From contig NC_086110.1 of the NCBI RefSeq assembly GCF_963921235.1, positions 9,362,001-9,426,000 on the forward strand: 64,000 nucleotides of DNA, in the 5' to 3' direction. This document shows, piece after piece, positions 1 through 64,000 of this stretch. The notes under the pieces were generated by a model that saw nothing but the letters and a program-made list of their open reading frames with translations, made no database searches and had not been told where the DNA came from. How positions within the stretch are numbered: position 1 is the first letter of the stretch; each line of letters begins with the position of its first letter. The stretch comes from Mobula hypostoma. Lineage: Eukaryota. The translations under genes and the position numbers were made by a program.

Positions 1-1218
1 CAGAAGATTAGTCAAGCACGATTTCCTCTTCGTAAATCCATGCTGACTTGGCCCAATCCTGTTACTACTATCCAGATGTGTCGTAATTTCATCTTTTATA
101 ATTGACTCCAGCATCTTTCCCACCACCGACGTCAGGCTAACCGGTCTATAATTCCCTGTTTTCTCTCTTCCTCCCTTCTTGAAGAGAGGGACAATATTAG
201 CCACCTTCCAATCCACAGGAACTGATCCTGAATCTATAGAACATTGGAAAATGATTACCAATGCGTACCCTGGGATGCAGACCATCAGGTCCCGGGGACT
301 TACAGCCTTCAGACCCAACAGCCTATCCAACACCATTTCCTGCCTAATATAAGTTTCCTTCAATTCATCCATTACCCTAGGTCCTTTGGCCACTATTATG
401 TCGGGGAGATTGTTTGTGTCTTCCCTAGTGAAGGCAGATCCAAAGTACCTGTTCAACTCGTCTGCCATTTCCTTGTTCCCCATGATAAATTCACCCGCTT
501 CTGTCTTCAAGGGCCCAATTTTGGTCTTAACTATTTTTTTCCTTTTCACATACCTAAAGAATCTTTTACTATCCTCCTTTATATTCTTGGCTAGTTTACC
601 TTCGTACCTCATTTTTTCTTCACGTATTGCCTTTTTAGTTACCTTCTGTTGCTCTTTAAAAGTTTCCCAATCCTCTGGCTTCCCACTAGTCTTTGTTATG
701 TTATACTTCTCTTTTATTTTTATACTGTCCGTTACTTCCCTTGTCAGCCACGGCCTCCCCTCACTCCCCTTAGGATCTTTCTTCCTCTTTGGAATGAAGT
801 GATCCTGCACCTTCCGCATTATTCCCAGAAACACTTGCCGTTGCTGTTCTACTGTCATCCCTGCTAAGGTATTGTTCCATTGAACTTTGGCCAGCTCCTC
901 CCTCATAGCACCATAGTTCCCTTTGTTCAACTGTAATACTGACACTTCCGAGTTTCCCTTCTCCCCCTCAAATTGTAGATTAAAACTTAGATTATGGTCA
1001 CTACCTCCTAATGGCTCCATTCCCTCGAGGTCCCTGATCAAATCCGGTTCATTGCACAACACTAAATCTAGAATTGCGTTCTCTCTGGTAGGCTCCAGTA
1101 CAAGCTGTTCTAAGAATCCATCTCGGAGGGACTCCACAAACTCCCTTTCTTGGGGTCCAGTACCATCCTGATTCCTCCAGTTTACCTGCATGTTGAAGTC
1201 CCCCATAACAACCGTACC
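1..1218 (-). mobile_element. CR1 LINE ORF2 fragment (endonuclease end to RT start), decayed
   Basis: Minus strand encodes VVMGDFN (endonuclease) near 1200 and the CR1 linker/RT motifs toward position 1; continues off the window edge. Confidence 0.85.
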
Positions 1219-3808
1219 TTGTCCCCCATACCTTTTAAGGTATGATTCCTTACAAGGCTTCTGGTGACAGGTGGTACTAATGGATGGAAGGCAGGCGGCA
1301 GTTCCTTTTCGGGACTACGTGGTGAGCGGCCATGGCCTTGACTAGTTCCACATGATTTTTGTGTTTTGCCCAAAATTCCGGATCTACCCAACTAAGGTCT
1401 GCTGGCCAGGGGGTGGGGGCTGATGGTAAGCAAAAATTACCTCCCCCCCCACTCCGGCCCCCACCCATAGTTGTCACTATAATTTCCAGAATCTGAAGTG
1501 AATAAGTGGACTCCAGGAGTAAAGCATTGGCTGGGTGACATGTCAGCTGGCACTTTCTTTCCTGTGGGCCCTAAGGCCCTAGGTCTTTGAGTGAAATTGG
1601 GGATTTCAGGGCGAGGGACACATGCATTGTCGAGGGCTGTGCCTCGACAAACAACTGGCTTTGAGTGTGTTCAATGCTGAGTCCAAGCTGACTTCCGCGG
1701 CCAGCGCTTCCAGACCAAAAGTAACAATTCCACTGAAGGTAACTGACCTGAGCTTCCCTCATGCGCAAAGACCAGTTTTTGATAATCGTCATCTGGGTCA
1801 GGATCGCGAAAGGTACAGTGCAACATAGTGGCAGCACAGCAAGTACTTACAAATTCCTCACATACCCTTTCCCTTTTATTTGCATTAATATGTCCTGCCA
1901 CAGCCAATTTCCCCACCAGCGACCTTCTATGTGTCAGGCTTATAATGCCACCTGAGTAACAGGGACCCCACTGTTTGATACATCATCGTGTGAAGCTCAG
2001 GGAACTTTTTATCATGTAACTCAAGAAACAATCCTTTGGGGGTGCAGTGGATAATGATGTCCAACTTATAAAGGGCCTGCAAGCCTAACAGACAAACTCA
2101 ACAGGATCATAAACAGAATGGACCATGGGGACTCTGGATGTCCCCACAGTAGTGACAGTTTCCGAACTTTTTGGGAGTACCACAGAAGAGCTTATAGAAA
2201 GGCCACAGATAATTGAATTGAATTGGCTTTATTTCTTACATCTTCACCTACATGAAGAGTAAAAATCTTTACGTTACATCTCAGTCTGAATGTGCAATTT
2301 ATAGTAATGTGTACTAAATGGTATGTACAACAGAACAGTCAGTATAGCTTAGAAATACAGTTGGGTCAGCGTGAATTACTCAGTCTGATGGCCTGGTGGA
2401 AGAAGCTGTCCTGGGGCCTGTTGGTCCTGGGCATTCTGATCGTCTAGGGGTATTCTGGCATTGGACTGCCCAAGTATCCTTAAAATGAGCTATAAAGTCC
2501 GCAAGGGATTCTCCTTTTTTTTTCTGTAGACATTGGGTAACTTAGCCAAAATCCCCGTGTTGTCGGGCTGTTATTAAAATGGGTTCCCTTACCTCAACGA
2601 CCCACTGTTCCATGGCTTGTCTTACATTGCCCCCTCCGATGATTCCCAGTCGCCTTCTGGGTTCTGTCTGGGAAGGAAGAATATGCTTTCGGTCCCTGCT
2701 GAAGAGGTTCCATATATAACCCTGAGGAGTGCACGCAAATCCCTGGGCAGGGGCTGGAAAATTTAGCAGGTCTGTGTGAGCCAATTATGAAACACCACTG
2801 GTTTTCTTAGCGGGTCAGGGGCATCACTAATCATATTCCGTACCTCAGTTGGGGTCCAGGACTTCAGCATTATGATTTCTCCCACCATTATTCAGGGAAC
2901 CTGACTGATATCTCCCCAGCTAGAGCTATCAGCTGCCTCAGCTCTTATTCCCTTTGATTTTGTTGTCTGCCTTGTCTGTTGCTGGCTAATTTGGGGAACC
3001 GACACAGAATACACCTCAGCAGGTGATTGTTGAAGCCGCTGTTGGGTGGCTGCAGCTACTTGAATGATCTCAGCGAGGTCTTGAGATGAATCATACGAGG
3101 GAGGGGGAGGAGGCAGAAGGAGTCCGCAACTGTGGGTACAGACCATTGGCGAGTCCCAGAGCCACGGCCGTCGGCGTCGTGGGTTTTAGAAGTAAATTCT
3201 TCCTTATGTTTCATTTTAGGTGGTTGGTATCGATTGGCCACTTCTCCCCATTTATTAAAACACCATATCATATAGTCGAGGTCTCAAGTGGAATCCCCGC
3301 TACCTGAATCAGTTGTGTCCTTCCAATATTTTATTTTTACCAGGTCAAAAGAACCTCCATAAGGCCAGTCCCCTTGACTTCAACCATACAAATCGCAAGA
3401 ATATGTAACAGAGTACCTGTTTCCAATCAAACCTTATCAGCGGGCGATCCCAGCAATTTCTTTGCCGCCTTGTACTTTTCAATATTTTTCATGATAATGT
3501 TGTTTATCGGTATTTTCGTTTTAGGATCACTCAGGCATTGCTCGTGAGGCACCATTCTTGCTGGTTTACCTGGTCAACTTACCAGGATGGTTACCCATCT
3601 TTTTCAGTCTTATATCTTCCTAAACAAATATTAATATATTCCTATGTCCCAGTTATCTCCCTGCTGATTATGACAATGAACATCTGGGTCACAAAAAGGA
3701 TCAGTTACATTTTAATACAATTTTAAATTTCAAAGTTCCCTGTCCCTTCTCCCAGTTTCTGTCTTACTTACCCTAACTCAGCAACACTGGTCACCGGCTG
3801 GTAAGGGT

Positions 3809-3926
3809 CAACCTTGTCTACCACATTCCCGAGTCCTGAATCTCATCTTTTAGGGCAATCTCATGGGCAACCTTGTCTAGCACAGTCCCGGTCCTGAATT
3901 CCATCTTTTGGGGCAATCTCATGGGT
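3809..3926. repeat. Two diverged 59-bp tandem units in the ERV leader
   Basis: CAACCTTGTCTA...GGGCAATCTCATGGG starts at 3809 and again at 3868. Confidence 0.8.
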
Positions 3927-3990
3927 GGCTGCTTTCCCTTCCAAGGGGCCAATTTCTCGGTCAGGTGTTTGCTATATCCTGTTTAAAGGG

Positions 3991-4008
3991 ATCCCATCCT
4001 CATCGCCA
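3991..4008 (-). promoter_or_regulatory. Primer-binding site complementary to tRNA-Ser(GCT)
   Basis: Minus strand TGGCGATGAGGATGGGAT, 17/18 match to the complement of the vertebrate tRNA-Ser 3' end as recalled, 4 nt after the LTR-terminal CA. Confidence 0.75.
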
Positions 4009-4439
4009 ATATTGTCAGGACAAATCAAATAACATTCGGACCCAACTATTGGATAGTGTCGGGAATTCAGAACAACACTTGGACCTAGATATTCGATTGT
4101 CTTTTATTTCCGTGGCCACATGAGAATCGTCTCTGAGAGCAGTGATTCTGAATTATGCAGTCCATAATACACCCTTTTCAGACAGCTACAGACTTCAAGT
4201 AAAGGTTTCCTGATGAGGTAAACAGATGTAGCAGTCCAAGCATTTGTGAGACTAGCTTCTCACAACAAGCCCTGCAGGGGGGAAGGTGGTTTGCAATTAG
4301 TTCAGCATCTTACGGTATGTTGAAATAATATTTGGTTTTCCATACTCCCCTTTATCGACATTTCCTGTTCTCATCTGCAAGAACATTCAGCAATCACACA
4401 TTATCACTAACCCTCTAAATTCCCTCATAAAGTTGATGT

Positions 4440-4726
4440 TGTAGCAGTGTGCTACACACAGCGCTAGAATAACCACACGGAGTCGGTGAGTTAGAGTTGC
4501 GATGAAAGAGATTTATTCAAACTTCGCGGCCTGCTTTTAAAGCCTTCCCATTCCCGCCCTCCCTGGGGCAGGATTGCTGTGGGGAATGCATATTCCCAGA
4601 CCCTTTCCGCGTGCGGGATTTTCCCCCTGCTGGTAAAGATGGCCTGGCGCCCTTTCTGGTGCCGGCCCTCTGCCTACGCGCGCTGTTGTGAGCCGGTTCG
4701 TGTACGCTAGAAAGTGGGTCGCCACA
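4440..4726 (-). repeat. 3' LTR of the CsRn1-type element
   Basis: TGTAGC...GCCACA; about a dozen differences from 8346-8631 by eye. Confidence 0.95.
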
Positions 4727-7101
4727 TAACCCGCCCCCCCCCCACAGAACCGGCGATACCTCCCCCAATGTCCACCGTCTGGATCGGCCTCTGTTTGGGA
4801 GGTCTGCCCCTGGGCCGCAGTGCCTGAGCCTGGACCGGCTGTGCCAAGTCCACATGGGCCGGTTTGAGTCGGTCCACCATGAAAACCTCCTCTCTCCCCC
4901 CAATGTCCAGCACGAACGTGGACCCGTTGTTCCTGATCACCTTAAACAGCCCCTCGTAGGGCCGCCGTAGCGGTGCCCGGTGTCCGCCTCATCGTACAAA
5001 AAGAAACTTGCAGTTCTGCAGGTCTTTGGGTACGCAGGTCGGGCTCTGTCCGTGCTGTGAAGTGGGTATGGGGGCCAGGTTACCGAGTCTCTCCCGTAGT
5101 CTGTCCAGGCCCCTCCAGGTGGGCCATGAGAGCCGACTTCAGGTGATGGTGGAAATGCTCCACTAGTCCGTTCGACTGTGGGTGGCAGGCAGTTGTGTGG
5201 TGTAGCTGTGATCCTAAAAGGTTGGCCATAGCCGACCACAGGCTGGAGGTGAACTGGGCGCCCCTGTCAGAGGTAATGTGAACCGGTACCCCGAAGTGGG
5301 CTACCCAGGTTGCGATCAGTGCTCGGGCGCAGGATTCGGAGGTGGTGTCGGTGAGCAGGACTGCCTCTGGCCATCTGGTGAACCGGTCTATCATAGTTAG
5401 GAGGTACCGCGCTCCTCGCGACACTGGCAGGGGCCCCACGATATCCACATGGATGTGGTCGAACCTCCGGTGGGTGGGTTCGAACTGCTGTGGCGGAGCC
5501 TTGGTGTGCCGCTGCACCTTGGCCGTTTGGCACTGCATGTATGTTTTGGCCCATTCCCTGACCTGTTTACGAAGCCCATGCCGCACGAATCTGTTGGAGA
5601 CCAGCTGGACGGTTGTCCTGATGGAAGGGTGCGCTAAGTTGTGAATGGATTCAAAAACCTGCCGGCGCCAGGCTGCTGGGACGACGGGGCGGGGTTGGCC
5701 GGTAGCTACGTCACATAGTAGGGTCCTCTCACCTTGGCCTACGGGGAGGTCTTGGAGCTGTAAATCGGAGGCTGCAGTCCTGTAACTGGGGATCTCAGCG
5801 TCTCCCTGCTGTGCCTCTGCCAGCGCTGCATAGTCCACCCCCTGGGACAGGGCCTGTATGGTAGGTCTGGATAGTGCGTCTGCCACAACGTTGTCCTTTC
5901 CAGAGACATGCCGGATGTCCGGTGTGTACTCGGAGATGTAGGACAGATGTCGCTGCTGGCGGGACGACCAGGGGTCGGACACCTTCGTGAACGCAAAGGT
6001 GAGCGGTTTGTGGTCTGTGAACGCGGTGAAGGGCCTACCTTCTAAGAAGTACCTGAAATGCCGGATTGCCAGGTATAGTGCCAATAGCTCCCGGTCGAAA
6101 GCACTGTATTTGAGTTCCGGTGGTCGTAGGTGTTTGCTGAAGAACGCCAGAGGTTGCCAGCGACCCTCGATGAGTTGTTCCAGCACTCCACCGACTGCTG
6201 TGTTAGATGCGTCCACCGTGAGGGCAGTAGGAACGTCCGTTCTGGGGTGCACTAGCATCGCAACGTTTGCCAAGGCTTCTTTGGTTTTAACAAAAGCGGT
6301 TGCGGCCTCTTCGTTCCAGGTAATGTCCTTCCCCTTACCCGACATTAGAGTGAACAGGGGGCGCATGGTTCAGGCTGCTGAGGGGAGGAAACGGTGGTAG
6401 AAATTCACCATACCCACGAATTCCTGCAAGCCTTTGATTGTGTTGGGTAGGGGGAAGTTGCAGACTGCGTCTACCTTGGTGGGCAGCGGGGTTGCCCCGT
6501 CTTTAGTAATCCTGTGGCCCAGGAAGTCGATGGTATCGACTCCGAACTGGCACTTGGCTGGGTTGATTGTAAGGCCGAATTCGCTCAGGCGGGAGTAGAG
6601 CTGGCGGAGGTGGGACAGATGCTCCTGCCGTCTACTGCTGGCTATGAGGATGTCGTCCAAATAGATGAATGCAAAGTCCAGGTGGCGTCCCACCGCGTCC
6701 ATTAACCGCTGAAAAGTCTGTGCGGCATTCTTTAGACCAAACGGCATTCGGAGGAATTCGAAAAGTCCGAACGGGGTGATAAGTGCTGCTTTGGAGATGT
6801 CGTCCGGATGTACAGGGATTTGATGGTATCCCCGGACGAGGTCTACCTCGGAAAAGATCCTTGCGCCGTGTAGGTTTGCTGCGAAGTCTTGAATGTGTGG
6901 CACAGGGTAGCGGTCTGACGTTGTAGCCTCGTTCAGCCTGCGGTAGTCACTGCATGGTCTCCAGCCCCCCGTTGCCTTGGGCACCATGTGCAGGGGGGGA
7001 GGCCCATGGGCTGTCGGACCGTCGTATGATCCCCAATTCCTCCATCTTCTTGAATTCCTCCTTCGCCAGTCGGAGCTTGTCCGGGGGAAGCCTTCGAGCA
7101 C
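4707..7101 (-). pseudogene. Gypsy pol (RT-RNase H-integrase), disrupted
   Basis: RT YLDD (6370-7101); RNase H DAS and TDHKPL; integrase VDIVGP, SDRGAQF, NGLVE (5080-6366); GPY/F tail (4707-4940). One in-frame TGA at 6370-6372 (probably CGA>TGA) plus frameshifts. Confidence 0.92.
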
Positions 7102-7144
7102 GGGCGTGGAGGGGTGGTCCCTGGGTCTGGATGTGGTGCTGTAC

Positions 7145-8365
7145 TCAGTGTCTGGGCATGGCTGCTGTGAACTGCGGTGTCAGTACTGATGGGAAATCCG
7201 CCAGGACCCTAGTGAAGTCATCGTTGGACAGTGTGATGGAGTCCAGGTGTGGGGCTGGCAACTTTGCTTCACCCAGGGAGAACGTTTGAAAAGTCTTGGC
7301 GTGGACGAGTCGCTTCCCTTGCAGGTCGATCAGCAGGCTGTGGGCTCGTAGAAAATCCGCCCCGAGGAGTGGTTGGGCCACGGCGGCCAGTGTGAAGTCC
7401 CATGTGAAGCAGCTGGAGCTGAACTGTAGCTGCATCGTGCGGGTACCGTAGGTTCGTATTATGCTGCCATTTGTGGCCCTCAGGGTGGGTCCCAGTTCTC
7501 TGTTGCGGGTGTCGTAACTCGTTGGCGGTAAAACGCTGATCTCCGCTCCGGTGTCGACCAAAAATCGGCATCCCGACTGATTGTCCCAGACGTACAGGAG
7601 GCTGTCCTGATGGCCAGCCGCCATAGCGATTGGCGGCGGCTGGGCCTTGGCGTTTCCCGGGAATTTGCAGGGTGGTCTACAGCGGCAGGCCTCTGTGCCC
7701 CACCGCTGGTGGTAGAAGCACCATTGTTCATTGGGCTCTGCTGCCAGGCCTGGTCTGGTCTGCCATTGGGCACGCGGCTTGGTGATCTGTGTGACGGATG
7801 CCCCTCTCTCCTTCTTGGCATTCCACAGCACATCTGCTCGGGCCGCCACCTCCCGGGGATCGCTGAAATCTGCGTCGGACAGCAGCAGGCGTATGTCCTC
7901 GGGCAGTTGCTCTAGGAATGCCTGCTCAAACATGAGGCAGGGTTTGTGTCCTTCAGCCAGGGCCAGCATTTCGTTCATTAATGCCGATGGCGGCCTGTCT
8001 CCCAAACCTTCCAGGTGCATTAAGCGGGCAGCTCGTTCGCGCCGTGAGAGTCCGAAAGTCCTTATGAGCAGGGCTTTGAATGCTGTGTATTTGCCGTTCT
8101 CCGGAGGCGACTGTATAAACTCCTCAACTTGTGCAGCAGTCTCCTGGTCGAGGGAGCTCAGCACGTAGTAGTAGCGAGTGGACTCCGAGGTTATCTGCCG
8201 AATGTGGAATTGTGCTTCTGCCTGTTCCAACCACAGACAGGGTTTCCGCGGCCAAAAGCCTGGCAGTTGTAACGAAACTGCATGAACAGATGCGGCGTCA
8301 GTCATCTCTGGCTCAAATATCGTTTGGGCCGTCGGGGTCACCAAATGTAGCGGCGTGCTACACAC
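7145..8365 (-). CDS. Gypsy Gag-protease ORF (406 aa)
   Basis: LQLPGFWPRKPCLWLEQAEAQF Gag start, CFYHQRWGTEACRCRPPC (Cx2Hx9Cx3C) motif, FLVDTGA protease active site. Confidence 0.85.
   Translation of the reverse strand: MCSTPLHLVTPTAQTIFEPEMTDAASVHAVSLQLPGFWPRKPCLWLEQAEAQFHIRQITSESTRYYYVLSSLDQETAAQVEEFIQSPPENGKYTAFKALLIRTFGLSRRERAARLMHLEGLGDRPPSALMNEMLALAEGHKPCLMFEQAFLEQLPEDIRLLLSDADFSDPREVAARADVLWNAKKERGASVTQITKPRAQWQTRPGLAAEPNEQWCFYHQRWGTEACRCRPPCKFPGNAKAQPPPIAMAAGHQDSLLYVWDNQSGCRFLVDTGAEISVLPPTSYDTRNRELGPTLRATNGSIIRTYGTRTMQLQFSSSCFTWDFTLAAVAQPLLGADFLRAHSLLIDLQGKRLVHAKTFQTFSLGEAKLPAPHLDSITLSNDDFTRVLADFPSVLTPQFTAAMPRH
8330..8343 (-). promoter_or_regulatory. Primer-binding site complementary to tRNA-Trp
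   Basis: Minus strand TGGTGACCCCGACG, 2 nt after the 5' LTR. Confidence 0.85.
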
Positions 8366-8631
8366 AGCGCTAGAATAACCACATGGAGTCGGTGAGTTAC
8401 AGTTGCGATGAAAGAGATTTATTCAAACTTCGCAGCCTGCTTTTAAAGCCTTCCCATTCCCGCCCTCCCTGGGGCGGGATTGCTGTGGGGAATGCATATT
8501 CCCAGACCCTTTCCGCGCGCGGGATTTCCCCCGGTTGGTGAAGATGGCCTGGCGCCCTTTCTGGTGCCGGCCCTCTGCCTACGCGCGCTGTTGTGAGCCG
8601 GTTCATGTGCGCTAGAAAGTGGGTCGCCACA
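8346..8631 (-). repeat. 5' LTR of the CsRn1-type element
   Basis: Direct repeat of 4440-4726, adjacent to the PBS. Confidence 0.95.
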
Positions 8632-9000
8632 ATGTCTTATTTTTGACTGCAGGAAAAGGTTGGCTTCATTACTTAGGCTGAATAACTATCAATACAGTTG
8701 GCACAGGTGGTTCTCAGTTGATTGCTGGTGGCATGTGGGCATGCTGACTTTGTGCTTCAAAGTGATATCACTGAATAAAGTACAAATAAAAATCGGACAA
8801 GAAAGTTGTAGTCGTAGGTCATCCGGCAGGTTTTTTAAATACACCTGAGTAGCACTACCATTTGTGTGCTGGCCATGACATCTAAGCAAAATGTGGGTAA
8901 GACCAAGAATTTAAAAACAGCTGGAGACTGGTTCTACACATACTCAATGAACAGCAAATAAAGAATGTAAAAGTACATCAGTCATGATTTTCTTTTACAG

Positions 9001-9129
9001 AGCCTGGTGTCCCTGTTTGCCGAGGAGAACTACGATATTGGAAAAATGGATACTACACACTTATACATAACACCAATATGGAAAACACAGAGTTTTCCCT
9101 GGACCTGTTGTTGAGCTGTGGCTGCAAAG
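9001..9129 (+). CDS. OGFOD1: OGFOD1 internal exon (C-terminal domain), phase 1-1
   Basis: TTTTCTTTTACAG acceptor, AAG|GTAAGT donor. Encodes [42 protein letters not shown], matching human [21 protein letters not shown]...EFALDLILYCGCE as recalled. Confidence 0.92.
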
Positions 9130-9323
9130 GTAAGTGTCAATGATTTTAGACTACAACAAATGCATTACTCATCTAGTGTGATTTTGATTAACTAGTGGTT
9201 TTGGGATCTGTGTTGTACAGCAACTGGACATCATCAAGGAGGCTGACCAACCATTGACTTTAAATCCTATCACAGAGTGCCGTTTAGGAAAGCGAAATCT
9301 TATACTAACAGTCTACTTTTCAG

Positions 9324-12300
9324 AGAATAGTACAGCACAGTACAGGCCCTTCGGCCCACAATGTTGTGCCGACTCTCAAACCCTTCCTCCCATATAAACC
9401 CCCACCTTAAATTCCTCCATATACCTGTCAAGTAGTCTCTTAAATTTCACTAGTGTATCTGCCTCCACCACTGACTCAGACAGTACATTCCACGCACCAA
9501 CCACTCTCTGAGTAAAAAAACCTTCCTCTAATATCCCCCTTGAACTTCCCACCCCTTACCTTAAAGCCATGTCCTCTTGTATTGAGCACTGGTGCCCTGG
9601 GGAAGAGGTGCTGGCTATCCACTCTACCTATTCCTCTTAATATCTTGTACATCTCTATCATGTCTCCTCTCACCCTCCTTCTCTCCAAAGAGTAAAGCCC
9701 TAGCTCCCATAATTTCTGATCATAATTCATACTCTGTAAACCAGGCAGCATCCTGGTAAATCTCCTCTGTATCCTTTCCAATGCTTCCACATCCTTCCTA
9801 TAGTGAGGTGACCAGAACTGGACACAGTACTTCAAGTGCGGCCTAACCAGAGTTTTATAGAGCTGCATCATTACCTCATGACTCTTAAACTCCTTCCCTT
9901 GACTTATGAATGCTAACACCCCATAAGCTTTCTTAACTACCCTGTCTACCTGTGAGGCCACTTTCAGGGATCTATGGACATGTACCCCCAGATCCCTCTG
10001 CTCCTCCGCGCTACCAAGTATCCTGCCATTTACTTTGTACTCTGCCTTGGAGTTTGTCCTTCCAAAGTGTACCACCTCACACTTCTCCTGGTTGAACTCC
10101 ATCTGCCACTCATCAGCCCACTTCTGCATCCTATCAATGTCTCTCTGCAGTCTTCGACAATCCTCTACGCTATCTATAACACCACCAACCTTTGTGTCGT
10201 CTGCAAACTTGCCAACCCACCCTTCTACCCCCACATCCAGGTCGTTAATAAAAATCACAAAAAATAGAGGCCCCAGGACCAATCCTTGTGGGACACCACA
10301 AGTCACAACCCTCCAATCCGAATATACTCTCTCCACCACGACCCCCTGACTTCTGTAGGCAAACCAATTCTGAATTAACCTGGCCAAACTTCACTGGATC
10401 CCATGCCTTCTGACTTTATGAGTAAGCCTACTGTGTAGAACCTTGTCAAATGCCTTACTAAAATCCATGTAGATCACATCTACTACACTACCCTCATCTA
10501 TATGCTTGGTCACCTTCTCAAACAACTCTATCAGGCTTGTTAGACACGATCTACCCTTCACAAAGCCATGCTGACTGTTCCTGATCAGACCATGATTCTC
10601 TGAATGCCCATAGATCCTATCTCTTAAGATTCTTTTCCAACAGCTTTCCCACCACAGATGTAAGGCTCACTGGTCGATAATTACCCGGACTATCACTACT
10701 ACCTTTTTTGAACAAGGGGACAGCATTCGCCTCCCTCCAATCCTCCGGTACCAATCCTGTGGACAATGAGGACATAAAGATCCAAGCCAGAGGCTCAGCA
10801 ATCTCTTCCCTCGCCTCATGGAGCAGCCTGGGGAATATTCCGTCAGGCCCTGGGGACTTATCCGTCGTAATGTATTTTAACAACTCCAACACCTCCTCTC
10901 CCTTAATATCAACATGCTCCAGAACATCAACCTCACTCATGTTGTCCTCACCATCATCGAGTTCTCTCACATTGGTGAATACTGAAGAGAAGTATTCATT
11001 GAGGACCTCGCTCACATCCACAGACCCCAGGCACATCTTCCCACCCTTATCTCTAATGGGTCCTACCTTCACTCCTGTCATCCTTTTGTTCTTCACATAA
11101 TTGAAGAATGCCTTGGGGTTTTCCTTTACCCTACTCTCCAAGGCCTTCTCATGCCCCCTTCTTGCTCTCCTCAGCTCCTTCCTAAGCTCCTTTCTTGATA
11201 CCCTATATTCCTCAATCGACCCATCTGATCCTTGCTTCCTAAACCTCATGTATGCTGCCTTCTTCCACCTGACTAGATTTTCCACTTCACTTGGTCCCCA
11301 TGGTTCCTTCACCCTACCACTTTATCTTCCTCACCGGGACAAATTTATCCCTAACATCTTGCAAGAGATCCCTAAACATCGACCACATGTCCATAGTACA
11401 TTTCCCTGCAAAAACATCATCCCAATTCACACCTGCAAGTTGTAGCCTTATAGCCTCATAATTTGCCCTTTCCCAATTAAAAATTTTCCTGTCCAGTCTG
11501 ATTCTATCCTTTTCCATGATAATGCTAAAGGAAGTGGTGGTCACTGTTCCCCAGATACTCACCCACAGAGACATCTGTGACCTGACCCGGTTCGTTACCT
11601 AATACTAGATCTAGTATGGCATTCCCCCTAGTCGGCCCGTCAACATACTGTGACAGGAGCCCGTCCTGGACACACCTAACAAACTCTGCCCCGTCTAAAC
11701 TCTTGAAACTAATCAGGTGCCAATCAATATTTGGGAAGTTAAAGTCACCCATGATAGGAACCCTGTTATTTTTGCACCTTTCCAAAATCTGCCTCCCAAT
11801 CTGCTCCTCGGTAACTCTGCTGCTACCAAGGGGCCTATAGAATACTCCCAGTAGAGTAACTGCTCTCTTCCTCTTCCTGACTTCCACCCATACTGACTCA
11901 AAAGAGGATCCTGCTAGATTACCCACCCTTTCTGTAGCTGTAATAGTATCCCTGACCAGTAATGCCACCCCTCCTCCCCTTCCCTCCCCCCATCCCTTTT
12001 AAAGCACTGAAATCCAGGAATATTGAGAATCCATTCCTGCCCTGGTGCCAGCCAAGTCTCTGTAATGGCCACTACATCATAATTCCATTTATGTATCCAA
12101 GCTCTCAGTTCATCACCTTTGTTCCTGATGCTTCTTGCATTGAAGTACATGCACTTTAGCCCTTCTACCGCACTACCTTTACACCCTTTATTCTGCTTCT
12201 CTTTCCTCAAAGCCTCTCTATATGTTAGATCTGGCTTTACTCCATGCACTTCTTTCACAGCTCTATCGCTCCGGGTCCCAACCCTCTTGCAAATTAGTTT

Positions 12301-12925
12301 AAACCCTCCCGAACCATGCTAGCAAACCAACCTGCAAGGATATTGCTCCCCCTCGAGTTCAGGTGCAACCCATCCAATCTGTAGAGGTCCCACCTTCCCC
12401 AGAAGAGATCCCAATGATCCAAAAATCTAAAACCCTGTCCCCTGCACCAACTCCTCAGCCACGCATTCAACTGCCATGTCCTCCAATTCTTACCATCACT
12501 ATCACGTAGCACTGGCAGCAGTCCTGAGAACGCCACCCTTGAGGTCCTGTTCTTCAGCCTTCTGCCTAGTTCCCAAAACTCAGACTTAAGAACCTCATCC
12601 CTCTTCCTGCCTATGTCGTTGGTGCTAACATGTATCACGACTTCTGGTTGCTTTCCCTCTCGTACCAGGATGTCGTGCACCCGGTCAGAGACATCCCGGA
12701 CCCTGGCACCTGGGAGGCAACAAACCATGCGGGTGTCCTTCTTATGCCGACAAAATCTCCTGTCTGCTCCCCAGACTATAGAGTCTGCAATGACGACAGT
12801 TCTCCTCTTCTCCGTCCCACCCTTCTGCACCACAGGGTCAGACTCAGTGCCAGAGGCCCTGCCACCGTGGCTCACACCTGGTCGGTCGTCCCCGCCAACA
12901 GTATCCAGGACACCAATGGTTCTGA
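9324..12925 (-). mobile_element. Near full-length CR1 LINE (ORF1 SGNH esterase remnant + ORF2 endonuclease-RT), frameshifted
   Basis: ORF1 IADSIV/STNDI/DGLHL (12294-12971); endonuclease NARSIRNK, ETWL, GDFN, SDH; RT KSPGPDG, QGLVLGP, FADD; 3' UTR with CTGTACTATTCT-type tail at 9324. Confidence 0.93.
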
Positions 12926-14284
12926 AAGAGGTAGCTGCAGAGATATGGAGGCATTTGTAGTTGTCTTCCAAGAATCACTAGATTCTGGCAAAGTTCCAGA
13001 GGACTGGAAAATTGCAAATGTCACTCCACTCCACCCCTCAAGAAGGGAAAGCAGCAGAAGAAAGGAAATACTAGGCCAATTAGCCTGACTTCGGTGGTTG
13101 GGATATGTTGGAGTTGATTGTTAAGGATGTGGTTTCAGGGTAGACAAAGGAGATTCAGTGGATGTTGTGTACTTGGATTTTCAGAGGGCTTTTGTCAACG
13201 TGACTCACATGAAGCTGCTTAAGTTAAGAGCCCATGCTATTACAGGAATGGTTCTAGCATGCATAGAGCATTGGCTGGTTTGCAGGATGCAAAGGGTAAA
13301 GGATTGCTGGTGCCTGTTGGTGTTCCACAGGGGTCTGTGTTGGAGCCATTTCTTTTTAAATTGAATGTAAATTTGCATTTGGAGGACGGAATCAATGGCC
13401 AGGTTTGAGGATGATACAAAGATAGGTGGAGGGGCAGGTAGTTTTAAGGAAGCAGAGAGACTGCAGAAGGATTTGGACAGATGGGCGAAGAAGTGGCAGA
13501 TGAAATATAGTGTCAGTAGGTGTATGGTCGTGAACTTTGGTCGAAGAACTAAAAGTGTACATTATTTTTTAATTGGAGAGAAAATTCAAAAATCTGAAGT
13601 GCAGTGGAACTTTGCAGATTGACTTGGTGGTGAGGAAGACAAATGCGATATTAGCAATCATTTGAGAGAACTAGAATATAAAAACAAGGATGTAATGTTA
13701 AGGCATCATAAGGCACTGCTGAGACCTCACAGCGAATTGTGACCAGTTTTGGTCATCTTATCTATGAAAGAGTGTGCTGATATTGGAGAAGGTTCAAAGG
13801 AGATTCATGAAAATTATTCCAGGATTGAAGAGTTATCATATGAGGATTGTGTGATGACTCTGGGCATGTACTCACTGGAATTTAGAAGAATGAGTGGGGA
13901 TCTCATTGAACCCTATCAAATCTTGAAAGGCCTTGATAGAATAGATGTGGGGAGGATGTTTCCTATGGTGAGGGAGTCTAAGACCAAGGGACACATCCTC
14001 AGAATAGAGGAATGTCCATTTAAAATGGAGATGAGGAATTTCTTAAGGCAGAGAGTGGTGAATCCGTAGAATTCGTTGCCATAGGTAGCTGTGGAGGCCA
14101 AGTCATTGGTAATATTAGGCAGAGGTTGATAGGTTATTGATTGGTCAGGGCATGAAGGGCTTTGGGGAGAAGGTAGGAGATTGGGGGTGAGAGGGAAATA
14201 GATCAGCAATGATGAAATGGAGCAGACCCTAGGGGCCAAATGGCCTATTGCTGCTCCTATGTCTTATTGCCTTATGGTCTTATA
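12926..14284 (+). mobile_element. Old CR1 LINE 3' half (RT and 3' UTR), heavily decayed
   Basis: PEDWKIANVTP, YLDFQRAF and RFEDDTK remnants; ends in TCTTATGGTCTTAT tail. Confidence 0.85.
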
Positions 14285-14334
14285 TTAAGCAGAAAAATGT
14301 AGAGAGCTGTGGAGGTGAAAATGGTGGACGTTTT

Positions 14335-14706
14335 ATAAGACCATAAGACAGAGGAGCAGATTTAGGCCATCTGGCCCATCGAGCCTGCTCCGCTATTCAA
14401 TAATGGCTGAACCTTTTTTTTGCTTCTCCTCAACCCCAGTTCCTGGCCTTCCCCCCATAACCTTTGATGCCAAATCTAATCAAGAATCAATCTCTACCTT
14501 AAAAATACCCAACAACCTGGCCTCCACAGCTGCATGTGGCAACAAATTCCACAAATTCACCGCCCTTTGGCTAAGGAAATTTCTCTGCATCTCAGTTTTG
14601 AAAGGGCGCCCCTCTATCCTGAGGCTGTGCCCTCTTGTCCGAGACTCTCCCACCGTGGGAAACATCCCTTCCACATCTACTCAGTCTGGAGCTTTCAACA
14701 TTCAAA
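14335..14706 (-). mobile_element. CR1 LINE 3' end fragment
   Basis: ATAAGACCATAAGA tail; minus strand TRGHSLRI/RAVNLWNLLP. Confidence 0.85.
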
Positions 14707-14983
14707 AGGTTTCTTTCTTTCTTTTTAAATCTTTTTATTAAATTAGTACACATAGCATATATATACACATAGTACATATAGCAACCAATATATTGTTATG
14801 ATATAGATATACAAGAGGTATTAATACAAAAAAAAAATGAAAACAACATCTGTTAGTTAAAAAAATAACAAGGTAATATAATTGTATACAACAGGAATTC
14901 TGCAGATGCTGGAAATTCAAGCAACACACATCAAAGTTGCTGGTGAACGCAGCAGGCCAGGCAGCATTTCTAGGAAGAGGTAC

Positions 14984-15019
14984 AGTTGACGTTTCAGGCC
15001 GAGACCCTTCGTCAGGACT
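14984..15019 (-). ncRNA. Minimal type I hammerhead ribozyme motif, helix I mismatch
   Basis: AGTC-CTGACGA-A-GGG TCTCGG CCT-GAAA-CGTC-AACT on the minus strand. Confidence 0.6.
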
Positions 15020-15692
15020 AACAGAAGGAAGAGTTAGTAAGAGATTTGAAAGTGGAAGGGGGAGGGGGAAATCCAAAATGATAGGAGAAGACAAGAGGGG
15101 GAGGGATGGAGCCAAGAGCTGGACAGGTGATAGGCAGAAGGGGATACGAGAGGATCATGGGACAGGAGGTCCGGGAAGAAAGACAAGGGGGGGTAGGGGA
15201 ACCCAGAGGATGGGCAAGGGGTATAGACAGAGGGACAGAGGGAGAAAAAGGAGAGTGAAAGGAAGCATGTGTGTATAAAAATAAATAACAGATGGGGTAC
15301 GAGGGGGAGGTGGGGCATTAGCGGAAGTTAGAGGCCGATGTTCATGCCATCAGGTTGGAGGCTACCCAGACGGAATATAAGGTGTTGTTCCTCCAACCTG
15401 AGTGTGGCTTCATATTTACAGTAGAGGAGGCCATGGATAGACATGTCAGAATGGGAATGGGATGTGGAATTAAAATGTGTGGCCACTGGGAGATCCTGCT
15501 TTCTCTGGCGGACAGAGCGTAGGTGTTCAGCAAAGCGGTCTCCCAGCCTGCGTCGGGTCTCGCCAATATATAGAAGGCCACATTGGGAGTACCGGACACA
15601 GTATATCACCCCAGCCGACTCACAACAGAATGGGAATGGATCTCCCCCTCCCCCTCCCACTTTCAAATCTCTTACTAACTCTTCCTTTAGTT

Positions 15693-15728
15693 AGTCCTGA
15701 CGAAGGGTCTCGGCCTGAAACGTTAACT
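15693..15728 (+). ncRNA. Minimal type I hammerhead ribozyme motif, variant (GUU site)
   Basis: AGTC-CTGACGA-A-GGG TCTCGG CCT-GAAA-CGTT-AACT. Confidence 0.55.
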
Positions 15729-18700
15729 GTACCTCTTCCTAGAGATGCTGCCTGGCCTGCTGCGTTCACCAGCAACTTTGAATGCTAGTTTTCCATATAA
15801 CAGTAGAGAGAGAAAACCCCTCCCCCAAAAAAAACTACCGTGCCACTAAGCTACAAAGCAAAGCAATAGGCTAGCTAGATAAATAGTAAACATAACCAGA
15901 TTAAACAATCACGCCCTCGAACTCAACCTCCATTAATAGCAGATAAAATCCACGAAGGGAGTATATATATGATCAGAGAGAGAAAAAATAATTACATTAA
16001 ATGAAAATATTGAATAAAAGATCTCCAGGTCTGTTCAAATTTAACTGAAGTATCATAAAGATTACTTCTGATTTTATCCAAATTTAGACACAGAATCGTT
16101 TGAGAGAACCAGAAAAACGTGGTTGGGGCATTAATCTCCTTCCAATGTTGTAAAATACATCGTTTCTCCATTAAAGTAAGAAATGCAATCATTCTAGGTG
16201 CTGAGGGGGATAAATTACTAGAAGTTTTAGGCAATCCAAATATAGCAGTAATAGGATGGGGAGAAATATCACTGTTCAAAACCTTTGAAATAATATTAAA
16301 AATGTCTTTCCAAAAAGTTTCCAGAGTAGGACAAGACCAAAACATATGGGTCAAGGAAGCTATTTCTCCATGATATCTATCACAAAGAGGGTTAATATGA
16401 GAATAAAAACAAACTAATTTTTCTTTAGACATCTGTACTCTATGGACAACTTTAAACTGAATTAAGGAGTGTTTGGAACAGATGGAGGAAGTATTAACTG
16501 GTTGTAAAATATGAGCCCAGTCATCCGCCGAGATAGTGAGGCCCAATTCCTTTTCCCAGTCGGTCCTAATCTTATCGAAAGGAGCTATCTTAAGTTTCAT
16601 GATAATATTATAAATAATAGCCGTTACACCTTTCTGACATGGGTTAAGGTTAATGATGGCATCTAAAATATTTGTAGGGGGTAACGCCGAGGGGAAGAAA
16701 GTATGGTATTTAGGAAATTTCTAACTTGCAAATATCTAAAAAAAAATGTGTTCTTGGTAAATTGTATTTGTTAGATAACTGTTCAAAAGACATAAGGGAA
16801 CCATCTGAAAATAAATCCAAAAACCATGATATACCATTAGTCTTCCAAATTTGAAAGGCATGGTCCGTAGAGGAAGGGAGAAAAAATATATTGCCGATAA
16901 TAGGAATCGCTAGCACAAATTGATTAAGATCGAAAAATTTTCGGAATTGAAATCAAATGCGTAAGGTATGTTTAACTATCAGGTTGCAAACCTGTTTATA
17001 GCGTTTCAAATCGGAAGGAAGAGAAGAACCTAATATAGAGCCAAGTGCATAGCCTTGAACAGAATGTAATTCCAAAACTACCCATTTGGGAATGGATAGT
17101 GTATCTTTGTCAAGTAACCAAAATTTCATGGCTCGAATGTTAATTGCCCAGTAATAAAATCTAAAGTTAGGTAATGCCAAGCCTCCATCTCTCTTAGCTT
17201 TCTGTAGATGTATTCTACCCAATCTCGGATTTTTGTTTTGCCAAATAAATGAAGAAATTTTCTAGTCTACTTTATCAAAAAAGGATTTTGGAACAAAAAT
17301 TGATAAAGCCTGAAATATATACAAAAATTTTGGCAGAATAAACATCTTGGCAGCATTAATACGACCAGTCAAAGTTAAATAAAGTGGAGACCATTTAAAG
17401 GAAAGTTGTGTAATATGGTCAATTAAGGGTAAGGAATTAGTCTTAAATAAATCCTTACGTTTACAGGTAATTTTAATCCCAAGATATGAAAAATGATTAT
17501 TAACGAATCTAAACGGCAGGTTCCGATATAAGGGAACATGCTTATTAATAGGGAAAAGTTCACTCTTATTAAGATTTAATTTGTATCCTGAAAAAAGACT
17601 AAATTATGCTAATAAATCTAAAGCTGCTGGAATAGATTTTTGAGGATTAGAAATATATAAAAGTAAGTCAGCAGCATAAAGTGATACTTTATGAGACTTT
17701 GACCCACGAGTTATGCCAATAATGTTATGAGATTCTCGAATAGCAATTGCAAGGGGTTCTAATGCAATATCAAATAATAAAGGGCTAAGAGGACCACCTT
17801 GTCTGGTACCTTGAAAGAAAGGAAAAAAAGGTGAATTCAGAGTACGAACTGAGGCCATAGGGGAGTGGTATAACAATTTGATCCAGGATATAAATTTCAG
17901 GCTGAAGTTGAACATTTCAAGCACCTTAAATAAGTAGGGCCATTCGACCCTGTCAAAGGCTTTTTCAGCGTCAAGGGAAATGACGCATTTAGGATCGTTT
18001 AGTGACGGGGTATAGACAATATTTAAAAGTGTACGAATATTATAAAAAGAGTAACGATTCTTAATAAAACCCGTTTGGTCTTCCGAAATAATATGAGGAA
18101 GTGCTTTTTCTAGCCTATTTGCTAATAATTTAGAAAAAATCTTAGAATCAACATTTAGCAAGGATATTGGTCTATAAGATGCACATTGGGCGGGGTCTTT
18201 ATCCTTCTTTAGTATTAAAGAAATCGATGCTCTATAAAAGGATTCTGGTAGTTTACCAAGTTTTAATGAGGCCTCCAGGATAACCAGGGGTGCAAAAAAT
18301 TTTAAAAATTCCACGGTAAACCCATCAGGGCCAGGAGCTTTCCCCGAATTCATAGAGAAAATAACATTCTTGATCTCATCAGTAGTAAAGGAAGGTTCTA
18401 ACATAGAGGATATATCATGTGTGATCTTAGGGAAATCTAGGTTGTCTAAAAAGTCACACATATGTTTAGAATCTGATCGAGATTCTGATTGATATAAAGA
18501 GGAATAAAAATCAAAAAAGGATTGATTAATCTCAGCTTCCGATAGACGCTCAATAAAGAAGTGTAAAAGTAAAAAGATCAGCTAAAGTTATAAAAACAGA
18601 AGAGTTAAAAAAAAAGTCGAAAAGTACACCGATTAAAACGAAAATGATATAATACAAAGAAAAAATATATGTATATGTATATATAAAAAAACCGTTGACA

Positions 18701-20089
18701 TACAACAAACCTTAAAATTAGGAAAGGAAAAGAAATATCTACATAGGCTAGGGAACAAAAAAAATTACGAGGTTTAAGGCCTCCAGGTAGGTGGGAAAAA
18801 TGATGCTGTGGGAGTGGCCACCCAGAATCCCCAGGGAAGAAGAAGGAATGACGCAGGTAGAAAAAGAATTTGGCAACCATATTAATTAAACAAAAAAAAA
18901 CATTTCTGCCCTCAGATAGAGCAAATAAAAGAAATAAAAACCCAAAAAATTAACAGACTCAAATCAGGCACTGATAATTTAATAGTGTGATTAGGATGCT
19001 GAAGGCGAATGTTGATCGAGGTAACTCTGGGCATCCAACGGAGAGTCGAAAAAACAGGAAGACCGATCAGACAATCGGATCCTCAAACGTGCGGGATATA
19101 GCAGCACAGGTTTTAAATCCATCTTGTAGAATTCGGCCATCACAGATCTGTAACGAACACGTTGGTCGCGAACCTGTTTGCTAAAATCCTCCACCAGTCG
19201 AAAACGGAGATCTGAGAAATCAATGTAGCCTTTAGGTCGAGCAAAACGAAGCAACTTTTCCTTGTCTTGAAAATAATGAAAACGTAAGATAACATGCCGA
19301 GGTTTGTCTGACTTAGACAAGTATAATGGGACTCTGTGAGCCCTATCCAATAGTGGTGGTTGATCAGGAAACACAGTGGGAAATGAATCTTTTAAAAGTT
19401 GAGAGAAAAACTGAATAGGGTCTTCAGATTTGCAGATTCCCGGAGGCCAATAATCCTTACGTTTTGACGACGCATTCTGCATTCTAAATCACAATTTTTA
19501 AAGGTAAGGAATTCAAGTTTTTTCTTCATTGTAGTAATTGTTTCTTCAATTTTTCCGATCTTAAGATCATTCTGTTGCGTATAAACTTGGAGATTAGATA
19601 TAGCAGTCTGATGTTCCGTGATACTTGTTTTCATATTAACAATTTCATCGATGATTCTCTCCAGTTTAGATGAAATCTCCGCACGAATCAAATCCGATAT
19701 AGCTTGTATAGTTACTGCCGATTCAACCGGAGGGGCGTCGGTAGCTTTCGGTCTGACAGGAGATTTGCCATTTTTCCCGTTCTTAGACATACTGGACCTT
19801 AAAAACATCCAAGTATATAATGACAATCCACAGCAAGGTATTGTAAAGGTCGGTGCCTTAAAAGTTAGCTTAAGTGTAGCTGATCATAGGATAAGAATCA
19901 GAGGTAATGGAGCGGATCTAGAAGAGGACCTCACTCCATGAACTCCACCGGAAGTCTTCTCAAAAGGTTTCAATGAGATATTATGAATTGGATGCTGAAA
20001 AAGGAGAATCTTGGGTATTCTGGATAGATGAACTTGAGGTGGCAGAAGATGCAATTTTCATTTTTTTTATGATTCAGTTGTCTTCAGGG

Positions 20090-20385
20090 TACCACAGTAG
20101 CATAGCAGTTAGCGCAACGATATCACAGCCCCAAGCAGCTCATTTCAGAGTCCATTACCAGCGCTGTTCTGTATGGAGTGTCTGTGTGTCCTACCTTTTG
20201 AATGAGTAGGTTTTCCCCAGGTGTTCCAATTTCCTCCCAGGTCCAAAGACGTACTGGTAGGTTAACTGGTCATTGTAAATTATCCCATGATTAGGTTTGG
20301 GTTAATTGGGGTTGTCAGTGGCTGCTGGGGCAGTGTAGCTGGAAGAGCCTACTCTGCACTTTTATCGCTAAATAATTAAAATAAA
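20090..20385 (+). mobile_element. tRNA-derived V-SINE (HE1-like), decayed
   Basis: A-box-like GTAGCATAGCAGTTAG followed by V-domain-like GGTTTTCCCCAGGTGTTCCAATTTCCTCCCAGGTCCAAAGACGT; AT-rich tail. Confidence 0.7.
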
Positions 20386-20822
20386 TTTCCAATAAACGAT
20401 GGAACTGCACACTTCAGAAGACATTGTTTACTTCAGTGAGCTTGAGTACCTCCCTGGACACATACCTTGCATTGTGATTTTGTATGTAGCCCTCTCCTTT
20501 TGATTACTTTCACTCCTCTTCTAACCCTGATTCTCAAAATATGACCATTGTGTGCAAAAGCTAGCATTTCTCCCTTACTGTATAATTTTAGCCGACTACT
20601 GAAACTAAATAGTTTTGCAATGCCAATGGTTGGCAACAGTTAACAGTACTTGATTATAAATGTTGCTGATACAATTATAGATATAACTTGGTTTGTGGAA
20701 AATTGAATTCATGATCCCACAAACTAGTAGGAATTTTCTTATCACATGTACTTTCAAAAATCAGAATAATGCATAGATTTTAAGTACCATCCTCTTTTTA
20801 TTGGAAATGCAGTATATTTGTT

Positions 20823-21985
20823 ACATAGAAACATAGAAAATAGGTGCAGGAGTAGGCCATTCGGCCCTTCGAGCCTGCACCGCCATTCAGTATGATCATG
20901 GCTGATCATCCAACTCAGAACCCTGTACCAGCCTTCCCTCCATACCCCCTGATCCCTTTAGCCACAAGGTCCATATCTAACTCCCTCTTAAATATAGCCA
21001 ATGAACTGGCCTCAACTGTTTCCTGTGGCAGAGAATTCCACAGATTCACCACTCTCTGTGTGAAGAAGTTTTTTCTAATCTCGGTCCTAAAAGGCTTCCC
21101 TTTTATCCTCAAACTGTGACCCCTCGTTCTGGACTTCTCCAACATCGGGAACAATCTTCCTGCATCTAGCCTGTCCAATCCCTTTAGGATTTTATATGTT
21201 TCAATAAGATCCCCCCGCAATCTTCTAAATTCCAATGAATATGAGCCTAGTCGATTCAGTCTTTCATAATATGAAAGTCTTACCATCCCAGGAATCAATC
21301 TGGTGAACCTTCTTTGTACTCCCTCTATGGCAAGGATGTCTTTCCTCAGATTAGGGGACCAAAACTGCACACAGTACTCCAGGTGTGGTCTCACCAAGGC
21401 CTTGTACAACTGCAGTAGTACCTCCCTGCTCCTGTACTCGAATCATCTTGCTATGAATGCCAGCATACCATTTGCCTTTTTCACCGCCTGCTGTACCTGC
21501 ACGCCCACTTTCAATGACTGGTGTATAATGACACCCAGGTCTTGTTGCACCTCCCCTTTTCCTAATCGGCCACCATTCAAATAATAATCTGTTTTCCAGT
21601 TTTTGCCACCAAAGTGGATAACCTCATATTTATCCACATTAAATTGCATCTGCCATGAATTTGCCCACTCACCTAACCTATCCAAGTCACCCTGCATCCT
21701 CTTAGCATCCTCCTCACAGCTAACACTGCCACCCAGCTTCGTGTCATCCGCAAACTTGGAGATGCTGCATTTAATTCCCTCATCTAAGTCATTAATATAT
21801 ATTGTAAACAACTGGGGTCCCAGCACTGAGCCTTTCGGTACCCAACTAGTCACTGCCTGCCATTCTGAAAAGGTCCCGTTTATTCTCACTCTTTGCTTCC
21901 TGTCTGCTAACCAATTCTCTATCCACATCAATACCTTACCCCCAATACCGTGTGCTTTAAGTTTGCACACTAATCTCCTGTGTGG
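20823..21985 (-). mobile_element. CR1 LINE 3' fragment (RT C-terminal half)
   Basis: ORFs 21443-22036 (GSVLGP, FADD) and 20915-21409; CATAGAAA tail repeats at 20823. Confidence 0.92.
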
Positions 21986-22695
21986 CCAACTGCAAACAGT
22001 GATATTACCAGGATTGATGATGCTAAAGGTTACCAAAATAATGCAATATTTCTCTAGCCAAAAAAGATATTGGAATTATATCTGTGATGCCAGTACAATT
22101 GGTATATTTTTATTAGATGGTGCTTTTGGGGATGGTATCTAATCTCTCTTTAATTGAATGGCATTACAATTACCTTGGGTGATTTCTTCAAACAATCGCC
22201 CTCAATGTTACAATCAACACTTGAGTTCTAATGTCTTTTGAGGTGGAATTTCTCAGATAACTTGCCTCTACCCTAGTACATAGCAATATACTTCTGTAAT
22301 AACTATACATGTAATAAATGGTGGTTTTGGAACAAAGTTTATTATTTGCATTGTATTAAGAACTGAGAGGCCTCTACTACTAGCCTGAACAGGTTGGGTT
22401 GGGAACCCCTCGCTGTGAAGCCGTGAATTAGATTGTGCCCCTAGAATGGTTGCATTTGAATTGATTGCCTCTATGGGATGGTTTGCTGATTCGCTTAGTG
22501 GCGGAGACAAGTATATAGAGGGCAGGGTCCAGTATGCGCTACACACACCACTACCCTACTCAATAATCATTGGACAACATTACTGGATACCAAGCTTGTC
22601 CAAGCCATGGTGGGAGAGAGAAAAACAAAGTATTGGAAAGTACCAGCAAGTGAGTTTATTAGAAAATATTATCTTGTGTGCATTTCTGCTTTCAG

Positions 22696-22754
22696 ACTGG
22701 CATGAGGAATTTGGTGGTGTCACTTCATACGTTGCAAAAGGGGAAGATGAAGAG
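22696..22754 (+). CDS. OGFOD1: OGFOD1 penultimate exon, phase 1-0
   Basis: TTTCTGCTTTCAG acceptor, GAG|GTATGA donor. DWHEEFGGVTSYVAKGEDEE matches human [20 protein letters not shown] as recalled; in frame with both flanking exons. Confidence 0.93.
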
Positions 22755-22998
22755 GTATGAACTAAATTCATTCAAATTCTAATCTGACAAGAATTTTGAA
22801 AAATTTGCATTCTTGCGGATATCCAAAGGATATTTGAATTAATAAAATAAGTATAATGAATGCTGTGATGTAGGAATCGCGACAGATAATTGCCTGATGC
22901 TGAGATACATTCTCGGATACCCTGGGATACATCATCAGTGATGTAACCGGGAGTCATTGTTTGTTTTGGGTCATTCAACATCAGACACCACAGATATA

Positions 22999-23065
22999 CA
23001 GTACTATGCAAAACTTTTAGGCACATATATATAGCTAGGGTGCCTAAGACTTTTGCACAGTACTG
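22999..23065. mobile_element. 67-bp Tc1/mariner-type mini-MITE (two ~26-bp TIRs, TA target duplication)
   Basis: TA-CAGTACTATGCAAAACTTTTAGGCAC...GTGCCTAAGACTTTTGCACAGTACTG-TA. Confidence 0.8.
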
Positions 23066-23480
23066 TACTTGCCATTGTGGAATGGAGAGTAAGTTTGTAA
23101 ATCTGGCAGGAGCAAAGGATGTTGGGTATGGCGAAGGTGGAGTGCCGCGGGAGGGGTGTGGGACAGGTGGCAGGGAAGAAATGCCAGGGTCGGTGGAGGT
23201 GGTGTCGGTATAGACACATCCAGCCTTAAAACACCAGCTAAGGTCATTTAATTCCAAACAATTGGCTTACAGAATGTCCGTCTAGTGCTTGCTGCTCCCT
23301 CTTCTCTCCCTTTCTGGTTTCGCAATGATGATTCCCTTCTCTTCTGCTATTCTCAACGATGACCCCCTCTCCCTGCCCCCTTCTAACTTTCAGTCCACAA
23401 TAGAAAATACATATCAGAATCAGGTTTATTATCACGCATGTTTTTGTGGCAGCAGTACAGAGCAATACATTAAATTACTA

Positions 23481-23506
23481 CAGTACTGTGCAAAAGTCTT
23501 AGGCAC
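23481..23506 (+). repeat. Second copy of the same Tc1-type TIR
   Basis: TA-CAGTACTGTGCAAAAGTCTTAGGCAC followed by microsatellite and gap; no partner TIR seen. Confidence 0.7.
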
Positions 23507-23511
23507 CCTTT

Positions 23512-23513
<2 letters not shown>

Positions 23514-23550
<37 letters not shown>

Positions 23551-23935
23551 TGCACCTGCCTGTGCCTGTGTCTGCACCCACCTGTGCCTTAATCTGCTTG
23601 TGCTTGTGGTTGCCACTCTCTTTGCCTGTCTCTCTCTCTCTCAATCTCTCCCTCTCTCACACTCTCTCTCTCTCTTTCTCTCTCTCTGTCTCCCTCTGTA
23701 NNNNNNNNNNNNNNNNNNNNNNNNNNNNNNNNNNNNNNNNNNNNNNNNNNNNNNNNNNNNNNNNNNNNNNNNNNNNNNNNNNNNNNNNNNNNNNNNNNNN
23801 NNNNNNNNNNNNNNNNNNNNNNNNNNNNNNNNNNNNNNNNNNNNNNNNNNNNNNNGTGTTTGTGTCTCTCTCGCTCTCTCTATCTCTGTGTCTCTGTCTC
23901 TCTATGTTGCACTGTCTCTCTGGCTCTCTCGCTCG
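23514..23935. repeat. (TG)n and (CT)n microsatellite tract containing a 155-N assembly gap
   Basis: Direct reading; Ns at 23701-23855. Confidence 0.95.
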
Positions 23936-23989
23936 CTGTAAAGCGACTTGGGAATACTTGTTCAAGAATCCTTCAAGGTTCAGCCTTCA

Positions 23990-26372
23990 ACCCTTCAACC
24001 CTTGTCTGGTCTGGGAAAGTGAGGAGGTGATAGAGAGGAACTATAGGCAAGTAGTCACACTGGGGCCTCGAGAGACAGGTAAGTGGGTAACATGCAGACA
24101 CGAGGCAATCTGCAGATGCTGGAAATTCAAGCAGCACACACAAAAAATAGGAAGGAGTACAGTCGACATTTCGGGCTGGAACATCGACTGTATTTCGTCT
24201 TATAGATGCTGCCTTTCCTGCTGCGTTCACTGGCATTTTTTGTGTGTGTTAAGTGGGTAACAGTCAGGAGAGGGAAGGGTAAGAGGGAGATATGACAGAG
24301 TACCCATGTGGCTGTCCCCCTTAACAATAAGTACTTCTGTTTGCGTACTGTTCAAAGGAACGGCCTGGAACAGAGTCTGGCCCTGTGGCTCAGAAGGGTA
24401 GGGAATGGAAGAAGGGAGCAGTGATAGGGGACTCTGTAGTTGGGGGGTCAGATAGGCGATCCTGTGGATGCAGGCGAGAAACACGATGGTAGTTTGCCTC
24501 CCAGATGCCAGGGTCTGAGATGTTTCTGATTGCGTCAACGATAGCCTGACGTGAGAAGGTGAACAACCAGAGGTCGTGGTACATATTGGTACCAACAACA
24601 TAGGTAGGAAAAGGGAGGAAGTCCTGAAAACAGACTACAGGGAGTTAGGATTGAAGTTGAGAAGCAGGATGTCAAAGATAGTAATCTCGGGGTTACTGCC
24701 TGTGCTATGTGACAGTGAGTATAGGAATAGAGTGAGGTGGAGGATAAATGCATGGCTGAGGAATTGGAGCAGGGGGAAGTGATCCAGAGTTCTGGATTAC
24801 TGGGGTTGCACTTGAACCTGAGGAGGACCAATATCCTGGCAGGGACGTTTGCAAAGGCTATTGGGGAGCATTTAAACTAGAATTGCTGGGGTTTGGGAAC
24901 CGAATTGAAGAGACAGAGGAAGGAGCTTTTGGCGCACAGATAGAGAAAGCTTGGAGACAGTGCGAGAGGTAGCATAGGCAGGTGCTAGAGAAGGGATGCA
25001 CCCAGACCAATGGTTTAAGATGTGTATATTTTAGTGCAAGAACCATCGTGAACAAAGCAGGATGAGCTTAGACCGTGGATCAGTACATGGAGCTATAATG
25101 AATAATTTACTTCAGTATTCACTATGGAAAGGGATCTTGGTGATTGTACTGATGACTTGCAGCAGACTGAAAAGCTTGGGCATGTCGATATTATGAAAGA
25201 GGATGTGCTGGAGCTTTTGGGAAGCATCAAGTTGGATAAGTCGCCATCACTGGATGAGATGTACCCCAGGCTATTGTGGGAGGTGAGGGAGGAGATTCCT
25301 GAGCCTCTGGCGATGATCTTCACATCATCAATGGGGACAGGAGAGGTTCCGGAGGATTGGAGGGTTGCGGATGTTGTTCCTTTATTCAAGAAAGGGAGTA
25401 GAGATAGCCCAGGAAATTATAGACCAGTGAGTCTTTCCTCAGTAGTTGATAAGTTGATGGAGAAGATCCTGAGAGGCAGGATTTATGAATATTTGAAGGT
25501 GTATAATATGATTAGGAATAGTGGCTTTGTCAAGGGCAGGTCGTGCCTTAGGAGCCTGATTGAATTTTTTGAGGATGTGACTACACACATTGATGAAGGA
25601 AGAGCAGTAGATGCAGTGTACATGGATTTCAGCAAGGCATTTGATAAGGTACCCTATGCAAGGATTATTGAGAAAGTAAGGAGGCATGGGATCCAAGGGG
25701 ACATTGCTTCGTGGAACCAGAACTGGCGTGCCCACAGAAGACAAAGAGTGGTTGTAGATGGGTCATATTCTGCATGGAAGTCAGTGACCAGTGGTGTGCC
25801 TCAGGGATCTGTTCTGGGACCCTCACTCTTTGTGATTTTTATAAATGACCTGGATGAGGAAGTGGAGGGATGGGTTAGTAAATTTGCTGATGACACAAAG
25901 GTTGGGGGTGTTGTGGATAGTGTGGAGGGCTGTCAGAGGTTACAGCAGGACATTGATAGGATGCAAAGCCAGGCTGAGAAGTGGTAGATGGAGTTCAACC
26001 CAGATTAGTGTGAGGTGGTTCATTTTGGTAGGTCAAATATGGTGGCAGAATATAGTGTTAATGGTCAGACTCTTGGCAGTGTGGAGGATCTGAGGGATCT
26101 TGGGGTCCGAGTACACGGGACGCTCAAAGCAGCTGCGCAGGTTGACCCTGTGGTTAAGAAGGTGTACGGTGTATTGGCCTTCATCAATCGTGGAATTGAT
26201 TTGAGGTGCCGAGAGGTAATGTTGCAGCTAAAAAGGACTCTGGTCAGTCCCCACTTGGAGTACTGTGCTCAGTTCTGGTCGCCTCACTACAGGAAGGATG
26301 TGGAAGCCATAGAAAGGGTGCAGAGGAGATTTACAAGGAAGTTACCTGGATTGGGGAGCATGCCTTATGAGA
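23990..26372 (+). mobile_element. CR1 LINE (ORF1 esterase remnant, endonuclease largely deleted, RT), 3' end missing
   Basis: HIGTNNIGR esterase motif near 24580; RT ORF 25124-25987 ([20 protein letters not shown]); sequence jumps from endonuclease start to the RT linker near 25095. Confidence 0.88.
24093..24249. mobile_element. Collapsed fold-back Penelope pLTR unit inserted in CR1 ORF1
   Basis: 13-bp TSD TAAGTGGGTAACA (24080-24092, 24250-24262); inverted TACAGTCGA/TCGACTGTA and CACACACAAAAAA/TTTTTTGTGTGTG. Confidence 0.8.
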
Positions 26373-28500
26373 ACGCAGAACATAGAATAGTACAGCACAG
26401 TACAGGCCCTTCGGCCCACAATGTTGTGCCGACCCTTAAACCCTGCCTCCCATATAACCTCCTACCTTAAATTACTCCATATACCTGTCTAGCAGTCTCT
26501 TAAATTTCACCAGTGTACCTGCCTCCACCACTGACTCAGGCGGTGCATTCCATGCACCAACCATTCTCTGAGTAAAAAACCTTCCTCTAATATCCCCCTT
26601 GAACTTCCCACCCCTTACCTTAAAGCCATGTCCTCTTGTATTGAGCAGTGGTGCCCTGGGGAAGAAGCGCTGGCTGTCCAGTCTATCTATTCCTCTTAAT
26701 ATCTTGTGTATCTCTATCATGTCTCCTCTCAACCTCCTTCTCTCCAAAGAGTAAAGCCCTAGCTCCCTTAATCTCTGATCATAATGCATACTCTTTTAAC
26801 CAGGCAGCATCCTGGTAAATCTCCTCTGCACCTTTTCCAATGCTTCCACATCCTTCCTATAGTGAGGCGACTAGAACTGGACACAGTACTCCAAGTGTGG
26901 CCTAACCAGAGTTTTATGGAGCTGCATCATACCCCTGCGACTCTTAAACTCTATCCCTTGACCTATGAAGGCCAACAGCCCCTAAGCTTTCTTAACTACC
27001 CTGTCTACCTGTGAAGCAACTTTCAGGGATCTGTGGACATGCACCCCCAGATCCCTCTGCTCCTCCACACTACCAAGTATCCTGCCATTTACTTTGTACT
27101 CTGCCTTGGAGTTTGTCCTTCCAAAGTGTACCACCTCACACTTCTCCGGGTTGAACTCCATCTGCCACTTATCAGCCCACTTCTGCATCCAATCAATGTC
27201 TCTCTGCAATCTTTAACAATTCTCTACACTACCCACAACACCACCAACCTTTGTGTCGTCTGCAAACTTCCCAACCCACCCTTCAACCCCAACATCCTGG
27301 TCATTAATAAAAATCAAGAAAAGCAGAGGTCCCAGAACCGATGCTTGTGGGACACCACTAGTCACAATCCTCCAATCTGAATGTACTCCCTCCACCACGA
27401 CCCTCTGCTTTCTGCAGTACCGTGTGGAACCTTGTCAAATGCCTTACTAAAATCCATGCGGATCACATCCACTACACTATCCTCATCTATATTCCTGGTC
27501 ACCTCCTCAAAGAACTCTATCAGGCTTGTTAGACACAATCTGCCCTTCACAAAGCCATGCTGACTCTCCCTGATCAGACCATGATTATGTAAATGCCCAT
27601 AGATCCTATCTGTAAGAATTTTTTCCAACAACTTTCCCACCACAGACGTAAAGCTCACTGGTCTGTAATTACCCTGACTATCCCTACTACCTTTTTTGAA
27701 CAAGGGGACAACATTCACCTCCCTCCAATCCTCCGGTACCATTCCCGTGGACAACGAGGACATGAAGATCCTAGCCATAGGATCAGCAATCTCTTCCCTC
27801 GCCTTGTGGAGCAGCCTGAGGAATATTCCATCAGGCCCTGGGGACTTATCCGTCCTAATGTATTTTAACTACTCCAACACCTCCTCTCCCTTAATATCAA
27901 CATGCTCCAGAACATCAACCTCACTCATATCGTCATCAAGTTCCCTGTCATTGGTGAATACCGAAGTGAAGTGTTCATTGAGGACCTCGCTCACTTCCAC
28001 AGTCTCCAGACACATCTTCCCACCTTTATCTCTAATCCGTGCTACCTTCACTCCTATCATCATTTTGTTCTTCACATAATTGATGAATGCCTTGGGGTTT
28101 TCCTTTACCCTACTCGCCAAGGCCTTCTCATGCCCCCTTCTTGCTCTTCTCAGCCCCTTCTTAGCCTCCTTTCTTGCTACTCTATTTTCCTCAATAGATC
28201 CATCTGATCCTTGCTTCCTTGTCTTCATGTATGTTGCCCTCTTCCACCTGACTAGATTTTCCACCTCACTAGTCACCCATAGTTCCTTCACCCTAGCATT
28301 CTCTATCTTCCTCACCGGGACAAATTTATCCCTAACATCCAGCAAGAGATCCCTAAACATCGACCACATGTCCATAGTACATTTCCCTGCAAAAACATCA
28401 TCCCGATTCACACCTGCAAGTTCTAGCCTTATAGCCTCATAATTTGCCCTTCCTCAATTAAAAATTGTCCTGCCCTCTCTATCCTTTTCAATGATAATGT
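26373..28500 (-). mobile_element. CR1 LINE 3' 2.1 kb, same family as 9324-12925, tail-to-tail with the preceding CR1
   Basis: Same 3' UTR (GAATAGTACAGCACAGTACAGGCCCTTCGGCCCAC) and collinear ORF2 fragments 26472-28411. Confidence 0.92.
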
Positions 28501-28544
28501 TAAAGGCCAGGGAGCAGTAGACACTGTCCTCCAGATTCTCCAGA

Positions 28545-28937
28545 TAGGTTGGGTGAAATCGGCCTTTTCTCCTTGAACGACGGAGGATGAGAGGTGACCT
28601 GATAGAGGTGTATAAGATGATGAGAGGCGTTGATCCTGTGGATAGTCAGAGGCTTTTTCCCAGGGCTGAAATGGTTGCCACAAGAGGACACAGGTTTAAG
28701 GTGCTGGGGAGTAGGTACAGAGGAGATGTTAGGGGTAAATTGTTTACTCAGAGAGTGCTCAGTGCGTGGAATGGGCTGTTGGCCGCAGTGGTGGAGGCGG
28801 ATAAGATAGGGTCTTTTAAGAGACTTTTGGATAGGTAGCTTAGGTAAGCCTAGTAATTTCTAAGGTAGGGACCTGTTCGGCACAACTTTGTGAGCCAAAG
28901 GGCCTGCATTGTGCTGTAGGTTGTATATGTTTCTATG
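28545..28937 (+). mobile_element. CR1 LINE 3' end fragment
   Basis: MRGDLIEVYKMM...TRGHRFKV; TTCTATGTT tail. Confidence 0.85.
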
Positions 28938-28974
28938 TTGTGGCCATTACAGAGACTTGAATGGTTCAGGGGTA

Positions 28975-29828
28975 GGAATGGTTAGAGTGCCAGGTTATAG
29001 ATGTTTCAGAAAGGACAAGGAGGGAGGTGTCACATACCCCGTGACGGGGATTAAGAAACCAACAGAAATAGAAAACATTTTGGAGTCTTGTATTGCTATA
29101 ACCTACTAATATTTATTAGTAACTACGCAATACAGTAATATCAATGTAAATAAATCACACAGGTTAGCAATGATTATATATTAAAGTAAGTGTGGAATAT
29201 ATATGTATGAAAACCAAGCTGCTTTAAGTCTGGGGGTAAAAAGATACAGTCTTATGATGTTGAGTAAAGTTCAGTTCAGTTCAGTTCGTGGTATGTAGTT
29301 GAATAGTGATAGAGAGAGAGAGTGAGTTGAGTCTTCAGGTGAGCTGTTGCCGTCGATCTTCTCATCGTCCTCCGAAATCCTTTACAAGTCACCAACTGTG
29401 ACTTTAACCAGGGGGACTGGTTTTCTTGTGATGGAGCTATCAAGGGTGGACAACTCTCCACCAGTCAACCCCTTCTTCACCACTGGAATAGCAATTTGGA
29501 TCGATCCGCCTGATCGATCCTCCAAAACCTACTTTCTCCGCGGGCACAACAATGCTCATTCAGTGTCCAGATCATGTGTCCGAGGTCTGTATCATCTGAC
29601 CTCCCATTTATTTCTCTGTGCTGAGCATCACGTCATTCAAAGAGTCCCTCCTTCCTTTGTCTGTGAAGAAATGCACAAGCAGGCAACAAGTCCTTGAAAG
29701 TAACATCAATAATGCCCTGTCGGTCACCATAGCAACTTTTGAGCTGCTCAGTGCTGCTCCAACTCCAAACTCAGTAGAAATCCAAAGTTACTTCCAATGC
29801 CTTAAAGTGACAGTCCAACCGTTAATCT

Positions 29829-29867
<39 letters not shown>

Positions 29868-32603
29868 CAAAAGCAACATATCGGTGGTAAATAACTCTCT
29901 CTCTGTCTCTCTTCAAACAGTTAATAGGGGCACTCCTGGATCCCCTCACAGAAGCAAAAGAGTTGGGGTCGTGGCACTGCTGATCAGAGTGCTGATCGTG
30001 TCACGGCTGCAGAAAAGGAGAAAGTCATGGAGAGATTGTCCACTGAGTCTCTGTTGGTGGAAGTTAGAAACAGGAATGGGTCAATAACTCTACTGGGTGT
30101 TTTTTTATTGACCACCCAATAGTGACAGGGACATCGAGGAGCAGATAGGAGGACAGACTCTGGAAAGATGTAATAATAACAGGGTTGTCGTGGTGGGAGA
30201 TTTTAATTTCCCAAATATTGATTGGTATCTCCTTAGAGCAAGGGGTTTAGATGGGTTGGAGTTTGTTAGGTAGCAAAGCCTACAAGAGGAGAGGCTGTAC
30301 TTGATCTGGTATTGGGAAATAAACTTGGTCAGGTGTCAGGTCTCTCAGTGGGAGAGCATTTTGGAGATAGTGATCACAATTCTATCTCCTTTACCATAGC
30401 GTTGGAGAGGGATAGGAACAGACAAGTTAGGAAAACGATTAATAGGAGTAAGATGAAGTATAAAGCTATCAGGCAGGAACTTGGAAGCATAAATTGGGAA
30501 CAGATGTTCTCAGGGAAATGTACGGCAGAAATGTGGCAAATGTTCAGGGGATATTTGCATGGCGTTCTGCAATGAGACAAGGAAAGAATGGTAAAGTGCA
30601 GGAACCGTGGTGTACAAAGGCTGTTGAAATTCTAGTCAAGAAGAAAAGATAACGAAAGGTTCAAAAAAACTAGGTAATGATGGAGATCTAGAAAATTATC
30701 AGGCTAGCAGGAAGGAGCTTAACAGTGAAATTAGGAGAGCCAGAAGGGGCCGTGAGAAGGCCTTGGAGAGCAGGATTAAGGAAAACCTGAAGGCATTCTG
30801 CAAGTGTGTGAAGAGCAAGAGGGTAAGATGTGAGAGAATAGGACCAATCAAGTGTGGGAGTGGAAACCAATCAAGTGTGGGAGTGGAAAAGTGTGTATGG
30901 AACCAGAGGAGATAGCAGAGATACTTAGTGAATACTTTGCTTCAGTATTCACTGTGGAAAGGGATCTTGGCGATTGTAGGGATGACTTACAGTGGACTGA
31001 AAAGCTTGAGCACATAGACATTAAGAAAGAGGATGTGTTGGATCTTTTGGAAAGCATCAAGTTGGATAAGTCTCTGGGACCAGATGTGATGTACCCCAGG
31101 CTACTGTGGGAGGCAAGGGAGGAAATTGCTGGGCCTCTGACAATGATCTTTGCATCATCAGTGGTGACGAGAGAGGTTCCAGAGGATTGGAGGGTTGCAG
31201 ATGTTGTTCCCTTATTCAAGAAAGGGAGTAGAGATAGCCCAGGAAATTATAGACCAGTGAGTCTTACTTCAGTGGTTGATAAGTTGATGGAAAAGATCCT
31301 GAGAGGCAGGATTTACAAGCATTTGGAGAGGCAAAATATAATTAGGAATTGTCAGCATGGCTTTGTTAAATGCAGGTCGTGCCTTACGAGCCTGATTGAA
31401 TTTTTTGAGGATTTGACTAAACATATTGATGAAGGTAGAGCAGTAGATATAGTGCTTATGGATTTCAGTAAGGCGTTTGATAAGGTAACTTATGCAAGGC
31501 TTATTGAGAAAGTAAGGAGGCATGGGATCCAAAGGAACCTTGCTCTGTGTATCCAGAATTGGCTTGCTCACAGAAAGCAGAGTGGTTGTAAATGGGTCAT
31601 ATTCTGGATGGAGGTCGGTGACCAGTGGTGTGCCTCAGGGATCTGTTCTGGGACCCCTTCTCTTTGTGATTTTTATAAATGACCTGGATGAGGAAGTAGA
31701 AGGATGGGTTATTAAATTTGCTGATGACAGAAAGGTTGTGGGTGTTGTTGATAGTGTGGTGATTACAGCGGGACGTCGATAGGAAGTAAAACTGGGCTGA
31801 TAAGTGGCCGATGGCATTAAACCCAGGTAAGTGTGAGCTGGTTCATTTTGGTAGGTCAAATATGATGGCAGAATATCGTATTAATGGTTAGACTCTTGGC
31901 AGTGTGGAGGATCAGAGGGATCTTGGGGTCCAAGTCCATAGGACACTCAAAGCTTCTGCGCAGGTTGACCCTGTGGCTTTAGAAGGCTTCCGGTGCATTG
32001 GCCTTCATCAGTCGTGGAATTGAATTTAAGAGCCGAGTGGTAATGTTACAGTATATCGCACCCTGTTCACTTGGAGTATATTGCTCAGTGCTGGTCACCT
32101 CACTACAGGAAGGATGTGGAAACTATAGAAAAGGTGCAGAGGAGATTTGCAATGATGTTACCTTTATTGGGGAGCATGCCTTATAAGAATAGGTTGAGTG
32201 AACTCGGCCTTTTCTCCTTAGAGCAGCGGAGCTTGAGAGGTGACTTGATAGAGGTTTATAAGATGATGAGAGGCATTGATCGTGTGAATAGTGAGAGGCT
32301 TTTTCCCAGGGCTGAAATGGCTAACACTAGAGGGCACATTTTTAAGGTGCTTGGAAGTAGGTACAGAGATGTGAGGGTTAAGTTTTTTTACACAGAGAGT
32401 GGTGAGTGTGTGGAATGAGCTGCTGGTGACAGTGGTGGAGGCGGATATGATAGGGTCTGAAGAGACTCCTGGATAGGTACGTGGAGCTTAGAAAAATAGT
32501 GGGCTATCAGTAACACTAGGTAATTTCTAAACTAAGTACATGTTCGGCACAACATTATGGGCCAAAGGGCCTGTATTGTGCTGTAGGTTTTCTATGTTTC
32601 TAT
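28975..32603 (+). mobile_element. CR1 LINE ORF2 (endonuclease to 3' end), interrupted by a solo LTR
   Basis: Endonuclease PGYRCFRKD resumes after 29950 (GDFN, SDH); RT ORF 30852-31682; TTTCTATGTTTCTATGT tail. Confidence 0.9.
29028..29950 (-). mobile_element. Solo LTR (923 bp) related to the Gmr1-like LTRs at 38251 and 42185
   Basis: TGT...ACA termini, imperfect 4-bp TSD GAGG/GAAG, CR1 frame continues on both sides; terminus (reverse complement) TCACGGGGTATGTGACA resembles TTACGGGGTACGTAACA. Confidence 0.75.
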
Positions 32604-33479
32604 GTCTTTATTCCCTGAAAGTGGCATTGCAGAGTGTTAGGGTTATGGAGAAGGCACATGCTGTGCTTGTCTTCATAAGTTGGGATATATATGTACAGAA
32701 TAGAAAAGTTGGAATATTATTGTTGCAACTTTATGAAACATTGGTTGGGTAGATCTTAGAGTATTATGTGCATTTCTGTGTGCCATATTACAAGAATGAT
32801 ATGGTTGTGTTGGGGAGAGTGCAGAGAAAATTTGGCTTGGATACTGCCTGGATCAGAGAACTTTAATTACATGGACTCAGATTTGTTTTCTTTGCAGCAA
32901 AGGATGCTGAGTAATAACCTGATAGAGATGTATGAAATTATTAGCAATAAAGATAGTAATCATCATTTCCCCATGGTAGAAAGGATTAAATACAAGCAGA
33001 CATAGGTTTATGGTGAGAAAAGCAAGTTTCAGAGGTATTTGAGACAAAAATATTTACACAGTCATTGTTATCAGGAACTTGCTGTCACAGGAGTTGGTAA
33101 TTAATTTTGCATACAATTTTGAATAAATAAGTGCAAATTGAAAGTTTCAACTTCAAAATTTGAAGAGACACTGAAATAAGCCAAGCAAAGAAGGAAACGG
33201 ACATGATGTGGATAAAAGGAATTAGAGCAGTTTGCGTAAAGGTTGAGATGCATACAGTGGGCTGAAGAATCCATTTCTGCTCAGAACTATAAGACTGTAT
33301 GACACACACACATTAACAAACAAGTACCAAATCTCAGTGGAAAAAATGCAGTGTCCTGAGGATGCCCCTCTGTTCTTTTCAAGAAGAAAGAAAAGTAGTG
33401 AGATTGCGAGAAGGAAAATTAATCAAATGTCATCTTGCTATAAAAAAATTCATTCTTACTTGCTAATGTTGCATTTCAG

Positions 33480-33641
33480 TTACTTACCCTTTGTCCAGAA
33501 GACAACGCATTGGCATTGATCTACCGCGATAAAGAAACGCTGAAGTTTGTGAAACATGTTAACCAGAGGAGCATCAGTCAGTGTAACTGGAAGCATGTCG
33601 AGAAGGGGTTCTGGGACTTTTCCTTTGTATATTATGAATGA
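33480..33641 (+). CDS. OGFOD1: OGFOD1 terminal coding exon
   Basis: GCATTTCAG acceptor. [31 protein letters not shown]...[12 protein letters not shown] matches the human C-terminus [31 protein letters not shown]...GFWDFSFIYYE as recalled. Confidence 0.95.
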
Positions 33642-35379
33642 TGGCACATCTGCTTTTCTTAAGTTGTTGCGTCTAATATGGCATGGCGCATATTGCCATT
33701 GTTTTCTAGATGAGAAGATTTTGTAGCAACATGTGTCAGGTCTTTCCAAGGTCTAATATATAATGGTTGCATTTGGATTTCAGATGGGCTGCTAATTGGC
33801 TTTTCCAGAAGTTTGTTGACTTGAATGAGGGACTTATTAGGCCTGGCAAAGGTACTGTTGAAGTCTCAAATTCATATAATTCTTTGAAATTTATTTTGTG
33901 GTCTTCATTTCCTGATTAAAAATGTGTTTGAAAAAATCTGAAGTAAGCCTTCCTTAATTTCTTGCATCTTATGTTGACTGCATTTTGCCTTGTGTTTTCC
34001 CTTGTACCTTGATGATAATAAGGAATACAGTGGCATCTTTTACAGGTTACATCCCTTATAAACTCATGACCGGAAGGGACTTGAGAGGATTAGAGGAGTT
34101 TTTAGGATTAGATTTGTCAAAACCTGAAATCAGTGGGATTGTTTCAGAAAAGTGAGTACAATAATTGGTAGCAATAGTGAAAGAGGCCAATTATGTGGCA
34201 ATCCACCAAATAGGAAAGAAAAAGAAAAAACAACAGAGTAAAGCCTACTTTGACTCAAAAGTTAGTCTCATTAAATTAAGCCCAGGACAAAGAGTGATGA
34301 TTAGAATACACCAACTCACCTCATTTTAAAATCCAAGGCTTGCAGGGCCCTATGAAATTATAAACAAAGCAAGTCCTTCAGCGTACAAAGTACTGACTTA
34401 TCCAGATATAAGTGGGTGGTACCATATTAACCAGCTGAACTTGGTGGGGGAGAAACAGAAATGTTATCATCATTGGCACATAACAGTTGGTGTACATGAT
34501 AGCCCGGATTTGGGAGATTGTTCCAAGAAGATGGAGACAGGTTGTATCAAGGAGATGATTTTCAGTTCCCTCATCCTGAGAACCAGGGGAGTTTTGTTAG
34601 AAAATCAAAGGAAAATGAAAATATGTCAGTGCTTATCTCTCCTATCCTGAAACAAAATGGATTGAGGAAAAATGGATGCCTTGAGTCCAAAGACATTGGG
34701 AGTCCGGATTGGAAGGTCTAGAAAAACAAAATATGGACTTAAAATAATTTAAGATTTAAAATGGAAATAAGAGCAGATATTACTCTTGTGTGTTTCAGGT
34801 TTAACACAACATGAAGAAAATAATGTATTTTGCTGTGATGACATTAACCATGGTCAGTCTTGTTCCAGAGCCAGTATAGCAGGCAAATGTATCAACAGTA
34901 ATATTGCTTAGAAAGCGTTTAGTGAAAAAAAACTTATCTTCTCATTGGACATTGGTAATATGGTCAAACAAAGGAGAAAATGAGGACTCCAATTTGTATC
35001 ATACACAGTAATAAAAGAGAGCTTCAAGATCCAACGAACTGATACAGATGATTATCTGTAGCACTATGTTGTTACTCAGTTGTCACCGATTCTTCACTTG
35101 ACTGCAGCCTGGACACGTATTGTGGAAGAGGCAAGGAAAATAATCCATGAATGGACTCAACACACTAAAGTGATTGAAACACATGCTGATAAGTCAAATG
35201 AAATAATGAGTGACCCAGGCTCAGTTTTGGAATTGGGGGACTAATGTTCAAATACATCCATGGGTAAGAATAGTACCACTTGCTGCTGTTATACTAATTT
35301 CAAGTACGCTGATAAATGTATTGCTCAATGTGTATCAACTGAGAAGATGGAAGGCTGAAATAATGATGTGAAGTTTACA

Positions 35380-35995
35380 ACTATAGATGCACTGGGCTGT
35401 CTGCACCACACTCTGCAGGGTCCTGCAATTAAGGGAGGTACAGTTCCCATACCAGGCAGTGATGCAGCCAGTCAGGATGGTCTCAATTGTGCCCCTGTAG
35501 AAAGGATTTGGGGTTCCATACCAAACTTCCTCGACCATCTGAGGTGAAAGAGGCACTGTGTACAGACCACGTGAGGCCCTCAGTGATGTGGTTGCCAAGG
35601 AACTTGAAGCTGTTTACCCTCTCAACCCCAGATCCATTGATGACAATAGGGGTTAGCCCGTCTCCATTCCTCCTGTAATCCACAACCAGCTCCTTTGTTT
35701 TTGCGACATTGAGGGAGAGGTTGTTTTCTTGACACCACTGTGTCAGAGTTGACTTCTTCCCTTTAGGCCACCTCGTTATTGTTTGAGATTAGGCCAATCA
35801 GTGCAGTGTTGTCGGCAAATTTAATTAGCAGATTGGTGCTGTGGGTGGCGATACAGTCATGGATATACAGGGAGTAAAGGAGGGGACTCTTACAACCTGC
35901 TTGTGATCTGACAGGAAGTCCAGGATCCAGCTGCACAAGGCAGGGTCAAGGCCGAGGTCTCTGAGATTCTTGTTGAGCTTGGATGGAATTGGGGT
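35380..35995 (-). mobile_element. Rex1/Babar-type LINE RT fragment inserted in the retroelement
   Basis: FYRGTIETILTGCITAWYGNCT and LRDLGLDPALCSWILDFL on the minus strand. Confidence 0.8.
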
Positions 35996-36153
35996 TCCAT
36001 GGTAGTCCAATGATCTTCTGAATGAGAGGACGATAATGATCCTAAGATAAATATCTTTGGATCAAGAGGAGAGAGAATTTGGCCAGAAAAAACTACAGTC
36101 TAATCAAGAACAGGAGAAGCAGACAAACCAGTTGTCTTTGTTTCCCCCTATTT

Positions 36154-36400
36154 TGTGGACTCTGAACTGATTCTTGCTCTGGGATAATCTGATCAGGGTA
36201 ATTGAATGTGGACACAGGAAGCTTCAGGGAATGACCTGCTAAACCTGAGACCATTCTCAGACAAGTAGCTAATAGGGTGTGGACTCTGAATTGATTCTTG
36301 CTCTGGGACAATCTAATGAGAGCAACTGAATGTCAACATGAGGAATTTCAGGTAATAACCTGCTAAATCTGAGACCATTCTTGGAGGAGTTGCTACTTGT
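36154..36400. repeat. Two diverged 124-bp tandem units in the putative U3
   Basis: TGTGGACTCTGAA.TGATTCTTGCTCTGGGA at 36154 and 36278. Confidence 0.8.
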
Positions 36401-37366
36401 TATATACAAACGTAATTGCCAGGCCTACCAAATCTGCAATCTGTAATCTCAATCTGTCTGGGATGCTTCATTTAACTGGCTTGGACCAGTCAGAGTTGAA
36501 AGACTCAAATACACAAGGCTGGGGTGGGCAGTAACTTAAAACGTTGTAGGTTGTAGCCCTGTACATTGACCAGTAGGAAGGTGACCCAGGTAGGTCAGGT
36601 GATCTTGAGTCAATGGGTTGGAGATTCACCAGTTCAATTGATGAGAAACACTACAAGAGTCAGGAGCTCCAAATAACTCTCCAGCGACCAGAGACCAACC
36701 ATCACGGATAATGAGGACCGCACGGGCATGTAGAGGTTAGGACCACGAGGAACGCCTGGCCAGTGTAGACTCTTTTCCCAGGTAATACCTTTTTCACTTC
36801 ACTGACTGTTCATGGAGGGTCATGGATTCTAGTTGGGTGCACACAGGTAGAAGGTTTGTGAACCCACCTGCTGTTTAGTCAAAGTTACTTGTCAGTAAAT
36901 ACAGATTTTCTGTGCCTCACTGATCATTGTTATAAGGGTGATTCTTGTAACAAGATGGATTGGAAGTGTTGTGGCTGTGAACTGCTCTGATAGCTGTTGT
37001 CTCTGCAAATTTTGCAGCATTTTTGCCCTGCTATTATGATGAACTGAGATCGAGGCTTGGGCCTACTCCAGCTGCTTTGGGGAGCAGATCTAAGGATTCA
37101 ATCTGATTCAAATGCTGTAGTTTGCTCCAATTGTTTGCATGGTGTGTGTTTGTGTGTTTTTTTTTCTTCCGTCTTTCTCAGCACAGTGGTTATAGTCTAT
37201 CTTTTTTTAAATTGGGTTCTTTGGGTTTCTTGCTTTGTCTGCCTGTAAGCAAACAAATGTCAAGGTGCAAACACAGGGAATTCTGCAGATGCTGGAAATT
37301 CAAGCAACACACATCAAAGTTGCCGGTGAACGCAGCAGGCCAGGCAGCATCTCTAGGAAGAGGTAC

Positions 37367-37402
37367 AGTTGACGTTTCGGGCCGAGACTCTTCGTCAGGA
37401 CT
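37367..37402 (-). ncRNA. Minimal hammerhead ribozyme motif, variant
   Basis: AGTC-CTGACGA-A-GAG TCTCGG CCC-GAAA-CGTC-AACT; mismatches in helix I and II. Confidence 0.5.
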
Positions 37403-38206
37403 AACTGAAGGAAGAGCTAGTAAGATATTTGAAAGTGGGAGGGGGAGGGGGAGATCCAAAATGATAGGAGAAGACAGGAGGGGGAGGGATGGAGCCAAGA
37501 GCTGGACAGGTGATTGGCAAAAGGGATACGAGAGGATCATGGGACAGGAGGCCCAGGGAGAAAGAAGAGGGGGAGGGGGGGAAACCCAGAGGATGGGCAA
37601 GGGGTATAATCAGAGGGACAGAGGGAGAAAAAGAAGAGAGAGAGAAAGAATGAGTGTATATAAATAAATAACCGAGGGGGTGGTGGGGCATTAGCGGAAG
37701 TTAGAGAAGTCAATGTTCATGCCAATGTTCAGGCTACCCAGACGGAATATAAGGTGTTGTTCCTCCAACCTGAGTGTGGCGTCTTACAGTAGAGGAGGCC
37801 TACTGTAAAGTTGAAACCACACTCAGGTTGGAGGAACAACACCTTGTGTTCCGTCTGGGTAGCCTCCAACCTGATGACATGAACATTGACTTCTCTAACT
37901 TCTGCTAATGCCCCACCACCTCCTCGTACCTCATCCGTTATGTATTTATATACACACATTCTTTCTCTCTCTCTCTCTCTCTCCTTTTTCTCCCTCTGTC
38001 CCTCTGACTATACCCCTTGCCCATCCTCTGGGTTTCTCCCCCCCCCCTTTCCTTCTCCCTGGGCCTCCTGTCCCATGATCCTCTCATATCCCTTTTGCCA
38101 ATCACTTGTCAAGCTCTTGGCTCCATCCCTCCCCCTCCTGTCTTCTCCTTTGGATCTCCCCCTCCCCCTCCCACTTTCAAATCTCTTACTAACTCTTCCT
38201 TCAGTT

Positions 38207-38242
38207 AGTCCTGATGAAGGGTCACGGCCCGAAACATCGACT
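38207..38242 (+). ncRNA. Minimal hammerhead ribozyme motif, helix III variant
   Basis: AGTC-CTGATGA-A-GGG TCACGG CCC-GAAA-CATC-GACT. Confidence 0.5.
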
Positions 38243-38250
38243 GTACCTCT

Positions 38251-39082
38251 TGTGACGAATACACATAGATAAGATGTTAGCTGTCCTGTGTGATCAGCAG
38301 TTGGTCTGCCACCTGTCTTCAAGAGAGAGATAAGGGACACAATGAAACAGCACTTGGAGATGTGTAGAGAGCTGTCTGGAGCGGCTCCCCCTTTGAACCC
38401 TGAACTGTTTGAAGTGATGGACAGGCGATACCCCAGCAGGGGGATAAAAAGGGACAGGTTCGCTAAGGCAGGACACACATGCCACCCGAGGTAACGAGAC
38501 CCTGGAAGCGGTACGCCTCTCACGAGTTGGTGGGAAGTATCAGACAACGGCCAGGGTGGAAAGGTACGATCAGCGGGAACCTGGTGTGTGTCCGCCCTTG
38601 CCTGGGTGCCGGGTTCACTGCAGACGATCGACCGCATCTGGAGGAGGGGTCACAGTCGGTGACCTCAGGTGACATCACCAAGGACCTGCCCAAAAGCTGC
38701 TTGTGAGCCATATCGCCGGTCTGTGAGTGAAGCCGTGTCTGAATGATCAGTTGTTCCTGTTCTCTCTCTCTCTCTCTCTCCCCCCACGTTGTCCATCGCC
38801 ATGGCAACGATTACTGCGAACTGAACTACTAAACTGGACTGAACTTTGAGTCACTTTGAAATTTGGTCATTTACCCCTAGACAACGATAGAGCTTGATTG
38901 ATGCTGTTATCTTAATTCTGTGCACATGCGTGTTTATCATCGCTGAACTGTTGCATTTATTATCCTTTTGATTACTGTGTTGCTTGCTTCTTTAATAAAA
39001 CTTTCTTAGTTCTAGTACTCCAGACTCCAACTGAGTGATCCATTTCTGCTGGTTTGGCAACCCAGTTACGGGGTACGTAACA
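38251..39082 (+). repeat. 5' LTR of the Gmr1-like element
   Basis: TGTGACG...GTAACA; direct repeat of 42185-43018. Confidence 0.95.
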
Positions 39083-39086
39083 TAAG

Positions 39087-39104
39087 TGGGGGCTCGTCCG
39101 GGAT
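39087..39104 (+). promoter_or_regulatory. Primer-binding site complementary to tRNA-Pro
   Basis: TGGGGGCTCGTCCGGGAT, identical to the canonical 18-nt Pro PBS, 4 nt after the LTR. Confidence 0.92.
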
Positions 39105-39180
39105 TTTGAACGCTAAATTTGGGACGCAGTAAATTGATTGGGTTAAAATTCCCGAAAGAAAGAAAAGACAAACAGCAGAA

Positions 39181-40266
39181 ATGGAGGCTGAGGAATTTAT
39201 AAAGGCGCCGACCTTGGAGGCATTAGAGGATGCCAGGAAATCGGAATTGATAGCTGTGGCCAAACGGTTGAATCTTGCTAAGGTGAAGTCGACAATGAGG
39301 AGAGAGGAGATACACAGAGCTATTGTAGAGCACTATGTATCTAAAAGTGTGTTTCCCCAAGGTGAGCTGGGGTTGGTGTCTATTGAAAAACCTGCTGGAG
39401 ACGCGGTACAGGTGCAGCTTGAAAAACTGAGACTCGAGCACGAGTTCCGGGTACGGCAGTTGGAGCGAGAAGAGAAGCAGTTAGAAAGGCGGGAGAAAGA
39501 GAAAGAGAGAGAAAGACAGTTGGAGAGAGAAGAGAAAGAGAGGGACAGGCAGTTGGAGAGAACGGAAAAACAGAGGGAAAGGGAATTTGAGCTGGAGAAG
39601 TTAAAGATAAGGGCCGAGCAGGGGCTCGTGCCGAACCAAGGTGGAGGGTTCCGGGCGACCCAGGAGGTTAGGCTGGTTCCCCCATTTGACGATACCGACG
39701 TGGATCGGTACTTTCTCCACTTCGAAAAAGTGGATATAAGTCAGGACTGGCCGAGGGATAAGTGGGCTGTGTTACTTCAGAGTGTACTGAAAGGGAAAGC
39801 CCAACAAGCTTACTCAGCTTTGTCCGCGGAAGATGCCCAGAGGTATGAGGTGGTGAAAGAGGTCATCCTCAGGATTTATGAGTTGGTCCCGGAGGCATAC
39901 CGGCAGAGGTTCCGGAATGCGAGGAAACAGTGGGACCGCAGGTATTTGGAGTTTGCCCGTGAGATGCAGACATATTGTGAGCGTTGGTGCGCCTTGAAGG
40001 GGGTAGAGGGGGATTATGACAGACTGCTACAACTGATCCTGATTGAGCAGTTTAAAGGTTGTGTCCCTGAGGGTATGAGACCCTACCTCGATGAGAAAGA
40101 GGCAACCACGTTAGCCGCAACTGCTAAGTTAGCGGATGAGTATGCGTTGACGCATAAAATGAAGTTTGCCCCGAGTAAAGGCTACCAAAAGGGTCATCAG
40201 GACGGCGGGGAGAGCCGCCGGAAAAGTCAGAAAGTAAGCCGGGGACTAGTGAAAAGGATAAGGTAG
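39181..40266 (+). CDS. Gmr1-like Gag (SCAN-like capsid); zinc knuckle lies in a shifted frame
   Basis: 361-aa ORF with E/R-rich coiled coil and RLVPPF..WPRDKWAVLLQSVLKGKAQQAY..PEAYRQRFR; CYNCGKVGHFASRC at about 40305-40345 out of frame. Confidence 0.75.
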   Translation: MEAEEFIKAPTLEALEDARKSELIAVAKRLNLAKVKSTMRREEIHRAIVEHYVSKSVFPQGELGLVSIEKPAGDAVQVQLEKLRLEHEFRVRQLEREEKQLERREKEKERERQLEREEKERDRQLERTEKQREREFELEKLKIRAEQGLVPNQGGGFRATQEVRLVPPFDDTDVDRYFLHFEKVDISQDWPRDKWAVLLQSVLKGKAQQAYSALSAEDAQRYEVVKEVILRIYELVPEAYRQRFRNARKQWDRRYLEFAREMQTYCERWCALKGVEGDYDRLLQLILIEQFKGCVPEGMRPYLDEKEATTLAATAKLADEYALTHKMKFAPSKGYQKGHQDGGESRRKSQKVSRGLVKRIR

Positions 40267-40314
40267 ACCGGGAGCAGTCTGGGAGGAAGTCCCCTGGGGT
40301 CGTCTGTTATAATT

Positions 40315-42015
40315 GTGGGAAAGTCGGACACTTTGCGTCCAGGTGCTTTGCCCCAAGGAAAGGAAAGACGGGGGTTCCGACTGGCTGTATTGAGCCGGCA
40401 AACCCACCCCCAAGGGGGAGGAGGTCTGATAAAGTTCAGGAAGGGCGCGAGGTTTATCTCGGCCGGATTGGTGTCAGTGAAGGAGGGGTTAAAACCAGTT
40501 CCAGTGCGGATCTGGAGAGACACGGGAGTGTGTCAGTCACTAATACTGAAGAGTGTATTAGAGTTTAGCTCAGAGACCCAGACTGGGGAGGTAGAGGTCA
40601 AAGGCGGTGGGGAAGGGACAGAGTCAGTCCCTTTGCACCAGATACACTTACAAAGCAACCTGGTCTCTGGACTAGTCACGATCGGGGTGAGGTCCGAATT
40701 ACCGATGAAAGGCGTGGAAGTCTTGCTCGGTAATGACATCGCCGGAGGAATCGTGTTCCCAGTCGTGAGATTGACAGGTCAGCCTGCCAGCATTGAGGCC
40801 CCGCCCATGGACTCACGGGTTCATCACGGGCCCGCGATAGTGAATTTAGCTGAAACGTTTCTGCCAACCTTGTATGAGACGGGGTGTAGTGAGACAAGAG
40901 GTAGTGAGGGAGCTGGGACGGACGTAGCAGTAGCCAGGAAAGAATTTGTGCAGACGCAGGAGCGAGACGAGGGTCTGACGGTTTTGGCAGAGACAGCTCT
41001 CTCTGACACAGCTTTAACAAGGGAACTAGTAGGCTATTGTGTGGAGGAGGAAGTGCTAAGGAAAAAAGGGAAATCAAGTACAGTACCCGCAGATGAGGAA
41101 TGGGGGTTGGTGCAAAAGAGTTATGGGGATGAGGTTTTTAACATGGCCCGCGAGGTACCCCCCGGTGGACATGTTGCGGTGCTGGAGGAAACAGTTGGTG
41201 GAATCATGAAAGAGATTTACCGACTGCCCAGGGGGAAGAATGTTATTGATCATGACCGACTATCAAACCTAGTCGGTGTTAGCGTGGAAATCAATGAAGC
41301 TAGGGGCCCCCTGATAAGAGGAAAAAACCATTTTGAAAAAATTAGTATGGGATCGATCAGATGGGAGAAGGCTATTGTTTTGGCCAGGTCTACTGATAAG
41401 GTCTCTCCCTTAATCCCCAAACAAAGCGAATCTTTAGAAGAAGTAATTAAACGACTCGCACCCGTGTGTTTGATTGTCCCGAGGCAATGCAAAGAACTGG
41501 GACGTTGGGTGATGTCTGTTACAATAGGGTAACCTAGTAAACAACACTCATATATAATGAGTAATTCAGTGACTAAAGGGCTGATGAACACAGAGGTGTG
41601 TATTGGCAATTTAATACGGCTGTCTGAAGCCAGCTTGATAGTGAACCTTGAAAAAAATGAATTCGGCCACACGAAGGTCACTTACCTGGGAATTGTGGTG
41701 ACACAGGGGCAGCTGGCAGCGATGCAAGCTACAGTGCAGGCTATCGCTGACCTCCCAACCCCGACAGACAAGAGGGCCCTCAGAAGGCTCTTGGAGATGG
41801 TGGGGTACTGCAGGAAGTTTTGCAATAACTCTGCGGTCAATACCCGTCCCCCTCCTACTAAGCCCTTGCGAGAGAAAACTGAGTCAGAATGGGACGACCC
41901 TTGTTATTGTGGTCCGGGACAAAACCAAATGAGAGGTTACATTGGTCGCAATTCATCAGTGTTTTTGGCCACTATGAAGTTTGCTGAGTTGGAGCCTGGT
42001 CTAAGGGATTATTAA
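40315..42015 (+). pseudogene. Degenerate pol (protease DTG, integrase Zn-finger remnant, RT thumb remnant)
   Basis: RIWRDTGVCQS; LVQKSYGDEVFNMAREVPPGGH; expected YxDD position reads CIGN; LGIVV..AIADLPTPTDKRALRRLLEMVGYCRKFC; no integrase DDE core or RNase H seen. Confidence 0.7.
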
Positions 42016-42184
42016 TAACACGTGTAAAAGGAACAGAAAATGCGATGACTGTCTGTCAAGGTGTTGACAAGTTCAAACTGTGTTAGCCAAATAGCTGATA
42101 AAGATGTATATTTGTGCGTGTATCAAATCATGTATTCATGTTTGTAATTTTTACCTCCCGGTAGAAATCCTTAAAGGGGGGAAG

Positions 42185-43018
42185 TGTGACGAATACACAT
42201 AGATAAGATGTTAGCTGTCCTGTGTGATCAGCAGTTGGTCTGCCACCTGTCTTCAAGAGAGAGATAAGGGACACAATGAAACAGCACCTGGAGATGTGTA
42301 GAGAGCTGTCTGGAGCGGCTCCCCCTTTGAACCCTGAACTGTTTGAAGTGATGGACAGCCGATACCCCAGCAGGGGGATAAAAAGGGACAGATTCGCTAA
42401 GGCAGGACACACACGCCACCCAAGGTAACGAGACCCTGGAAGCGGTACGCCTCTCACGGGTCGGTGGGAAGTACCAGACAACGGCCAGGGTGGAAAGGTA
42501 CGATCAGCGGGAACCCGGTGTGTGTCCGCCCTTGCCTGGGTGCCGGGTTCACTGCAGACGATCGACCGCATCTGGAGGAGGGGTCACAGTCGGTGACCTC
42601 AGGTGACATCACCAAGGACCTGCCCAAAAGCTGCTTGTGAGCCATATCGCCGGTCTGTGAGTGAAGCCGTGTCTGAATGATCAGTTGTTCCTGTTCTCTC
42701 TCTCTCTCTCTCTCTCCCCCCACGTTGTCCATCACCATGGCAACGATTACTGCGAACTGAACTACTAAACTGGACTGAACTTTGAGTCACTTTGAAATTT
42801 GGTCATTTACCCCTAGACAACGATAGAGCTTGATTGATGCTGTTATCTTAATTCTGTGCACATGCGTGTTTATCATCGCTGAACTGTTGCATTTATTATC
42901 CTTTCGATTACTGTGTTGCTTGCTTCTTTAATAAAACTTTCTTCATTCTAGTACTCCAGACTCCAACTGAGTGATCCATTTCTGCTGGTTTGGCAACCCA
43001 GTTACGGGGTACGTAACA
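42185..43018 (+). repeat. 3' LTR of the Gmr1-like element
   Basis: Direct repeat of 38251-39082, preceded by the PPT. Confidence 0.95.
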
Positions 43019-43191
43019 CTCTTTCTACAGATGCTGCCTGGCCTGCTGTGTTCACCAGCAACTTTCTTTGATAATACATGTACTTTAAATCTTTGAAAGT
43101 TGGTCATAATGCCAATGTTCTTACATTGTCTGGCCTCTGAGCATTGAGAATAAGTTCTATTGTTGTTCTGAATTGAGTCAGAATATGTAAA

Positions 43192-43760
43192 TAAGACCAT
43201 AAGGTATGGGTGCAGAATTACGCCATTTGACCCATTGAGTCTGCTCCACTATTTCATCATGGCTGATGCAATTTCCCTCTCAGCATTGATCTGATGCACT
43301 TTCCCCATATCCCTCATGCCCTGACTAATCAAGAATCTATCAAACTCTGCCTGAAATGTACCCAGTGACTTAGCCTCCTTGGCTGCCTGTGGCAACAAAT
43401 CCACAGATTCACAGCTTTCTGGCTGAAGAAACTCCTCCTTATCTTTGTTCTAAAAGGATACCCCTCTATTCTGAGGCTATGTCCTCTGGTCCTTAGACTC
43501 TTCTACCCCCACCCCCTACCACCAGTAGGAAACATCCTCTCAACATCCACTCTATCTAGGCTTTTCAATGTTTTCAATGAGGTGTCCTCACAGTCTTCTG
43601 AATTCTTGCGAGTAGGGGCCCAGAGCCATCAAACACTCCTCACACAACAAGCTTTTCAATCCCAGAATCATTTTTGTGAACTTTCTTTGAATGATCTGCA
43701 ATGTTAGCATATGCTTTCTTAGAGAAGGGCCCAAAACTGCTCACAATACCCCAAAGTGAG
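43192..43760 (-). mobile_element. Old CR1 3' end fragment
   Basis: ATAAGACCATAAG tail and decayed C-terminal ORF2 sequence resembling 14335-14706. Confidence 0.75.
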
Positions 43761-45141
43761 ATTTTAAAAGTTTTTGATAATTTTTGAAGAGGTGTTTAAG
43801 TGATACAAGTGAAGGAAGGAGGTGAAAGAGTCATTTCAGGAACATTAAAAGCTTTAGTCTTTTTATTTCATATTTTAAATGATAGTAGAGATTTGCTGGG
43901 GTAGTGTGGCTTAAAGGCCTGGAGAGACTGTATCACTAAATGCAAGTATCCAAAGATCAGTAGAGAGGACAATGTGTTTTAATTTACTGTGTTTGACTGC
44001 AATCCCACACTCCTTTATTTTGTGATTTATTTATATTAATTAAATTTTGAAGCAATGAGAGCCAGAGTTTCACAATGGTTATTGTGCAATTCTGGTTAAT
44101 GTTGTGAAATATGAGAATTTCAAATTCCCTATACAAGATACACACCAATTCAAGACAAATAGCAACTTGTATTTTAATTGCATGATGTGAAAAAGTTTGA
44201 AGCAATTACTACTTCAAACTTTTTCATAACATGCAATTAAAATATAAGTTGCTATTTAATTTACTATAATTTCATTGCTACAGTAATGAAGATAGTTAAT
44301 CCTCGGGTGAACATGTCGTTTTAGGCATTCAGTTGGATCTTGCAGGAAAGTTGATTGGTGGAAGAGGTACAGGGCTGGAGAAGCCCTCCCTGCACCTTTT
44401 AAATCTACTCCTCATCTCTTCAAAGGGTCTTGGCCCGAATCATTGACTGTATTTTTCTATAGATGCTTCTCGACCTGCTGAATTCCTCCAGCCTTTTGTG
44501 TTCCCTTCTCCAGCCCTGTATCTCTTTCACCGATCAACTTCCCAACTCTTCACTTCATCAATCAACTTCCCAATTCTTCACTTCATCCCTCCCCCTCCCA
44601 CCACTGCCTCTCGATTATTTCTCTTCACTCTTCGTTGCGAAATACGTTTGCTTAAACTTGCAAATCAGATAATTTTCACCCGGTGAAGCTCGCGGAAATT
44701 ATGTACAAACGCTGCACGCTATCCGGTTTACCGAGGATGTTTAAAGCCCCTCGGTGTAAGTGTGTGCTTTATCTGCACAGGCACGGGAGCCTGCTCATCA
44801 CTGAGCTGAAGAACAGAAAGCTGCGGACTGACAGAATTCACTGCCTCCACCCGGACAGCCCTGTTCTTATTACCTCGTCGCACACATCTCAATTTTTTTT
44901 AAATTTCTTTGAAATGGGCCGGATCAGCATTTCAAACATTTGCAGCTTTCAACTGACGCTTGTGGGTATTGAAACCGCAAGGCTCCAAGGTTGACATTTG
45001 GTTTCGGTTGTACATTGCATTAACACGCCACTAAAAATAATACTCCGTTTCTCCACCGATATCCCCCACCCCCAACAAGCATATACACGCGAAAAACAGC
45101 GCACGGTCCGTTGTCTCACCGGTCCTCAATTGCGAAAGTCT

Positions 45142-45205
45142 ATGTTCAGCATGTTTGGAAGAAACGAATTTAACCCCTTCTTCATCTTGGCCGTTGTTTG
45201 CACAG
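45142..45205 (+). CDS. IgSF receptor exon 1: leader peptide (phase 1)
   Basis: MFSMFGRNEFNPFFILAVVCT then ACAG|GTATT donor; joins the V exon in frame. An alternative ATG lies at 45151. Confidence 0.7.
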
Positions 45206-45455
45206 GTATTCTTTAAAAATTCTTTGCAGAAGAAAGTTGCGAATTACCATTTATGTAATTGATTAAGTAGTTAATTATTTAATTAAATCTCCTTTTACGA
45301 TTGAATTCATAGTGGTTCGTTCTCTGGAGGGTATCCGTTCCTCTGGTGTCTGTAATTTGCCAGTTTCAGGGAATTGTTAGGATCACCTGAGCGACTGGAA
45401 TGGTTGCTGTTGTCTCGAATTTACATTCATCTTTTGTTTCCATTTACCCTTACAG

Positions 45456-45767
45456 CGTTCATCGAGGCTCCTGAAGTGTTTCAATATCCGGAAAAAATCG
45501 AAACGTTGGTGGGACAGGATGCGAAATTTCAGTGCGCGTTCCCACTATTTCAAGATAAATCTAAAATCAGGGTCTACTGGTGGAAAGATAGAGAACGGGA
45601 ATTCTTCAAAGAGGGACAAGATCGCAGGAAACGTTTTGTTGTGGAAACTAAAGCGAACGTGTTGTTTCAGCTTGGGAACGTGAGGCGCAGTGATGCCGGG
45701 TTCTATTACTGCAGAGTGGAGGGTGAATTCACTGGAAATGGAACAGGCACAAAGCTCATTGTATGGG
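45456..45767 (+). CDS. IgSF receptor exon 2: germline-joined VJ-type V domain
   Basis: TTTACCCTTACAG acceptor, G|GTGAGC donor; canonical Cys (FQCAF), Trp (VYWWK), DAGFYYC and J-like GTGTKLIV in a single exon. Confidence 0.92.
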
Positions 45768-48700
45768 GTGAGCGATTAATCTCGATGACTTGCGGTTGCA
45801 TCTGTGTTTAGAAACCGGGGTCAGGGAGATGGGGAACTGGAGCAGTGTATAGTTGAGCGGGGTGGGGGTAAAGAACAAGCGGATGAAACGAGTTTTCGCT
45901 TTAGGTTTTCACTTATGGCTCATATAGTACACACAAAGGATGATCAGTGTCAGGCAGAACGTTATTGACAGTGACAGGGGCTCCGAATGTGTATTCGGTA
46001 GCATATACTTTTACCATGGTAGAGCGTAGTTTTTAATCCAATAAAATCTGGGGGAATCTGCCAAAAAAAAAGGACTACCGGTGGGGCATCTCGTTCTAAT
46101 TCCTCTCCAATTCTACAAGGCATCGGCTGAGCAGTTATTTCAAAATAATTTCTTGAACCAATTTGCATTTTTAAAGTGTATGTCGCAATCTATTGTGTTT
46201 TGTTGTCGCAAAGTCTTAATGTGAAATGTAATAAACATGTCCCAGTATTCATCCCCACCAGTGAAATTACTAATGCCCCCCAGCTTTCGATATTTCTTTA
46301 AAAGCCAGTACTTGCGGTTTTATATAGGACTCCGCAGCGCGGATGCAGAATAATCGGCCAGATTTTTAAAATCTAGACAGCCCATCACAAGATTTCTTCA
46401 CAGACAAATTTGAAATGTTTTATTTTCATACGGCTTTGATTTGTTTGCTGCATTTCGGAGAAAAGAAAACGCAGTTTGTATTGTTAGAGCAACCTTTAAA
46501 ATTGACGGTTGAGTAAACTAAGCTGAGGGAAAACGGCAATGCGAGTTATTGATGTATATCGCTATACTATCAACGCTCTTAATAATATTCCTGGATCGGG
46601 AGAGTGGAATATTCACTCTCAAACATACAAGAGTAGAATTTCTCAGCACATATACCTGTTAAATTTTCCCTCGGATGTACTCCCAGAACAATCAAGCGTG
46701 CAAATGGGTGTGTTAACGGGAAAAACACTTTGCACGATCTTCAGTTAATGTTCTTCATGTGTTATCAGTCGGTGTTATCAGGTTGACAAGAAATATTAGC
46801 GAAACTATTAATTGAAACAATCTGTATTGAGCGTATCCGTAGACAAGCCGCCTTCATTTATTTCTGATGCTAACAACCGAATAGCAACCGGCCGTTCGGA
46901 TACTTTGCACAGTCTTTGAAATTAAACGTTCTTCCCCAACCACCTGGCTGTATCGCAGATGTGCTTCTCTGTAGCTTAGTTGTTTCTGAAGTGGAGCAAT
47001 TTTGACCACAGTATTGTGCAAAAGGCGTAATGTTGGTTTATTTCGATTGAAAATATTTCGTTTCCCAGTTTCTTACAAAATCAAATTACGAACCGAACCG
47101 AGGGCACTTTAGGATTACGTAATAAAATGCATTGGATGTATCTAAATATTTTCAAAGGTAAACTCCGACATCAGGGTTGTAAATTTAAGCAATTGCACCT
47201 TGAACCATGTTACAAAAATATTTTGATATGCGCTGGTGATGCGCTGTAACTTCAGCGTAACGTCAATCAATGATTTTTCAAAGGGAACGGTGAATGAATG
47301 CTTCCCGTTACAACTGGTCTCACCTGATCAGGATCCATTCCTGTGCTCTTACTTGATTAGCCCCAAATCTAAATAACAAATCCTTCGATCACGGAAAAAT
47401 GAAAAATTCCATTTAGAATGGGATTAATATTTGAAGCTTGTAACGTACCCACACCTTTCCCTCCCCATCTGCCAAACTGATCCAAGTCCAAATGTTCACC
47501 TCGTTTTCATGTTTTAAAATTTGTGGCTTGTGGAGGAATTCTTTGAATGAGGAATGCCAACCAATGATGGACAACACGATAAATATCATTTCTGGACATC
47601 TGAGTTTTAATCGTAATTTGAATCGTCTCATCGGTCATTCAGGAGTGTATATCTTATATAAATTATGATCTGTAACATGATTCCCCTCAAAAAGGAACGT
47701 GGGTAATTACTGGTGTCTTTTCTAGCAGTTTTCCAATGCCGTTATTGTTTGAGGTGTTGGCACAGTTTAAAAGTACTGGCGTTGGCCAAAGGTTAAATCG
47801 GCCTTGTTATAAAATGCAAGGGATGTAAGGGATTTCATACAAAGTATTCTCTTAGCCTTATCACTTTCTCAAAAACAAATCCTCTAGCCCTGTATTCAAC
47901 TGACAAGCTATCCTTTGCAGACAGTAGGCGCATATTGTGTAATTAAAGAGCGCTTCATATTTCGAAAATACATGAATTTATCCCATTGAGTTCTCTGTCA
48001 AAACGTTCTACCCTTGAATACCATTCTATGACTTTAGATAAATTGCTTATAATTGCATTGATTTGTTTTCAACCTGAATGGTTTTAACTTTTTTGACAGC
48101 GGATGCAGCAGAATAAATGCACAGCCCAAGTTCGTGATTAAAGGATGTTAACTATTAGAAATGGGTTTGGTGTGGGATTAAAGAAAGGGTGTAAAAGGAA
48201 GCGGAAGCTATGAGGGATTGGAATTAAGAAAAAAAAACATTCCTGCGAGTAAAGACCCTGTCGTCTAAATAATCCCGACAGACATTTTCCCACATTACAA
48301 AATACTATTTAGCTCTATAATGTAAGTTATGCATTGGTGCGAGTTATTGCTTAATGAAACTGTACCTTTCTATCATTCACAAAGGATAGTTTAAATTGAA
48401 TGCAGCGCTTGTCTGCTTTCTTACGGCTGCACTGTTGGTCCTGAGCTATTTACCTTGCAATTTATGGATTTGACTTGAAGCCTCAGTACCATCTGGAAGC
48501 ATCATGCACGAATTTTACTTGACTGGAAGTAAAGATCATTCGGAACCATAACATCTTTACCATTATTTAACCTAATTTCATTCCATAAAATCATTAATTT
48601 ATTTTGATACATATTGTGGAAATTTGCTTTGTATTTTAAAGCTTCCATTAATGTTGCAAAGCTTGTTCACTGCTCAAGCTCTGCTTTAACAAGGATGTAA

Positions 48701-49141
48701 ATGTTAACTGACAATGATAAAGGTATTTTCTGGGTGAATGGCAGCTGCCTGTTTTTAAATGTATACACTATTTAATTTTTAAAGAGAGCAAAAAAGTACA
48801 AGAAAAACATAATTGGAATTTATATTGCACAACTTTCTAAACATTCAAGTTAATTGTCATCTGAATTCCTGTTCTGTTGAAAGTTTCCTGTTGAGTATAC
48901 TCCTGATTAAGCTACTGCACACAAGTAATGATATATTTAATAAATATATGATGATATAATAAATGTATTTCATCAACAGATCCATTAAGTTTGGATTGGG
49001 TATGTAAAACAATGTGGGGTTGGGCTGTGCCAATCTGGTTGAGAGCTTCATCAGGGTCAGGCACATTACTTTATTGTGTGTATTCATTCTCCTGATTGAA
49101 AACATTATATGAGCTGGCAAAAGTGTCCTTCTTTCTTTCGC

Positions 49142-49372
49142 AAACAACAGGAATTCTGCAGATGCTGGAAATTCAAGCAACATACATCAAAGTTGCTGGT
49201 GAACGCAGCAGGCCAGGCAGCATCTCTAGGAAGAGGTACAGTCGACGTTTCAGGCCAAGACCCTTCCTTCAGTTAGTCCTGACGAAGGGTCTCGGCCTGA
49301 AACGTCGACTGTACCTCTTCCTTGAGATGCTGCCTGGCCTGCTGCGTTCACCAGCAACTTTGATGTATGTTG
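49142..49372. mobile_element. 231-bp fold-back Penelope pLTR unit
   Basis: 14-bp TSD CTTCTTTCTTTCGC (49128-49141, 49373-49386); 92-nt inverted arms (49175-49266 / 49284-49375) with 2 mismatches and a 17-nt spacer. Confidence 0.9.
49275..49310 (+). ncRNA. Minimal type I hammerhead ribozyme motif, intact core
   Basis: AGTC-CTGACGA-A-GGG TCTCGG CCT-GAAA-CGTC-GACT: helix I AGTC/GACT, GUC site, loopless palindromic ACGT helix III. Confidence 0.72.
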
Positions 49373-49757
49373 CTTCTTTCTTTCGCTACCTTTCAGCAAA
49401 TGGGTCTTAAAGTGTCCCTGTGAGTGGTGTAGACAAAAGTAAAGTACTCAAGTTTATATTGGACTTGAATTCATCATGGTTGGGTCAGAATTAAATTTTA
49501 TATAAAAGCTGAACTTTCCATCGTAGACCAGAATCCAATAAATCTGGACAGTTATATTTTTGTATATGGTGTTTTTAGATTACTATGATGAAATATTCTG
49601 TTGTTCATGAATAAACAGAAGCCAATAATTATGGAGGAATGAAATATGAGGAAAATAGGAAGTATCATTAAACAAAGCTTAATAGAATATATGACTTCAC
49701 ACTTTGTATCCAACATTAATATCAAACTATATCCTTTTACATTCAAACTTCCTACAG

Positions 49758-50045
49758 GTTCCCCAGAGCCTTTGAAGATTTCTCAAACGCAGCCTGCAGA
49801 TGGTTCTCTATGGTGTAACACATCTGGTTTCTATCCTCCTGAGTACATCTTATCTTGGTATAAAAATGGTCAAGAAGTTATGAACAAAGAAGATATTAAA
49901 CATCAAACAATGGATAATCTAACTGTAGTTTCCAGTCTTTTGAAAGAGAGACAGCCTGCTCAGCATGGAACTGTTTATGAATGTAAGGTGTCTCACTCCA
50001 GCCTCAGTGTTCCAGCTTTGGCCAATTATACTGTCAACATTGATG
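49758..50045 (+). CDS. IgSF receptor exon 3: C1-set domain
   Basis: CTTCCTACAG acceptor, G|GTAAG donor; LWCNTSGFYP, LSWYKNG, YECKVSHSSL C1 signatures; phase 1-1. Confidence 0.92.
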
Positions 50046-50689
50046 GTAAGACCATTACTTTTTTGGTGTGATTCAATTTGTATGGTCAAATACTTTTCCC
50101 TGTTTTTTTTTCATCGTAATAATACTTAGAAGGCAGTGAGTTCAATCTGAGTCTTCTGGGAGTGCTTTTGGTTGATAACCAGTTGCTGCTAGGCTCAGGG
50201 TTCAGCTTCTTAATACTACCTAAAGTCTATTTGGTAAATTGGCTCTTGCTGATGTACTTTTGCATAGTTGTTTTAAGTTCCATGATCTTCCATTTAATTA
50301 AAAACAGATGATGAAATCACTCAACAGTACAGGCAGCATCCCTGAACAGAGAAACTGAGTTAATAATAGTCACTAATCTGAAATCTTTTCTGCATTTTCT
50401 GTTTTTATTTCAAATTTATAGCATATGAAGTCTTTTAATTTAATTTTCTACCAGAGGAAATCTCTTATCTCTACAGACCAGCATATTTCCTGTAACTTTG
50501 CAAATTGTTCTACACTACATGCTTATCCATTTAATTTTTTGAAGGGTTCAGCGTAGCTTGCTTCCATTACATCAGCAGGCAGTGCATTCTGCAGTCCAAC
50601 CTCTCACTGCTTAACCAACTTGTTCGTAACCCATGCTGGATGAAGTTGAAGTAGACAAAACAATAAAAATATTACCCCAATAGGCTTCA

Positions 50690-51861
50690 AACAACATGAA
50701 TTCTGCAGATGCTGGAAATTCAAGCAACACACATCAAAGTTGCTGGTGAACGCAGCAGGCCAAGCAGCATCTCTAGGAAGAGGCGCAGTCGACGTTTCAG
50801 GCCGAGACCCTTCGTCAGGACTAACTGAAGGAAGAGTGAGTAAGGGATTTGAAAGCTGGAGGGGGAGGGGGAGATCCAAAATGATAGGAGAAGACAGGAG
50901 GGGGAGGGATGGAGCCGAGAGCTGGACAGGTGATAGGCAGAAGGGGATACGAGAGGATCATGGGACAGGAGGTCCGGGAAGAAAGACGGGGGGGGGGTGA
51001 CCCAGAGGATGGGCAAGAGGTATATTCAGAGGGACAGAGGGAGAAAAAGGAGAGTGAGAGAAAGAATGTGTGCATAAAAAAGAGTAACAGATGGGGTACG
51101 AGGGGGAGGTGGGGCCTAGCGGAAGTTAGAGAAGTCCATGTTCATGCCATCAGGTTGGAGGCTACCCAGGCGGAATATAAGGTGTTGTTCCTCCAACCTG
51201 AGTGTGGCTTCATCTTTACAGTAGAGGAGGCCGTGGATAGACATGTCAGAATGGGAATGGGATGTGGAATTAAAATGTGTGGCCACTGGGAGATCCTGCT
51301 TTCTCTGGCGGACAGAGCGTAGATGTTCAGCAAAGCGGTCTCCCAGTCTGCGTTGGGTCTCACCAATATATAAAAGGCCACATCGGGAGCACCGGACGCA
51401 GTATATCACCCTAGTCGACTCACAGGTGAAGTGATGCCTCACCTGGAAGGACTGTTTGGGGCCCTGAATGGTGGTAAGGGAGGAAGTGTAAGGGCATGTG
51501 TAGCACATGTTCCGCTTACACGGATAAGTGCCAGGAGGGAGATCAGTGGGGAGGGATGGGGGGGACGAATGGACAAGGGAGTTGTGTAGGGAGCGATCCC
51601 TGCGGAATGCAGAGAGAGGGGGGGAGGGAAAGATATGCTTAGTGGTGGGATCCCGTTGGAGGTGGCGGAAGTTACGGAGAATAATATGTTGGACCCGGAG
51701 GCTGGTGGGGTGGTAGGTGAGGACCAGAGGAACCCTATTCCTAGTGGGGTGGTGGGAGGATGGAGTGAGAGCAGATGTACGTGAAATGGGGGAGATGCGT
51801 TTAAGAGCAGAGTTGATAGTGGAGGAAGGGAAGCCCCTTTCTTTAAAAAATGAAGACATCT
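50690..51861 (-). mobile_element. 5'-truncated Penelope-like element with GIY-YIG ORF and pLTR
   Basis: 13-bp TSD CCAATAGGCTTCA (50677-50689, 51862-51874); 249-codon open frame with VIYCVRCSRCGLLYIGETQRRLGDRFAEH. Confidence 0.92.
50787..50822 (-). ncRNA. Minimal type I hammerhead ribozyme motif, intact core
   Basis: Exact reverse complement of the motif at 49275-49310. Confidence 0.72.
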
Positions 51862-52089
51862 CCAATAGGCTTCATTGTGACAAATAGTTAACTCAGCTGC
51901 ATCTAACTGGAACCATAATCGGATGTCCCCTTATTGCTCCAAAGTCTCTCACTTGGGTTCTCAGATGATGAATAATGAGGACTACAATATAGCATTGACA
52001 TGATAAGTACAGGATGGTAATTTTTGAAGATTATGGTCATTGGAAAGAAAATTAAATAATCCCTTCATCGGTTTAATTCGTCAAGTTTA

Positions 52090-53490
52090 TTGCCATTTTG
52101 ACCATAAGCTGCTGGTACAGTACACAGTAAAAACTAAGCAACATTCCTCCAGGACCCTGGTGCTACATGAAACAACACAAAACTACACTAGACTATGTGA
52201 GACAGCACAAGGCTACACTAAACTACGTAAAACAACATAAAAACTGCACTAGCCTACAGACCTCTACATAAAGTGCACAAAACAGTGCAGGGCAGTAAAT
52301 AATTAATAAACAAGACAATAGACACAGTAGAGGACAAATTACAATATAATAATAAATGATGTAGATATCAGTCTAGACTCTGAGTATTGAGGAGTCTGAT
52401 GGCTTGGGGGAAGAAACTGTTGCACAGTCTGGTCATGAGAGCCCCAATGCTTCGGTACCTTTTGCCAGATGGCAGGAGGGAGAAGTGTTTGTGTGAGGGG
52501 TGCGTGGGCTCCTTCACAATATTGTTCACTTTGCGGGTGCAGCATGTGGTGTAAATGTCTGTAATAGTGTGAAGAGAGACCCCGATGATCTTCCCAGCTG
52601 ACCTCACTATCCGCTGCAGGGTCTTGCAATCCGAGACGGTGCAATTCCCGAACCAGGCAGTGATGCAGCTGCTCAGGATGCTCTCCATACATCCCCTGTA
52701 GAATGTGGTGAGGATGGGGGGTGGGAGATGGACTTTTCTCAGCCTTTGCAGAAAGTAGAGACGCCGCTGTGCTTTCTCAACTATGGGGCTGGTGTTGAGG
52801 GACCAGGTGAGATTCTCCACCAGGTGAACACCAAGAAACTTGGTGCTCTTAACGATCTCAACGGAGGAGCCGTCAATGTTCAGTGGAGAGTGGTCGCTCC
52901 GTGCTCTCCTGAAGTCAACAACCATCTCTTTTGTTTTGTTCACATTCAGAGACAGGTTGTTGGCTCTGTACCAGTTTGTTAGCCGCTGCACCTCCTTGTA
53001 TGCTGACTCGTCATTCTTGCTGATCAGACCCACCATGGTCGTGTCATCGGTGAACTTGATGATGTGATTCGAGCTGTGTATTGCTGCACAGTTGTGGGTC
53101 AGCAAGGTGAACAGCAGTGGACTGAACACACAGCCCTGGGGAGCCCCCGTGCTCAGTGTGATGGTGTTGGAGATGCTGCTCCCAATCCGGACTGACTGAG
53201 GTCTCCCAATCAGGAAGACTAGGGTTCAGTTGCAGAGGGAGGTGTTCAGGTCCAGCAGTTTCAGCTTTCCAGTTAGGTGCTGAGGAATTATTGTGTTGAA
53301 TGCTGAACTGAAGTCTATTAACAGCATTCGGACGTATGTTTCTTTTTTGTCCAGGTGGAGGGTGGTGGTGATGGTGTCGTCTGTTGAGCAGTTGGGATGA
53401 TACATGAACTGCAGGGGGTCCAGTGAGAGGGGCAGCAGGGTCTTTATGTGCCTCATGACGAGCCTCTTGAAACATTTCATGATGATGGAA
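52090..53490 (-). mobile_element. Rex1/Babar-type LINE 3' part (RT)
   Basis: ORF 52368-53129 [21 protein letters not shown]; [11 protein letters not shown] upstream; short-repeat 3' UTR. Confidence 0.88.
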
Positions 53491-54329
53491 GTGATTCTTT
53501 AGTTAAAAATAATGAGATCTAATTCTAGATCCTTTCAACTTCCATCCTGTCAAGACCTCTCAAGATCTTATATTTATTTATCAGGTCCTTTCTCATTCAG
53601 GAGAACTCTAGCAGATACAAGCCAGTCTGTCCAACCCTTCCTCATAATTCAGCCAGTACTGTACCCAGTCCTCCCAAACAATGTTCTATTCTAAACTGAG
53701 AAAAATCTTCCTATTTTTGTATCTACACACATACTGCTGGAGTAACTCAGCAGTTCAAGCAGCATCTATGGAGAGGAATAAAGAGTCGATGTCTCGGCCT
53801 GAAATATCAGCTCTTTATTCTTCTCCATGAATGCTCCCTGACCTGTCGAGTTTTATAGTATTTTGAGTGTTACTCTTGATTTCGAACATCTGTAGAACCT
53901 CTTGTGTTTATTTCTGTATTTAGTTTCTCCAGTAATAAAATGCAACATTCTAATTAGATCTACTAATTACTTTCTCTGACTGCATACTAGCCTTTTGCAG
54001 TTCATGCACCAGGAGGACACCGAGGATTCCTTGTGGGACAGAACCCTACTACTTATTTCTATTTGTTTAATATATATTTATGCTTTCTCTACTGGAATCA
54101 GGGTTGTTTTATGCCTTTTCAAGTTGATGTAAGAACTTTCAGTGAATTTTTGAAAACACTAGGTTAGTTGCCCAGTGCCTTAGCCACATTAATAAAATTG
54201 ATCATATATTTAATTGCTTGAAAATTATGTATGAAAATTGACTACCATTTTCGTCACATTCGTCACATTAAAACAATTTAAAATTCTATCATTAGCTAAC
54301 ATGATGACTTTTCACTATGCTGAGTAAAG

Positions 54330-55650
54330 TTCAAAAAATAAATTTATTGTCAAGGTCCATATATGTCATCATATGCAACCCCAAGATTCATTTTCTTGCA
54401 GACATGCTCAATAAATTGAATAATCATAATAGAATCAATGAACGACTGCATCAGCTGGGCATACCATCATGGTGCAAAGGACAACAGAAATTTGTAAATA
54501 CAAAAAGAAAAAATAATAACAATTATAATAATAAATAAATTAGCAATAAATATTGAGAAGATAAGATGAAGAGTCCCTGAAAGTGAGTCCATATGTTGTG
54601 GAAACATTCCAGTGATGGGACAAGTGAGATTGAGTAAAGTTATCTCCTTCGTCTTAAGAACCTGATGGTCGAGGGGTAGTAACTGCTCCTGAACCTGGTG
54701 GTGTGAGTCCCAAGGCACCTATACCTTTTTCCTGATGGCAGTAGTGAGAAGAAAGCATGACCTGGGTGGCGGGGGTCCCTGATGATGGATGTTGCTTTCC
54801 TACAACAAATCTCCATGGTGGGGAGGGCTTTACCCGTGATGGCCTGGGCTGTATCTACTACTTTTTCGGTCAAGGGGATTAGTGTTTCCATACCAAACTG
54901 TGATGCAGCCCATCAGTATATTCTCCGCTATATATCTATAGAAGTTTGTCAGAGTTTTAGATGTCATATTGAGTCCTTACAAATTCCTAAGGAAGCAGAG
55001 GTGCTACCATGCTTTCTTCATAATTGCACTTGTGTGCTGGGTCCAGGACAGGTTCTCTGAAAAGATAACACCAGGGGATTTAAAGTTGCTGATCCTCTCT
55101 ATCTGTAATTCTCCAATAAGGCCTGGCTTATGGACGTGAGGTTTCCTCTTCCTCAAGTCAATAATTAGCTTCTTGGTCTTGCTGATTTTGTGTAAGATTT
55201 GTTGTTCTGGCACCATTCAGCCAGATTTTCAGTCTCCTTCCTATATAGTAATTTATTAACACCTTTGTTTTGGCCAATGATAGTGGTGTGGTATTGTCAG
55301 CAAACTTGCATATGGCATTGGAGCTGTGCTTAGCCTCAGAGTCATAAGTGTACAGTGATTAGAGCAGGAGGCTAAGCACACAGCCTTGTTATGCATCTTG
55401 CTGATAGAGATTGTGGAGGAGATGTTGTTGCCAATCTGAACTGACTGGGGTCTGCAAGTGAGGAGATAGAAGATCCAATTGCACGAGGAGATATCAAGGC
55501 CAAGGTCTTGAAGCTTATTGATTAGTGGGATGACTGTATTGAATGCTGAACTGTAGTTGATAAAGGGCATCCTGATGTATGCATCTTTGCTGTCCAGATA
55601 TTCCAGGGTTGAGGGAAGAGCCAATGAGATAGCATCTGCTGTGGACCTGT
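54330..55650 (-). mobile_element. Older Rex1/Babar-type LINE fragment
   Basis: [21 protein letters not shown] and [12 protein letters not shown] remnants. Confidence 0.75.
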
Positions 55651-56369
55651 TGTGGGAATATTATAATTAAGGTGATAATTGTGCTTTTGATTAATAGTCA
55701 TCTATTGAGGAGCAGCATGTAAAATCCTAAGCAGAGATATTTCCACTTGAGTTTGAATATGGGAACAGAGATACAAGATAAGGAATGATCATTTAAATCT
55801 GATGTTGAAGTTTTTTTTATTACAGTGGATGGTGTCTTTCTGGAATTCACTCAGGAAGGGATGAGAAGGCTAGATCACTGGAGATATCTGAGGAGGAGGT
55901 GGATGATATTTTGAAAAATCAGAGAATTAAGGCCATTATTGTACTGATACAGAAGAAGAATTGTGAATGGAATAACATGACAGGCTTTTGGGGCTAGATG
56001 ACCCAATCATTCTAATTTCTTATGTTCTCATGTATTTTGTATATACCAAGATAAAGAGCAGCTGGACTAAGATGCATCATTTTGAGAGTTCAAGGGTAAA
56101 GGTTTACTCGCTTCCACATTCCAATTGGTTGTAATTTTCTACCAATGTTTCCATAATTTCTTTAAAAATAGAAGATTTGGCAAAATGTTGCCACTATGGC
56201 AAATGTTTTGTTATTTTATTTACAATTTATTATTACATAGAAAAAAGTATGTAAAGCATGGGAATAGCTCCTTCAGCTCACAATGTTGTGCTGAACCAAT
56301 TAAATTAGTAATTAAACAGCCAACCTAACTAATCCCCTCTCCTTCACAATGTCCATATAGTTCTATTTT

Positions 56370-57177
56370 GCCCTTACACTTCCTCCCTTACCACCATTCA
56401 GGGCCCCAAACAGTCCTTCCAGGTGAGGCATCACTTCACCTGTGAGTCGACTGGGGTGATATACTGCGTCCGGTGCTCCCGATGTGGCCTTTTATATATT
56501 GGTGAGACCCGACGCAGACTGGGAGACCGCTTCGCTGAACATCTACACTCTGTCCACCAGAGAAAGCAGGATCTCCCAGTGGCCACACATTTTAATTCCA
56601 CATCCCATTCCCATTCTGACATGTCTATCCACGGCCTCCTCTACTGTAAAGATGAAGCCACACTCAGGTTGGAGGAACAACACCTTATATTCCGTATGGG
56701 TAGCCTCCAACCTGATGGCATGAACATTGACTTCTCTAACTTCCGCTAGGCCCCACCTCCCCCTCGTACCCCATCTGTTACTCTTTTTTTATGCACACAT
56801 TCTTTCTCTCACTCTCCTTTTTCTCCCTCTGTCCCTCTGAATATACCTCTTGCCCATCCTCTGGGTCACCCCCCCCCCGTCTTTCTTCCCGGACCTCCTG
56901 TCCCATGATCCTCTCGTATCCCCTTCTGCCTATCACCTGTCCAGCTCTCGGCTCCATCCCTCCCCCTCCTGTCTTCTCCTATCATTTTGGATCTCCCCCT
57001 CCCCCTCCAGCTTTCAAATCCCTTACTCACTCTTCCTTCAGTTAGTCCTGACGAAGGGTCTCGGCCTGAAACGTCGACTGCGCCTCTTCCTATAGATGCT
57101 GCCTGGCCTGCTGAGTTCACCAGCAATTTTGATGTGTGTTGCTTGAATTTCCAGCATCTGCAGAATTCCTGTTGTTT
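56370..57177 (+). mobile_element. 5'-truncated Penelope-like element, near-identical to 50690-51490 but inverted
   Basis: 12-bp TSD TAGTTCTATTTT (56358-56369, 57178-57189); GIY-YIG ORF 56423-56749. Confidence 0.92.
57044..57079 (+). ncRNA. Minimal type I hammerhead ribozyme motif, intact core
   Basis: Identical 36-mer to 49275-49310. Confidence 0.72.
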
Positions 57178-57194
57178 TAGTTCTATTTTCTTCA

Positions 57195-57880
57195 CATTCA
57201 TGTGCCTATCTAAACATCTCTGGTGCTGTCTGTGCAGAGTTTGCAGAGTCTTTCTCTAATTGCATGCGTTTCCTCTGGGCATATTCCAGTATCCTCCCAC
57301 ATTCTAAAGAGGTGCAGGATGGTAGGTCAAATGACAATGGGAAATGACTTCTGTTGTGTAAATGAGTGGGAGAATCTTGGGTGGGGGAATTTGGGGAAAT
57401 AAAATGTGAGTAGGGTAGATACAGTTGATGGGTGGTTGGTGTGAACTTTGGATGAAGGACCAACCACCCATCATACATCCTGTATGATTCAATGAACTGA
57501 GGGCATAATATGCTTTTTTTATTTGCCCCTCATTGCCAGCCTTGTACTTCCATTCTTTGAGATCAATCATACACATCGAGCACAGAAAGTGGCCCTTTGG
57601 CTCAATGAGACAGTCAATCCTCTGGCATCCAATTACATTAATCCCATATTTTACATTCCTCTCAACCGCAGCCCCATCCCCAACCACCACTTGCTTACAC
57701 TCTAGATCAATGTACGGTAATTAGTAAACCTAACAACCTGCATATCCTTGTGGTGTGGGAGGAAAGTGGAACACCTGAGAAAAGCTTATTGGTCATAGAG
57801 AAACTGTGCAAACAACATACAGTCAGCATGATGGTTTAGGATTGACTCCGAGTCTCTGGAGCTGAACCATAGGAACACTG
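57195..57880. mobile_element. Two old V-SINE fragments (plus ~57195-57400, minus ~57700-57880)
   Basis: Decayed V-domain GTTTCCTCTGGGCATATTCCAGTATCCTCCCACATTCTAAAGAGGTGC and a reverse-complement equivalent. Confidence 0.55.
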
Positions 57881-58203
57881 CTGGTTGCAATGTTGTATTG
57901 ACCTTTAACATGGATTACAAATCCTCACCTAACTCTTGAAATGTTTTGAGCTACATCAAGCAAGAACCTGACTGAGATTTTAAAGCTGATGAGGTAAATT
58001 CTTTTTGAATGAGACCTCATTGTGCTAACATTTATCTTCCATAAATAAGATGTCAGTTTGACCATTAGTGCTTTTGCTGCACAGGAAACTTAAATTCATA
58101 ATACATATACTTTGTGTAGAGCTCTCAGAAATTGGTGACCTCCTGATTCATTTGCATGAGAGAATGCGTGACTTCATTTCTCCTTTTTGTATCTGCTTTC
58201 CAG

Positions 58204-58314
58204 ACACCAGCAACATTTTCCATCTTCCCTGGTGGATTTATCTTTGTGGAGGAATTCTTGTACTGCTTTTGATTTTTTTAACAATACTATGCTATAAATT
58301 ACGTAAGCACAAAG
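58204..58314 (+). CDS. IgSF receptor exon 4: stalk, transmembrane helix and basic stop-transfer
   Basis: TCTGCTTTCCAG acceptor, AAG|GTAAGA donor, phase 1-1; DTSNIFHLPWWIYLCGGILVLLLIFLTILCYKLRKHK. Linkage to the C1 exon is inferred; only repeats were recognised in between. Confidence 0.75.
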
Positions 58315-58789
58315 GTAAGAAACAATCTCTTTTCAATGAGACTATGTTTATATCATTCAAGAATTTAGTGAATTAACCATTCCGTTATTATGGGCTTCAG
58401 CATCAACATTTTGATTTATGTGACTTTTTTCCCTCATGAGCTGCTCAAAGTAAAAGAGAATGTAAATTGGATACATCCATGACAAACACTGGGTTTTCAG
58501 ATTAGGTGAGGGATATTTAAAGGCAAAGTGTCCAGTGTATCAACGGCTCTCAGACATTTCCTGGTATTTGGAGAGAGCTGAATTGATGAAGGTTTGCTTC
58601 TGTGATCAGAATCAGAACCAGAATCAGGTTTAACATCACCGGCATATGTCGTGAAATTTGTTAACTTTACTTCAGCAGTACAATGAAATGCATGATAAAC
58701 AAATATAGAGGAAAAAAGCAATAGCAGTAAGTATTTATATGTCTATTAAATAGTTAAGTTAAAATTAGTGCAAAAAAAAACAGAAATAA

Positions 58790-61100
58790 AAAGGATTCAG
58801 CAGTGGCTGGATGGGAGACGCCAGAGAGTAGTGGTGGATAACCGTTTGTCAGATTGGAGGCCGGTGACTAGTGGTGTGCCTCAGGGTTCTGTACTGGGTC
58901 CAATGTTGTTCGTCATATATATTAATGATCTGGATGATGAGGTGGTAAATTGGATTAGTAAGTATGCAGATGATACTAAGGTAGGTGGAGTTGTGGATAA
59001 TGAAGTAGGTTTTCAAAGCTTGCAGAGAGATTTAGGCCAGTTAGAAGAGTGGACTGAAAGATGGCAGATGGAGTTTAATGCTGAGAATTGTGAGGTGCTA
59101 CATTTTGGTTGGACTAATCAAAATAGGACATACATGGCAAATAGTAGGGCATTGAAGAATGCAGTAGAACAGAGGGATCTAGGAATAATGGTGCATAGTT
59201 CCCTGAAGGTGGAATTTTCTGTCGATAGGGTGGTGAAGATAACTTTTGGTATGCTGGCCTTTATAAATCAGAGCATTGAGTATAGGAGTTGGGATGTAAT
59301 GTTGAAATTGTATAAGGCATTGGTGAGGCCAAATTTGGAGTATTGTGTACAGTTCTGGTCACCGAATTATAGGAAAGATGTCAATAAGACATGAATTAGC
59401 TAAGATAGATTGGCAAATGATAATTAAAGGGTTGATGGTGGATATGTAATGGCAAGCATTTAAAGATCGCATGGATGAACTACAACAATTGTTCATCCCA
59501 GTTTGGCAAAAGAATAAACCAGCGATGGTAGTGCACCTGTGGCTGACAAGGGAAATTAGGGATAGTATCAATTCGAAAGAAGAAACATACAAATTAGCCA
59601 GAAAAAGCAACACACCTGAGGACTGGGAGAAATTCAGAGTCCAGCAGAGGAGGACAAAAGGCTTAATTAAGAAAGGGGAAAAAAGGTTGAGAGTAAGCTG
59701 GCAGGGAATATAAAAACTGACTGTAAAAGCTTTTATAGATATGTAAAAAGAAAAAGATTGGTTAAGACAAATGTAGGTCCCTTACAGTCAGAAACAGGTG
59801 AATTGATCATGGGGAACAAGGACATGGCAGACCAATTGAATAACTACTTTGGTTCTGTCTTCACTAAGGAGGACATAAATAATCTTAAGGAAATAGTAGG
59901 GGATCGAGGGTCTAGTGAGATGGAGGAACTGAGGGAAATACATGTTAGTAGAGAAGTAGTGTTAGGTAAATTGAAGGGATTAACTGCAGATAAATCTCCA
60001 GGGCCAGATGTTCTGCATCCCAGAGTGCTTAAGGAAGTAGCCCAAGAATAGTGGATGCATTAGTGATCATTTTTCAGAACTCTTTAAATTCTGGATTAAT
60101 TCATGAAGATTGGAGGGTGGCTAATGTAACCCCACTTTTTAAAAAAGCGGGGAGATAAACCAAGGAATTATAGACTGGTTAGTCTAACATCAGTGGTGGG
60201 GAAAATGCTAGAGTCATTTATCAAAGATGTGATAACAGCACATTAGGAAAGAGGTAAAATCATCGGACAAAGTCAGCATGGATTTGTGAAAGGAAAATCA
60301 TGTCTGACGAATCTTATAGAATTTTTTGAGGATGTAACTAGTAGAGTGGATGGGAGTGGATGTGGTATATTTGGATTTTCAGAAGGCTTTTGACAAGGTC
60401 CCACACAGGAGATTAGTGAGGCCAATTCATCGGCTATATTTAAGAGGGAGTTAGATATGGCCCTTGTCGCTAAAGGGATCGGGGGTATGGAGAGAAGGCA
60501 GGTACAGGGTTCTGAGTTGGATGGCCAGCCATGATCATACTGAATGGCGGTGCAGGCTCGAAGGACCGAATGGCCTACTCCTGCTCCTATTTTCTATGTT
60601 TCTAATAAAATTGAGAGAGTACAGAGGAGATCTACAAAAATGTTGCCTGGGTTCATCTCCTAAGTTACAGAGAAAGGTTGAACAAATTAGGTCTTTATTC
60701 TTTGGAGCACAGACGGTTGAGGGGGGACTTGATAGAGATATTTAAAATTATGAGGGGGATAGATAGAGTTGACGTGGATAGGCTTTTTCCATTGAAAGTG
60801 GGGGAGATTCAAACAAGAGGACATGAGTTGAGAATTAAAGGGCAAAAGTTTAGGGGTAACATGAGGGGGAACTTCTTTACTCAGAGAGTGGTAGCTGTGT
60901 GGAACGAGCTTCCAGCAGAAGTGGTTGAGGCAGGTTTGATGTTGTCATTTAATGTTAAATTGGACAGCTATATGGACAGGAAAGGAATGGAGGGTTATGG
61001 GCTGAGTGCGGGTCGGTGGTTCTAGGTAAGAGTTCGGCACGGACTAGAAGGGCCAAGGTGACCTGTTTCCGTGCTGTAATTGTTATATGTTATATGGTTA
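58790..61100 (+). mobile_element. CR1 LINE 3' part split by a second CR1
   Basis: RT ORF 58768-59394 (YADD) resumes at 60604 (KIERVQRR); AATAA duplicated at 59383-59387 and 60604-60608. Confidence 0.85.
59388..60603 (+). mobile_element. Internally deleted CR1 nested in CR1
   Basis: Linker and RT N-part to [11 protein letters not shown], then a jump near 60418 directly to the 3' UTR and TTTCTATGTTTCT tail. Confidence 0.8.
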
Positions 61101-62559
61101 TAAAAGAAGTAGTGAGGTCCTGTTCATGGGTTCAATGTCCATTTAGAAATTAGATGTACAAGGGAAGAAGTTGTTACTGAATCACTTGTTGTGTGCCTTC
61201 TGGCTTCTGTACCTCCTTTCCAACATTGACAATGAGAAGGGGGCATGTCCTGGGATTTTAGATGGAAGGATTACCTATTTGGCACTTCTGACTGGATGTA
61301 GCCATGACTCCAGTAGTCATATGCTAAGCATGTTGTCTTTGAGACTCTGTTATTTCCATTCACAAGTAGATTTAGTAGGACTGCAAAACTTGTTGGATCT
61401 GCTTATTTGAGATTGCTTAGCTCTGTCGGTTTCATGCTAGTTTGCTGTTTAGTGTGAGTGTAGTTTGTCGCTGCAGTTATCATTTTTGGATGAGCCTGGT
61501 GCTAGTCCTCGCATGCCCTTCTGCACTCCTCACTGAATCAGTGTTAAGCCCCAACATAATCATAATTGTAGGGAGAGGGGAAATGCAAATAAGGAGGTTA
61601 GTCTCCATGACAACCGTGCTGTGGTCACTTATACCAATGCTATGCGTGACAGATGTATGTGCCTCAGGAACACATATATCTGTAAGTGACAGGATTGGTG
61701 AGGAGGAGGTTTACACCCTTTAATCCTAAAATCCTTACATTTATCAAGGCATTCATTGATTGATCATTAAGCTCTATTTTCCATTTACAGGGATGTACAA
61801 GAACTTTATCTATTGTGTCCTAGCCCACTTATGTTTTGAACTCATGACTCCTGTATCCTGTATTTTGACATTGAAGCTATGTACAAGGACAGTGACAAAG
61901 AAGGTTACAAGTTATTAATCACATTTATCAGACTCTACCACCTGTTTCCTCCATTGTTGTTATTTCCTCACAACCAAGCCATTACTTTAATGCTGTTTCT
62001 TCCTTTGAGAGTGTGTTTGTAACTTCAGGGACCTGCTAGCATTTTAAAACTTGACTTTTCACTGTGCTGTTAATCTTTTAAGTCAAGGGATATTAAACTA
62101 TAATTACCAATTTGCAGGAATAAATACACGTAAAACAACTCAGTCGACTAGTTCTTTAATATTCAACTACAAGACACAAGTTATTATGTGGGTGGACTTA
62201 TCAGATGTTTAAAGGACATTGAATGTTTCAGGGCAATTTCTGGGTGATTTGATTTTGCCCCTGCTCTCCTCCTGTCCTCTTTTGTCCTCTTGTCTCTTTG
62301 AGACTGAATTTCTATATAAACCTGACATTCCATCTTTTCTGTCCTTGAAAATCAACAAAGTTTTAGGAGGGGCTATCACCCACGGCTAGACGTTTCCTCT
62401 AGCTCAACCCAGGGTCATCGACTCGAGACCTCAGCTTTGGAATCACACCTTCATTACCTTTTTTTAAGTTATTCGCATTTCTTGGTTCTTATTTGTTCAG
62501 GGAGTAGATTGATTAAGTTTTATTCTGCTAATTTCAATGACACATTGACAGATAAATAC

Positions 62560-64000
62560 ACATGGCTAAGGACAAAGTAAAATTTCTTTTAATGTCAATG
62601 GGCTGTTAAATTCAATCAAACCCAGTAAAATTCTATCCAAATAAAAATAAGAACAAGCCCATGTAGTATATTTACAGGAAACTCACAGGTGATAATGAAC
62701 ATGGAAAACTAAAGAGAATGGGCTTCGCTAATTTGTTTTTCTCCTCATATAAATCAGGACATAGGAGAGGGTTGCTATTCTTATCTCAAGCAAGCTAAAT
62801 TTTGAAAAAGTATTCGAAATGGGAGATAAGGAGGGCAGATATATTCTGGTAAGGGGCAGCATAGACGGAAATTCAGTTACTTTATTGAATATATATGCAC
62901 CCCCAGGAAGTGATATTAGATTCTTTCAGAAAATTACTAATATTATGCTAATGGAAACAGAAGGTCTCCTGATATGAGGGTGAGACTTAAATTTACAATT
63001 ACAACCAAAGTTAGACTCTTCCAATAGAAAAACCTATGAAACAAAATCCTTTTTGAGGATGTTGATCCAATTGATATATGCAGGGACCTTTTCCCAGACA
63101 GAAGAGATTACACTCTTTATTCTGCCCCCCATTCTGTATATACAAGAATAGATTATTTCATAACATTTGGAAAAGACAAAGACAAAATGAACACTTGTGG
63201 AATTGGGACAATAGATGTAAGTGACCATGCACCTATATATTTATCTGTTGATTTTGACCTACAACCAAAACTGAATTTGGAAACTGAATTCAGACCACTC
63301 AATGATCCCTAATTTAATGAACAAGTTAAAAAAGAAATTGGACTTTACTTAGAATTCAATGATAATGGAGAGGTTTCACCTCCCACTCTATGGGATACTC
63401 TTAAGAGGAAAATTATAGCGATATCTTCATATAAGAAAAATATAAGGAATAAAACATTAGAGGAATTACAAAATAGGCTGAAGGAACTAGAAAAACAAGA
63501 AAAATTGAACTTGGCACAGGATACATTAGAGGAAATTTAAAAGAAAATAGGAATGAAATTAATAGTTTGGCTACGCAAGAAATCAGGAAAAATTTAATGT
63601 TTCTGAAACAGAGACTTTATGAAAGTGGATCTAAGTCTATGAAAATACTGGCATGGAATCTGGGAAAAAAAAGATAGTAGAAAATATAATTCATAGAATT
63701 AGGGATCCAAGAACAAAAATGATTAAAAGAAAATAAGCTAAGTGAAATTTAAGAAGCTTTTGAAGTGTCTTACAAAACTCTATATTCCAAAGCTCCAGGG
63801 GAAACCAGAACCCAAATTGACACCTTCCTGAATTCTCCAGAGTTACCCACTTTAAACGAAGAATAAAATAGAATGATGACTGCTGACATAACTGAAGTTG
63901 AACTAAAAGCTGCAATTAGTAGGCTTAAATTAAGCAAGTCACCAGGATCAGATGGGTATACGGCAGAGTGGTACAAAAAATTTTAAAATGAGTTAATTCC
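62560..64000 (+). mobile_element. L1-clade LINE ORF2 (endonuclease and linker), decayed, running off the window
   Basis: NVNGLLNSIK, LQETH, NIYAP, SDH and KSPGSDG motifs with stops and frameshifts. Confidence 0.85.

Follow-up and report, generated by a model that had tools for sequence, protein, structure and literature searches.

The window, i.e. the 64,000 nucleotides of Mobula hypostoma DNA analysed here (contig NC_086110.1, in the following C55), contains an intact, transcribed devil-ray gene on the forward strand. An initial annotation, made from the letters alone, had described it as a leader-VJ-C1-transmembrane gene of four exons, and those parts stand; what it lacked was a fifth, cytoplasmic exon (66 residues and stop), which is located approximately 10 kb downstream of exon 4 and adds a tail of 66 residues. 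The features are the following:

45100-45141, + strand: 5' untranslated region, minimum extent (transcript contigs run from 45100)
45142-45205, + strand: exon 1, 64 nt, start codon, larger part of the signal peptide (split leader), phase-1 end at a GT donor
45456-45767, + strand: exon 2, 312 nt, end of the leader and germline-joined VJ-type V domain (Pfam V-set)
49758-50045, + strand: exon 3, 288 nt, C1-set domain (Pfam C1-set)
58204-58314, + strand: exon 4, 111 nt, stalk, transmembrane helix and juxtamembrane KLRKHK, phase-1 end at a GT donor
C55:9430449-9430648 (window-equivalent 68449-68648): exon 5, 66 codons and stop, cytoplasmic tail, beyond the window and inside locus L020

Recomputation reproduced the AG/GT borders of the four exons, their phase 1 throughout and the open frame of 258 codons that had been reported, the frame being without a stop because exon 4 finishes at a GT donor. 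The ATG of exon 1 lies at 45142 and the orthologs start at the second ATG, 45151. Transcript contigs extend 24–266 letters 5' of position 45100, so that the 5' untranslated region is longer than the extent given above. The complete product of 324 amino acids is identical to the M. hypostoma RefSeq protein P0156, which bears the automatic name "butyrophilin-like protein 10".

Two of the predicted junctions, 45205/45456 and 45767/49758 (GT..AG), were seen in transcript contigs of four runs (X1–X4), which carry no RNA label on record and are taken as RNA from the splicing of their contigs. In X1, X2 and X4, contigs of 1.5–3.6 kb comprise both joints and their match to the genome stops exactly at 50045, while X3 contains the same two joints in separate short contigs. 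The junctions 50045/58204 and 58314/68449 are based on the identity to P0156 and on collinear orthologs. Across the contigs of the four samples the exons show zero variant letters.

The remaining long open reading frames in the window are retroelement remains and no genes.

Domain structure of the product

As the initial annotation had proposed, V and J are joined in the germline, the J-like G strand lying inside the V exon. Exon 2 matches Pfam V-set with an E-value of 1.2e-9, and the V domain is characterised by the FPLF BC loop, WWK, YYCRVEGEFTGNGTGTKLIV, an NGT sequon and a canonical J-like G strand (GxGTxLxV, with GTGTKLIV present). The absence of recombination signals was likewise borne out: no heptamer-spacer-nonamer RSS was found on either strand between 44000 and 59000 (heptamer with at most 1 mismatch, nonamer with at most 2, spacers of 12 or 23 +/-1), where shuffled sequences lead one to expect 0.16.

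The second domain is a true C1-set domain, as had been claimed. Exon 3 matches Pfam C1-set with an E-value of 5.8e-11 (43 bits), the competing models being the CD80-like C2-set (C2-set_2; 2.4e-3, 18 bits) and the BTN C2-set_3 (0.045, 14 bits). It contains the motifs C..SGFYP and YECKVSH, and its sequons NTS, NLT and NYT complete, together with NGT, the four that had been listed. Its top PDB matches are IgG CH3, MR1 alpha3 and UrIg2. The introns and the rest of the window yielded no additional Ig-like open reading frame, and the RefSeq product contains a single C1.

These results bear on the suggestion, made by the RefSeq names BTNL10, NCR3LG1-like and CD276, that the protein is a ligand of the B7/butyrophilin family. 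A Foldseek search against Swiss-Prot models does place BTNL9, CD80, BTN3A, PD-L1 and CD276 on top; however, Ig light chains, TCR chains and UrIg2 from the PDB obtain the same scores, and neither Foldseek (Swiss-Prot models, PDB) nor the ESM Atlas discriminates between B7/BTN, IgL, TCR, SIRP-like and UrIg2 proteins. Given the J-like G strand, the much better match of exon 3 to C1-set than to either C2-set model and a product in which no B30.2 (SPRY) domain was found, we regard such a ligand as most improbable.

The transmembrane segment PWWIYLCGGILVLLLIFLTILCY contains no K, R, D or E and begins with the conserved PWWIYLC (PWWIYxC across orthologs); the AF2 model places a helix at residues 231–261 in this region. 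The cytoplasmic tail is basic and tyrosine-free and carries an invariant CxRC and a KKH(R/H)KK motif. When the V-C1 ectodomain was predicted as a homodimer, the score was 0.00, which weighs neither way.

Orthologs and the surrounding gene family

Orthologs of 321–327 amino acids occur in rays and sharks, and the chimaera has a 285-amino-acid isoform without transmembrane segment (genera: Hemitrygon, Hypanus, Pristis, Narcine, Heptranchias, Carcharodon, Heterodontus, Hemiscyllium, Chiloscyllium, Stegostoma and Callorhinchus). Isoforms in which the transmembrane exon is skipped are found in the chimaera and in three sharks, the RefSeq isoforms of the latter missing precisely exon 4. Exon 2 is 76–77% identical to the stingray orthologs. 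In the V tree the ortholog clade (SH-aLRT 96) is nested in the clade of the family, which comprises 102 rows and has a support of 93. Among 12 orthologs the F strand and the FG/G segment are almost invariant, with conservation values of 0.93 for the F strand, 0.81 for the FG loop, 0.80 for the G strand and 0.76 for the BC loop, whereas the A strand reaches 0.51 and D-E 0.66. The CDR1- and CDR3-equivalent loops are better conserved than the framework, and the CDR3-equivalent is invariant between species. The gene is the slowly evolving member of its VJ-C1 family and was kept from chimaera to rays.

The initial annotation had called the product a poorly characterised chondrichthyan receptor and would have given this up for a one-to-one orthology with a characterised one. 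Clear orthologs do exist, but none was found to be characterised, and they and their isoforms bear only automatic names which disagree with each other (BTNL10, NCR3LG1-like, CD276, NCR3-like, SIRP-alpha-like, SIRP-beta-like and lambda light chain-like). Word-indexed protein searches with the family profile and with the transmembrane and tail region, which are too insensitive to indicate absence elsewhere, returned chondrichthyan proteins only or the two closest orthologs only, and an exact-product look-up of the elephant-shark ortholog gave no match.

The idea of a lone relic had to be abandoned, as about 35 similar VJ-C1 genes surround the locus, all of them on C55. In detail, this contig contains 36–38 V exons, approximately 30 of which are followed on the same strand by a C1 exon at most 15 kb downstream, and two of the paralogs have two C1 exons. 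The public annotation of the cluster is inconsistent (BTNL10, B7H6-like, SIRP-like, lambda-like, tapasin-like). Since the relatives have ITIM tails or charged transmembrane segments, the family resembles paired inhibitory and activating receptors, and the C55 cluster looks like a paired-receptor family. Among the relatives compared, the CxRC tail is confined to the ortholog group.

Such a cluster could be the chondrichthyan counterpart of the SIRP genes (VJ-C1-C1 paired receptors), which would make the devil-ray gene a SIRP-family member. Many paralogs and orthologs are indeed automatically named SIRP-alpha-like or SIRP-beta-like, a germline VJ-like V followed by a C1-set domain in a family with ITIM and charged-transmembrane members is common to both, the two paralogs mentioned above even have the second C1 exon, and the structural neighbours include a 'SIRBL' cluster. 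The devil-ray gene itself, however, has a single C1 domain where SIRP has two, a tail which without tyrosine has no ITIM of the SIRP alpha kind, and no transmembrane charge of the SIRP beta kind; it is not close in sequence to solved SIRP chains either, with zero SIRP chains in the top 60 PDB sequence matches obtained for V, C1 or V+C1. As weak evidence from a single marker, SEP-domain genes are located on the contigs C1 and C2 and not on C55; NSFL1C, which has this domain, is a neighbour of human SIRP. Taken together, membership in the SIRP family seems rather unlikely.

The leader-intron-VJ-C1 layout with its split leader is also that of Ig light and TCR chains, Fab light chains and TCR beta obtain equal Foldseek scores, and some orthologs are automatically named lambda light chain-like. 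An assignment to the germline-joined members that Ig light-chain or TCR clusters have in elasmobranchs would nevertheless be hard to reconcile with a gene that shows neither RSS nor rearrangement, is identical in four samples, has a CDR3-equivalent that does not vary across species, possesses its own transmembrane exon and a conserved cytoplasmic tail, and has ITIM and charged-transmembrane receptors as neighbours. We consider this origin extremely improbable. As markers of synteny, the Pfam models of the opioid precursor and of the TCR-alpha constant domain had no match anywhere.

Comparison with NKp30 and with other non-rearranging VJ genes

The initial annotation had combined an NKp30-like VJ domain with a C1 domain. 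NKp30 itself is devoid of a C1 domain, carries an Arg in its transmembrane segment for ITAM adaptors, and its gene lies in the MHC. The likeness between the two V domains is visible: both are of the VJ type and non-rearranging, and the devil-ray F-G end YYCRVEGEFTGNGTGTKLIV resembles the ..VCRVEVLGLGVGTGNGTRLVV of human NKp30, sharing YxCRVE...GNGT.L.V with a G-strand N-glycan sequon. In addition, NKp30 ranks first among the single-domain full-length PDB matches of the V domain (E 3.5e-5) and some isoforms are automatically named NCR3-like, all of which could suggest a ray ortholog of NKp30/NCR3 that has retained an ancestral C1 domain.

Whole-chain PDB profile E-values are swamped by multi-domain chains (titin, ROBO, antibodies), and only the single-sequence comparison with NKp30 is usable; in the PDB search the devil-ray V scored 26.9 bits against human NKp30, while pIgR D5 outscored it with 38 bits. 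On the MHC contig C12, in contrast, V exons between 15.71 and 16.04 Mb match human NKp30 best of all PDB entries (41.5 bits, E 1.1e-9), and in the V tree they and a frog NCR3 fall outside the C55 family clade. MHC class I is located on C12, C15 and C13, and PBX and NOTCH are located on C12, C50, C67 and C81. Because C55 has none of these genes and the best NKp30-like V exons are found on C12, the likeness is limited to the type of V domain, and a ray NCR3 ortholog is a very unlikely identity for a gene which, unlike NKp30, also combines a C1 domain with an uncharged transmembrane segment and a long basic tail. The F-G similarity that had been noticed thus holds and the assignment to the NKp30/NCR3 lineage does not; the gene is NKp30-like in V-domain type only. 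The single-V ectodomain architecture of NKp30 is itself excluded by the C1-set exon 49758-50045, which is spliced to the V exon.

A search of the open literature found no account of the domain layout of shark NCR3 genes, and the orthogroup may already have been described under another name among the shark NCR3-family genes (Kinlein et al. 2021).

With a single exon for V and J-like G strand, with no RSS and with a true C1-set second domain, the gene belongs to the known class of non-rearranging VJ-C1 receptors, to which it adds a new, uncharacterised member with a function that we infer below. It shares the single-exon VJ, the split leader, true C1 domains and the restriction to cartilaginous fish with UrIg and UrIg2, and its C1 profile matches IgH constant domains and the UrIg2 chain 9dmx (E 7.8e-24). 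UrIg is a secreted protein with three C domains encoded in MHC class III, and UrIg2, with at least nine C domains, is located in the Ig/TCR complex (PMC12227049); identity with either is excluded by the single C1 domain and by the location in the multigene receptor cluster of C55. The chicken PRARPs and the VJ-C1 genes of the Xenopus MHC paralogon, which were compared by description only, also encode non-rearranging VJ-C1 membrane proteins, and as cited in PMC10751288 they are discussed as remnants of antigen-receptor precursors. The same paper cites VJ genes including PRARP as MHC-located and some tetrapod VJ-C1 genes as linked to MHC paralogous regions, whereas the devil-ray gene lies on a contig without PBX and NOTCH.

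Possible function and significance

The locus is probably best understood as a five-exon gene for a germline VJ-C1 membrane glycoprotein, a conserved member of a non-MHC, paired-receptor-like chondrichthyan family and a putative recognition molecule. Its product is a type I membrane glycoprotein of 324 residues, composed of split leader, VJ-type V, one C1, short stalk, transmembrane segment and tail. What we infer as to ligand, signalling and cell type is that the protein might act as a germline-encoded recognition molecule at the cell surface, and probably also in a soluble form generated by skipping of the transmembrane exon. The CDR1/CDR3-equivalent face of the V domain may bind one conserved, probably endogenous, ligand. 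Signalling via ITIMs or ITAM adaptors would be impossible for the devil-ray protein, so that any signal would have to pass through the conserved transmembrane motif and the CxRC/polybasic tail, the conceivable routes being palmitoylation, metal-bridged binding of a partner or contact with membrane lipids. Alternatively, the protein could be a counter-structure for other receptors, and the conserved CDR-like loops would also fit a purely structural or chaperone-like function.

A two-domain VJ+C1 precursor of Ig, TCR and UrIg has been predicted (legend to Fig. 2 of PMC12227049). It is conceivable, though unlikely, that the orthogroup is the surviving form of such a minimal receptor at the root of the three, little altered since a time before holocephalans and elasmobranchs separated, owing to its recognition of a conserved self ligand, with the paired-receptor family and the MHC-linked NCR3 genes as diversified offshoots.

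As a conserved member of the paired-receptor-like family, which is the reading we prefer, the gene enlarges a class already known and does not define a new one. Non-rearranging VJ-C1 genes provide comparative material on the type of gene that the RAG transposon entered, and the devil-ray gene contributes a case in which the layout is minimal (VJ, one C1, transmembrane segment), conservation extends over all three chondrichthyan lineages sampled, the CDR3-equivalent is invariant and the tail differs from those of the known ITIM or ITAM systems. The annotation is corrected by keeping the orthogroup apart from the true, MHC-linked NCR3 genes, and the orthogroup is now defined for studies of its ligand and expression.

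Gene model, transcripts and domains

Joining the four exons of the initial annotation gives 775 nt with 258 open codons from the ATG at 45142. The exon lengths of 64, 312, 288 and 111 nt place all introns in phase 1 and AG...GT is found at every internal border, so that rereading reproduced the open, canonically spliced frame. Exons 1-4 of this model were right, the final tail exon was missing, as exon 4 terminates in ...AAAG/gtaag without a stop. Full-length relatives came from an exhaustive V-exon HMMER search and from name look-ups; a word search then gave the RefSeq protein P0156, "butyrophilin-like protein 10 [Mobula hypostoma]", which matches the 258 residues identically and adds 66 further residues encoded by a single exon on the same contig (C55):

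C55:9430449-9430648, about 4.4 kb past the window end: exon 5 (tail), AG acceptor, phase 1, TGA stop

The VJ-C1 gene is already in RefSeq, where its automatic name is misleading. The complete product of 324 aa starts with a split leader, followed by V, C1, a 9-residue stalk, an uncharged transmembrane segment (TM; PWWIYLCGGILVLLLIFLTILCY) and a 72-residue tail, in which K, R and H abound and tyrosine is absent. The gene is real and its reading as leader-VJ-C1-TM is right.

Transcripts were found in four public runs (X1-X4; one study, 89-241 million letters each), each of which contains every word sampled from the V exon. When run contigs were aligned to 45100-51099, those of X1, X2 and X4 (1.5-3.6 kb) led from 45100-45205 to 45456-45767 and 49758-50045, departing from the genome exactly at 50045. 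In X3 the joints 45205/45456 and 45767/49758 are also present, on separate short contigs. Both are GT..AG and the exon sequence contains zero differing letters; the spliced contigs indicate that cDNA is present in the four runs. Transcription of the gene is thereby confirmed, as are its first two predicted joints.

In two intron segments, 49139-49367 and 50717-51075, the transcript contigs show word depths of 10^4-10^5, numerous loose ends and joints from one segment to the other, including a joint on opposite strands. Both segments have the look of copies of a SINE-like, transcribed repeat of very high copy number, placed on either side of the C1 exon; this would account for the depth. The remainder of the window contains retroelement remains only:

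4517-8365, minus: LTR retroelement ORFs, RNase H and integrase (428 aa), gag-like/aspartyl protease (406 aa, DUF7041)
39181-41532, plus: two adjacent ORFs of 361 and 405 aa, the first with a gag-derived SCAN domain (E 7e-13)
9476-10387, 17604-18461, 25124-25987, 30852-31682, 52368-53129, 58768-59394, both strands: LINE-type RT fragments
23701-23855: assembly gap

Two of the LINE-type fragments sit in introns 3 and 4 of the receptor gene. The second ORF of 39181-41532 had no Pfam match; the pair, which lies some 4 kb upstream of the receptor gene, probably represents either a further retroelement or a gag-like gene that has been domesticated.

Pfam assigns exon 2 to the V-set (E 1.2e-9) and exon 3 to the C1-set (E 5.8e-11), with the CD80-like and butyrophilin-like C2 models far below. 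This scoring and the J-like G strand lend no support to the B7/BTN names. The annotated motifs and all four N-glycan sequons were found in the translated exons. The absence of an RSS at the V exon held as well: both strands of 44000-59000 were scanned (heptamer with at most 1 mismatch, spacer of 12 or 23 +/-1, nonamer with at most 2 mismatches), giving 0 heptamer-spacer-nonamer combinations where shuffles lead one to expect 0.16. An AF2 model using the ortholog alignment as input predicts that V and C1 fold (pLDDT about 70-89 per 10-residue block), with a TM helix at residues 231-261 and a disordered tail.

Conservation of the ortholog group

Orthologs of 321-327 aa with identical layout were found in the stingrays Hemitrygon and Hypanus (83-84% overall identity), in sawfish and in sharks, namely Heptranchias (a six-gill relative), white, horn, bamboo, epaulette and zebra sharks. 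The electric-ray model is partial (240 aa) and that of the elephant shark is a 285-aa isoform without TM. Their discordant automatic names (B7H6-like, SIRP-alpha-like, lambda light chain-like, tapasin-related, CD276, BTNL10) indicate that these orthologs are uncharacterised.

Among 12 aligned sequences the invariant residues include P51-L52 and W63-W64-K65 in V, the F-G segment Y105 Y106 C107 R108 V109. G111 ... G115 N116 G117 T118 G119.. L122. V124, the C1 core, and C267, R269, C270 and H314 in the tail. P230-W231-W232-I233-Y234 and C236 are kept in at least 90%; they fall short of 100% owing to the TM-less elephant-shark isoform. Scored by segment, the best-conserved parts are the F strand (0.93), the FG loop (0.81), the G strand (0.80) and the BC loop (0.76); the least conserved are the A strand (0.51) and the stalk (0.42). 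Such conserved CDR-equivalent loops are the reverse of the situation in antigen receptors and fast-evolving NK receptors, and argue, at the level of sequence, for a single conserved ligand that would be bound by the CDR1/CDR3-equivalent face of V.

Exactly the TM exon is missing from P0162, P0163, P0170 and P0008 (horn shark, bamboo shark, Heptranchias and elephant shark), a loss of 37-38 residues in RefSeq isoforms of the three sharks and likewise in the elephant-shark protein. A soluble form arising by exon skipping, with the basic tail retained, is accordingly likely and old. A sawfish isoform (P0002) stops after the V exon through intron read-through.

The family cluster and its relation to NCR3

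Within this genome, searches gave 36 relatives of the V exon (29-42% identity) and 33 of the C1 exon, every one of them on C55, to which the 38 strong V matches of the family profile are likewise confined:

C55: 0.41-0.99, 9.24-9.76, 12.84-13.83 and 16.25 Mb: family clusters, V and C1 exon relatives
C55:16246850-16247137 (locus L008), minus: lone V exon, grouping with the CxRC-tail clade, CDR3-equivalent differing (YYCSVAYERKYYNGTGTELQV)

About 30 V exons have a same-strand C1 exon within 15 kb downstream, and two have two C1 exons each. Many relatives from numerous cartilaginous fishes carry ITIM-like tails (LTYAAL, VTYAAL and similar), further ones a short tail and R or K in the TM. Judged from the predicted proteins, this combination is what marks a family of paired inhibitory and activating receptors. 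Among the relatives compared, only the ortholog group has the CxRC tail. In the V-domain tree this group forms a clade (SH-aLRT 96) nested in the 102-row clade of the chondrichthyan family (support 93), and also includes the divergent exon at 16.25 Mb, which has no C1 exon within 15 kb and could represent either a remnant or a second copy that has diverged. As the elephant shark ortholog LOC103185897 is numbered adjacent to a paralog, LOC103185896, the place of the ortholog within the cluster may be ancient.

The V domain had been likened to NKp30; that the gene belongs to the NCR3 lineage was not borne out, since a better NKp30 match lies on another contig, C12. This contig carries MHC class I exons (28-32 Mb; smaller sets on C15 and C13) and, together with C50, C67 and C81, PBX and NOTCH, markers of the four MHC paralogons; on C55 no PBX/NOTCH markers were found. 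On C12 the family profile also matches, less strongly, VJ exons of full length at 14.59-14.99 Mb (L022, L023) and 15.71-16.04 Mb, both being clusters of single-exon VJ-type V genes on this MHC-bearing contig:

C12:15715379-15715687 (L024:5379-5687), minus: VJ exon, top PDB match human NKp30 (E 1.1e-9, 41.5 bits)

This exon has in common with NKp30 the NGT.EF.GR motif and the long CRV..G.GV..G.G..L.V end, and no C1-like ORF was seen in the 10 kb around three C12 VJ exons. With human NKp30 as the top PDB match, V genes of the 15.7 Mb type are probably the true NCR3 family of the ray. The gene's own V reaches only 26.9 bits against NKp30, lower than pIgR domain 5, and with C55 devoid of PBX/NOTCH its identity as NCR3 is very unlikely. 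The NCR3 lineage is thus on the MHC contig and the VJ-C1 gene belongs to a related but separate family. Shark NCR3 is reportedly MHC-linked, in agreement with the C12 placement. Among the names looked up, the nearest V domains outside cartilaginous fish, frog "NCR3" (tandem VJ), frog SIRP-like and reptile pIgR-like, are far weaker matches.

Position among non-rearranging receptors

UrIg consists of VJ and three C domains, is secreted and lies in MHC class III, while UrIg2 has VJ and nine or more C domains and lies in an Ig/TCR complex (PMC12227049). Both differ from the VJ-C1 gene in domain number and location; the C1 profile matched a UrIg2 chain about equally with IgH constant domains. SIRPs follow a comparable VJ-C1 plan and are likewise found among paired receptors, but have two C1 domains, and neither sequence (PDB profile matches) nor synteny (SEP-domain marker) gave evidence of a tie. 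Structure searches do not separate the UrIg2, SIRP and B7/BTN options.

We consider it likely that the gene is an uncharacterised new member of the known non-rearranging VJ-C1 class of IgSF receptors, the function of whose product we infer. That it has retained the minimal layout of a pre-RAG receptor, a stronger reading, appears quite improbable. What sets the gene apart is its deep conservation, the invariant CDR3-equivalent, the distinctive tail and its place in a large paired-receptor cluster off the MHC.
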